NCBI GenBank assembly: GCA_965645245.1
Contig: OZ287073.1
Span: 2,542,001-2,606,000, forward strand
DNA length: 64,000 nt
Direction: 5' to 3'
Source of the DNA: Massalongia carnosa
Lineage: Eukaryota
Part shown: positions 1 to 64,000 of the stretch, piece after piece
How positions within the stretch are numbered: position 1 is the stretch's first letter
Layout of the letters: every line of letters starts with the position of its first letter
Made by a program: the position numbers and the translations under genes
The notes under the pieces: model-generated
What the model saw: only the letters and a program-made list of their open reading frames with translations
Told to the model about the DNA's origin: nothing
The model's database searches: none

Positions 1-101
1 TGAACCCCGAAACTGCGCGGTAAAAAAAAATATTAAGCGACAGAATTGGACCACACAGCAGAATTTGGTGCAGTAGCTAATGGCCCTCCTCCCTTTCACA
101 C

Positions 102-441
102 TATTGTAATTGAAGCTCTGCTGGCATAGTAAAAAGCTCACTTTTGAAACGATTGATCTTTCTATCTACCTATCTAAGGACCGTGTTTATATAGATAGAA
201 AAACATGCCGAAAACCGTTCTCCCTATGACTCACCTTCCTGCTTCCTAGAAATCTAAGATTGGTGATTGACTCATATCCAATTTATGACTCGATGGGAAT
301 GTTCATAGAAGTTTTTGCGGTGCTTCTCGAGGTCGTTATGTGTTGCCTAATGTTCTTACCAACGCACTAATCCCAATGCGGTACTATGTGACTCTGAACA
401 CTTTACTAGGCATCAGCCGGGTGACTTTGCACATTACAACA
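102..441 (-). repeat. 3' LTR of the Copia (TGTTG...CAATA)
   Basis: Direct repeat of 4968-5307, with a purine-rich tract (GTGGGAG on minus) immediately internal. Confidence 0.96.
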
Positions 442-619
442 CTCCCACTGCAAAGTTGCCAGGTGAGTAATAATATCCTAAACGCCGGTTTCCAATCTGA
501 TTTTGTGTGGCCTATGTGGTCAATTTAGGTGGCCTTATGATGAAGCGTCCTCCATCTTCCTATGCCTCTCTTAGGCCTAATTTCTCGCGCAACTTTCGAA
601 AGATAGGTGCCGCCAGTGG

Positions 620-3600
620 TTAAGTGAAGATATCTGCCACCATATCGTGAGTGGATACGTGCTGTATAGTGGCATAGTTGTCTTCAACGACCTCCCGAAG
701 ATAATGAAGCTGAATATCCATATGTTTGGACCGACTATGGTGCTCAGGGTTTTTTATCAAATCGAGCGTACCCTGGTTGTCGCCATTTAGGATAATTGGT
801 AGGTTCATATCTTTGGAGAGTTCAACTCTCCGAACCATCTAGTTGCCCACACTATATCTTTTGAAGCCTGGCACATGGAAGAATACTCTGCTTCCATGGT
901 GGATGTGACGACTGACCGTTGCCTCTTACTGGCCCATATAACTGCCCCGTTTCCTAGCATCAGAACGTGGCCATATGATGATTTTCTATCATGGTTATCA
1001 CCATACGCTGCATCAGCATAACTAGTGGGTCCGGTGTCATTGGGTTCGTAGGTAAGTGCCAAATTCGTGGTCCCATTCAGATATTTCATGAGATGGTCTA
1101 CCGCGTTTCGGTGCCTAATTGCTGGATCGTGCGTATATTGACTAAGCTTTCCAACTGCTTGGGCAATGTCTGGTCGCGTGTTGATCATCAAAAACATCAA
1201 ACTCCCTATCCGTTCTTGATATTCTAATTGGTTTGTCCTAGGTTCGTTGACGATGGCAGGACTGCATGCATCATAGTTGATCATAGGGGTAAGGACTGAA
1301 TTTGCTTTATCCATCTTATATTTCTGCAGGAAGCTGCGAATGTAAGATGATTGGTCAATCATTATTTTGTCTTTCTCGCGACGTATGCGAATCCCTAAGA
1401 TGAACTTTGCTGGCCCTAAGTCTTTCATATTATATTCCTTTATTAGTAGACTTTTGAGCTCCTTTATGGCTGTCATGCTTTTGGAAAATATCAGAAAATC
1501 ATCAACATAAAGGCTAATGATAACGTGGGTAGTGTGATTAACGAACACACAATTGTCTCCTGAGAGCGCTTTGAAACCAATGGATGTTAGATAATTGGTT
1601 ATCTTTTTATTCCATCCTCGGCCAGATTGTTTGAGACCATAGAGTCCTTTCAGAACGCGCAACACATGGTTCGTCAGATGTGGGGGAAGCACCAAGCCTT
1701 GGGGAGGCTCCATATAGATTTCGTCATCTAGGGAGCTTTGCAAGTATGCGTTTGGTGCGTCCATTTGCTCAATATGGAAGTTATATTTACATGCGAAATA
1801 TAGGAGCATTCGTAAGGATTCATACCTTAGGGTGGGTGAAAACGTGTCCCCATAGTCTGTCCCGGGGATTTGTTTGAAGCCCCTTGCTACTAATCGTGCT
1901 TTATAGCGGTCAACATGGTTAGTAGGGGTGTATTTCACTTTGAAGACCCATCTAGCGGTGATGATGTTCTTATCTGCTGGTCTTTCAACATATTTCCATG
2001 TATTATTGGCGGCGAGAGCATTTAATTCGTCTTGAATAGCAATTTTCCATTTGCGATGGTCAGTGCATTGCATGGCCTGATTATATGACTGCGGCTCGTA
2101 CACTTTGGATGGTTGTTTTGCTATATTTGCCCGGTCCCGGTCCTTTTTGTTTCCATAAGAGTTATCGAATTCGTATCGGTTATACACATCTTTCCTGCGG
2201 TTGGAACGTCTGGTAGGTGATGAAGAAGGGGTCCTATTTGTCTCCTGAGTTTGGTTGTTTTGGTGCTGGGCACCTGCATCATCTTGGTGCAGATTATCCT
2301 GAGCACCTGCATCATCATCCTGATGCTGAATACCATCGCCCTGGTGCTGATCACCATTAGTAGGAACTCCCACTTGATCAGTAGTAGGGTGGTTGGTTGG
2401 TGGTGACGATTCATTGTCATCGGAAGAGTCATCGTCATTTAGGACGACGGACGGGGATGATAGGCCTTTTGTAAGTAAGGATCCCCCCGGTCTTTTTTCA
2501 TCAAACTTTATTGAAGTCTGAATTTCCACCTTTTTTGTTTCCACATTGTATAACCTATATTGATTGCTTGAATGATATCCGGTGAATATTGCCTGATATG
2601 ACACATTATCTAGTTTGGAGCGTTTTTCCTTTGGGACATGCACAAAAGAGACGCATCCGAACGTACGAAGAGTGTTGATGTTAGGTCTTAGCCCGGTCCA
2701 AGACTCATTAGGCGACGTGGTGTTGGTGGTAGGTAAGAAGTTTCTGAGGTGGTTTGCTGCTACTGCTGCTTCCCCCCAGAAAGATTGTGGCAATTTGGCC
2801 CATACCAACATAGACCTTACCATTTGAACAATGGTTCTATTGAATCTTTCGGCGACACCGTTCTGCTGGGGCGTGTATGCGGTGGTTGGCTCCATACGAA
2901 TTCCTAATGGCTGAAGTTGCTCTGCGAGATATTTATACTCTTTGGCATTATCAGCACGAAAGCGAATGATTTTGAGCCCCTTTTCCAACTCGACCATTGC
3001 CTTCCAGTCTTTTATGATGCGGTATATGTCTGCCCTACTTTTCACACAGAAGAGCCAAGATTTTCGGGTATAGTCGTCTATCAAAGAAACGAAATAGGTA
3101 TGCCCACCTAAACTGGCCTTCTTATATGGACCCCAAACGTCAGTATGTATTCTATCGAGTGGTCTATTTGCCTTCGAGAAAGGAATTTTGCTGATTGTAC
3201 GGGTCATCTTAGTTAAATTGCAAATCTGGCACGGTAGGTCCAGAATTGCCTTTGAAAATTTCTTCCCTGTTGCTTGTTGAAGTCGTATATCATTGGGGTG
3301 CCCCAATCGTGTGTGCCATAACCAATATTGGGCCTCATTGGTGGCCTCATTGGTGGTCTCTTTGGATGCTCCCACTGGATCGCTATCGATGCAGTCAGGG
3401 GTAATAGGAGGAGGAGTTTTGGGTTGAATTTCGCCGGAGGAAAGCGAGGTCAGATATGTGGTTGATTTAAGGTTTGCCGGTAGTTCGGGGCCATCTAAAT
3501 CATCATTTTCATCATGGGCTTCGAGGGCCACATGAGATGTGTGGAGGAAGTACGCCCGTCCCCTAAGAATTCCGGTAGCGACCAAAGTACCATCCCTGAA

Positions 3601-4845
3601 AATCTCGACACCTCTCCGGTTAAATGAAACGTTCAAACCCTTCCGATTAAGGGCTGCAATTGATAGCAAGTTGACGTCTAGTTCAGGCACGAATAGAACG
3701 TTTGTCATCCGGATATTTTTCCCATCGATATTGGTGCAAATCGTACCTACTCCTACGGAGAAGAGTTTTTCGCCGTTTGCAATTCTAATGGTGGTCCGGT
3801 ATGGCTTGATTTGGGTGAAGATCGATTTGTTGTATGTCATATGCCTGGAGGCTCCTGAGTCGATTACCCATCCAGGTGAGTGTTGATCATCTTGCGCCAT
3901 CCACGCACTATTCTCACTATCACTATTCGATTCATCCTTTGCTGCTCGTGCTGCCCCCCTTCCTCTCGGTTTGTTTTTGGACTGCTTGTTATCACTCTTT
4001 GATTTTCGGTTATTTTCTGGTCTAGGTTTCACCTCATTAGGGTGTTCTTTGACCCATTTTTTACCTTCATCTGTGTTGTCCTGCCAGTCCCAGCAATCAT
4101 TGCTATTATGCCTCTTTGGGCAATGTGAGCATTTGGGGATTGCCTTACCCTTGTTAATGGCCTTATTGGCCGTCTCGGTCTCTTGCCCATCTTTTAGTCG
4201 TTGCTCCACCCGTTTTAGGCTTTCCAGAGTCTTTTCTAATGTGGGATCACCAAGGTCTTCAAGGATGAACTTCGCGGTGTCATAAGCTGGGTCCTTAATG
4301 GCGTTCATGAGGGTCATGGCCACAGACAGATCTGATGGCTGTTCTGAAGTCTTTATATCTGCGATTTCCATCGCAAGGTTCTGCAATTCATTGGCGACCT
4401 CATCGATGGGTTGATCGACTGACATTTCATATGTATAGAATTTTCTGTGAAGCACACATATTCTGCTTTTGGCTTTGACTCCATGGACGTTCCTCAATGC
4501 TGCCCAAACATCCTTTGCGGTCTCCTTGTTCCTAACAGTGACATATTGAGACTTTTCTATATTGCCCCTGATCCAGAGCTGTGCCTGAGTGTCATCAGTA
4601 AACCATTCCTCATAGTCTTTTGGATGGGTGACAGGGTCTGGAGAAGAAATGGCCCCGTTTACTATCCTCCACATCCTTTTAGATTTGAGAAGAAGTTGCA
4701 TGTCATCGGCCCAGGTCAGATAGTTGTTGGACCCAAGCTTCGGCTCTACTTTATAGTCTCCTTTTCGAATGGCTTTTGAATATGATCCATCAGGGGTTGT
4801 GCCCTCTTTCGCGGGAGCTGCGGAATCGCTCTCTTTTCCAGACAT
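620..4845 (-). CDS. Copia gag-pol polyprotein with one frameshift in the RNase H C-terminus (~820)
   Basis: ORF 805-4845 has CSHCPKRHNSNDC knuckle, WVIDSGAS protease, WHTRLGH/HTDVWGP/NGVAERFNRT integrase, YKARLVARG/LYGLKQ/LYVDD RT and YADA RNase H. ORF 620-838 supplies DNQG...SKHMDI...MVADIFT. Confidence 0.95.
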
Positions 4846-4967
4846 GGTCCAATAATAGGAGAACTGATGGATGGAACGAAGAGAAGTATGGCTTCGTAAC
4901 TTTGAAAAACAACAGAATAGATAGATTAATTTATGCGGAAGAAAAATTGCTTTCCGGGCTCATAACC

Positions 4968-5307
4968 TATTGTAATTGAAGCTCTGCTGGCATAGTAAAA
5001 AGCTCACTTTTGAAACGATTGATCTTTCTATCTACCTATCTAAGGACCGTGTTTATATAGATAGAAAAACATGCCGAAAACCGTTCTCCCTATGACTCAC
5101 CTTCCTGCTTCCTAGAAATCTAAGATTGGTGATTGACTCATATCCAATTTATGACTCGATGGGAATGTTCATAGAAGTTTTTGCGGTGCTTCTCGAGGTC
5201 GTTATGTGTTGCCTAATGTTCTTACCAACGCACTAATCCCAATGCGGTACTATGTGACTCTGAACACTTTACTAGGCATCAGCCGGGTGACTTTGCACAT
5301 TACAACA
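4968..5307 (-). repeat. 5' LTR of the Copia
   Basis: Direct repeat of 102-441; followed on minus by the PBS at 4956-4967. Confidence 0.96.
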
Positions 5308-5398
5308 CACACCACCTTTTGCAGTCTGTAGGATAAATGATATGTAGTGTTTTCATGTAGATCTTTATTCTTGCTACCTCGTAGTTTCAAAAGCAAAC

Positions 5399-6737
5399 AT
5401 GGGACGATCATTCAGCATCATCAAACGCCAGGCTATAAAGTTCAGACTGGAATCGGATGAAGATGCTACTGGTGTCAGCATTAGACAACTACGTAAGATG
5501 AGACATAATTGGGAACATTTCAGTGAGGTTGCAAAACCTCAGCTTGCTAGTGGCCGGCGCAAGAAAATGAATCAACAACAAATCGAGCAAGTACTCATGT
5601 ATCTGGATCAGAGACCTACCTCTTATTTGGACGAGATATGCTGGTTTTTGTATGATGAATTCGACGTCTTGGTGAGCGAGTCTACGGTTTCTCGAACTCT
5701 TAAGCAGATGGCCTGGAATCGAAAGATGGCTATTCGTATAGCATAACAACGCAACCAATCTTTGCGTGATGAGAAGATGATTAGACTGGGAGGATGGAGG
5801 GCTGATCAGTTGATTTTCTGGACGAAAGCGCTACATGCGAGCATACTGGTCAGTACTATTTGAAGAACTTCAGTTTCTTTGCTAATTGTTATTACTTTAG
5901 GTGATCGTCGATATGGATGGGCCGCACCAGGAATCAAACCGACCATGATTCAAGCGCTCAAACTTTCTAAGAGATGGAGTATATTACTAGCGTTCACCAT
6001 CGACGGTTTCATAGCTTGGGAGGTGCATCATGGCTCTATAATATCAGATATTCTGAATGAATTCGTCAGGCTCAAGGCTTTACCATATGTACTGCGCTGG
6101 AGGTAATGGTCCTCGTTCGGTTTTGATTATGGATAATGCCTCTATACATTGGAGTGAGGAATTGAGGATCATGTGTCAGGATGCATATGTTTTGCTGGTT
6201 CATTTGCCTCCGTAATCACCCGATTTTAATCCAATAGAGACTTCATTCTCTATTCTTAAGGCCTGGATTAAACGTCACAGTAGTTTAATTGATTCATATA
6301 TAGAGGAATCTGGTGGATTTGGGAGATTTTTAGAAGATGCACTTGTTAGCTGGTAAGGACTAACATCTAACATCCATCTAGTTATTAGATGGTAAGAACT
6401 GTTAGAGGGTAAGTGTTAGATGGTAAGAACTGTTAGACTACCATCATGGGCATCCGTCTAGTGCCTATCTTTGGTGACCCTACCACGGGGGCCGAAGTGA
6501 CCTCTGGGGACCGAGAATCAGTGGACCAGCTGACTCCCTATGAAAGAGGGTCGCCGGAAAGTCTTCAATGTGACTGCTATATAATGAGTAGATAGCTCAC
6601 ATATAATCCACACCTTCAATGACAATCATGCTATTATACCTACAAAGTGAAGTTATATTTTCATAGCAGTACAGGCTATAAGTGAAGATGTTTCACATGA
6701 TGCAGGTGCATTGTTTCGACAGTCTAGTATTGAATAA
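5399..6737 (+). pseudogene. Tc1/IS630-family DD34E transposase (stops, frameshifts, probable intron ~5849-5900, solo LTR insertion)
   Basis: HTH segment YLDEICWFLYDEFDVLVSESTVSRTLK, then DES, DRRYGWA and MDNASIH...LPP*SPDFNPIE with 34 residues between D and E. The C-terminus resumes after the LTR (AVQAISED...SIE*). Confidence 0.88.
6344..6665 (+). repeat. Solo LTR (Copia-type family shared with 48483-48798 and 61629-61903)
   Basis: TGTTAG...TTCATA with near-TSD GCACT/GCAGT. Shares CCTTCAATGACAATCATGCTA with the other two copies. Confidence 0.75.
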
Positions 6738-6761
6738 AACTCATAAAAATCAATTTCCTCA

Positions 6762-7569
6762 TCAGCTACTGTCTTCCGTATCATCCTCCTCGTCCTCCTC
6801 ATCATCCTCATCCTCCTCGTCCTCCTCGTCCTCCTGATTGTCCTCCTCCTCTTCCTCCTCCTCGTCCTCGTCAAGGTCCTCCTCCTTCTCCTCTCCCTCC
6901 TCCTCGTCATTCAAAGCCTTTTGTGTAGTCCTAGTAGTTAGCGGACGTACATTGAAGCTTGGCCGGAAATTCTTTGGCAAAGATTGACTGGAGGAACGTG
7001 ATTCTGATGGAGGAGGAGGAACAATTATAGGTTCAGAATCGTGCTCGGATGATTGCTGCTTCAATTGTCTAGCAAATTTGCTGACATCGCGAGCCAAACG
7101 TATGCCGATGCCAGGTTCGATTCCCATTTTCTCCCATTTTTCCTCATAAACAGTACCTTTCCACTGCTGAATGGTTTGGTTTGTAAATCAGAGTAAACAA
7201 AACAGGCTCGGGCTCAGGCTCAGGCTCAGGTTCAGGAGCACTAGATAGCTCGGAAAGACAAGGAGAAGGCGTACTACTGCGAGTCGGACGAACATTCCTT
7301 GGCTCGGGGAGGAGGAGACGATGAGGAGGTAAAGGCGAAGCCGAAGGAGAAGCTGGAGGAGATGGTAAAGGTGGACGTGATGGAAGATCAGGAATACGGG
7401 CATTTAAAACTGGTGATGATGATCTAGGAGGATTGATTCTAAGCCTTTGTTTAAATGAAGGTGCTGAGTTCCTAGGTAATTCAGTAGTAGATGCTCGTTT
7501 TCATGATTGTTTGGAGGGCTGTTTGGGGGGCTGTTTTGAAGGCTGTTTAGGAGGCTGTTTTCGAGGCAT
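6762..7569 (-). pseudogene. Second, convergent ORF inside the Tc1 TIRs (KQPP/KQPS repeats, S/P-rich, long acidic tail); function unknown
   Basis: ATG at 7569 gives MPRKQPPKQPSKQPPKQPSKQS*. The downstream part reads ...WEKMGIEPGIGIRLARDV... and ends in poly-D/E at 6762. Confidence 0.5.
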
Positions 7570-8202
7570 GATGACTGGAATAACTACGTTGAAAGTTCAT
7601 ACAAACGACAATCAAAAGGATATCATTAACCATATTATCCTATAGACTGCAAAGGGCAGTGTGAAGGGGAGGAGGGCTATTAGCTATGTACTGCACCAAA
7701 TTCTGGTGTGTGGTCCAATTCTGTCGCTTATTTTTTTTTTTTTTACCGCGCAGTTTCGGGGTTCAAAGTTCGGCACACCATTTTGCAAACGGGTGTATCT
7801 AGCGTAAGCTAATTCCAGACCAAACTCCAGCATCAATACCAGCTCCCCCAGCATCAACATCAAACGCTCTAGCTCCAGTATCAGCTGCCCCAGCACTGTG
7901 ATTGTGGGTTTGCACGTACTTCCCCTGCGCGTAGTCCCTACGGTAGCTCGGAAAATAACAGTGGGGGATACTCCTCCGACATGGTGCACGCTCAGCCGGA
8001 TCAGTCTACGACATCACCTCGCCTCTTCCCCTTGCGCGTACTCAGTTTTAGAAAGTTCACCTATGCAGAATTTAGGTTGGCGATGACAGTCTAAGAGATC
8101 TGAATCCCTCAGGAGACTAAGTCCACAGGAGCTATTATACCTTACGAGCTCCAGGTCCTTACGATAATGCTCTTAGGAGTGATTTCAGATAGGTAAAAGA
8201 CA

Positions 8203-9600
8203 CTATCGCTCAAGGTCCAAGAGATTTGTTGGCCACTCAGCGGGGTTCTGATTAACAAAGGCTTTTGCCTGTTCTCTGAAATCAATGCATATGCAGCGGA
8301 TTCTGAGGTTGAGACGCGCCTCAACAGCAGCAACAAATTTCTCGCAATCAAGACACATTTTCCTGCTAACTAATATCGTTGCTTTACGCAGGGATACAGG
8401 CGGCTGCGCAAGGTAGATTCCCTGAAGAAAGGCTGTAATCGTTCTGCTGTCAATCTCATATTGGGCCGTTTCCAAGACTTCGTCATCGAGAAAGACGTGC
8501 TTGCTGAAAAGATAGGCTATCAACTGTTTCTCGGCGTGAGAGGCAAAGAACTTCCCCAGACGCCTCTGATCGATTTCAGGACTTGCTGGTAGTTGGTGCT
8601 CAACTAACCGACATATTCGGAAGACCTCTTCAGTCCAGTCTCCCCGCTAACCGTGATCAATTCCTCTTCATGGTGGCCCCATCCGCTCATAGCGTCGACC
8701 GGTGGGAACGGAAGCCCTTTGTCTAGTCGGGCTATAGTCTTGGATTGCCTAGAGATAGTGAAGCTCTTGACTGACGCAGACAGTTCTGATGACGAGGTTT
8801 GAGGTGATTGATGGAAAGAAAATTGGGAATAATCCGGATCAATAGAATTTGCTGTGCGAAGAGGGATCAGAGACGGGGCGGATTGATTTTGGAGCAACTG
8901 GACAATTGCTTTGCGCTCCTTATCGGCGTTGTAGGTATGTTCCTTGTAGACTGCACCAACTCTTCTATCTCTTTCATCAGAATTTCTGTCACTAGGAGAG
9001 GCAAGGTTGGAAGCTGTGCGTCCATGGTGATCGCTAAGAGTCCTGTCTGCACCATGTCTGAGTAAAACTTGGGCGTTCTCATCCCTACCCCATAGAGCGG
9101 CTTCCATTAATAGAGTCCTTCCTCTCCTATTACGTCCATTGACTTTGGCACCATTATCCAACAAAGAGCCACCATGCTTGGTGATCTTTCTGCAGCAGCG
9201 TAGTTTAAAGTCGTGTCTCCATTCTCATCCATGCCCTGTATGAATATATGCTGCTCGGCTGTTGTCTTGAGGTAATTCTCTACTTCTCTGACGTGACCAA
9301 GGATGCAGTCGGATATAGTGCAGTCAATTATCTTCTGCGAGAGTGTACCGTCCGGATCAGTTGAATTGTGGCCAGGTAGTGTGAAGATTGTCATTTCTGT
9401 GGCATCGTTGAAGGAGACCGATTGCTCATATTCGTCCATGAGATTCAAATCTGATGCTAGACTTCCAGCAAGCTTTGTAATTTCTTCGGGTTCTGGGTCC
9501 TGCGGAATTCCTACAGTCACGAATCTCCCCCTTTCCTTATCAATCTCGTATGCCACATGCTGTGTTGTTCGACTAAACGGAAAGCTGAATTGATAACCAT
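8203..9600 (-). pseudogene. Ankyrin-repeat protein with C-terminal zinc-dependent cytidine-deaminase-fold domain (SsdA/DYW-like); two frameshifts, 5' end uncertain
   Basis: Ankyrins GDTTLNYAA and GRTLLMEAALWGR. Reading across the ~8640 frameshift gives DWTEEVFRICRLVEHQLP...GKFFASHAEKQLIAY...ILVSRKMCLDC (HAE + CxxC). Confidence 0.8.
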
Positions 9601-9786
9601 GGGCGATCTGATAATACCTGTTCCTATTCCACCTTCTTCCTTATAACTGCATCTCTCAACTCTCTCGTCGGAGACTGAACAACCCGTAGGGAAGAACTTC
9701 GTTTTTCACTAAGAAGCACGTACCTATCATGTCAGAATTCTAGAATCTGTGAACCTACTGTAAGTGATGATCTTAGGTGGTGGCTC

Positions 9787-12700
9787 CGAGGTGCTTAGGG
9801 ACAGTCCCCCCCCGACCGTCCCCCCCCCCCCCCCCCTTGTGTAAATCTTTGCTAGTAAACAGCCATTTCACTGCTTATCCAGGGTGCGTACAAGCTAGTA
9901 ATGCAACTGCCAACAGCACACTAAACTCTTTTCGGTTTAAATCGTATGACGTGTTATTGCTACTAATAATTACCCTACTCGGTCTAATAAAGCATACCCT
10001 CACCCACCCCCACCCTCACCCTCACCCTCACTTACCATTTGCCCTTGCCCTTGTCCTAACCCTTTGCCCTCCCTAGATCTCCCCTTCCACTTATGCTATA
10101 CCTCATATTATATATTTTACTACTCCTCATCGCGATGGAGTTCGATCCCACTTCTTTGGATGCACGGAAGCAACATGCCATTGCCCTTCTACCCCCACCT
10201 CACCTCCTCCCTCCGCAAGAGAATGAGTTATTTCGTCTTGGGAGGAGGCAAAGACTCGTCTTCAAGACTATGCCTTCACCCAAGGCTTCGCGTTGGTCAC
10301 AGAAACTCACGATAAGAAAAACCATTTAATTGTATTAGACTGCACACGCCACCACAAAAGAGTTAGAAACACTAGAAAGGTAGAGGAGAAAGACCGGGTG
10401 CGAGCCAATACCAAAGTTTCGTTCAATGAGTGCCCTTATCGCCTCCGTCTCAAAAAAAACAAAGACAATGCATGGAGACTAATAGTCACTAACTCCGAGC
10501 ACAATCATGAGATGGCCACTGATCCCTTTGCATTCAGAGAACATCATAGTAGGGACCCTGATCGAACAGATGCCCTAGATCAAGGGAAGAGTCTCCGTGC
10601 ATCGTCAACCCAATATGGCCAAGCAGCGAGAATATTAGGAATCCAAGGACTCCGTCTGTCGAGGAGCGATTATTATAATCTCGCTCATTCGGAGGGAGCT
10701 CACACGCCTGAAGAAGAGCTTCTTTTTGCCTTGGGCTCGTTGAAAGACAGGGGCTTTCATATACGGTGTAAGGAAAAATATATTGTTAAGAATAATGTGC
10801 GTGAGAGACGGGTGATAGAACAATTTTTTTTTTGCAATGCAGAGCAAATTAGGCTGGCTCGACGTTTCGTGGGTGGGTTTTTATTAGAAACGGATGCAAC
10901 GTTCAATACTAATAAATTGAACTTGCCTTTATCCGTTTGGTTGGAATCACTAACACCGACCTTTCGTTTCCCGTCGCTTATTGCTATATAACTTCCGAAT
11001 CGGCCGAATGTTTCACTTTTATTTTCGAATGTATGAAAGAGTTGATTTTTCATGATGATTGCCCCGGGCCTGGGGTTATTCTCGGGGATTTTTGCAGCTG
11101 GGTTGACTGTAGCCATGCAAAGAAAAGCTAAAGCTCCGGCAATTGATCTCGATGCTGCATTGACCATTGCAAGAGAGGTCGCCGAAAATCTAAACCAATC
11201 AACGATGAAAGCGGGCGAGGAGAGATGCGTTTTGCAGCTGTGCACGTGGCATGCGGCCGAGGCAATAAAAAAACGACTGATCAAGGCAGGAAAATATCCC
11301 CAAGAAGTGCGCAAAAAGCTGGAGACTCTGATTTGGGATTATATAAAATCCCCCACTATTGATGAGTTGGATGAGAGACGAAGAAAGTTGCTGAATGAAC
11401 ATCATCCCGCAGAAAAGGTTAGTAGTGATATATCAAATTAAATTTCAAGCGAGTTAGGGCTACTGCTAACGCTACCTCTTTCGCAGGATTATCTCTTGAA
11501 TTTCTATCAACGTCAAGAAATTCAATTCGTGCATGCATATACTACTAAACTCCCTAATTTAGGCGCACACAGCACACAGCGTTCAGAAGGTCTACATTCA
11601 TTGCTTAAAAATGTGACCAATAGAAATACTCCTATAAGACAATCGGTGCAGAAAATATGTGATGCGGTGCGGAAAAAACAATTAGATCAGGAGATTTTGT
11701 GCAATCAACAGCGAATACGCAATCCTAGATTGATCGATAGAAATGCTTTTACGTTACTCATTGGGAAAATTACGCATCATGCCATTGGCCTCGTTTCAAG
11801 AGAACTCGATGCCGCCAAATCATTAGCTGAACGAATCCTTTCTATTGTCCCTGATGGTGGAAGCTGTGTTTATGATTGTGAATTGCCTTTAAGGTACGGT
11901 CTCCCATGCAAATGCTGGTTGTATAAATGCATCATCGACTCGGTCCCTATTCCCGTTTCCCTCATCCACCCCCGCTGGTTTTTGAATGGCCCACCTTATG
12001 CGGTCTCTTGGCAAATGACCTTCGATTTCGCTCGCGGCTCGGAGCCCGAGGTCGAAAAGATCGTCGATGAGGTCGAAGGGACGGGAGAGATTGAGGCGGA
12101 TAAGGATGAGGTCGAGCTCGAAGAAGGCGTGTTGAGTGAGGATAGATTTCGCCGCGGGGGCCTTGATTTGCTACATTCTGTGGCATATCAATCTATTGAC
12201 CTGCATCAATCAATAGAAGATTCTCATCGAAGGGAGGAGTACGCTCGCGAGCATGCTCACATCGTTGAAAAGTTCAATAAGAAATGGCAAAAGAAGGAGC
12301 TGGTAAGACCTCTCATCCCCACCACATTCCCCGACGAAATTCGGCCCAAAGAAAACCTCATGTATAAGAAAGGAGGGAGTCGTCGACGTGCCTACACTGG
12401 TCGCGAGGCAGCTGAGGCTAGAGAAACTGAACAGCGACGTACTAGGCGAAGGGACTATTGAACAAGGGAGGAGGCTTAGATATAATAGATTGCGTGCTGG
12501 GGGCGACGATGAGGTTGAAGGTGAAACAGAAGGTAAAATTCACGATGGTGGAAAGTTATTGCGCTCGGGTCGGCTAATATTGGGTACAATAGGTTTAGGA
12601 GAAAACTTAGTTATGGAGAGAATCAAAAACGCGTCTATCGTCTCCGACGACGATGACGAGGTGCAGTATATAAGCACTCAGCCCATTCTCGGTCGTTCTA

Positions 12701-13283
12701 TGGATCCTATGCTTCCTTCGGATGACGAAAATGATATTATTCTTACATCAGAAGCCTCGTCGGATTCGCTCGAAGATATTGACGATGTGCTTGCCAAGCA
12801 TAGTCAAAAAGCCCTACCTCAGGCAGCGCTGGCTCCATCTCTTTATAGTCTTAGCCAAAACGTGCGCGCCAGTCAAATTCTCCCTAATTCCTCGGCAACA
12901 ACGCGAAGGTCTCGGGGTGTGGCGAAGAAATCAAAGGCTCAGTTGGAGTTGGAATCTCAGCAAAGAGTCGAGAAATCAGTCAGACAGGCTAGGGCTCAAG
13001 CGAGAAAGGAAACGGCGATGAGAAAGGTGGCTAAAACCATGAAGCCTAGAAAAGATGATGTATCGCAATTGGCTGACGAGTTTTTGGAGTTGAAGTCATC
13101 GCAATCGGTAGATTTGTAGGTGTGGAATACACTTAGTCAGTAACAGCAACGTTATTAATACGTAGTGTAACTGCTAGCTTGTATGTACCCTGGATGAGTA
13201 GTAAAATGGCTGTTTACTAGTAAAGATTTACACAGGGGGGGGGGGGGGGGACGGTCGGGGGGGGACTGTCCCTAAGCATCTCG
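9787..13283 (+). mobile_element. Mutator (MULE) DNA transposon
   Basis: ~120-bp TIRs (CGAGGTGCTTAGGGACAGTCCC.../...GGGACTGTCCCTAAGCATCTCG); perfect 9-bp TSD TGGTGGCTC at 9778-9786 and 13284-13292. Confidence 0.95.
10135..13119 (+). pseudogene. MULE transposase (frameshifted; probable intron ~11418-11487)
   Basis: CPYRL...HNH FAR1-like DNA-binding region, DATFNTN, CTWH, STQRSEGLH and SWIM-like CELPLRYGLPCKC spread over several frames. Confidence 0.9.
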
Positions 13284-13525
13284 TGGTGGCTCAGGGGCCT
13301 AAGGGATAGCATGGCCTTATTAGGCCTAGTTTGGGCTAGCTCGCCGCACATAATGTAATATTAGCTACTGAGATAGAGCTTTTCTTCTAGACATTCATAT
13401 TATCAAGAGTTCACCTCTATTCACGAACCTCACTAGGTTCAACAGAATCATCACTAGATTCTAAAATTATGGTTCACGAATCAATCCAGGTAACTATCAG
13501 CTCGGCCGGATGAGCACTCAGTACT

Positions 13526-15119
13526 CTAAACATAGCTCTTCTTTTGTTTGAGTATGTCTATGAGCTCCTTGATTTGCTCTCCCAGCTCATCCTTTTCCTT
13601 CTTTAGCTAATCCATCTGCCGTTCTATCTCCTCCCTTTGCCTTTCCTCCTTCTCCTTGTTCTCCTCCATTTACCGTTCCATCTGCTGTTCCATCTCCTCC
13701 CTTTGCCTTTCCTCTTTCTCCCTTTGCCTTTCCTCCTCCTTGTTCTCTTTCCTCTGCTGCTCCATCTCCTCCCTTTGCCTTTCCTCCTTCTCCTTGTTCT
13801 CCTCCCTTTGCCGTTCCATCTGCTGAAGGAGCTTGTCCATCTGCTCCTTTTGCTCGTCGAACAGTTTTTGGGCGCTGGCAGGAAGAACGGGAGTCGCGAA
13901 ACCTTCGGCATCTCGACCCTGCGAGGGTTGTTGGAAGCCTCGCGAGTCGTCCTCCAAGTTCATCGTACCTGCAGAGAATAATAGTGTAGAGGAGACTAGG
14001 AGAGCTGCAATTGCTTTCTGAAGCCGTTTCAACAGTTTTGAAGCGTGTATCACTAGGATATTGCGAGCAAATTGTGGAGGGCCAGCAGGCTCTCCTCGTG
14101 TGCAATGTCGAAATGCCGAATATAATGGCGATAATACGTCCATTTTTCTTCTTCAACCAAGGCATAATGCCCGTAGAGGCGGGCATCTTTTTGATCGTGT
14201 GAGATAGAATAGACAACGATCTTGCCAAGCAAGCTCTCGAATTGCTTGTCCTCTCGGTACTGATTCGCCTTTTGCTCGAGCTTGAGAAGCGCCTTGACCG
14301 CCACACTGCAGCTGTGCATGTTCTGCCGGTCAAGTCCCCTGTTGCCACACTCGACCTCGCACATCAGAACGGGAAACACATTTCATCGGTTGATCGCGTC
14401 AAGTTTTCAAAGGATGTGTAGTTGGTTTATTTTTCATTTTCTGATACCGTAAAGGCGGAATGGAGGAAGCCAATGGCCAGGTCAGGTTCAGGCCGAGGTC
14501 CTGCCAGAACCCAACTCTCATGCCACTGCGCTCTAACTTGATCGGTAAAATCTTTGAAAATATTTGCTTCGTCCGTTAGATGTAGTGCTTTGATTGGCGG
14601 CAAAATCAGCGTCGTAACATCTCGGCTTACCATTGCTTCATTTGCATTCTGGCAAAGGTCGATCACCTGGAGTATTTTGTCCTCGGAATAAACAGTAGGA
14701 GAGATGGCCACGCATTCCATATTTCGAAGATCTTGGCAAGCCGCCTTGCTGTCTGGAGAAACAAGTTCTCTGCCTTTGATATAATTCATGTCCAGACCTT
14801 GTGTGAAAATGTACTTTTCGTACGATTTAGTAGATTGCTCTGGGAAATTTCCATCCTTACGGCTCTGAGAATAGCTCCGGGATTTTTCATCCTTGCTGCT
14901 TTGAGAATGATCCGACGTTCGCGGTCGTTTGTTGGGGTTGTTCGAAGACATTGCATGAGACTCTGCAAAGTTGTCGGGCCAGGTATGGTTCGCGGCCCAG
15001 TAACTGATAGGATCGTCTTTTTCTCTCTCTTTCTCTTCGCTTTCTAGGGCTTCGTGCCCTTTTTCCAGCCTCTCAAAAATGGGACTGTTTTTTTCAGGTA
15101 CAGTTTTCTGGAACTGCAT
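13526..15119 (-). pseudogene. Fungal PD-(D/E)xK-like (DUF7924-type) protein with C-terminal coiled-coil repeats; stops and frameshifts
   Basis: PEPDLAIGF...FPVLMCEVEC...DRQNMHSCSVAV...YSISHD...LYGHYA...YYRH; tail of repeated EMEQQ(M/R)..ENKE.EERQRE units. Family name recalled from the motifs, not searched. Confidence 0.6.
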
Positions 15120-15285
15120 CGTTTGCGGTGTTTGCCGTAAGGCCTTACACCTTTTCGGATAGCGATTATTGGTTTCCTCCGATCGCGGTTTTATGGAAAA
15201 AATCCTCCTCCTTTTCTTCCTAGATGATTGCTCGTGTGAGTTGCTTTTTGATGGTGATGGTAGCTGATGATGTTCTTCATTCTCC

Positions 15286-16295
15286 TGTAATGGGCTACGA
15301 GACCAGTAGGCTTATCACGAGCGACACTGATCTCGAAAGGGGAAATGCTCAGCGTGAGAGGTGGAAGATAGCTACTACGTGCTGGTCTCCGAGAGTATAT
15401 GTGATCCAAAGAACTAATGGATGTGGAAGTGCTTAGACCAACAGATCTCGTCCGAGACCCAAACGTAGGTTGTTCATAGAATAAAGACTAATTGCTAACG
15501 AATACTACAGGATTCGTTCTGGTATTTATCCTACTCACCCCAAGCCTATAGCCTTGGGAGCCTTGGAACCTTAGGAGCCTTGCAACCCACTCCTGACCTT
15601 ATCGCCTTACATCTAACCATCCCTCAGGATCCATCTACGAACTCGGCGTTCGCTGGATCATCTAGTCAGCCTCGAGCAGCCTTCTAGACCTTCCCTTGCA
15701 AGGTAGAACACTTCTACCTCCGGCTAGATCCCTCACTACATTGCTAGCCTGCCTCTAAACATAAAGTCTAGACGCCGAGGCTATGTAGCTTCATTTCGCC
15801 GTCACCACTACCAACGTAGCGGTGGAAGGTTACCTCCGACTGAATCTCTGTCTACACTGCGGACCTGCCTCTAGACACAAGGTCTAGACCACAAGGTCAT
15901 GTAGGTTCACTCAGCCGACATCACTACCAACGTAGCAATAAAGGTGGAAACTGAAGTTTACACCGGGGAGGCCGAGCTCAAGCTGCGTCCAGCTAGCCGT
16001 GCCTCCTGCTACAACTCTTGATCCATCATGAGATCGAGTAGCTCCGAGTAGGCCAGTAGATTCCATATAGAGTTCACGGCTTCTCCACAGGAGTTCGCCT
16101 TACTCCATGGCAATCTACCACCACGGCCTCGACAGGTGTTTGATCTGTAAGCAGTCTAGAACGTAGGATTCGGAGTTGTGTGGCAAGGTGGCGTCGTGTC
16201 AACCTCGACGGCTGTGCGACTAAGTACTACGGCGCTAATTAATCCCGCAACCGCCGTAGGCGATCACGTATCCTTCTAGCGCCATCCGTATTACA
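15286..16295. repeat. ~1-kb solo LTR
   Basis: TGTAAT...ATTACA; TSD TCTCC; near-identical inverted copy at 27997-29023. Confidence 0.92.
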
Positions 16296-16390
16296 TCTCC
16301 CTTGTGAAAATTTTTCTCTCTGGATCAATGGGCTGGTCCTTAATTTGAGGGACTAGATCTTCAGTCCCTTGTTACTTATTTACAGATGAC

Positions 16391-16767
16391 TGTAAGACGT
16401 ATGCTTCTACTCAGAGGGCGTGTTGGTCACGTGAATGGGGTGTCTCAATAATGTATGTTATTGATCTATGCCCTTAGAATAAGGTGGGCATCGACCTCTT
16501 TATGCTACAGACGTGTCTCCCCCTAAGACTCCCTTATCGGATAGCCCCCAGCTATCTGATTGGTCCAAATGGCTCCCGGCCCCTTTGGGCGGTTAGTGCC
16601 ATCCGACATGGGTTTCCAGCCGTCCCCCTCGCCAGCCGTCCCCCTGAGACGGCATGTGGCCGACAGCGGAATCAGCCCATTAGGGTCGGGCCGGGTTCGG
16701 CGGCCGAGTCCATGCTGATGCCCCTTTTCCGTATCCTTCTCCGTAGTCTCTATGGCAGGTCCTGACA
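16391..16767. repeat. Solo LTR
   Basis: TGTAAG...CTGACA; TSD ATGAC. Confidence 0.8.
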
Positions 16768-17222
16768 ATGACGATATTTCGTTTTGAAAGATAAAACAAC
16801 TTTTTTTCAAGGTTTATTATCGATGGACGTCTTGATTTCGATATTCATTGCTTTTTTCATAATTTTTCTCAGATCGAATCTTTAATGTTTTCTTGTAAGA
16901 TTTAGTCTCGAGTATGATTTTTTCAAATGAATAAGCATTAATCGATCAAACAGGTTCGAATTTGAGATAATTATCTTCATTTTCGTTGTTGTCGTCGACG
17001 AATATCATTAAAAAAGCGCGCGATATATTTTAAGTCGATTCTTCGAGAGTTGAATCTTCATCAGATCGCTTTTGCTTCAAGATTGTCACATGAAAGAATA
17101 TGTTAATATTAGTCTTAAATAAAACTGCGATTGAGATTGAATTATTCGTTATAAGATGCTCTTCGATAATTGAAATTGATGATACCTTTTCAGTGATATC
17201 ATCTTTCGAATTTGATTGATGA

Positions 17223-17714
17223 TGTGACGAAGGGAGTGTTACAGCGCCGCCGTATAAGGCTGATTATTACTAAGCCTGATGACTCAGCGTTGCTGAACAC
17301 AGTCATACTATAGTCAGGTCAAGCGATGACTAATGGGACGGGACAGAAGGTCTGAGCCCACGGAGGAACGTCCGCCCTAAGTTGGCATAGTTGGCAGAGT
17401 ACTGAAGAAACTCGACCTCGACTATTCCCATTGATCTATATAATATGGTGTTAGGCCCACCTAGATAGATCATCTTACAATTTAACTACTCCGTACTAAA
17501 TTGTTCTACTCTTAACCCACTACACTACTCCTAGTCCAGAGTCACTCTCACAGGGAGATAGTAAATAGATTTCTACCATTGCGCCACCTGTCCTTCCCGA
17601 CCAAAAGGCACAATACTTAGTCCGTAGACCAAGCTCTATTCTACTATAACTGGGACTCCTGCTATGTTCGCTGTAGGTCTTGCCGTCCGTACCACGCTTG
17701 GTCGAACCGTTACA
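17223..17714. repeat. ~170-bp solo LTR containing a nested solo LTR
   Basis: TGTGACG...CGTTACA; TSD GATGA; uninterrupted copies at 42957-43126 and 43222-43392. Confidence 0.88.
17237..17552. repeat. Nested solo LTR
   Basis: TGTTACAGCG...CTCACA; TSD GGGAG; interrupted copy at 41111-42907. Confidence 0.88.
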
Positions 17715-18297
17715 GATGATGAGTTTAATTTTGTTAATTAGAAACTTTTACATATAAAAATCTTTCTAGGTGACCGCCGGGTTGGGTTTGAACCCTGCCC
17801 GGGCTCCCGACCCGATCACATCGGACGTTTTTGGACATGACGCTTGTCCGATCAGTTCTCTTGACCGATCAGTTCTCTTGAAGATAATTCTTTTCTGTAG
17901 TGAGAAGAATAGTACTGTCGTCTTCGCAACGAACAGTTGTTCTCCCCTACTAAGTCAGCCTTTTCCCGCACGTCAGGTCTGTAACTATCCTCGTAGATAC
18001 AATAGATACTGAAACTGATGAGAGCACAGCTGAGTCATGATGAGCAGGCGGCGCTGTAACAATAATATTTTAATTTGACACAATTAAAAAGAAAAAAATA
18101 TTTACGTTTACTTAGCCAATTCATCTAGAAGAATTTACATAGAATACTAGAAGCATTATCGTAACTAATCGCAGCTAACCAGAACTAATATACCTTGTTG
18201 ATAATCGAAAGTAGCGTACTCGTCAGAAGGAGAAGTGGATGATTATTTTATTATTTGTGACTTCACTTTCTTCTTTCATAGTATTCTCTGGCTCACA

Positions 18298-20262
18298 ATG
18301 CCGGTGGAACTCATCATCGGAGGCATAGGTCTTGCGAGCCTGCTCTCTCTGTTCCAGACCTGCAATAGAGCGTATGATGTTTTCATCCGATCTGCAAATG
18401 ACATCGGTAAAGACGCACATCTACTAGGTGTGCATCTTGAAGTTGAGAGACGGAGGCTGCAGCTCTGGGGCAGATATTTTGGGATTTCTCAGGCGCAGGG
18501 GTGCCAATTGCTATTGAGAGAATTATACGAGACGTAGAAATTCGTTGTTGCGCGTCTCGACGCTATCAAATTGTTATTGGACGACATCGACCTAATCATG
18601 ATTCGGTACGGGGTCAGAATTTGCGAGGCTGGTCAGGATTCAAGCCCAGATCCAATGATTGGGCTTCAGGATCTAAATCTGGATGATATACGCAGCTGTG
18701 CCGCGGTGAATATTGCGGAAGTCAAACGGACGACGATGGAACGTTCGATCGTCGTCTCAACATCACGGCTAGGAAAGCTCCGTTGGGCACTGAGCGACAG
18801 CGTCAAGCTTAGGAGACTTGTTGATGACTTGCGACTGTTGAATGAGAGCCTGTGGATTGTGTTGCCCGCAAAAATGTGGATTGCGCTGGCAAAGGGTTTA
18901 CCATCTGTGGTGCTTCAGGGGATTTTGGATCAGGCAATGCTGTCAAAAATGAAGAACAAAGCGAAACGGAACAAAACAACGGAGTTGCTCGCTTCATGCG
19001 CAGATTTGAGGCGAGCTGCCTTAACCGCAGTGGTGAACGAGTCGAGTCCATCCTTTGCAAATGAATTCCTGCTACCGTCAACCAGTGTGACGGATTTGGT
19101 GAGTTTCAAGTCTGGAGATACCAAGAAAGCCGGCCAGAATAGATTCATTGCCTCAGTCGCAAGGGCGGATGGAAGCAATGAACCCGCGATTCTGGAATGG
19201 AGATATGTGGACCGATCATTAAATTTGTTGAAACTTGAGACGGTTGATTGTTCTATAGAGGGAGAAGAGCGGCTAATATACATTCAGCTGACTAAGCATA
19301 GAAATTCCCAGAACTAGGGCAGTGCAATTCAACAAAATTTCAATGACATGAAAACTATACGATCGCGCATCATGACGCTTGCTGTGGTACTTAGCTCGGA
19401 GAGATCAGCCGATTTCGGGCTTCTCAGATGCATTGGCTACTTCAAAGACACGAAGTATCTTGCAGAAAAGTCTATTGAGAGATATGGTCTTCTGTTTAGG
19501 CCTCTAGCTATGTCAAGACTACCCCAACCATCAAACGCTGCATTGCCAACATCAATATCGTCTCGCCCTTACTCTCTCCATGAGTACATAAATGGCACAA
19601 CGACGCCTCCGTTCCTGGGTGATCGGTTCCAGATTGCTACGGCTCTCTGTAATATCATTCTTCAGCTTCATGCGTCTGATTGGCTTCACAAAGCAGCCAG
19701 TTCATCAAATGTTCTTTTCAGCCTGTCACCGACTTATTCATCATCCTCAGACCTCGATCCATCCCACCCATTCCTGCTAGGTTTCGACTTCTCGCGTCCT
19801 GACCGCCCTACCACACCCTCGCTGGAGAATCCTTTGGACCGAAGCAGCAACGATTACCGCCACCCGTCCTTGTGGCCGTCTGATTCTTCTCCGACCTCAC
19901 CGCGATTCCGCAAACAGTACGGCATCTATGCGCTCGGAGTTGTGCTTCTCGAGATTGGTAACTGGAGTTTGGTTGGGGCCCAGCCAGGTAAATACAGGGA
20001 CTCAAGAAAGCCACAAGTCTGGCAAAACCGCTTACTCTTGTGTGCAGAAAGCCTTGGGTCTAGATGTGGCAGAATATATCAAGTGGTCGAAACTTGTTTG
20101 ACGGGTCGAGTCGTTGAACACGACTCGGTAGGGCAGGGTATTCGTATGAGTGAGTTTGAGGCAGAAGACTTCCCCCAAGCTTCTTTTCTGTTTGACGTTG
20201 TGTACAAGCTTGGTAGATATTTGGGTGAGATTATCAGTGTTGATGTTATACTAAAACGTTAA
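18298..20262 (+). pseudogene. HeLo (HET-S-type prion-inhibition) domain + pseudokinase, MLKL-like; one frame with two in-frame TAGs
   Basis: N-terminus MPVELIIGGIGLASLLSLFQTC...LEVERRRLQLWG...KLRWALSD..KLRRLVDDLRLLNESL. Kinase fold LRCIGYF, WLHKAASSSNVLF, LLGFDFSR, YRHP, IYALGVVLLEIG. ORFs starting 18235, 18571 and 19348 share one frame (TAG at 18535 and 19315; the second may lie in an intron). Confidence 0.85.
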
Positions 20263-20451
20263 TCTAATAGATAAGGTTAGGTAATTGATGACTGCTTGAC
20301 CAGAATAGACTAAGGGTAGTTTAGTTGATGGATGTTCATAAAACACCCACGATAGACAATAATCAAAATTATTCTCTTCAAAAATACTCGTACATGCATC
20401 AAGTGATTAATTCACTTCAACAATCTGTGCGGTTTGGCTTGCAAGGCACTT

Positions 20452-23400
20452 TCACGGGGACAATGTTTGCATTTTTCGAACCCATGGATAAGGTAAGTGC
20501 GTAGCCCAGGCATTCTTCACTGCCAGAGGAAGTGCATGCGTTGCACCTTTACTCCTCAACTGCATGCAAATATCGTTTCTTCCAGCTTCAAAACACTCCA
20601 CCAAAAATTTCTTTGAAGCCCGATTTCCCCAGAGGTATGGGGGATCCGAGACAAACAAAACATCCAAGGGGTTGGCTCCTGAGGAGTTGAGAAGATTTGG
20701 GTTTGCGCCGGCTTCCAGAAGCGCAGTTGCCATGTCTTTGCTTCCTACAAAGGCTGCAACATGAAGTGCAGTGTTGCCGTGATTATCTCTGCTGTCGATA
20801 TGGTGCTGTTTGGGAAATTGGCGCAGCAGCAGATTGATGGTCCTTCTCCTCCGAGAACAAGCAAATAGTTCCGTGTCGAGTATGTCTCCACCGGAATTTA
20901 TACCGCAGGCCATCATAAGGGCGGAGTATTTGTTGGTCTCGTCTACGATAAAGAGCAAATCCAGGGTCTCTCGGATTTATAGCAAGCTGCAGAGGTACTC
21001 TACCGGCTTCTCGCCCACAGTCGTCGACCAAGCGATAAGGTGGCCGAACAACTATAGCTCTGCAAAGGCCATGCCTGTCAGACGGCTTGAGAGTAAAGTC
21101 TGGCGCTCGGTGTTACGTAGGGGTTTTGCGAAGAAGACGATCTGCAACTGCGAAATTACAGTTAGCCACTGCCGTCATAAATGCAGTCATGCCATCCAAC
21201 TCAGTCCTGTGGTCCAGGAGAGAATGAGCACCGTGGTCGAGAAGGATACCGGCTGACTCCGCGTTATTCGAGAAAACTGATAATAGATGTAAGGTGCTCC
21301 GTTGAAACCCGTCCATACTGGTTGCGTCACCCCCGTAGTCGAGAACGATGTGTAAAATTTTAGGATCACCCCTGACTGCAGCTTCGTGAACTAGGCGATG
21401 TTCGACCCAAGCTGGATATGAGAGCGGAAGTTTTGCGTGCTTAAGGCTGCTTGGATCTGCGTCTTTTATAGTCGCCATGCTCTTGCTGAGACCGTTGAGT
21501 ACAATTTCTAGGATTTCTCTCCGACACTCAGACACAGCCTCTGAGACAGGGTATTGATAAAAAGCATCGACTTCAGCCCAATCACGGAACGGAATGGGTG
21601 TCGACAACAGTAGCTTAAGAGCCCTCTCTTGTTCTTTGGGTTTGGCATAATTATTCAGTATTCGCAGATCACTCCATAAAGTCATAACTGAAGACGCATC
21701 CTCTCTAGAAACCTTAAATTCCGGTTGTCTCGAAAACCTGTCAAGGAACTGCGATCTTCCAGGGAAGCAAGCAAATCTCACAGGCGTTACTTTATCAAGA
21801 ACAAGCATATTGATATCCGCCCCTTTTTTCAAGAGAGCGTCTACATATATCTCATTTCCCATAGCCATTGCCCAATTGAGAGGAGGCCCTTTCACATAGA
21901 AACTTTTCAACCCGCCAAGAAAACTTGGTAGCGCCCTTTCTTGAGTTACTTGCGCATTGATATCGGCACCGCGTAGGAGGAATTCTTCCAATACTCGTGT
22001 AGGGTCCGGCAATAAGCCAAGCCAATGCAGCGGAGTTTCACCGCCAGCATAAACCAAATCGACATCTACGTTAAGGTGCAGCAGTGCCAGTATTTTCTCC
22101 TCCCTCCCAACACGACAAGCCATGAGCAACGGTGTCACTCCATCGGCGTTCCGCACGTTCTTGTCGATTTTCAGGACCTAAGTGCAGTATTCTAGGACTA
22201 ATGTATCGGAGTTTTCCGATCCAGCGGTTAAATGCAATAACGTGTTTTCAAAAAACTCGTCCTGTCTTGCAGGTGATCCATCAACCATCGGGGAAAATTG
22301 CATTGACAGATCCGAGGTCGTCTCATACAAATCGCAAACGGCGTTGAATTTCGTGTTTACAAAGCTTGCCGTAGAGCCGTTGTAGACTTTACTTCTCGCC
22401 ACAGCTACTGTTCTGGCTAAGATGGGATCTAATTCTGCCAAGGCGAGGTAAGCCTCGGATGAAACGCCAGCTGCAAACAACACGGTTATTGCCAGCCATT
22501 TTCGAAAAGGTATTTGAAGGGAAAGATCTCGATTTATAAACAACGAGTGTCGGCAGAGCCAAACACAGCAGTAATGACTTCCGGACATGGCAGCATCTTC
22601 GAGGAACTTAAAAGCACGAGCAATATCTCTCTTGGTGCCGAATCCTGAGATAGTGGTCAAAAAGAGTTGGTAGGCCGCCTCACCCTTTCGAAGAACGGCT
22701 TTGGATGAAGTAAGATGTAGAGCTCGTGGAACTGCTGATTTGATAAGTGCTGAATTGGGTTGTGATGGCTGTGTTAAGCAAGTGTGTTTCAAACTTTCGC
22801 TACATTGCTGTAACTCCTTAATCAAACCGTCAGGCGTCAATCGATGCGGATCCATGTCTATTTTACTCAAAGAATTACACTCGAGGCACTGGTGAAGATG
22901 TTGAGTTCCGTTGTCATCTTCGTTTATGGTTAGGAGTTCCTGAGTTAATCGAGAACGCGTGGCTGAGTTGAGCGGATGTTCACGCCCCATGGTAAAGAGG
23001 GGTATCTATTTTAAGCGTCAAAATCGCCAATCATAAGGAGACAATGAGACCACGTTTTTAGTTTTAAAAAAGTTCACCATAACATACACCAAAGAATGAG
23101 GTCACTCACGAAGTTGGGAACTACACTTTTCGAAGTTGTAGATGAGAAGAAGGAAAAGATATTTAGAAGATCCGGCTCTTCCTTTTCTTCCCCTGACGAT
23201 TCCGAATTGCTGCTACGATGGTGACTTGATAGTTGCTCGATAACATTTAAATATTCGTTCTGTGATTGCAGACGGACAGGATCTGATTCGAGATCCAATT
23301 CGCGGTCTCGAATCATACGGGCATTTTGCGATAGGAACGGTACAATCTCGAGTGTGGATTTTTCTATAGCCTCTAGCCTTTTTATGGGGTCTTTCAGCAA

Positions 23401-23680
23401 AAGGCTCGCTAGTAAACGACTAAGGGGCAATGAGTTTTCTGACGCAGTGCTGTCACCAAGGAGAGCGGAAAGACAATCGGTGTCTTTCAGAAACTACATC
23501 GCTAACAGTATTTCTTCCTGAGACTATTCCGTCGGTATGATTTCTCATTCGTCCATTGGGTTTCTGCCATCTATCGAGAGGCGCAACAATAGCAGTCCAA
23601 AGGAATACCAGTCGGTTGCGGCAATTGCATCGACATCTTCGAAATAGTCCGGGCACTGGCCGCCTCTAAAACGTCAGATT
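20452..23680 (-). pseudogene. Protein kinase (C-lobe only retained) - Sel1-like repeat - multiple ankyrin repeats; 5' end replaced by a Copia
   Basis: ATDWYSFGLLLLRLSIDGRNP (subdomain IX, ~23560-23620) and LLLKDPIKRL (XI). Sel1-like AAYQLFLTTISGFGTKRDIARAFKFLEDAAMSG. Ankyrins GVTPLLMAC, GETPLHW, GNTALHVAA and others. GT-AG intron ~23007-23077. Several in-frame stops. Confidence 0.8.
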
Positions 23681-23693
23681 AATCTCAAAACCC

Positions 23694-26600
23694 CTACAGT
23701 AGAGTAGATGACAACCTCTGGGGCGCGCCTTGCTTTAGACCGTACAATGCTCGTAATAGCAATAGTAGAATATTAACAGCTCCAGATCCTGACCCAGGCC
23801 ACCCTTCAGGTAACCTACAGTAGGTTGGTTCATCAATAGGGCTATTTGCGAATGCATTTACCGCATCGTATTGCCGTGTTTCGAGATCAAATGCTGCTAG
23901 GATTGCCATTAACGCTCGAAAGATTCATGCAGCCAATGTTGCTGCGAATGTATCTTCCTCGGTGCGTTGAAGATCACCCCTAGCGCATAAGCTTGATTTG
24001 TATTTGACTAGATAACCTTTTTCATCGAATTTATTTGAATACCCATCTCGTTGGTATCGGTGTTTTGCCAGCAATAACAGCTGCTTCGTGTCCGACTTCA
24101 GTCCAGGTATTCTTAGCAATAAGGGCCTGAACCTCTACCTTCATGGCCAGCATGAAGCCTTCTGCATGCGGGTGCTTTAGCATTTGACGATAATGTTCAG
24201 GTTCGGGAGGTAGGCTATCTCTATGAAACCGGGTGCTTAGAACCAGCGTGTTATTTTTGCTAGATTCTTTGCTAGATTCTTTATTGGTGATGTAATAAGA
24301 ACTTGCCATGATGTGGGCTGAGAATTCAGCATGATAAGAATTTAACTCGCCGTTATTAGCATCTGCTAACACTGTTGCGTACGTTTCCTTTCGTTGATTG
24401 GGTATGCGGAGTCTTCCCACCCCCTCAGGCAAGATATTATTCGTATCGAGACTGGAGTTGATATCTTTTGATGCTTTTGGTTTAGCAGCTTTCTTTGCTT
24501 TCGTGCTTTTTGTGAATGATTCGGACGTGGTTGGTGTTGGAAGGTAAGTTCTCTCTTTCATTTGTGAAGAGACCAATTCCTGCACATTCCCATCTTGCGA
24601 TTCCATGCTTTCAACATTTTCCCCCATGTTTTGTGTGTGATTTCCCTCTCCTTCTCCTTCATCAGAATCTATTTCTGTGATTTGAGTGATAGGATCTAGA
24701 TCATGAAGCTCGTAGGTTGTTTCTAGCATTGGTTCTTTGATTGCTTGCAACAAATCAATGTCATGAGCATCGTAGCTTATGCTTTCGTCAAACATCACGT
24801 CTCTTGTGCGAATAATCTTTCGTTGACTAGGTATCCAAACCCGAAAGATATTCCTTGCTTCATAGCCCATGAGATGACCGATATGTGCACGCTCTTGTAG
24901 CTTTTGTTTCTTTGAAATTTGCTTATTTAAAGTGTAGGCTCTGCACCCATACCGGCGAAGATGACTCAGATCGGGTGGATTTCCTATGACAAGCTCATAC
25001 GGAGTCTTCCATTGATGCTTTCTCATAGGTGTTCGATTAGCTATATAACCCGCGGTGCGCACGATTTCTGGCCAAAGATAGATTGGTAGGCCAGCGTCGA
25101 TTCTCATTGCCCGAGCTTTCATGGCCAATATACCTCCCTTTCGTTCAGAGTGGCCGTTTTGCTCAGGTGTATCGGGTGTTGATGATTTATAGGTAATGCC
25201 TTTCTCAATCAGCAGATCTTTGAACTCATTTCCCAATGAACGTTCTCCGTCTGGTCGAATAAATACTACCATTGATTTAAAGCGAGTCTCGATAATATTG
25301 ACAGCTTCTTTGACTATCCTAGCAGCGTCAGATTTGTGAGCGTGGGTAAATACCATATTAAAATCGGTTGCATGGCATGCGAAATGAGAGACCCATTCAT
25401 CTTTATTCATAGCAGTGTTAAGCAGCATGAAATCATATGTGATGCTATAAAAAGGCTCTTTTGCTGATTCTGCATTTTTCGATGATCGAGATACGATACG
25501 ATGTGCTTTAGATAATGCACAAGGCTCGCATTCATTTGTCTTAGGAACTTCCTCACTAGATATTTTCACCCCCTTAGCGGATGTCTCGAGATGCTGTATA
25601 GCTTCATTCGAGGCATGTGCTAAGATTTGATGCCATTTCTGTGCTGTTTCGGTCTTGATGTTAGCCAGTTCCGTCTTCTTAACTTGGAAAGGCTGATACT
25701 TGTTTTGCTGTGTTGTCCTCCATGAGATAATGTCCGTTGTGGCGTTTAACGTAAGCAATAGAAGTTCCATCTCTATGAAGATGAAGTTTCCAATTATCAA
25801 AATACACCCCTTTGATATAGAGCAAATCTTGAGAGACTAAATTAGTCATGAAATCTGAAACATATGCGACGTTTGACAGAGTCATGGATTTGGGACCGGA
25901 TGGAGTTGGCACAGTTATGTATATTGTGCCATAGCTCTCTATTGCTAGGCGTTGTGTGCCAGCAATAAGATACTCTCCATCGGCGTTTCGTTGATATTGA
26001 TATCTTTCTTTCATGGTGCTATTGCACACGTGGCTGTTAGACCCGTTATCCAATATCCATGAATCTCTGATCGTGTAGCTATCTGCTGAGAAAAATGATG
26101 CAGTTTTTATCGATGTAAACGTTCCGAGCTCCTTCTCCTCAGTAGCCTTTTTATTGTTTCTATCCTTTTTTAAATCCATTTGCTTGGAACGTTGAAGAAG
26201 TCTTTCCACCCTAGCTTTGGTTTGTGGATCTTTCATCTTCTCATTAACTTAAGCTTGGGTGGCAGGGTTTGGAGACCAGTTTGAGGATCGTTTCTCTGAT
26301 ACTAGATAGTAGCAGTTGTTATACCAGTGAATCATCCCGCAAAGACATGGATCGGGTGTTTTTTGCCCATTGAATGTCGCTCCATGCCCTTGTCCTTCCT
26401 TCTTTTTCTCGGATGCAAAGGCTGAATGCGTGTTTTGATTGATCTTTTGCGTTTGATGCATTCGAATATAACTGCGAAATTCCTCCACTATTTCGTAGAA
26501 TTCTTCTTCTATCCGATTCTTTAAACCAATCAGATAAGTGTTAGCAAACGCAGCCTCTTTGGTGAGAATAGCCATAATGAAATCACGAATAGGTCGTGTT

Positions 26601-27553
26601 CCTGAGACTTCACTGATTCCGTATGCTTTTCCCTCGGCATAGACCGTCTGCCATTCTTCAATCCATGTTTCCATATCTTGCTTGCCAGGTCCTTTGCAAA
26701 GCTTGTGATATTTGTTCTCTATCTCGATCGAGCGAGCCTCGTCGCTTGGTGCCAACCGTTCTTTCAAGGCTCGAAGGAGGTTCCATGGATGAGCATCTAC
26801 TTTTTGAATATAGGTTGCGTTCTGAACTGTCACCGTCTCTTGAATAAACGTGATAAGATCAGCGTACGCCTTTTGCTGTTTTTCATACTCCCCCAACCGC
26901 AGTTTGTAAATATGTGTTTGTACTTTGAAAACTTCATAGGCTGCTGGGTCGTATGTGCTTGGATCTATTGGTAGGATGAATACCGGTTTGATTGGCGGTA
27001 GAACATCTAACGGCTTTGGTGTAGTCTCTGGGTTTACTAGGTTCCAGATCCCACTATTTGTTGCCCGAGTCCGAACGAATAAGAACCAGGTATCCCAATA
27101 TGCTGGTTTACCGAGCACTATCTTCCGTGTGGAGCTCATGATTGGCTTTTAATTTTGTTCTTTTTTATGCGAGGTGATGTAGATATGCGAATTTAATTGC
27201 AGGGACTTTTGATCTTACCCGTTTTGGTATCTTCTCGATTTATCTGCCATGCTTTGGTTGACTGTGAGCTCTTTAGAACGAGGGATGCGATGCCGGGCTC
27301 ATAACTATCAAGCTGGTTATCGCTTAGATATGCGTAAGCTTTCCAGCTTATTTGTTAGGTAGGTTTACGTTCTAAAAGAGACTCGTTTTGGATTTGATTA
27401 ATTGATCTGGTTTGTTGAAACGCGCCTGGATAATGGGAGGCAGGTTGTCTGGGACGATAAAGGTACAAGAATAAGTGCTGAATAGCTGAATATTTATTAC
27501 ACCGAATAGCTACCTGATAGCGACTGAATAGATAAAATACATGAGAAATCAAC
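23694..27553 (-). mobile_element. 3'-truncated, degenerate Ty1/Copia element (5' LTR ~27306-27553, gag, PR, INT, partial RT)
   Basis: PBS-type GGGCTCATAAC at 27295-27305; WILDNGSNSH, WHQILAH, EQNGHSER, RWVF, LYGLKQ; stops and frameshifts; ends within RT. LTR outer boundary approximate. Confidence 0.9.
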
Positions 27554-27996
27554 GCCTTATTATATCTAAAGAATATTACCCCTATTCGGCTTTGCTGACC
27601 GAACTTCGCAACTTTCGAATGTACGAAGCCGAAAGGATTGATAATCTGATGAGGCCATTGTCGCCATGTATGTCAAAATAGCTACTATAGCTTATTCATC
27701 TTCTCGCGGTTTATCATGCCGTAAAAGAGTGATTTGGAATCTCATCCCGCCACATTAGAAATCGAACTCTTTAAATATTTTGCGATTACCCAATTGAGCT
27801 TAGCTAAAAATAGTTATGCGGGAACTCAAGAAAATGCGGCAATTTAGGAAATTCGCAACATGGTTAATGTCAGGCGATTAGGGGTGACATGACCCGCCAT
27901 GGGTCACATGACCCACGAACCCCTATGAGATATCCCTCAGTTAGCTAGCCTAGACCTCCCATAGATCAATATACACCACTCCTTTTCACCCATATT

Positions 27997-29023
27997 TGTA
28001 ATACGGATGGCGCTAGAAGGATACGTGATCGCCTACGGCGGTTGCGGGATTAACTAGCATGAGCCAGGCCGTAGTACTTAGTCGCACAGCCGTCGAAGTT
28101 GACACGACGCCACCTTGCCACACAACTCCGAATTAGTTGTTACTACGTTCTAGACTGCTTACAGATCAAACACCTGTCGAGGCCGTGGTGGTAGATTGCC
28201 ATGGAGTAAGGCGAACTCCTGTGGAGAAGCCGTGAACTCTATATGGAATCTACTGGCCTACTCGGAGCTACTCGATCTCATGATGGATCAAGAGTTGTAG
28301 CAGGAGGCACGGCTAGCTGGACGCAGCTTGAGCTCGGCCTCCCCGGTGTAAACTTCAGCTTCCACCTTTATTGCTACGTTGGTAGTGATGTCGGCTGAGT
28401 GAACCTACATGACCTTGTGGTCTAGACCTTGTGTCTAGAGGCAGGTCCGCAGTGTAGACAGAGATTCAGTCGGAGGTAACCTTCCACCGCTACGTTGGTA
28501 GTGGTGACGGCGAAATGAAGCTACATAGCCTCGGCGTCTAGACTTTATGTTTAGAGGCAGGCTAGCAATGTAGTGAGGGATCTAGCCGGAGGTAGAAGTG
28601 TTCTACCTTGCAAGGGAAGGTCTAGAAGGCTGCTCGAGGCTGACTAGATGATCCAGCGAACGCCGAGTTCGTAGATGGATCCTGAGGGATGGTTAGATGT
28701 AAGACGATAAGGTCAGAAGTGGGTTGCAAGGCTCCTAAGGTTCCAAAGCTCCCAAGGCTATAGGCTTGGGGTGAGTAGGATAAATACCAGAACGAATCCT
28801 GTAGTATTCGTTAGCAATTAGTCTTTATTCTATGAACAACCTACGTTTGGGTCTCGGACGAGATCTCTTGGTCTGAGCACTTCCACATCCATTAGTTCTT
28901 TGGATCACGTATACTCTCGGAGACCAGCACGTAGTAACTATCTTCCACCTCTCACGCTGAGCATTTCCCCTTTCGAGATCAGTGTCGCTCGTGATAAGCT
29001 TACTGGTCTCGTAGCCCATTACA
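27997..29023. repeat. ~1-kb solo LTR, inverted relative to 15286-16295
   Basis: TGTAAT...ATTACA; its own TSD ATATT. Confidence 0.92.
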
Positions 29024-30501
29024 ATATTCCACATTAGCCCATACAGCTTGATAGTTAATTTAGGATGGTAGTTGATGATAGAAATCATCTCTAGTTAAAT
29101 ATCTATTTTATCTTATCCCATCACCTTTTATGCGTACTTGGTAGCTAGCAATTCACTAAGTGCAACAAATGCTAACCGAGTGACACTTCTATTAGTAGTG
29201 ATATTAGCAGGCCACCTACCAATTAGTGTGGTCTAATCGGATAACAAAATATAATTGATCATATCGAGAACGAGGAAAATCATATAAAGTTCACTGCTCT
29301 GAAGATATTTTTTAATATGATCGGGGCAATAAAATTTCGTCGCTGTAATTTTGAGAACGTAATTTACCGCTATTCCGAACACCCGCTTATTCGGAACTAA
29401 CAAATTTGATACCAGCCTTCGTAATTTTTTATCACCGCCGCATCCGCAAAATTTCTAGCATATGTACTCGGGAATTGATAAACAGGTTCTAGTGAATATA
29501 TATAGCTAGCATAAGCTTATAGAGCTACATTCTACGAGTGTTACAGATGACACGACCGCGCGAACTAACCCGAACCTCTAAAACTTCCTACTTCTCCCCT
29601 TTTCCTACTCTTTCCATATCACCTTTTACCAACCTAGTGATATTTTTCTTTCTTCGTATACCTTTTTTTTTATTTCGAGCAGTTTTTTTAAACCCTAGGT
29701 CACCCTCAACTGTCTCATTAAAAATATGAGGTGTGATCTAAATAAGGTCGTGAAAAGCATTTTGAAAAATAGAATCATCTCGTTTCTTATTTTTAAGTAA
29801 ATATCAAGATATTACAAGATCAGGCACGTATATTAGGTCGAGTTCAAATCGCATTAGGTCTTTAGATACCTGAAAAAATAGTCGATCGTTCTGTTTTTCT
29901 TTCCTTACCTGTGATCCAGCCTCTTTCTCCTTTTTCTTATTTTCAGCTGGTTGTCTTCTTTTCTCCACATCTTCTAAACTCAATACGCGAGCCCCTTGAA
30001 CATCGTATTTGGTGCCCGTATGTTGAGCTCGTTGTTTTTTTCGTGTATTGGTGTTATGGTTATGGTAACATGGTATTATAACTATAGTCGTAGCTCCCTT
30101 TATGGGAAGTCTCAATTGAGACTAGCGTATTTTAAGCTTATATAGGCGAGCAGACTTGCTCATTTAATCAATATCTTTCAACACTCGTATAATCTTGCCT
30201 AGACGCAACAATTGGCTGCTAAAAGCTCCGTATTAGTACGATTTAAGACAATACGATTAGTCATAGCAGGCCTAGCTGCTTTAAGGGTTTTTTGTAGAAG
30301 AGTAAGCTTAGAGGAATCAAGAGTCTGATGGCGAAATAGTAATATAAACTCCTCAACCTCTGAGACTTGTACTATGTTTCCAGATATTGGTGATATTTGG
30401 CCTGAAAGATAACGCGTTTAAATAAGAGTACTAGCGCTAGGTAGAGTGTTATCGTCCGTATAAGGCTTAGCTGATATTTTGTCAAAGGCGGAGTCTAGTA
30501 G

Positions 30502-31070
30502 TGAAGTAACGTACAATACCTGGTCCTGGCGACTGTGATACAATATTGTTTTCGGTACCGCATAAAGTCAAGCAGCTTGCATAATTGAAACGGGGAGACC
30601 TTTTCCCAGCAGGCATTCACTACTGGAAGATGGGATCCACAGGGGCTACACAACGTGATGGTCACAATAGAGGTACAAAATAGGTAGGGTCGGGTCAAAG
30701 GGTAGACTAAATGCTACCATTTTGAAGTGCTTGATCATTCATCTATCTAGAATAGGACAATCCACAACCTAAGCTCTTCTTCCGTACCTTGCCCATACTA
30801 CCTAGTATTTTCGGTCACCGAAACACTTCGGTCACCGAAAGACACGGGTAGATGAGACTAGGCAGGCGAGCTAGGGGAGGTGAGGCGAGGCGCGGGGATA
30901 CTTCGTGTACTACGAAAACACCTCCATAATAAGTTAAGTCCCCACACTATGCCTAACTGGGTTAGGCGGGACCTTATTGTCTTGGTGGTTGTTTTGGCTG
31001 TACGTATCCCACATAGCCACATAGGCCAGTCTTACGTTCAACGAACGCGTACTAGGCCTACCCTATTACA
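30502..31070. repeat. Putative solo LTR
   Basis: TG...ATTACA-bounded non-coding block within the transposon relic; no TSD found. Confidence 0.3.
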
Positions 31071-31090
31071 ATAATAGATAACGACCCTTC

Positions 31091-31586
31091 TATAAGAGGG
31101 ACAGTAGACACTAGTCCTTATGGGTTATAATGCTCAGTGTGACTGCTAATAGATTGGTAGGTGCTAAAGCTAAAAGCTGATTCCCTGAAGATGGGAATCG
31201 AGCTTTCTATATACCCCTTGGGGTCCTATTTACTAACTACTTGTCTGGTTACCTGTCTGCCTTGTTGCCTTCAGCTGAGGTCTAGTAGATAGCCTTGCTG
31301 CCTTCAGCTGAGGTCTAGCAGATAACCTTGTTGCCTTCAGCTGAGGTCTAGCAGATAGCCTTGTTGCCTTCAGCTGAGGTCTCCTAGGCGTCCCAGGCCT
31401 CCCATGAGATCGAGGCTTATCTGAATAGCTTCAGTTGCTGCCTAACAAACTGGTAAGGCTGATTGCTGATGGCTTAGTATTGCTATCCGCCTTATCATGA
31501 CTAAGCATCCGGATTATCAGTCACCCGGTCTTCTTGGGTGAGTCATCCCAGGAGCTAGCGCAGTCCTGTATTGCCGCGCTATTACA
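31091..31586 (-). repeat. 3' LTR of the chromovirus, with ~4 x 33-bp internal tandem repeat
   Basis: Direct repeat of 37094-37589; unit GCCTTGTTGCCTTCAGCTGAGGTCTAGCAGATA. Confidence 0.95.
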
Positions 31587-31963
31587 ATTACCTCCCTTCT
31601 AGTAATGAGCTCCTGCGAAATTCATCCCAGGTAGTTCGTGCGTTCAGCCCATCATCGCGTGGTAATTGCAAGCGGTTAATCGTGCCGATGGCTTTAACGT
31701 CGATGGCCGCTTGAATGCAGGCTAGCAAGAGTTGGGATTTGTAAGAGCTTGGAAGATATTAGGATAACATAACTTGATGCTCTGGCTCAGCCTCATTAAA
31801 AACCTCCCACCTCCCTTCTAGGGAAGGTGCTAGGAAAAGAGCTACTGGCCTGGATGGAATCGAGCATGACGTTACTGCAACACATTGCTGAGCTCCTAGC
31901 GCAGCCTCATTAAAAACCTCCAACCTTTTATCGTGGGCAGGTGGTAGGAAAAGAGTGCTGGCC

Positions 31964-34900
31964 TTATTTAGTCCTCTTTGTGCGTCGTCCTGTTTCTTTC
32001 GCTAATGAGGGAGTCCTAGTGGCCTGAGGGGTGGACTTTGCTGTTGGCTTGGTAGGATTTTTCTCATGAAATTCCCTCAATAGCTTTCGTAGATGTTTGA
32101 CGCCGGCGACGGGCTCCCATGTGTCTTCCGCGTCGGGATAACCTTTCCAATGCACTAGATAATATAATCCAGCCGGTCGTCCGTCTTCTGCTTCTTTTGC
32201 ATAGACTGCACTATCTCGTATGCACTCTACTTCATACTCTTGCATGTCATCATCTTCGAATTCAAGCTGTTCAGCCATTTGTTCGTCTACTACCTCCCTT
32301 CTAGTGGTGTCTCTTTCCAGCAGAGACACATGAAAGACTGGGTGTATTTTCCAACTTTTCGGAAGTTCTAGCTCGTAAGCTTGAGTGCCTACAGGCCTCA
32401 ACACCTTAAAGGGACCCAAGAACTTATGCTCAAGCTTCTTGTTCCTTTTCGTCTTAATATGTTTGCTGTTTAGCCAAACCATATCATCGGGAGCGTAGCA
32501 ACGTTCTTTCACCGTTCTATTGTGATATTTGGCTTGATTGTCTTGGGCTAATTGCAGGTTATTTTTCAACTCTGCTAACAAATCGCGTAGATTTTTAGCC
32601 TGTTCCTCAGCTGTCTTCGACTTCGATCGAGGGTCTTGGTTATCTTCATAACTCATCCTTGGGTGGTAGCCTATATTAGCCTCGAACGGGGTGAGCTTGG
32701 TGCTTGAATGACGGGTGTTATTGTATGCAAATTCAGCGGTAGGGAGCCATTGCACCCAGTCATCTTGCTCGAAACGGCAGTAAGACCTAAGGTAAGCTTC
32801 CATGGTACTATTTTGACGTTCTGTCTGACCGTCTGTTTGTGGATGGAAGGCTGTGCTTAGCCTACGCTTTATCTTCATGTAATAGCATAGGGATGACCAG
32901 AAGTTTGATGTAAATAGCGAGCCCCGATCGGTGACTATGGAGTCAGGTAGGCCGTGATACTTGAACACGCAGTGCCTTAGCACTTCAGCTAACTGTTCAG
33001 CAGTCAGCGTTTTCTTCACTGCCTCATAGTGCACCATTTTGGTGAGCCTATCAACGACGACTAGGATGGAGTCATAATCAACTCCCCTCCAGTCCTTACT
33101 CTTAGGTAAGCCAGTGACCAAGTCCATCGTAATGTCCTTCCACTTATGAGTTGGTATAGGCAACGACTGCAAGTTTCCATAAGGCTTATGCCTCGTAGCT
33201 TTGCTACTCATGCAGACGTCGCAACCCTCTACATAGCGTGCTATGTCTGACTTCATCGATGGCCAGTAGTACTTTCTACTCACTAGCTCAATCGTCTTGT
33301 CTTTCCCGAAGTGCCCTGCCAGCGGATCATCATGATTTAACTCAAGAATTTCTCCTCGTAAGGAGGCTGGGATGTAGGCCTTTCCTTCATGGAATGGACA
33401 GTGGTCCGAGTCCGACCATGGCTCGCTGGAGGGCACCACCTCCTGTGTCCCCGACACGTCACTGTCTTTCAAGGTAGCTAACCTTTTCCGAACAGTGATA
33501 GCGACCTCGTCAACCTGTTGCAACTCAGGAAGACGCTCTAATACTCCCCTAGAAGCGGGTTGAGTATAAGGTGACTCGCGCTGTGCGAGAGAGTTTCGCA
33601 ATGAACTCCAGTATGCCTTCACCTTCGGAACAACCAATGTTCCGCATGTTATGATCTTCCATATTTCACCGTGGTGAGACCCCGTCGGGCCAGAAGCATC
33701 ATCTAACGACTCCCCTGACATTGCCCTCATTAGACAAACGCGTGCGTTCTTATCTGCTAGGGATGTCTGCAAAAGGTGGAGCGTTTTGCGGTTTTCAACC
33801 AGCACTTCGCCATCATCATCGCCAGCGGTAGGAGGTCTTGACAGCCCATCGGCTGGGTTCCTCTTACCCTGACGATAATGGATGCGGAAATTATACCTGG
33901 AAAGCTCTTGAGCCCACCTTACTTGCCTGCCGCTTAGGCGCTTGGTATCCATAAACCTCGTAAGGTTATTGTGATCAGTCAACACGAGAATTTCGTGAGA
34001 CGACCCCTCAAGGTAATGTCTCCAAATTTTGAAGGCCTCGACTATCGCTAATAGTTCAGCATCATGGGTCTCGTAATTACGCTCAGCCGGTAGCATCTTG
34101 CGTGAGTAATAGGCAACAGGGTGCCATTGTCCCTCGTCATCTTGCTGAGCCAATATGCCGCCAATAGCATAACCTGACGCATCGGTTTCCACGCGTACTG
34201 GTTTACTAGCATCGTAATGCCTTAGTACCGGGGCCTCTATGAACGACTTTTTCAGCTTCTCAAAAGCCTCTAGAGCTTCCTCCGTAAGGAACTCGCTTTC
34301 GACACCCTTAGGTGCTTTCTGTCTATGATTAGCGGGCTTTGTTTTCAGCATAGCGGTAAGTGGCCCTGCTATTTTACTGAACCCACGAATGAATCGTCTA
34401 TAGAAATTCGCGAAGCCTATGAACACCTGTACATCGCGTACGCATGTGGGCCGTGGCCAATTTTGCACTGCTTGGATGCGATCTTTTCGCATATAAACAC
34501 CCTTAGGATTGATGACATAGCCTAGGAATTCGACTTCGTCGGTGCTGAATCGGCATTTTTGTAAGTTGCAAAATAAGGCATGCTTGCGGAGTTGTTCTAA
34601 CACCCATCGCACAGCATCTTCATGGGCCTTACCCTTCTGTTCGGTATAGATCAGTATATCATCCAAATAAACGATGCAGAAGACATCCAGTTTTAGTGCC
34701 AACGCTTTATTGATATAGGCTTGGAAGGAGGCCGGAGCATTGGATAATCCGAACGGCATGACGCAGTATTCGAAATGGCCATATCGGGTGCGAAAGGCTG
34801 TCTTCCATTCGTCGCCTTTCTTAATTCTGATGCGATTATAGGCTGCAGTCAAATCCAATTGGGTGTACTGTTTGGCCCGTCCTAGTCGATCTAAAGACTC

Positions 34901-35852
34901 GCCTACTAATGGTAGCGGGTAGCGATTTTTAACTGTCAGATTGTTCAGACCCCTATAATCCACGCAGAGCCTCAGGGTACCATTTGCCTTAGGCACGAAG
35001 AGAATAGGAGCTCCAGCTGGTGAGGTAGATGGCCGGATAAACCCATTAGCCAGGTGAGCATCGAGGTAGGCCCTTAGCACTGTGAGCTCTGTTTCTGATA
35101 GGCTATAAATAGGTCCATATGGAGGCTGCTTTCCATCCACGAGGTCGATCGCATGATCATGTAGCCCGTGCTCTGGTAGCTCGGCTGCACTATCTTCCGA
35201 AAAGATATCTGCGAAATCCTTATAAGCCTCAGGGACCTTGATTTCTTGTACCTTCACTGAGGCTATTCTAGCTCGACGGCTCGAATGGATGTTATCTACA
35301 CCTAGCGCCTTAGCATGGACCACGTAGGTCGGTGTATCTTCTGATAACGCCTCTTCTATGAAGACTTCTGGTTCTATAATCTCTATCCGATGAGTAGTCA
35401 TCAGGGCCGATTGAACGCTTAGTTCTCGCCAATTCAGGGTCCTTGCTGACCAATCGATATCGGGATTGGCTAGCTGCAGGAATGGCATGCCCAACACGAT
35501 ATTATGAGGTATATCTGCTATTAGGAATGTTTCCTCAAAGAAACGTTGCTGACCTAATTGATCAGTTACCCCGAACACCAACAGACCCATGCCATGTGTC
35601 ATGACTTGCTGGTGATTAATAGCTTCCAAACTGACGCTGGAGTGTAACACTGTCAGAGCGCATATATTTGCGTAAGCTCTAGAAATAAGGTTAACTTCAC
35701 TTCCGCTGTCAATTAGTGCTTTTGCTGTTTTTTTAGCGTGTGTTATTTCGTACTCTATGCAGGGTGCGACTTCCAATGTCTTAGGAATTGCCGATGCCTC
35801 TTTGATAGTAGTCGCCGGTAGGGAGGCAGCAGCGGCGACTATGCTTTTTTTG
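31964..35852 (-). CDS. Gypsy pol (PR-RT-RNase H-INT-chromodomain), probably expressed by -1 frameshift
   Basis: LIDSGS, LRLCVDYRGLN, YLDD, ETDAS, GHFG...C..C, HPQTDGQTERQN, GPF, YLVHWKGY..EDTWEP; no internal stops. Confidence 0.96.
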
Positions 35853-36993
35853 GATGGGGACAGTCTTTTACCCAATGTTCGAGGGATCCACAATTATAGC
35901 AGCTATTTTTGTTATTGTCTTGTATCTCGGTCACAGTGCCTAGCGGAATGGCATTGCTATTGGTCGACGGCGCGCTAGTACCAGCCGGAGCCGCATTCCT
36001 GCCGCCTCGGCCTCTTCCGCCTCTATTGCCTCTTCCGTGGTGACTACCTCGATGACCTCTTCCGCCTCGACCTCCGCGATGATTAGTTGGATATGGTTCT
36101 CGGCGGCCCTGATCGTTAGAAGCCGGGGCACCTTGCTCCCGCTTGGAGTAGCCTCTACCTGTTGATGATGGCAACACAGCCGCTCCCTCAGCTAGTTGTG
36201 CATCACTGATGAATTCCGCTATGGTAGCGGGATGTCGATGACCTAGTGCTAAGGAATTCCGAATTATTGGTATGACTCCCGTACGAAGCTTCTGGACCAT
36301 CTGTTCTTCGGTAATAGGATGTTCCGGATCTGCATCGGCTAATATTGTTCGTAGGCGTTGTAAGTAGGCCGCAAAGGATTGAACAGTATCATTGGGACGT
36401 TGTTGTGCATGATGGTACTGCATCCAGGTTCGATCTTTGAAAACTTCTGTAGAGCCTAGTTGATTCATGAGGTTCTTTTTGAACTCCTTCCAGGTAAGAT
36501 TCAGATGACCCCCTCGTGATAGTATCTCATGCCAATTGTCGCTAGGGGTGTCTCGAAGGTAGCTGCCTGCATAGGCTATACGACGATCTTGTTCCGTTTC
36601 AGGCATGCCACTAGTGTTAAAGACAGCCTCGCATTGTCTGGTGAATTCGAACAAGGTCTTATGGTCCTTGCCATAATACGGGTCGGGCGACTTAGCTTTG
36701 AGGTTATACCTGACAGATCGTTCCATGGAGCGAGGACGACGAGACTCTCTTTCCTCGTGCAGTCGTTCTAGTTCCCTTTCATTGGCAGCGAGACGGGTAC
36801 TTTGCTGAGTCAACAAGGTGGCCTGGGCCTGCATGGCTGCTGTCTGTTCGGTCAAATGGGCCTGCATGGCTCTAATCTCGTCGATTAGCTGGTTTGGTGG
36901 TGTTTGTTCCAGCGTATCGTAGTCCAGTAGGTCATCACCCTGATTGGACGTGGGATTGGCCGAATTCTGGCCGCTTCGTCCCCGTGTGTTCAT
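35839..36993 (-). CDS. Gypsy gag
   Basis: 384-aa ORF with retrotransposon gag helices, RGG tract and CYNCGSLEHWVKDC zinc knuckle. Confidence 0.94.
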   Translation of the reverse strand: MNTRGRSGQNSANPTSNQGDDLLDYDTLEQTPPNQLIDEIRAMQAHLTEQTAAMQAQATLLTQQSTRLAANERELERLHEERESRRPRSMERSVRYNLKAKSPDPYYGKDHKTLFEFTRQCEAVFNTSGMPETEQDRRIAYAGSYLRDTPSDNWHEILSRGGHLNLTWKEFKKNLMNQLGSTEVFKDRTWMQYHHAQQRPNDTVQSFAAYLQRLRTILADADPEHPITEEQMVQKLRTGVIPIIRNSLALGHRHPATIAEFISDAQLAEGAAVLPSSTGRGYSKREQGAPASNDQGRREPYPTNHRGGRGGRGHRGSHHGRGNRGGRGRGGRNAAPAGTSAPSTNSNAIPLGTVTEIQDNNKNSCYNCGSLEHWVKDCPHPKKA

Positions 36994-37093
36994 GTTGACG
37001 ATAAATAGGTTGAATTGTTTGGACGGTAGGTGTGATAGGATTGAACTATCAACAGTCGGACCAAGCTATCCTAAGATATGGAGCTTTTAGAAT

Positions 37094-37589
37094 TATAAGA
37101 GGGACAGTAGACACTAGTCCTTATGGGTTATAATGCTCAGTGTGACTGCTAATAGATTGGTAGGTGCTAAAGCTAAAAGCTGATTCCCTGAAGATGGGAA
37201 TCGAGCTTTCTATATACCCCTTGGGGTCCTATTTACTAACTACTTGTCTGGTTACCTGTCTGCCTTGTTGCCTTCAGCTGAGGTCTAGTAGATAGCCTTG
37301 CTGCCTTCAGCTGAGGTCTAGCAGATAACCTTGTTGCCTTCAGCTGAGGTCTAGCAGATAGCCTTGTTGCCTTCAGCTGAGGTCTCCTAGGCGTCCCAGG
37401 CCTCCCATGAGATCGAGGCTTATCTGAATAGCTTCAGTTGCTGCCTAACAAACTGGTAAGGCTGATTGCTGATGGCTTAGTATTGCTATCCGCCTTATCA
37501 TGACTAAGCATCCGGATTATCAGTCACCCGGTCTTCTTGGGTGAGTCATCCCAGGAGCTAGCGCAGTCCTGTATTGCCGCGCTATTACA
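37094..37589 (-). repeat. 5' LTR of the chromovirus
   Basis: Direct repeat of 31091-31586. Confidence 0.95.
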
Positions 37590-38397
37590 CCTTCTGCCTT
37601 CTCATAGACCTTAACTTCCTATTTTAAACGTTCTCTAACCTCGACTTTTAAGGTAGTACGCAATCCCGATTTTGTAACTCGAAACTGCCGGGAAGAAGCC
37701 ATTTCAGCGGTGTAATTTATCAATAATCAGCTATTATAATAATTATAATATCCTTTACCTTATTAAATCAGTTTTAGGGTTTTCTTTAATAATTTGTAGA
37801 AGAGATAATAGTTGAACGTAAGTTTCGTGGTTTTGTCAGTTCCGAATAAGCGGGTATTCCGAATACAGGTGAATTACGTTAAGTATAGTGTTAAATTTTG
37901 CCTGTGTTTTAGCTTTGACCGCATTTCAGAAAAGATTTCGATATGTCTTCTTTCATCTTTTATCGACATTGTCAATGTCAGGTCACGCACGTCCTGACAT
38001 AAGCGAATCGGTAGTTATAACCGATCTCCGATCTCCGACTAGGACACGGCTCGTGTTCGTATTCTTCTTTTCATTATACCAATCATAATCACTGTAATTA
38101 AATCAACGGACTCGCGACCCGAAGAAGTGGGGCTATAGGATAAAAACCTGATCGCCCACTTCTTTCGAGGGGTCACTAATCAATTTATTGATTTACCACT
38201 CTCTAATTCGTACATTCATCCCGAATCTATATAGTAGTCACGCTGTTAGATTTGACCCCTTACAGTCTTCGAGATGTTTGCAATAATAAAGACTAATAAC
38301 TACAGAAAAATGATCAGATATTGTATGGTTGATATCTTTATTGCGATTACTAATAATTACTGCTTGTCGTCTCGAGCGAAATCGAACATACAATATC

Positions 38398-38821
38398 TGT
38401 CAGGGGAGGGCTGGAGAGATACAAGACTCTATCTTGCAGAACGGATATCTAGATATGCTAAAACTAGAAGTAGAGAATAATACACAAGACGTCCGATGAA
38501 GAGCTCTGAACACCTGGGAAACCACATAGACTTTATAGCCATGGCTTTCAACTCTCCTATTCTCGACTTGCCCCGTCTCTGTTCCTGTACTAATTTCCTT
38601 AACATGATTGCTTTGACCTATCCCGCCTTTATCTGTGCTGAAGAACTCTCAGTCATAAGCCTGGATAGTGGAGACGTTGAGATTGGATGCGGATTGTAGG
38701 AGATTGATAGTGCGCTGAGGGCGGCAGAAGAACGCCTGAGCACGATGGATGACAGCAATGGGCCCTGTTAAATACTAACCCGATCAGGACAAGCGGGAGG
38801 GTGCGAAGCGATTCCGTGACA
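38398..38821. repeat. Solo LTR
   Basis: TGTCAG...GTGACA; TSD ATATC; close copy at 39327-39758. Confidence 0.88.
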
Positions 38822-39326
38822 ATATCATTGTCCGTAAAAAATAGATCCAATTATTTTTATTCTCGATTGAGATTAATGTTCACGTCAGTTTTGATATTAA
38901 ATTTTTATCGTCTTGAATAACAAGAGACAAAATTATAAGCTCGTTAGATATTGTTGAAATAGGTACATGGATATAGTTATATGACTATGTAATAACAAGT
39001 GTATCTAGTTGTCAAGGACTGGGTTGGGAATTGAACTAATGTTCCTAGGAATTGGATTGAATGATCAAGATGTCTTTATTAATGAGGCTATAGCTAGGAG
39101 GTGGTTTGCTATATAAGACGTCGGACGAGGAGTCAGCTATCTACTGGATATGTCCTCTTTTTATACCTGAGCCAGCCCCTTCTTTCTCATGTTTTACCTT
39201 CATCCTAGATGAGAGATTTTGGTAATGGTGGCGGCGATAAGGTGGAGCGATAAGTGGGCCAGTGGATGTGATAGTTCTAGCGATAAGAGGGTATAGTGGA
39301 GTGAGGAGATTGGTTTAGAGGAGTAA

Positions 39327-39758
39327 TGTCAGTGGAGGGCTGGAGAGATACAAGACTCTATCTTGCAGAACGGATATCTTGATATGCTAAAACTAGAAGT
39401 TGAGAATAATACACAAGACGTCCGATGAAGAGCTCTAAACACCTGGGAAACCACATAGACTTTATAGCCATGGCTTTCAACTCTCCTATTCTCGACTTGC
39501 CCCATCTCTGTTCCTATACTAATTTCCTTAACATGATTGCTTTGACCTATCCCGCCTTTATCTGTGCTGAAGCACTCTCAGTCATAAGCCTGGATAGTGG
39601 AGACGTTGAGATTGGAATACGGATTGTAGGAGATTGATAGTGCGCTGAGGGCGGCAGAAGAACGCCTGAGCACGATGGGTGAGGTTTCACAGCAATGGGC
39701 CCTGTTAAAAACTTACCCGATCAGGACAAGCGGGAGGGTGCGAAGCGATTCCTTGACA
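39327..39758. repeat. Solo LTR
   Basis: TGTCAG...TTGACA; TSD AGTAA. Confidence 0.88.
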
Positions 39759-40352
39759 AGTAAGGGGTTTATTCAGACTCATACCGAGGACGAATCTGAA
39801 TAGGCTTTCAGGTAGCTTTTACCTCGGTCGCCGCTTGGCAGTTCGGGTAAATCAATTAGGGTTTAACTCAAACTTTATTTCATGACAGCAGTATATATAA
39901 CCGTGATGTTAAGAATAAAGAGTCTATTACTGGTCACCTTCTATTAAGCGAGGTGATCGTTATCTTATCTTAGGACTAGGCCTAATACGGCTTCTACGGT
40001 TTCCTAGATGCTATGTTCGTTATACTGATAGAAGTTGGATTTTCAACAGATATCTTGCAAGCGATATTATCACAATAAAGCTCGATCGATAATGACGAAA
40101 AGCACGCTTAGTCGTCTTTAACAGTATTCAACATCGTTAAAAACATTCGTTCTTATTTATCTTCAGATTTGTCACGATAATATAATATAGCATGCGGCCT
40201 GCTGGGTCAGAAACCTCTACGTGGTGCAGGCTATCAACACCTCGTCGGAGGTGTCCAATATCTGATCATTACCAACGCGGAAATCCACCTCGGTAGCCAT
40301 TTGAACGATCAACATCTCTACTGATCATTCGTCACCTCGAAGGCACACATAC

Positions 40353-40500
40353 AAAGCCCATTCATTCGGAATTGCCACACCCCTCAGGCGGAAGCCTTTC
40401 ACCTCATCGAAAAAGCCCATTCATTCGGAATGGCCACACCCCTCAGGCGGAAGCCTTTCACCACATCGAAAAAGCCCTTTCATTTAGAATTGCCACACTT
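40353..40500. repeat. ~60-bp tandem repeat, about 2.5 copies
   Basis: AAAGCCCATTCATTCGGAAT.GCCACACCCCTCAGGCGGAAGCCTTTCACC.CATCGAA repeated. Confidence 0.85.
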
Positions 40501-41310
40501 ACACACCTTCATTTATACGACACCACGATCTACCCTCGATCACGGCTAGTCTTTCCTCCATTGAATCAAAACGTTTAAAGAGAGAAAACGTTCGTCGAAC
40601 GTGTGGAAATACACTGTCTAGTTCATCGAGTCTATAGGATTCCTAGCGCTTGAAGATCTGGGTGTATGCACCGCGTGGTAGAAGGACGGTCTCGTTGCGT
40701 TCAACATGGAACAAGGGAGTGGTTTTACCCTGGGGGCCAGGTTTCCACTTCCTGACTGTTGTTTATGTACATAAATAGCAGTCACAGCGTCATATCCTTA
40801 GGATGCATACGCTTAATGAATTAATAATAATAAATAATATAGCATGCTTTCGTACTCTAACACTTGCTTATCTCCGTGATAAGCCCGGCTTAACTCTTTG
40901 GTCCTTCCATGATAGGAGCAGGTCCAGATTGGGACTAGTCTAGATTAGCTATATATAGACGAGCTTGCTCGCACATCTCAATGGATATCCTTTTACACAC
41001 CCTTATTATGATGATTACCTTTACATGATTTGTTCATGTTATTCGTGTATTGTTTTGTTCTTCGCATGATGACAGGAACGGAGATATATATTGAAAGCTT
41101 TGTTTAATATTGTTACAGCGCCGCCATATAAGGCTGATTATTACTAAGCATGATGACTCAACGGTGCTGAATGTCACGGACAAGGTCCAGATAGGAAGAT
41201 ATACCAGAGTTACTATTTAGAAAGCTAGGTCTAGGGACAGTACACAAGACGTCCGACGAAGAGCTCCAATATAGCCAAGGCTTCCAACTCCCCTATTCTT
41301 GACTTGCCCT

Positions 41311-41542
41311 TGTCACGGTACTGCCTCGCTAGCACCCGAATCGAGTCACGGCGCTAAGGCTTGAATGATAAGCGAGGGCTAGGCTCAGCATAGTTAGGGC
41401 GATCAACGGAAAGATTATATCTTTGCTTTCGCTGTTGAGATTTTCTTTCTTCCTTGTCGAACGTCTTGTAAATATCCATAGCCTACCTATAGCAAAGACT
41501 TCGTACCACCTGATCTTATCTCATTGAGTCCGTCTCGTTACA
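41311..41542. repeat. Nested solo LTR
   Basis: TGTCACG...CGTTACA; TSD GCCCT; sits inside an LTR related to 38398-38821. Confidence 0.85.
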
Positions 41543-42533
41543 GCCCTCATCTCTGTTCCTGTTCTAATTTCCTAACCATGATCGCTTTGACCTATTCCGC
41601 CTTTCTCCATGCCGAAGCAATCTCTCTCTGCTGGGCAATCCCAGTCGTAGGCTTGGATAGTGGAGACGTTGAGATTGGATTCGGGATATAGGAGTTTGGG
41701 AATGCACTGAAGGCAGCGGAAGAACGTCTGAACACATGGGGCGAGGTTTCAGGATAGTTCGGAATAACGGGCCACGGTTCTATTCAATATGCAGGGCAGG
41801 TTTCACGGCAAGAGAGCCTGTTGAATACTAACCCGATCAGGAAACGTGGGAGGGTGCGAGGTAATTCCATTAAACAGAATACCGTTGTGGAAGGATGAAC
41901 TGGGTGGTGTGCGTGGTCCACTACTGCTAGGAGTGCAAGAGAACAAACAAATAAGAGAAGAACAGAACAATAGAATAAGGACAATAGCTAGACTGGTCTC
42001 TGTATGCCTCGTGCCTCGTGTCTCGTGCCTGTGAACTGTATGTGTTGATGCTATGTGTTGTAGCTATTGCTACGAGCATGCTTGCTCTATAAGGAAAACA
42101 ACTATCTATAACTAAACTAAAAGAAAGACTGTCACCTGACTTTCCCGCTACCTTTACCGAGTATCAACCGAAAAGAACCAACTCCCGAACCGCTAGCAAT
42201 TTGAATTTAGAGTATCACCGCTCCACCCCCCTACACCGTCATACTATAGTCAGGCCAAGTGATAACTAATGGGACGGGCCAGGCCATGGAACATCTGAGC
42301 CCACGGAGAAACGTCCGCCCATAGTTGGCATAGTTGGTAGAGTACTGAAGAGACTAGACCTCGACTATGCCTACTGATCTATATAATATGGTGTTAGGCC
42401 TACCTAGATAGATCATCTTACAATTTAACTACTAAATTATTCTACTCTTTATCACGATTCTACCTTTTGCCTTTAGGAACTAAGCCTAATCGAGCACTAC
42501 GGAAACCGTAGACGGACCTGTCGGCCGGCCGTA

Positions 42534-42681
42534 CGCCGCGCAAAGGGTTGGGTTTTCGCCACAAAATTGCTTTTTCGCCACCCGGTTTTTCTCTGAAAAC
42601 TCATCCCGGACACCAAAAATTATAGGGTTCGCCACAAATGGGTTGGGTTTTCAGGAGAGAAACCCGACCCGTTGCGCGGCG
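42534..42681. mobile_element. MITE, TA target
   Basis: TA|CGCCGCGCAA.GGGT...ACCCGTTGCGCGGCG|TA. Confidence 0.88.
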
Positions 42682-42956
42682 TAGCCGGCCGGCAGAAGTC
42701 ATAAGATAGCGCGGAAAAATCTTTTGCGACCTTACTAAATGGGGATTAGAGAGCGCGTTGCTTTATAGGAAACAAGTCCGACTTTTCAAGTCTTTCTTTC
42801 CTCTTTATCTTTATTGTTTTCGTTCACGGCGTCCCTATGACTAGCCTCTAGGTAGACCGTAACACCTTAATCCACTATACTACTCCTAGTCCAGAGTCAC
42901 TCTCAAAATTATTGTCAAATCGCATAATCTAGAGAAACACTTTTGTGCATTATATC

Positions 42957-43126
42957 TGTTACGAAGCGAGATAGTGAATAGATTTCTACAATTGCGCCAC
43001 CTGTCCTCCAGACCAAAAGGCACAATACTTAGTCCGCAGACCAAGCTCTATTCGACTATAACTGGGACTCCTGCTATGTTCGCTTTAGGTCCTGCCGTCC
43101 GCACAACTCTTGGTCGAACCGTTACA
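42957..43126. repeat. 170-bp solo LTR
   Basis: TGTTACG...CGTTACA; TSD ATATC. Confidence 0.88.
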
Positions 43127-43148
43127 ATATCGTTGTATAATTTGTGTA

Positions 43149-43470
43149 CGCCGCGCAACGGGTTGAGTTTTCGCCACAAATTACTTTTTCGGCACCGGTT
43201 TTTCTCTGACAAATCAACCCGTGTAACGGTTCGACCAAGCGTGGTGCGGACGGCAGGACCTATAGCGAACATAGCAGGAGTCCCAGTTATAGTAGAATAG
43301 AGCTTGGTCTGTGGACTAAGTATTGTGCTTTTTAGTCGGGAAGGACAGGTGGCGCAATGGTAGAAATCTATTTACTATCTCGCTTCGTCACAACCCGGAC
43401 ATTAAAAATTATAAAGTTCGCCACAAACGGGTTGGGTTTTCAGTAGAGAAACCTTGCCCGTTGTGCAGCG
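43149..43470. mobile_element. MITE (same family) interrupted by a solo LTR
   Basis: TA-flanked CGCCGCGCAACGGG...CCCGTTGTGCAGCG. Confidence 0.85.
43222..43392. repeat. ~170-bp solo LTR (inverted relative to 42957-43126) inside the MITE
   Basis: TGTAACG...CGTCACA; TSD ACCCG. Confidence 0.88.
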
Positions 43471-43641
43471 TAAATTTGTGTTGTTTTCTCGACTAAAAGT
43501 CTCGACGATTATTAAATGTCTCGATTTAATCCGATAATCAGATTGTATTAACGCTTGATTTGTCTTGTTTATCATTAAATACTAAGCAATATTATTATCT
43601 GAATAATCGAAGTGATTCGATATGACACAGATATGAGGATA

Positions 43642-43883
43642 CGCCGCGTAACGGGTCGGGTTTCTCTACTGAAAACCCGACCCGTTTGTGGCGAACCCTA
43701 TGATTTTGGTTGTCCGGGTTGAGTTTTGAAAGAAAACCTAATGGCAAAAAAGCAATTTTGTGGCGAAAACCTAACCCGTTTGTGGCGAACCCTATGATTT
43801 TTGTTGTCCGGGTTGAGTTTTGAAAGAAAAACCCAGTGGCAAAAAACCAATTTTGTGGCGAAAACCTAACCCGTTGCGCGGCG
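43642..43883. mobile_element. MITE (same family) with ~90-bp internal tandem duplication
   Basis: TA-flanked TIRs; the block CCCGTTTGTGGCGAACCCTATGATTTT...GTGGCGAAAACCTAA occurs twice. Confidence 0.85.
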
Positions 43884-43961
43884 TATATGGGGAATAATTC
43901 TAATGAGTATTCCTGATCTAATGTCAGTATTTCTTTGTTTTAACTCTTAAATACTTAAGTA

Positions 43962-44377
43962 CGCCGCACAACGGTTCGGGTTGGCTCGGGTTTTGACTAG
44001 TCGAACCCGATCCGCTACCGGGTTGGGGAACTGTTCCCGGGTTAACCCGTTTGACTCGTTCGACCCGGTAGATCTTTTATATCAATTTTAAACTTGTTTT
44101 TTAGACGTTTTAAACCCATTTGAAAACTCTAAAATTTCTGAAAATTAGTTATCGAGAAATAATAATTAGTAAGGAAAACTTTTATCATTTTAAACGTCAT
44201 ATTTCGATCGAATTTTCATATTTAATTTGCAAAAAAAACTGACCGGGTTAAACGGTTTAACCCGGAAACCCTCATAAAAAACACAAACCCGTCGGGTCGG
44301 GTTCGAGGAAGTCCAATCTGACCCAAACTCAACGGGTCGGGTAACAGGACAGGTTTAATCCAACCCGTTGCGCGGCG
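43962..44377. mobile_element. Longer non-autonomous element with the same TIR tips
   Basis: TA|CGCCGCACAACGG...CCCGTTGCGCGGCG|TA; different AT-rich interior. Confidence 0.8.
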
Positions 44378-47270
44378 TATATTTAAGTATTATATTTCTC
44401 AATTTTGTTGAATAAGCTTACTTTTATTCGAAAGTCACAATGATCGCACTTAATTAAATATTATTCTTCTCGATCTTTTCAATTCGATCTTTTCAACACG
44501 TCATGACTTGTCCTTGCTTGCAAGTCAATTAATGATCGCCTGTCTTGTCTTATATATATCGTCTCACTCTTGATCGACATAAAGCGACATTATTGCTGAT
44601 TCGATCATAATGAGATTGAATTAGACATAAGTATGCAGAAATGATGAGCAAAGATATGCACAAATAAATCTCTAGTTAATGCTAAATAACCCGAATATTA
44701 CGTAGTTCAAATACCTTTTTTAAGCATTTGATGAAGTTTTATTGATATAACACTTAAAGCAGAAAGTTATAAACTTGTAATTGATAGATTCAGTCGGTTC
44801 ATCTATGATTGATCCTCCAATATCGCACGATCATCGGGCTACAGATATCTAGTCGCTCGTTTTTATCGTCGTAATGTCTTCTTTCTTGGAGTAGTAAGGC
44901 TTTAATCGGGTAGCAGATGCTCAATGGACTTTTCCTCGTGCGTGCTATTTAACTGTGCGGTCGCTTTATTCCAAATGACCTCTAAATAACCCCCTTCAAT
45001 TAATTACAGTTCTTGGGGGTCATCGTGACAGCGCCAGAAGAAAACTACGTGTATAATACGGTAAATGACTCCCGAATAACCCCCAGGCAAGATGGGGGGT
45101 TATTTGGGGGTCATCTCAGTAATTTGCGGTTCTTTAAATCTTCGAATGCTTTTCTACAGTCTTCAGACCAAACGAATAAATTATATCTGGTTTATTGCTT
45201 TCCTGACTTCGTCGTTATTTGCTCGCCCATTGTTAACTCTGTTAACGATCTCGTTCGTTCCGAGAATCTTGATATAAATCGTCGATTGAAATTTGCAAAG
45301 CCTAAGAATGCTGGCATATCCTTAACGGAGCCTGGGGTTTCTCATTTTAGAATCGCCACGATTTTCTCCAAGTTTATCTTTATTTCATCGATGATAACTA
45401 TCAATTCAAGATATTAATCTCGCGAGATAACTCCCTATCCTTGCCCAATCCCGTCCTAGGGTTATCATTCGGTGCCCTTTTATTCGTCGGCATTGTTCGT
45501 ACGTCTGAAGAGAGTTCGGGGTCCTCGAACGCTCCTGGCATGCTGTTGCTAACATGCGCGGGTGTTAAAAGCTGGGCCAGTATTGTTGTCCCCTCGAGGG
45601 GCTCCGGCTTTTCTGGCCATCATGGTGGTTTTCGAACTCATGGCGGCGTTCTGGAATGGAGATCGGCTCGGATATACACGAGCGATCAGTCTTGAATCTA
45701 CTAGAACGGGTCTTTACCTAACTTGAAATTTTCTGGAAATTATCAATCAGATCCGCACGATTAATTGATATGGAAGATGCTGAAACAGGCTTTTACCCTA
45801 TCTGGAAATTATCTGAGACGGGTGTCTACCCCATGAGAGTTCTGATAAGATGGTACATAAATTGTGTAAGGAAGCTGTCGTCAATTCTAATCAACCGCTA
45901 TCAAACTAAAATTTATCTACAAAGAGGAAAAGAGAAATTACTGTTCGCCCTTGACGAAGATATTATCACCTTGGGTCGCGCTAGTGCACGTGCTCCCGTG
46001 ATCCCCCTTTTCCTCATAGCTGGCACTAAGTATGATCATTAAACTTCCTAAGCCCTATGTCAGGCTAGGACCCTGACACGCTGCGTAATCTTGAATAACT
46101 TTTACATCTATCAGGAGGGCTTTTTTCAGCGCTGGAATTTTCAGCGATCGAGAAGACAGTTGATCAAACATCTACTTCTCCTGTCAAGTATAATATTCTC
46201 GTTATAAGTATATAACTCGTATTACTCGTTAACAAAAGCGTTTGAGTAAACAGAAAAACATGACTCGAGTCATAATATTAATACAATGTATAAAGACTTG
46301 AAAGCACTTGATGTATAGAGACAGCTATAGTTGAGTAAAGGTCTAAAAAAGTCGATTTTGATAAACCCGAATGTTGATGTAAAATTCGTACGTCACAGAA
46401 AACCCGAATATATCTTGAGCACCTCGTTAACTTTCCTTAATCAAGGGCATTCAAGAACGCCGATTTACCGAAAAAAAAACCGAGATTCTCGGTCAGAATG
46501 ACTTGTTATCAGAATCAATTCTCTTGTAAGACCGCCCGTGTTGCAGGAATATTTCGTTTTTTTTCGGATTTCTTGGAAAAGCTCAACCCTAGAGCTTCTG
46601 AGAATGGATTTTGTGCGGGAACAGTGATTTTCTCTTCGACCACGTCACTCGCTCCGAGCTTTCAAAAATCTATCATTAAATATTGCAAACCTGCTCACAA
46701 GAGTCGTAGTTCTCTTTGACTACAGGAGGTTTAGTAGCAGACTGAAGGCTTTAAAAGGTAATTATATTAATGCTATCTAGAAAGAAGGAAGTTCGAGGGG
46801 GGTCCTCCGGGACCTAATTGACCAGATTGTTTGCTACAGCAAACACCTCCTTAACCACCTTACCGCATGAGGATTCAGGGGGCCGGCCTATTTTAAGGCC
46901 GGCCTCCGATAAGGCTAGGTGGACCGTCGCTATTGTCAATCCAAAGGTTCTATTGTTCGAACTTGGACTTAGGCTCGTCTTTCTTGACGAGGTCTGTATA
47001 ATGCATGCATGCAGATCCAGAACAGGCTCCAGGAGGACTCTAGGTCATGCAGAAAGCTGCGTGGATCGCCATCAAGGGCGCCAATGATCATGAATAATTT
47101 TTTGTGTCTTGCATGCTTGAAGGTTATCGAGGCACAGCTGACACTATTTTTAAGCCATTCAGATATCTGAAGTGCTTTTCGCCACCTAGCTCAAGTCATG
47201 GAAGAACGTGAGAATAGAGATTAATTAAACGTAGCGAACGCAGCTAGCATTGATGCTAAAAAGGCTTGGT

Positions 47271-48962
47271 TTACACTGTCCCTTCCGTGATAAGGTTGTC
47301 TCGTGCCTTCTCAATCACCGCCCTCATCTGGGTATAAAGGCTCCGATCCTCTGTTTTAATTCGCTTCCCTCCCGGAAAGATGATCTTCAACAGCTCTTTA
47401 ACACAGGGCACCAAGTCCTTACAATAACCTGTAACACAGACCGACATCGTCTTATCAAAAGCTTCTTCTTCAGATACTAGACCCATTTTGAAAAATACAA
47501 GTTTCGCGGTTGAATCGTAATTCCAGTTGTTGAAGTCGGCAACGTTATGAATTCCTTGCCTGGCCCGGCGTGGTGAATGCAGATCCAGAGAAGCACCCAG
47601 AAGAACGATTCGAGATCATGCATGAAGCTATGTGGATCGCCAGCAAGGGCACCGATGGCCATGAAGACTTTGGTGCCGATCTTTCCCGGAGCTCCAGACG
47701 CCTCCAGCCGGGTGATGTCCACAGCAAGGTCAAGGTCAATTAGGAACCCATCACTTTCATCGTCGTTAAGGAGGATATTTCCAAGTGATATATCGCGGTG
47801 GAGTATATCAGCCTGGTAGAGAGACTCGTGCCCTGCGCTCGTTAGCTACGCATATGAACAAAACAATTGATTAGCTCACCTTTGATGCCTCCAAGTAGCC
47901 CTGTGATTATCGCTGCAGGACAGTTCGCCTCACGAAGCGGTTTACCAAGACTCTGAGTTATGATGCGACGACGGACTTTGTCGTTCGTCGATCGATTGTC
48001 GCCCTCTCTAGCAGTCATGAATGATCGTGAGCGCTTTCGTGCTGGTTCTAGTGCCTCGATCTGACTTAATGGCCTCTTTCGGGACGTCTGGCTTTGTTGG
48101 CTTGCTGAGCTAAACGAATTCACACATTGAGTCTTGATTAGTTCAGGCGCTCGGCTGGATCTAGCCATTACCGGGGAAGCGGAACCTTGACTAGATTTAA
48201 CCACTAAAGGGAAACCGGAAGCATTGCTGGATGTGGTAGTTTCAGGTGAAAAGAAACCGGGTTGTGTGAACGGGTTGCTACCAGCGTTAGTTGACATGCC
48301 ATTTCGAACATTTGAGCGAATCAAGTCTTCTTTTTCGTTGAACAAGACCGTTACATGGTGGTAGTATTGAGAGATGTTAGTGGCACCAGCGGCAGTGGCT
48401 TTGCGAATAAGCTCGCCTTCCTCTGGTCGATTGACGTATTGCCAAGAGTCTTTGACTACAAGTGGCTTCTTGGAGTCATCTCTATGAAATATAAATTCAC
48501 TTTGTAGGTATAGTAGCATGATTGTCATTGAAGGTAATTATCTATGTGGGCTATTTGTCTGCTTTATATAGCAGTCACAAAACAGTCACATCTAGGAGCC
48601 CTGACGGTCAGACCTTGTCCCCCTGACGGTCAGACCTTGTCTCCCATATCTGCTTTTTTCTTTTTTAGCAAGGCACCTCCCGAACTGCCTGTTAGGCACC
48701 TCCTATAGATGCCTGGCAGGCACCCGTGGGACTCACGATGGATGCCTATATTAGTGGTCGTCTGACCATCTACCCGATGGTAGCCTTACCATTTAACAAT
48801 CTCCCTCACGGTATGCCTTCCAGCAAGTTGTCGCTCGGCCGGCTATGCACGCTGTATGAGCTCTCAGCGTTTCGTTGATGATCAGTCGCTCTTCTTTGCC
48901 GTCTCTATTAATCTTGACGAATCGTTGACCGTCTACCTCCATCAAGTCCGGGTCGATGCCCA
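47271..48962 (-). pseudogene. FunK1 (fungal-type) protein kinase, C-terminal part, interrupted by a solo LTR
   Basis: GRATTCW, VVKDSWQY, intron ~47833-47880, HRDISLGNILL, LIDLDLA, GTKVFMAIGAL, HDLESFFWVLLWIC. Confidence 0.88.
48483..48798 (-). repeat. Solo LTR in the FunK1 gene
   Basis: TGTTAAATGG...TTTCATA on minus; TSD ATCTC at 48478-48482 and 48799-48803. Confidence 0.9.
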
Positions 48963-50200
48963 CCCATCAACTACTCCTCCACCTTCCGGCCCTAACTTCG
49001 CTTCAGCTTTCAAGAACACATCAAACAGTTTCAACTCTGGTGGCTTTCAAAACATATCTGAGCCTGTTGAAATGGTGAGGAATGTGCTCAGGTGGGAGCT
49101 CAAGTCGAATCTTGAGCTCGACCATCCCGATTTCATAGCCACATACCTCGCTGAAATCCCACAAGTCGACGATGCAGCAACTGCCGTCTTCAAGAAGTGT
49201 TGCGATGGAAAGGACCCCTTTTACACGACTGGCTACAGATGGCGTGGTTGGGAAGACGGTGATGAAAAAGGCGTCCAGCGGTCGCTTGAGGGATGCATCA
49301 GCAAATTTATGAAGTTTCTTGAGGAGGCCAGCATCGAGCCACCAAGCCAACGCCGGTTCGTGCCATCACCCAATACCCCCGTCCCGGGAGCTGTGAAACG
49401 GAAGCCTGACCTGTGTGTCGCCACATTTGCTGGAGAAAGCATCGGTGTGCTCGCCAAGCCAAACAAACAGATAGCTTCTTGGCGTCAGGTACTTGTTGCC
49501 ATTGAACTCAAATCTTCTGGACAGGACGGTTTGGAGAAGACATGGTCAGATGTCATGAAATACGCACGAGAAATTTGCAGACACCAAGATTCCCGCCGGT
49601 TTGTCCTTGGACTCACCCTATGTGGATCCACCATGCGGCTTTGGGAATTTGATCGACTGGGCGCCACGACTTCAGTGGCATTTGATATCCATAAAAATGG
49701 CCCTTTCTTTGTGAAGACCTTACTCAGCTTCCTTTGGATGAACGATGGACAGTTGGGCATCGACCCGGACTTGATGGAGGTAGACGGTCAACGATTCGTC
49801 AAGATTAATAGAGACGGCAAAGAAGAGCGACTGATCATCACCGAAACGCTGAGAGCTCATACAGCGTGCATAGCCGGCCGAGCGACAACTTGCTGGAAGG
49901 CATACCGTGAGGGAGATGACTCCAAGAAGCCACTTGTAGTCAAAGACTCTTGGCAATACGTCAATCGACCAGAGGAAGGCGAGCTTATTCGCAAAGCCTC
50001 TGCCGCTGGTGCCACTAACATCTCTCAATACTACCACCATGTAACGGTCTTGTTCAACGAAAAAGAAGACTTGATTCGCTCAAATGTTCGAAATGGCATA
50101 TCAACTAAAGCTGGTAGCAACCCGTTCACACAACCCGGTTTCTTTTCACCTGAAACTACCACATCCAGCAATGCTTCCGGTTTCCCTTTAGTGGTTAAAT
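48963..50200 (+). pseudogene. FunK1 kinase N-terminal part, inverted relative to its C-terminal part
   Basis: KRKPDL, VLVAIELKS, YAREI...QDSRRFVLGLTLCGSTMRLWEFDRLG, GRATTCW, VVKDSWQY. 49754-50200 is an inverted copy of 48195-48962 without the LTR. Confidence 0.88.
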
Positions 50201-50369
50201 GTAATCCTCTTTCAACATTATCAAACATTTTAGGTTGAATTCGTGGCAATGTTGGGAGAGATGATTTTGAAAAACAAGAAGAACTATTCTCACTTTGCAT
50301 TTTAAACGTTCTCTAGGATCGAATAAATTTTTTTGAAGGACAACCACAATCTAGGCTACTATTATTGAT

Positions 50370-53340
50370 TTGACTCTCACATCTATCTATTCTCTCAACA
50401 CGTCTTCCCTTGTAACGCGTACCGACGTTATGTCGACGCCGAGTAGGCGGCGTGGCGACATCGCTGCGCGGGCGCTACAAGAGAAGAAAAGCAGCGCAAA
50501 CCTTACGAGCCGAGCAGTAAGCGCAATAGCTGACATTGAGAAACAGCTACGCGACAAATCCAGAGAGATAATTAAGGGATCAGAGATCTTGACACTGCTA
50601 CAAGAAGCAAAGGAGTTGATTCACTTTCTCGCGCTTCCGGAGAGCGAGCTACGCAATGATGTGCAGCTGATTCAACAGCAATTAACGCGCATAGAAGCGA
50701 ACACGACCAAGACGACGGCAGCAGTCTAGAGCTACGCCGCGGTAGCGTCCGCGGGAAGTAGCAGAAACGACAGCAACACGACGGCGACGCGCAACTCCGT
50801 AATGGAGCAGCAACGACAGCTGGAGGAGATAAAGAGAAGAAAATCCGTTTTGATCAAGTTCAGGAACGACGCAGAGAAAGTCGGAATCAAAGCCTTGTCG
50901 AACAAGGCACTTATGGACAGAATCAAGACTATCGAGGAGAAGACCGGCGATGTACTGGCGGTGCGACGTCTCCCAAGCGGCGACTTGGAGCTGCTGGCGT
51001 GCACGATGGAAGCTAAGGCTAGAATGGAGATGGATCAACAGCTACATAAAGGGCTTGCGGAGTCAGCGTATGTAGTGCGACGCACATTCGCTGTGTTAGC
51101 GCATGGGGTGTGCGTAGACAGCGTCGACACAGTTAACGCACAAGCTACCATCAAGAGTCTAGAGAAATAGAATGAGCAGCTTCATCCGGGACTGCAGATC
51201 TGCCGCATTGCATGGACCAAAAGGGCAGTTTCAGAAGCCAAGATTCACTCCTCGCTAATAATTGAAGTAGCCACCGCAGAGACGGCAAACAGACTGATTA
51301 AAGAGGGTCTTCTGCAGGATTACTCGCATAGAATATGTGAGTACTTCGATAAGAACTGTCGTCTAAAACAGTGCTTTCACTGCCAGAAGTACGGACATAC
51401 GGGCACCGCAGGCAAGAACGCCCTTCGATGTGCAGGCTGCGCTCAAGGACATCGCTCGCAAGCATGCAAAGCGCCTGCGGATCGACGCAAGTGCGCCGTG
51501 TGCGGCGGGAATCATCCGGCGTGGTCTCACCTCTGCCCTGTCCGAAAAGAGGAGAAGGAGCGCCTGAATGGCATCTGGAAGAACCGACCAACGTGGCATG
51601 TCGAGACGGAGGCGGTTGTCCTTCCTCGACAAAGTCAGACAGAGGAACGAACGACGCAATAACGCCGGCGACACGACGTCTCATACACCTGCGCCAACAC
51701 GTCATCCGGCAGTGCGTGAGCGAAGCCGCTCGCCAACCCCCGAGGCCGAGGAGCCGAACGAGTTCACTCAGAATACAGTCACCAACAGCTTTCCGGCTCT
51801 CCTCTCTACACACGGCAAGAGGGCACACTCGCAGGGACCTGGAGAAGGCTCCTCGCCATCTCCTACTAGGCGCAGAGCCAGCGTGTCGGTTGTACCTGAC
51901 TCACAGCCGGCCTCGTCTTCTCATAGGTCTGACAGCGCCCTTGCACTCCTTCGTTACCCCATGCCTCCTCCGGCGCCGAAGGCGCATTCGCAGACACAGC
52001 CACAGCCCAAGCCGAAGCGCGGCCGCCCGCCGCTTCACAGAATCAGCGGCAAAGTCTCCCGAAATACCCAGTAATGGCGGGACAAACATCTCTTTCAATA
52101 TTACAGTATAACATCAGAAAGAGCAAGAACGGGGTCATGACCCCTCTACTGGCGGACAAGAGAATAGAGGAGTATGACGTCTTAGCCATTCAGGAACCAT
52201 GGCGCAACCCCAGCGTTTGCACGTCGCACAATCCGTTAAATTCCGGCTTTCATCTTGCGTTTATGTCGAATGAGAATGTACGTGCGTGTTTCTATATTAA
52301 TAAAAGATTGGATGTCAATTCTTGGGCTGTGGGCTTCCTCACGCCGGACGTGTGCACAATGAGACTAAGAATATCTGCGAGTAATGAGCCACGATACATC
52401 AATATACATAACGTCTACAGTCAATCACCCGACTCGCATTCTTCTCGCCAGCTACTCGAAAGCGTGGAGGCGACGAGACGAAAGATTCATGAGCGGGATG
52501 AAGAGGAACACATCTTGCTGGGAGACTTTAATCTGCATCACCCTCTGTGGAGTGGCCCCTCCAGGCCTACACAACATCAAGCGGCGGACCAGCTTCTCGA
52601 CGTCGTTCGTGCGGCGTCTATGCAGCTCACTCTACCTAGTGGCTCTATCACTTGGGGGCACGCAGATCCACGAGCACGATAGACCTAGTGTTCATGACCG
52701 ACTCCCTGAGACACAGTCTGCTGCACTGTCACACCCGTCCGGAGATGAACCAATCGTCCGATCACATACCCGTCTCTACCAAGCTGACGCTAGAGGTGGA
52801 GCTGAGCGTGAAACGTCGCAAGAGAGCATGGAAGCGAGCCGACGAAGAAAATCTGGCGAAAAGTCTTCGTCTACCATTAGTCACGGAGTGGCCGCGTACC
52901 CCGCAAGCCATAGACGACTTAGCGAATCGACTACAGTCCGCCATTATTGACGCGATAAATGAGACCATTCCCTGGACGGCTCCCTGCCCCGTCTCCAAAC
53001 CCTTCTGGAACGAGCGTTGCGCTGTCGCTGTGGCGGAGACTCGACGTCGAAGACGCGAGTGGACGAGGTGGAAGACAGAGGCAACGTGGCGCAGGTATCG
53101 CAAATCGGCGGATGAAAAGAAGAAGATCATCACCAAGGAGAAGAAGCTCGACTTCAGAAGAACCTTAGCAGAGATGACGTCTGCGTCCGAAGGCATATGG
53201 CGTCTTGCTCGATGGGCTCGTACGCGCAGTCACTTACCGCGAGACATTCCCAAGGTGCCCGATCTGACGCACACGCTTGCGGACGGCACAGCAGTCACTG
53301 CGTCCACATTCGACGAAAAGACGTCTCTTCTCTCTGACAT
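50370..53340 (+). mobile_element. LINE (Tad1-like), 5' part only: ORF1 and start of ORF2
   Basis: ORF1 has three CCHC knuckles (CFHCQKYGH, CAGCAQGH, CAVCGGNH) and stops. ORF2 APE endonuclease ILQYN, AIQEPW, LLGDFNLHHPLW, TIDL, SDH with a frameshift. TAATG stop/start overlap at 52072-52076. Cut off by an LTR at 53341. Confidence 0.92.
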
Positions 53341-54388
53341 TGTGATAGGGTGAATAGGGACAAGGGCAGGTGCTGAGGGGAGGGGGGGGGATTGGTGTGG
53401 ACGGAGCAGAGGGGAGGTTTTTCCGGGGCTGAGGCGCCCATTTTCTATAGATAGGGGAAGTTTCACCCTCTAGACAGACAGGCAATAAACATTTTTCTTT
53501 CCTCCAGAGTCAGTATTCGTGTCCGAGTGACAGTGTCAGAGTGGCCGAGTCGTCACCGCCAACGTTATGTTTGTTGTTTTCACGTGTGTTCCTTGTTTGC
53601 TTTCTGCCGGTCTTCTCTCCTTGAGGTCATCACGTATGCACCACCCACGACTACCCCTCTTCATTGGCGACCACGGTGCGATGACCTTTTGAGGCTATTC
53701 GGTAGAAGCAAGAGTCTAGAGAGATCAACGAGTGCAGATTCGAACGAAAAGAGAGTGGGAACGCGTTTGACCCTGAAAAAGCCAAGAGTTCAAAAGGGGC
53801 GGGGCACGGATCGTGAACTAACCTTTAGAGTGTTTCTTATTTCTTTGTTTGATAGTGGGATCGAGTTCGACCTTGATGTTCTAGACCGAAGGCGGTGAGC
53901 TGAAAGAAGACCAATTGTAAGTCTAAGAAGCAATCCGCGGGACGACGCAAGCCAAACTTTACCCTTTTTGGAAGCATCGTCGGGTTTTAGCGAGTGGCGA
54001 ATCCCGAAAAACCTCAAAACTGGTGGCAGCGGCCTATGCGACGGCGCGTCTTGACTAACGAAAAATGGTTACTATTTCGCTACAAGTTCCCGATTCCATG
54101 CTGTTATGGCTCGGCAAAAAATATCTCCAAGAGGTCCGAGACATGGAGCCATTGTTCCGAGAGTACTATAAGACTGAGCCTTTCGGCCGCGTAAAGAAGA
54201 GAGGCGACAAAAAGACAGAGAAAAATCAGAGAGTGAGCAGAAAAGAAAATTCGAAAAAAGTTCATCGTTCTGTTATTAGAAAATCGAGATCCCGAAATTT
54301 TCCTTGTGTTTCTTACCCCCCCAGTTTAGTGCCTCATTCCTTGGAGCAATTGGGTACAGTATACGACAAGTCTTACAGTGAGCTGATC

Positions 54389-56941
54389 ATGTCCAATAGT
54401 GACCCTTTTAGCCTGCGACCGGAGACACTCGAACAAAAATCCGAAGATTCTACTCCTGACGCCTCCATACGTTCAGAAAAAGCTCCTGCCGGTGAGCCTG
54501 TGTACCAACCGACGGCGGAATTGCCACCACCTCCTGCTATACGACCGTTCCCGATGGACCCGCGTTTTTATATGGCCTTACCTCACCCTGGTTCCCCTGG
54601 AACGCCCTTTTTCACGGGAGGAAATGTCACCGATTTCCTGGATCGCTATCTTCTTATGTGTCGCGACTACCGACTCGCCGAAGATCAAATTATTCCACGT
54701 TTGCCCTGGTACTGTGAGAACCTGATAGGCCAGAACGTCAAGTCTATGATCGAGTTTACCTCTGGTGATTGGGACAACCTAGCCAAGGCAATGCGCAAGG
54801 AATACCGTCATAATGACACCTCGCAACAAGTCAACTCTCGAGCTTTTCTGGAAGCACTAAAGAATAAGCCTCGCATGGAGGAGGATGACATACCGCTATA
54901 TTGTCGTCGTTTTGTGGCTATTTGCAAGCAACTTCCTGGCGGCCAAAGGCTTGACAATTTCACTCAATGTTCATGGTTTGTTCAAGGTTTACCGGAGAAA
55001 TTATGTTCGGAGCTATTCATGCGATATGATATTGATCTAGAAGGCGACGAACCCCTGATGCTCGATACTTTGGTCCAGTACACTATAACTCTGGCTACCT
55101 CAAGTCAGCGCCTGAGAGATCTAGTACGAGGAGATAAGGAACAAGATAAGATTAGTGCCTTGGTGGATGATTATGGACGGGCAGCGAGCAAGCAAAAAGC
55201 CTCTCCTCCTAGTTCTTCTCTTACACAAGCGCCTATAGCCCCTCCGGTGATAGATACCAGGGCTATTATGAATAGCGCTATCGAGGAAATTACCCACGGT
55301 GTTAAAGATATGATGTTGTCCACTGTGACTGCGGTGACCTCTAACATACAGAGCAATGTGATGCAAGCGCCCCTACCGGGCCCACGACCTTACCGACCGT
55401 ATCAGCCTCCTCCACTTCAGCAAAATTTCCAATCTGCCCCTACTGTAGTGCCAGAGCAAACGACGTCGCAGCCTAGTAATGCACAACCATCTTCTTCTCT
55501 GATCCCTCCCCAGGCACAAACGAACTCTGCTGGTGGCAATTACTCAGCTTCGAACCCTCAACGTTGCAACTATTGTTGGTCTACTGATCATAGAGGCCGC
55601 TGGCAGTGCTCTGATTATAGGGCTGACCTCTCCAGCAATCGTATACATTTAAACTTCGAGGGTCAGATATGTGTAGGACCTCCGAACCCAGGCGCACGTC
55701 CCGTACAGATGAGGCTGGACCGTTCTCAAAGACAGTGTGTGGCAGAGTCCGAACGGCTTCGCTATTCTGCCCCTGCGGCCACGGTTGAAGCTAATACGGT
55801 GCGTGTTGGAGAGCTCGAACCTGATGAGTTGTCTAGTGAAGATGAGAGTTGGGACGACAAAGATTTTGGCCTTTGCGTTGTGGAACGTCGCACGGATAGT
55901 ACCAAGGAGGCAATAGTAAACGCCGCCCGAGTCAATGAGAAGCCGAAGAGTACCGCCAATTTTCATGAGCCAGTTCGTCGGATATTGAAACGAAAAGTTG
56001 AGAAAGAGGAAAAGCTTCCTACTCCAAAGAATACGAGATTTGGTAGTTGGCAGCAAGTGACTGTGGAAGATGCGACAGAAGATACTGACATGGAAGAAGT
56101 TGAGGAGTTTGTGACTTATCCAAATGGAACACCGGAGATTTCTTCTACGAAGAAAAACGGGACTTTTGCGGACAATAAGAAGAAAGCTATAGCCGATACG
56201 AAGGAGACTTCGTCTGAGCCTAAAGTAGTGGAAATTGATGAGGCCAAGGAGAAGCCTCCTCGAGCTCTCCGTTTGCCAGAGCTGACGAAAATCGACATGG
56301 ATGATGAAACACTGATGAAAAAGGTGACTCAAATACCGATAACCATGCCCTTGTCCGAGTTATGGTCCATATCCCCTCGGGTGCGAGAGCTCTTTTCCAA
56401 GCCTATAAAGCATCCTAAACCTCCGACCGCGCATGTTAGTTCACTGGGCGTTAGCGATGATGCGATGATGGGTAGCGGACAGATTCCGAAGCTTTTGTAT
56501 TCCTTATCCACTCCTAAGGCTCCTGTTCGATTAGAAGGCTTTCTCAAAAGTGTGGCTCTTCTAGATTCTGGCGCGGAAGTCAATGTGATGACCTCTAAGC
56601 TTATGCATCAAGCTGGACTATCCTGGAGACCGGCTCCTCACTTGGGTTTGGTTTCTCACACCGGGCACCGAAAACACTTCGATGGAGTATGCGAGAATGT
56701 TGAGATAAACATTGGGGGTCTAAAGAGTTTTCAACAGGTGTTTGTAGTGGACTCCGCGGATCATCAACTGGTCCTGGGTGCGCCTTTCTTGTTTATGGTG
56801 GAGCTGCAGTATGAGTACCGTCCTCAGGGAGCTTTTGCGGTCATCAAGAACTGTACTGGTCATAAGTCCGTCGTGTTCCGAGCTATTGATTATTAAGACG
56901 AAGGCAACCGGCAGGAGGAGGACATTTTTCCTTTAAACTAG
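54389..56941 (+). CDS. Gypsy gag-protease (premature TAA at 56894; likely true stop at 56939-56941)
   Basis: PFFTGGNVTDFLDRY, CNYCWSTDH...C, LLDSGAEVN, LVLGAPF; start codon is a best guess within ORF 54065-56896. Confidence 0.85.
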
Positions 56942-59900
56942 AATGCAGGCGAGCTGTCGGGGGTTTGTCTGCGGCGTGGAGTTCGAATAGCCCGAGGAAG
57001 AAAGAAAAGCGCGCTAGTCCCAATGCGTCACTTAATCTTGGATTAAGTATCCGATTAGGCCTAGTGCGCCGTTCTGACGCTAAATCCAAAGTAGCTGCAG
57101 CTTGCATCCTTAGCGGCAGGCTTAGGGTTGGAACATCCACTAGTCCGCATTGGGAGTTTGTACCCAGTTTTGATATTGGGCAGGAGTTTCGGTTATCACG
57201 CAAGTTTGATTTATTTTCGGTTTCGCAAGCAAGAGATAGAGATAGGGAGTTTGTTCGGGTTGATGGAGCATACAAGAGAAAGGGTGATAAGGTGCGCCCG
57301 GCGGAAAGATGGATTTCTGACGGTTCAATGCCTGGGGGGATGCCTGATTGGAGAGAAAGAGCTTTGGAGAGGGAAAGAGCGATGCCTAGGTTGCCCAACG
57401 AAAAATATCCAGGGTGGTTGATACCGAAATTCTCACGTATGGCGCGAGGAGCACGATTGACTCCAGAAAGATTGCAAAAGATTCGAGTAGGGGATGGGTT
57501 GTCCACGGAAGAGAGAGACCTTTTGGCCGAAGTCCTACACGGTAGGGAAGCTGCACTCGCTTAGGACTTTTCAGAGATGGGACTGGTCCGACCAGAAGTG
57601 GCGCCTCCGCAGGAGATCCGTACGATCGAGCATAAGCCTTGGCAGCATCCTGGTTTCGCTATTCCAAAATCACTACAGGAGAAGACCATCGAAATGGTAA
57701 AAGAGCGCCTTGCGATCGGAGCAATAGAACCTTGCCATGGTCATTATCGCAATCCTTGGTATGTCATAGGGAAAAAGGAGAAGGGAAAATATAGGCTCAT
57801 CAATGCCTGCACGGAAATGAACAGAGTTACCTTGCGGGACGCCACTTTACCTCCTATGGCGGACGATTTTGCTGAGAACTTCGCGGGATGTTCGGTAGCG
57901 TCGTTGGTGGACTGGTTTTCCGGATATGATCAAATTTCGCTAGACCTCAAGAGCAGAGACTATACAGCTTTTCAGACGGCACTAGGACTCATGAGGATGA
58001 CTCGACTTCCTCAAGGAGCCACCAATTCCGTGGGACAATTTGTTAGGATAAATAATCAAATCCTGCAGGCTCAGATACCTCATAATGCGGAACCTTTCGT
58101 GGATGACGTGGGAGTCAAAGGGCCCAAGACAAAGTATGACAATGAAATGGTCGCCCCTGGCATCCGCCGATTTATAAAGGAACATCTTCAGGCGCTGGAC
58201 GAGGTTCTAGCCGATTATGAGAGAGCTGGTGTGACTATCTCGGGGGCAAAATCACAATTTGCCATGCCTGGGATCCGTATTGTTGGTTATATTTGTGACT
58301 GACGGTCGACATCCGGATACTGCCAAGGTCATAAAAACTGTTGATTGGCCTCCTTGTCAGGATGTTACCGGTGCACGAGCTTTCATCGGTGTTTGCGTGT
58401 ACTATCGTATATGGATCTTTGAGTTTGCCATCGTCGCTGAGCCTATCTACCGTCTGTTCAAAAAGAAGATCCTTTTTGTTTGGGGAGTAGAGCAACAGGA
58501 AGCCATGGATAAGCTGAAACTTGCGTTGACTACCTCTCCGGCACTGCGGTCGCTGGATTATTCGATAGGAGCTGGGCTCATCATTTTGGGAGTGGATTCG
58601 AGTGGTAAGGGATGGGGTGCCGTCTTGATGCAGGAGTGGGAGGGCAAGCGACACCCTTCGCGATATGAAAGTGGTATTTGGTCCGACACCGAAAAGTCCT
58701 ATGATGCGACGAAGAGAGAGTGTAGAGGGGTCTTGAAGGCTCTCAAGAAGGTCCGCAACTATCTTTATGGAGTACATTTCTTGTTGGAGACAGATGCTTC
58801 GGTGCCTGTGGCTCAATTAAATCGTGGAGGGACGGATTTGCCAGGTGCGCTTGTTACCAGATGGATAGCTTGGATTCAGCTCTTCGACTTTGACGTGAAG
58901 CACGTTGCGGGTAAAAAGCATACAGCAGCAGATGGACTGTCTCGTAAACCCCCTACCGAAGACGATATACGGGAGAGAGAGATGGAAGAAGACATAGAAG
59001 ATTTTATTGATGCAGAATTAGGCTCTCTAAGAGTTGCCCCTATTTCCGTTACAGACGAACTGCCCTTAGAGGAGAGTTATTCAAAAAAATCTCAATAAAT
59101 CGCTGCCTATCTTACGAGTTTACAGAGACCGGCCGGCATTGGAAGGAAAGAGTTTAACAAGTTCAAGAAAGAAGCGATGAGATACTATGTGCAGGGGAGA
59201 AAGCTGTTTCGACGAAACAACAAAAATGTCCCCATACGAAGAGTTGTAGATGACGACAAGGAGAGACAGGAGATTATGGAGAAACTACATGATGAGAGTG
59301 GTCACAAAGGGAGAGAAGGGACCTACCGTAGGATTGCTGACCGCTACTGGTGGGAGGACCTTCATGCTCATGTCAAGGCCTACGTACGAAGTTGCGAGAG
59401 ATGTCAAATGCGGGACCCTACACGGCAGGAAGAAGCTCTACATCCTACCTGGATAAGTCTTTGTTGGGCCAAAGTAGGTCTGGATGTTGTGTACATGCCT
59501 TCAAGGGAGGGCAAGAAGTTCCTGGTGGCTGCTAGAGATGATCTTTCAGGCTAGGTAGAAGCTCGGGCAATAGGAAATGCCAATTCGTTGTCGGTCGCTA
59601 GGTTCCTTTGGGAAGATGTCATCTGCCGTCATGGTTGTTTTGGCCGCTTGATTGTAGATGGAGGGCCGGAAAACAAGGATTTAGTTGAAGAACTCACAGT
59701 GCGATACGGAATTAAGAGGGTCCAGGTGTCTTCTTATCACCCACAGGCCAATGGTATGATCGAGAGGGGCCATAGACCCATTGTTGATGCACTGTCCAAG
59801 ATGACCGATGGAGGGTTGGGAAATTGGGTCGAGAACCTACCCGCTGTATTATGGGCTGACCGTTCCACTGTCAAGAGTACCACCGGCTTATCCCCATATT

Positions 59901-60105
59901 ATGTGACCTGTGGCAGTGAACCTGTTCTACCGATTGAGTTGGAGGTACCTACCTGGCGTATTCTTCCTTGGAGTGAGGTTCATACAACTGCCGAGCTATT
60001 AGCTATGAGAGCTCGTCAGCTTCAGAGGCGGGAGGAGGATCTTGAGGAAGCTGTGCATCATTTACAGCGCATGAGGATGGAAGGAAAAGAGGAGTTTGAT
60101 GATAC
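56932..60105 (+). pseudogene. Gypsy RT-RNase H-integrase with stops and a frameshift
   Basis: LPQGATNS, FVDD, GVDSS, ADGLSR, H..SGH...CERC, VDGGPEN, YHPQANGMIERGH; stops ending at 57564, 59098 and 59554, frameshift ~58300. Confidence 0.92.
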
Positions 60106-60436
60106 TGTTGTAATGTGCCCGGCTGATGCCTAGTAAAGTGTTCAGAGTCACATGGTACCGCATTGGGATTAGTGCGTTGGTAAGAACATTAGGCAACACA
60201 TAACGACCTCGAGAAGCACCGCAAAACTTCTATGAACATTCCCATCGAGTCATAAATTGGATATGAGTCAATCACCAATCTTAGATTTCTAGGAAGCAGG
60301 AAGGTGAGTCATAGGGAGAACGGTTTTCGGCATGTTTTTCTATCTATATAAACACGGTCCTTAGATAGGTAGATAGAAATATCAATCGTTTCAAAAGTGA
60401 GCTTTTTACTATGCCAGCAGAGCTTCTATTACAATA
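60106..60436 (+). repeat. Solo LTR of the 102-5307 Copia family, without TSD
   Basis: Reverse complement of 102-441 with an 8-bp deletion (AAAGTCAC) and a few changes; flanks GATAC / ATAAT differ. Confidence 0.93.
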
Positions 60437-61628
60437 ATAATAATTGTCAAAAGTGGTTAATCAATATAAGTATGGCTGTGGCCGTTAAGGGTCAACCATA
60501 GCGCACACGAAGGGCCTCGAGAGCCTATCTGTCGCATGAAGGAAACTCCTTTGACTTGGCCTCAACTTTTCCCTCGTTTTCACCCTTTCAAGCTTGCTCC
60601 GACGTCGTCTTCGATATCTATCAGCATGTATTTAGCTCTTCGTTCTTATTTAATTCGATAGATCGACTCGAGCCTTCAAATTTTTCTGAGATGAATCTCG
60701 ATTTCCCCAATTATTATTTCGACCCTCTAGCTGGCTGTAGGCCCGCGTCACTCCTACATGAGGGTTGATTTAGATCTTGCCGCAAGGATCAGGCAACTCA
60801 TCTTATGACCGCTTATTCGCAAATTGAGCACTCAAGGGAGTCGAATCGTGGCTTGACATTCCAAGGCTGGCAGGTCTCACCCACGCCCGTGGGGATGGAG
60901 TTCAAGGTCTCAACGCTCGCCAAATACCCACAGAATCCAAATTACACCACCCACCAAACTCCCTAAACCACAGACTCCCTCCCTCACCCTACCCTTCCCT
61001 CCCCTCTCACGCCATAGCACCCCCGACCCCCGACCCCCGACTCCGTCCCCCGTCCAACCAAAACCGTCGGTCTCACCCCCGTCACCACCACCATCACCAC
61101 CACCGTCCCACTCGGCCGCCCCACAATCGTACTCAACCCTGGCCCCAGCACAGTCCCCGTATCCTCTGTCCCCAACAAATGCTGAAGATACCCCGGCGGG
61201 CCAACCATATGCCCCGGCCCCAGATTATAATCCGTATTCACACTCAACCCCGTCTATCTACTCCGCCACACGCCCGCAACGCGCCACCACATAGTCATTC
61301 CGTCGCTTGGGCGCCCCCCGCCGACAAGCATGCAGGTTTCCGTTGTGAATTAGCAGCTGCGTATGCACGCCTCGTAGAAGGAGAAGTCTCCTCATTGTGA
61401 AGTGGGGATTGGATGCTGACTTCACACGTCCCAATTGAGAAGGTGATGATGTGCATGTACATCTGCTGCGCGGCGCTAGATTCCCGGCGGTCGGGCTGGA
61501 CGGTTACGGGGACGTGAGGCCGAAGAGGTCGCCAAGGCGGTTGTCAATCACGCACGTGGGCGAGGAGGGGCCGCGGATTACTTCATCGTTCGTAAGGGTT
61601 GTGGCTGTTATGGTGGCGTTGAGGCGTA

Positions 61629-61914
61629 TGTTAAATAGTGAGGCTACCATCGGTTAGATGGTCAGACTACCACCAGTATAGGCATCTATCGTGAGTCCCA
61701 CGGGTGCCTGCCAGGCACCTATAGGAGGTGCCTAATAGACAGTTATGGAGGTGACTAACAGGCAGCTATGGGAGGCCTGAAGCATCACTGTTATGTGACT
61801 GCTTTTTGTGACTGCTATAAAAGCAGATAGATAGCCCTCATGGATAATTACCTTCAATGACAATCATGCTATTATATCTACACGTGAATCATCATATTCA
61901 TCAGGTTATGAGCT
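61629..61914 (+). repeat. Copia-type 5' LTR plus PBS, internal region lost
   Basis: TGTTAAATAG...TTCATCA (61903) directly followed by GGTTATGAGC; homologous to 48483-48798. Confidence 0.8.
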
Positions 61915-62323
61915 CGGCTCACTTTCACTACGTCGAATAAGTCCTCACATGGATTGTCAAAACATATCTTCATCTTTCTCATCTACTTCATCCTTCTTCA
62001 TATATATATATATTTCCTGCTAATATTCCTCTCATAACGAGAGGCTCTTTCTTGCTTTCACATCATTTTCTCTGACATGTTTTAAAAGAAAGAGTCTATA
62101 CACATTTCTTCACTCATGAAGAGTGATAATTATAAGAAATGATTTAGAGACATGATCTTCGCTCTGCAGAAAGCGAACTTTTGAAGTTATGTGACTGATA
62201 CTCGAAAAATGTCTCGAAAAAATCTTTTAAATTTAATAAACGGCAAGTTACTGTGGGTTTACCCCAACTCGTGGCACCAGACGTATGACTACGTCAGTGC
62301 TTGAGTTGGATGGTAAAGTTGTT

Positions 62324-64000
62324 CTATTTCACCTCGGTCACCTCACGTCTCTCGTATGACTGACGGAGACTCATGACATCAATCATTAAGCGTTTCTCTT
62401 GGGTCGTCCCGAGTTTTACTAAGCAGTCATATAGCGATTTTGAATCCGTGCAGAGAATCAGTGGAATGTCGGTTCCGAGAAGTTTGCTAAGGGTTGCCTT
62501 TATGACGGCCCCGATATCGAACCCATGTGCCATGCCATATAGCTCGGCGGCCAAGACACTCCGCGTCACCCTTTTACACTTAATTGATGACCAATGAATG
62601 ACGTTGGCTTTGTCAGTCGAGTCAGCAAGGCATATGACATAACCGATTTGTGATGAGAGGTCTCGGTTGTTGGTGAAGGATGAATCGGTGAAAACGACCA
62701 ACTGAAGGCTGTTTCGATCGAGTTTGACGTATTTCAGCCCTCGGGATTGATTGTCTATTTGCCACTTAAGTCGCTTGTTTAGGGCATTGATATCATCTGA
62801 GGAGAACTTTGTTGACTGAGCGGCATAAGATAGATCGAAAGAGGCCTCGAGCTGACAGATGGAAGCTGTGTATGCACCTCTAGCTCGTTGGGCCACATAT
62901 TGCTCTTTCGAAGACAACTTTTCTCGAACGATGCCTCGCGAGCTAGTTGTCGAGGCGTCATGATTCTTAACCAGCGAGATGCCTCCAACACGAGTTTCCT
63001 GGCTCAACATGATGTCTCTGCTCGGGGCGAGTCGGATCATGGTGCCATTGAACTTGATTGGGGTTTCGAGGATGAGATGAGTGCGCTCTTTAGTCATGAT
63101 CTTAGCCTTCTTGATAGCATCTTCTTCTTCGGCCGAAAAGGTGTCGCTTGCTAGCATAAGGGTGTCGTCAGATTGTAGGCCAACGATGCCAAAAGGCTCG
63201 GATTTGTAGAGTAGGCATGGATCGTAGGTTGACTCGGTCATGCCGAGTTTTCTAGTATGATGGGCATGATACGTGGCGAACCAATGATTGCCTGCTTCCG
63301 GGACGCCATAGAGAGGTTTTATGACTTTCAGGATGCAGTTGGATGGAGCTCCCATCATCGCGGTGAGTTCATGAGGCGGGCGGATGTAAAAGTCACGATT
63401 CAACTCGGAATTTGATTGAACATATGCCTGAGTGACGTCGCGAAGGTATAGCTTTGTTGACTCGTTTTGAAATGTTGCTGTGAGGCAGATGATAAGACGT
63501 TGACTGACTCGTTGAATTGTCGGTGACTGTGTCAGAACGAGGTCTTTATTGAGGTCATTGTAGGCCTGTACGACCAGACGTGATTTCTCGAAAGCCTTAT
63601 CGGTGCCAGGATTCTTTATTTCGTCAACAAACCTCAAGTTGAAAACGCGTGCGTCAGCTGGAACGTCTTCAGAATTTACGAGTTTGAATACACCTTTTTC
63701 TAGAAGTGCGGCGACTTCCTTTTGCCTCGATGAGGTGAATTGGGGTAATTTCGAGATGTCGTCATCATTATCTTCAGGAGTATCGATGACGAAGCAGATG
63801 TTGGAAGGCGTAGTGAAATTGACATGTTCGGGATGCTTTCTGGGTCTTCCACGGCCACGTTTGACTGGTGCTGATGGTGCTGATGAAGGTGAGGCAGTCG
63901 GGGCAATGATTCCCGAGACGAGGGGATTCGTAGGAGGGGTGTCTCTTGCATCGATCGAGGGAACATGTCCCGAGGTGCGAGGGTTAATAGATGAGGCATC
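62324..64000 (-). mobile_element. Copia-like RT-RNase H fragment, runs off the window
   Basis: [51 protein letters not shown]. Confidence 0.9.

Follow-up and report, generated by a model that had tools for sequence, protein, structure and literature searches.

The two convergent genes at positions 18298 to 23682 of the window, by which we mean the whole stretch of 64,000 nucleotides of Massalongia carnosa DNA analysed here, are both non-functional in this genome. On balance, we regard this locus as the defunct copy of a cluster of two genes that is found repeatedly in filamentous ascomycetes and whose intact relatives would work in a RIPK3-MLKL-like manner. The gene on the plus strand (gene 1) codes for a HeLo domain followed by a degenerate kinase domain, and the gene on the minus strand (gene 2) for a Sel1-like domain and ankyrin repeats, to which the remains of a kinase domain probably belong (Table 1). 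An earlier, sequence-only reading of the locus had put the distance between the two stop codons at approximately 190 bp; we counted 189 nt.

Table 1. Coordinates of the two-gene locus, its parts, its lesions and the adjacent transposon (window positions).
Feature	Position	Strand	Remarks
Two-gene locus	18298-23682	+ gene 18298-20262, - gene 23682-20452	tail-to-tail
HeLo-pseudokinase (MLKL-like) pseudogene (gene 1)	18298..20262	+	single reading frame; ATG 18298, stop 20260-20262; read through as P0001, X at stops
HeLo domain	18298..18873	+	PF14479
TAG nonsense codon in HeLo domain	18535..18537	+	Q in 13/14 homologues covering the column, K in 1
MITE-like insertion, 114 bp, in frame	19221..19334	+	carries second TAG 19315-19317
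Degenerate kinase (DUF7580) domain	19335..20259	+	PF24476 at 24.0 bits
Gene 2 (probably one gene)	23682-20452	-	kinase C-lobe relic, 104-nt GT-AG intron, Sel1-like domain, ankyrin repeats; stop 20452-20454
Sel1-like + ankyrin exon of gene 2	20452..23005	-	first Met 22990; Pfam Ank and Sel1 matches
Putative intron of gene 2	23006..23109	-	104 nt, GTGAGT...TAG, phase 0
Kinase C-lobe relic + linker	23110..23682	-	read through as P0173; N-lobe and catalytic core missing
Truncated Copia retrotransposon (gag, integrase, start of RT)	23694..27148	-	ORFs; Pfam SH3_retrovirus, gag_pre-integrs, Pol_BBD

The N-terminal HeLo domain claimed for gene 1 was recovered by both pieces of the gene in Pfam (E 7e-11 and 3e-8, both above the 23.2-bit cut-off), and the HeLo part of the gene 1 family profile found the HET-S/HET-s structures 2wvo and 2wvn in a PDB search (E 3e-11, residues 1-223). 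The motifs quoted for the kinase-like part, WLHKAASSSNVLF and LLGFDFSR, are present as well. Gene 1 has 20 homologues of approximately 600 amino acids, the full-length ones being 46-55% and one partial sequence 86% identical. The DUF7580 score of the window piece stays below the Pfam gathering cut-off of 27 bits, which is exceeded in the homologues P0014 (30.2 bits), P0021 (36.4 bits), L013 (39.5 bits) and L009 (31.8 bits). For homologue P0012, an AlphaFold model of moderate quality (mean pLDDT 60) matched protein kinases in the PDB (Foldseek probability 1.00, TM on target 0.53-0.72), with at least 500 kinase chains reaching E<=0.001. Judged by this model, the C-terminal part of gene 1 is predicted to have a kinase fold in which the catalytic Asp is lost, i.e. 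to be a pseudokinase. The sequence-only reading of a kinase fold lacking both HRD and DFG holds for the first motif in the window, where the HRD position reads HKA and the catalytic Asp is gone, but that Asp is kept in 4 of the 34 family sequences showing the motif, and the Asp of DFG is retained as DFS in the window, the family pattern being GF[DE]FSR. Furthermore, S499 and S508 in the activation loop are invariant across the alignment A1.

Among the kinase-like PDB matches of the family profile, five MLKL pseudokinase entries came out on top (E 3.5e-4 to 5e-4, best 22.4 bits), with BRAF (7e-4) and IRAK4 (1e-3) close behind the best of them. The proposed likeness to the substitutions of MLKL is borne out by the alignment, in which LHKAIQSSN corresponds to LHGKIRSSN, GFDF to GFEL and GFD/E to GFE, and SL is conserved in the activation loop.

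Gene 2 had been read as a kinase C-lobe followed by a Sel1-like repeat and many ankyrin repeats. The ankyrin repeats are strongly supported (Ank_3, E 3e-20, 70.3 bits; Ank_2, 66.7 bits), but the Sel1 repeat (PF08238), a single one, is below threshold in the window (E 0.023, 15.7 bits versus a cut-off of 30.7 bits), as it is in P0052 (E 2.3e-4, 22 bits) and L009 (E 0.026, 15.6 bits), and the C-lobe match is weak, since the relic at 23682-23110 matches Pkinase with E 0.16, at the correct profile positions 176-254. No N-lobe, HRD or DFG is left in gene 2 of the window. The homologues of the Sel1-ankyrin exon, approximately 760-900 amino acids long and 45-50% identical to it, include P0178, which was modelled as an all-alpha solenoid (pLDDT 81.8). 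All database homologues of the Sel1-ankyrin protein begin at the Sel1-like domain without a kinase part, and a search for longer homologues found none. We attribute this common start to intron-blind ORF calling on contigs, which is an assumption; a stand-alone gene would fit too.

Such a stand-alone partner, a Sel1-like and ankyrin protein of approximately 850 amino acids starting from Met 22990, would make the "kinase C-lobe" an unrelated scrap beside the Copia fragment, and the pair would then act not via phosphorylation but via binding, the ankyrin/Sel1 protein serving the HeLo-pseudokinase as a guard, an inhibitor or an adaptor. We consider this rather doubtful. It is true that P0023, P0025, P0026, P0045, P0052, P0089, P0090 and P0111, the complete set of representative-search sequences that contain the N-terminal domain, start at most 35 residues from that domain, and that those of them whose conserved opening motif is (A)T(R/K)xR all have a Met 8-24 residues upstream of it; however, these homologues are gene calls on lgn, ena and jgi contigs, which are assumed to be unable to cross introns. 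Taken by itself, the relic shows no significant similarity to kinases, the best kinase among its PDB matches reaching E 1.2 (a "ScRIPK kinase protein" at E 1.2-1.3). Nevertheless, when a profile was made from the L009 and L013 partner kinases, the first ORF of the relic ranked 1st of the 696 window ORFs (E 0.002), a rank that a control kinase profile did not give it, and the alpha-F motif of the relic equals that of the L013 kinase at 9 of 19 residues.

The related loci bear on the same point. At L009, which like L013 is a distant paralogue locus, a clean canonical 86-nt intron (GTACGT...ATAG) connects the exon of an active-looking kinase, in frame, with the Sel1-like exon, and the junction is equivalent to that of the window, where the putative phase-matched intron links the relic frame to the Sel1-ankyrin frame with no stop between. 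The L009 Sel1-like exon is related to the family of the window (hhalign prob 89, E 2.2e-6). At L013, the kinase ORF is followed after 117 nt by a Sel1-like and ankyrin ORF, collinear over 506 columns with the same family (hhalign E 2.7e-21), its N-terminal domain alone matching weakly (prob 17, E 0.0015); here an in-frame TGA, which no single intron removes, splits the kinase ORF from the Sel1-ankyrin ORF, which has its own ATG, as a stand-alone protein would. Taken together, we infer that the kinase relic and the Sel1-ankyrin exon of the window were one gene, and the kinase-Sel1-ankyrin architecture beside a HeLo-pseudokinase gene is backed by L009 and L013.

The partner kinases of the intact loci are active-looking. 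Read from the translations, the beta-3 Lys, the alpha-C Glu, the catalytic Asp, the Asn, DFG and APE are all kept at L009, L013, L014 and L019, which goes against a catalytically dead partner; the motifs read VAVK, HGDVKPSN, DFG and APE in the L009 exon and IAK, HSDLKFEN, DFG and APE in the L013 ORF. The kinases of L009 and L013 share 32% identity (E 2e-27). Their best PDB matches, LRRK2 and Pto for L009 and Src/Fyn for L013, are TK/TKL-like and not RIPKs; by these matches, the partner kinases are not specifically RIPK-like.

The closest metagenome homologue, L001, has a HeLo gene that is 45% identical and the same tail-to-tail ankyrin neighbour, an Ank homologue (38% identity, E 2e-37) that follows immediately downstream on the other strand. 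At L001 the partner has been reduced to a truncated relic that lacks both the kinase and the Sel1 part, and the HeLo gene of this locus also has a stop. Three more pairs of homologues are found on equal-sized contigs (P0012/P0178, 49163; P0010/P0182, 34650; P0015/P0183, 20868). A separation of the homologues in other genomes had been named beforehand as speaking against the pair; at L001 and in these three pairs they are neighbours. In Oidiodendron maius (P0014), the one named genome with a gene 1 orthologue, no gene 2 orthologue was found among 18 close matches. A second DUF7580 gene in L001 neighbours a convergent kinase-TPR gene, and an active-looking kinase gene adjoins the HeLo/DUF7580 gene at L009, L013, L014 and L018 (=L019), all of them divergent. 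The kinase/Sel1-like genes of L009 and L013 stand head-to-head with HeLo-DUF7580 genes, the one of L009 being a single uninterrupted ORF and the one of L013 intact save for a 45-nt intron. One clade has a patatin gene and no kinase as neighbour (L002, L003=L004, L005=L007, L008, L010 and L011); for its members L006 and L012 no neighbour was identified. The orientation of the pair is convergent in the window and L001 and divergent elsewhere. The patatin clade without kinase, the varying orientation, the TGA of L013 and the transposon-rich context argue against a simple universal module.

Another alternative is that the genes are neighbours only by descent, or through a common fast-evolving, transposon-rich compartment in which HeLo, kinase, ankyrin and patatin genes accumulate, with no direct functional link. 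The window is indeed crowded with Copia, Gypsy and LINE-like elements, FunK1 kinase pseudogenes and other pseudogenes, partner type and orientation differ across paralogues, and the sequences of the window, of L001 and of the three pairs sharing a contig fall into a single orthogroup (identity at least 46%), so that their linkage could be plain synteny. However, L001 and the window have just these two genes in common while their flanks differ, and kinase neighbours recur in HeLo-pseudokinase lineages that are only 26-47% identical to each other, and after rearrangement. Moreover, the divergence of HeLo-pseudokinase and partner kinase is similar within pairs (31% and 32% identity for L009 versus L013, 47% and 42-45% for L014 versus L019), the partners of the window, of L009 and of L013 all have the Sel1-like domain, and P0021 is a one-protein fusion of an active-looking kinase and a DUF7580 domain. 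We judge neighbourhood without a functional link to be unlikely, and prefer the reading as a dead copy of a recurrent cluster.

The stops claimed for both genes were confirmed, but the second stop of gene 1 sits in the 114-bp insertion and not in coding sequence proper. The TAG in the HeLo domain is also present in contigs of the runs X3 and X6. The insertion bears 12-nt terminal inverted repeats, has the ends AA..CA and is flanked on both sides by the 6-bp AAATTT; it is missing from 15 of 15 other sequences of alignment A1 and is skipped in contigs of X3 and X5. Run X5 carries a more intact version of both genes. Compared to it, gene 1 of the window has a 3-bp deletion after 20080, where AAG in X5 restores a conserved Glu codon, and a 1-bp deletion after 20219, where a T in X5 yields the usual C-terminal end of the family; gene 1 of the window has lost the conserved codon and a stop codon. 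The Sel1-ankyrin exon of gene 2 is broken by TAG 22180-22178, a frameshift at approximately 21114, TAG 21054-21052 and TAA 20979-20977; X5 reads TCC (Ser, as in the homologues) at the first of these stops, and a 4-bp deletion in X5 at 21114 restores the frame. Four in-frame stops are found in the relic (TGA 23676-23674, TGA 23547-23545, TAG 23526-23524 and TAG 23496-23494), and the 5' half of gene 2 is lost beside the truncated Copia element, which abuts at approximately 23690 and whose RT-like ORF spans 23694-23924. Both genes have thus decayed, as had been suggested, but their joint decay is equally expected in a stretch so rich in transposons and pseudogenes and needs no functional link between them.

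A further alternative takes the pair as a present or former allorecognition (heterokaryon incompatibility) locus, at which cell death would follow when the alleles of two closely linked, polymorphic genes do not match, and at which defunct or absent alleles would belong to the polymorphism: intactness differs among close relatives (X5 lacks the insertion, the stop 22180-22178 and the frameshift; X3 has two variants at 22178-22179), ORF calls are fragmented in the near relatives P0027, P0028, P0029 and P0043 (81-94% identical), and fungal incompatibility is known to involve HeLo proteins as well as two-gene clusters (PMC12881547), but the variation was observed as decay only and not as balanced alleles, and we consider this alternative very unlikely, even though it is compatible with, and not exclusive of, the best explanation.

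Compared to the vertebrate RIPK3-MLKL pair, the candidate executioner is likewise made up of an N-terminal helical membrane-disrupting domain and a pseudokinase, for which MLKL gives the best sequence match among solved structures, with corresponding HxxIxSSN and GF[DE] motifs, and the candidate activator appears, from its conserved residues, to be an active TK/TKL-like kinase. In contrast, the match to MLKL is weak (E 3.5e-4), the fungal N-terminus is by sequence a HET-S-type HeLo domain and not the MLKL four-helix bundle, the partner, unlike RIPK3, has Sel1-like and ankyrin repeats and best PDB matches other than RIPKs, and the fungal genes are clustered. The plant MLKLs of Mahdi et al. 2020, and Pm13, are said to combine a HeLo-like N-terminal domain with a pseudokinase and to have an immune role; gene 1 shares this combination as described, in another kingdom. 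To our knowledge, no clustered activating kinase of plant MLKLs is known.

Fusions of HeLo/HELL domains to kinase or pseudokinase domains have already been noted in fungi (PMC12881547, Cell Death Differ 2025), an architecture that gene 1 shares; the passages on these fusions name no family, partner kinase or gene cluster for them. No published description of DUF7580 was found in a literature search, and we found no earlier description of kinase-repeat partners clustered with HeLo-(pseudo)kinase fusions. Two-gene death clusters of fungi, namely het-S/nwd2 and HELLP/PNT1, which are amyloid-templated, and gasdermin paired with a protease that bears repeats, follow the same logic (PMC12881547), in that a sensor with superstructure-forming repeats (TPR, ANK, WD40) lies beside a membrane-targeting executioner. 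The signal proposed here would differ, being phosphorylation by a kinase and not amyloid templating or proteolysis. NLR domains (NACHT/NB-ARC) were found by Pfam in neither gene.

In intact relatives, the repeat part of gene 2 would most likely sense a cue, upon which its active kinase domain would phosphorylate the pseudokinase at its conserved, Ser-rich activation loop. By analogy to the action of RIPK3 on MLKL, this phosphorylation would free the HeLo domain for membrane insertion, and the cell would be killed. Hence, the pair of HeLo-pseudokinase and kinase-repeat protein may represent a candidate fungal counterpart of the RIPK3-MLKL death switch.

The pseudogene pair in the window draws attention to a type of gene cluster that recurs and has apparently not been described, in which a kinase gene accompanies a HeLo-pseudokinase gene. 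Gene 1, the plus-strand member of the pair, shows HeLo matches in its first two ORF pieces (Pfam, E 7e-11 and 3e-8), and its third piece matched DUF7580 with 24.0 bits, below the cut-off of 27. Among 5.8 billion proteins searched, 20 homologues were found, most of them approximately 600 aa long with HeLo plus DUF7580 and 46-55% identity; one has a named source, Oidiodendron maius, and is labelled in UniRef as protein kinase domain-containing protein. The family profile matched the HeLo structures of HET-S/HET-s (E 3e-11), and the best matches of its C-terminal half were five MLKL pseudokinase entries (E 3.5e-4 to 5e-4), with BRAF, IRAK4 and LIMK1 ranking narrowly behind. In the profile-structure alignment, LHKAIQSSNILF of the family is placed on LHGKIRSSNFLV of MLKL, and GFDFSR on GFELRK. 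The AlphaFold model of the homologue P0012 is moderate (pLDDT 60), and its C-terminal half gave structural matches to at least 500 kinase chains. The position of the HRD Asp is occupied by Ala (15), Gly (10), Asp (4), Ser (4) or Asn (1) in the 34 family members showing the motif, and that of the DFG Asp by Glu (19), Asp (16) or Ser (1) in 36 members. Therefore, the HeLo domain, the MLKL-best profile match, the kinase-fold model and these residue counts together identify gene 1 as an MLKL-like HeLo-pseudokinase. The sequence-only reading of a HeLo domain fused to a pseudokinase is thus borne out by the HeLo E-values, the MLKL profile matches and the P0012 model. Moreover, the activation loop of the family contains invariant Ser residues, S499 and S508 in the family alignment A1.

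Similar gene pairs were found on metagenome contigs. L001, the locus with the closest metagenome homologue of gene 1 (45% identity over residues 6-640), has immediately downstream, in opposite orientation, a gene homologous to the ankyrin region of the window (38% identity, E 2e-37), and L001 and the window have only these two genes in common; the HeLo gene of L001 contains one stop, and its partner lacks an internal stretch besides being truncated. Three pairs of gene 1 and gene 2 homologues (P0012/P0178, P0010/P0182 and P0015/P0183) have equal longest-contig sizes (49163, 34650 and 20868) in two independent match lists, hence the members of each pair very probably lie on the same contig. In L009, L013, L014 and L018 (=L019), which carry distant paralogues of gene 1 (26-47% identity), the divergent neighbour is an active-looking kinase gene, and the extent of divergence is similar for the two genes of a pair. 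The protein P0021 combines a DUF7580 domain with an active-looking kinase in a single chain. Three loci (window, L009 and L013) have a Sel1-like domain beside the kinase; ankyrin repeats come after it in the window and in L013, the L009 contig ending before that point. L001 also contains an active-looking kinase gene with TPR repeats, convergent with a second DUF7580-type gene; beyond a single stop, the frame of the kinase-TPR part continues with three ubiquitin-like repeats. However, one clade (L002, L003=L004, L005=L007, L008, L010 and L011) has a divergent upstream patatin gene in place of the kinase, which speaks against a kinase partner as a universal rule. A FAD_binding_4 gene lies downstream of the HeLo-pseudokinase gene across this clade except in L002, and no neighbour was identified in its loci L006 and L012. 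Patatin is a known fungal death-effector domain. All these loci are on metagenome contigs, and as one metagenome is the source of both L001 and L013, the independence of the loci is only partly assured.

Gene 2, the minus-strand partner, had been read as kinase C-lobe, Sel1-like repeat and ankyrin repeats. Its ankyrin repeats are strong in Pfam and the relic upstream carries DWYSFG and KDPIKR with approximately 70 residues between them, but the helical N-terminal domain before the ankyrin repeats contains one Sel1 repeat below threshold (E 0.023) and the read-through of the relic, P0173, matched Pkinase only weakly (E 0.16). An intron spanning three stops in 23547-23494 was considered and rejected, because the read-through gives continuous C-lobe sequence. 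The relic abuts a truncated Copia element; therefore, the N-lobe and the catalytic core of gene 2 are gone. The protein search found no longer homologues of P0173, and the matches of its stop-free 128-aa ORF piece in the protein atlas search were all sub-threshold. P0173 aligned with the DUF7580 profile over only 14 columns, did not match the L001 kinase and gave nothing under E 0.1 against all loci in tblastn.

We first thought of two genes because the eight homologues from an exhaustive search that have the N-terminal domain of gene 2 all begin at the Sel1-like domain, as do the close matches, and the partner family was in the interim taken to be without a kinase. These homologues are gene predictions made on contigs (sources lgn, ena and jgi); we assume that such predictions ignore introns and attribute the start at this domain to it. 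The metagenome loci changed this view. In L009, a canonical 86-nt intron (GTACGT ... CTAAG ... ATAG) connects in frame a kinase ORF, which has the full set of catalytic residues, and a Sel1-like ORF, and the Sel1-like domain matches the window's family (hhalign prob 89, E 2.2e-6). The L013 kinase ORF is 32% identical to that of L009 (E 2e-27), and 117 nt past it follows a Sel1-like and ankyrin ORF whose collinear alignment to the window's family covers 506 columns (E 2.7e-21). Its N-terminal 190 residues alone match this family weakly (E 0.0015), and a TGA between the two L013 ORFs is removable by no single intron. The interim reading was dropped on the evidence of L009 and L013. In the window itself, a putative intron links the relic and the Sel1-ankyrin exon stop-free. 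Furthermore, the first ORF of the relic is the top match among 696 window ORFs for a kinase C-lobe profile built from L009 and L013 (E 0.002), and a control profile from three other kinases misses it among the same ORFs. In the window, gene 2 is probably a single gene of kinase and Sel1-ankyrin parts.

Coordinates of the features in the window and, where named, in metagenome locus L001
Feature	Position	Strand	Remarks
Gene 1	ATG 18298 to TAA 20260-20262	+	one frame throughout
MITE-like insertion in gene 1	19221-19334		114 bp
Gene 2, kinase C-lobe relic	23682-23110	-	continuous read-through across four stops
Gene 2, putative intron	GTGAGT at 23109 to TAG at 23006	-	104 nt, phase 0
Gene 2, Sel1-like and ankyrin part	23005-20452	-	Pfam
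Copia gag-pol ORF	808-4959	-	uninterrupted, 1384 aa, every expected domain present
Ankyrin/SsdA_C ORFs	8206-9224	-	two ORFs that overlap and differ in frame, encoding ankyrin repeats (Ank_2, E 3e-5), then SsdA_C (PF24120, E 2.3e-14)
ORF with AFT/FAR1-type DNA-binding domain matches	10227-10988	+	E 1.3e-8 and 1.3e-5
FunK1-type 'fungal protein kinase' (PF17667)	47274-50235	both	broken copies
L001, active-looking kinase with TPR repeats	13050-15970	+	
L001, second DUF7580-type gene	18153-16316	-	

Neither gene of the window pair can work. In gene 1, a TAG (18535-18537) stands in place of a Gln kept by 13 of the 14 homologues covering that column and is common to contigs of the sequencing runs X3 and X6; the second TAG lies inside a 38-codon stretch missing in 15 of 15 other aligned sequences. 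The 114-bp piece within gene 1 was first read as an intron, which was rejected because the piece is absent as DNA from contigs of X3 and X5, where exactly this segment is skipped, has AA..CA ends and is flanked by a 6-bp duplication (AAATTT on each side). Hence, the piece, which also carries 12-nt terminal inverted repeats, is a MITE-like insertion. It has a single copy within the 64-kb window, and in X5 the summed contig depth reaches 1224 in the bin 19120-19303 compared to roughly 70-180 in upstream bins, a jump which suggests a high-copy MITE; the bin holding its other end has a depth of 409. Two small losses set the window apart from X5: a conserved Glu codon is missing after 20080, and one base is missing after 20219, which removes the family's normal stop. 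Contigs of X6 and X7 continue after 19891 and 19928 in sequence unlike that of the window, and nothing in these runs covers the region past approximately 20040 except two 30-40-nt matches. The Sel1-ankyrin part of gene 2 has three stops, the first of them a TAG (22180-22178), and a frameshift near 21114; X5 has TCC (Ser, as in homologues) at this TAG, and a 4-bp deletion in X5 restores the frame at approximately 21114.

The stops in both genes agree with the earlier notion of joint decay, but the transposon and pseudogene surroundings by themselves could explain it. RIP was rejected as origin of the stops, because TpA/ApT (0.56-0.73) and (CpA+TpG)/(ApC+GpT) (1.13-1.37) in three gene parts of the pair are not RIP-like by the usual thresholds. 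In these surroundings, one Copia element may, from its intact ORF, be active, and the remaining Copia, Gypsy and LINE-like copies are broken, as are the FunK1-type kinase copies. The ORF with AFT/FAR1-type matches is, at a guess, a Mutator-like transposase remnant. SsdA_C forms the C-terminal domain of a toxin from bacteria, a single-strand DNA deaminase, and is unusual in a fungal genome.

The existence of fungal HeLo-(pseudo)kinase fusions has already been noted, and the available part of PMC12881547 describes no kinase partner for them. A literature search found no publication on DUF7580 and, on fungal MLKL, one preprint; its published form contains no passage on kinases. No account of kinase and HeLo-pseudokinase clusters was found in the literature covered, including the available parts of PMC12881547, PMC10197012 and PMC9815663, and an earlier description elsewhere is possible. 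Sensor-plus-executioner clusters are known from fungi with an NLR/amyloid or a protease in the sensor slot, whereas here, by analogy, a kinase would take this place, which is apparently new.

Following the RIPK3/MLKL pathway, which is established (summarised in the available part of PMC12881547), the repeat part of the gene 2 product would sense a cue, the partner kinase would phosphorylate the pseudokinase, and the HeLo domain would be released and attack the membrane. The domain make-up and the recurrent active kinase neighbour agree with this earlier interpretation, but the patatin partner of one clade does not, and the partner kinases, although TK/TKL-like, have best matches other than RIPK. 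A complex prediction for the ankyrin part of the Sel1-ankyrin homologue P0178 (residues 1-640) and the P0012 pseudokinase (residues 255-598) scored 0.13 against a mark of 0.34. It is a tentative and rather doubtful proposal that fungi possess a kinase-driven, necroptosis-like death switch as a gene pair, in which an active kinase with Sel1, ankyrin or TPR repeats would phosphorylate the clustered HeLo-pseudokinase without NLR or amyloid, and a patatin phospholipase would be the partner in some lineages. If true, such a switch in filamentous fungi would make the RIPK3-to-MLKL logic older than animals.

The window copy is a pseudogene pair without function of its own, and its value lies in pointing to intact loci. 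The clustered, recurrent active kinase with sensor-like repeats represents a concrete candidate activator of fungal HeLo-pseudokinases. If this role is true, fungal regulated cell death would be tied to animal necroptosis at the signalling step, beyond the executioner fold.
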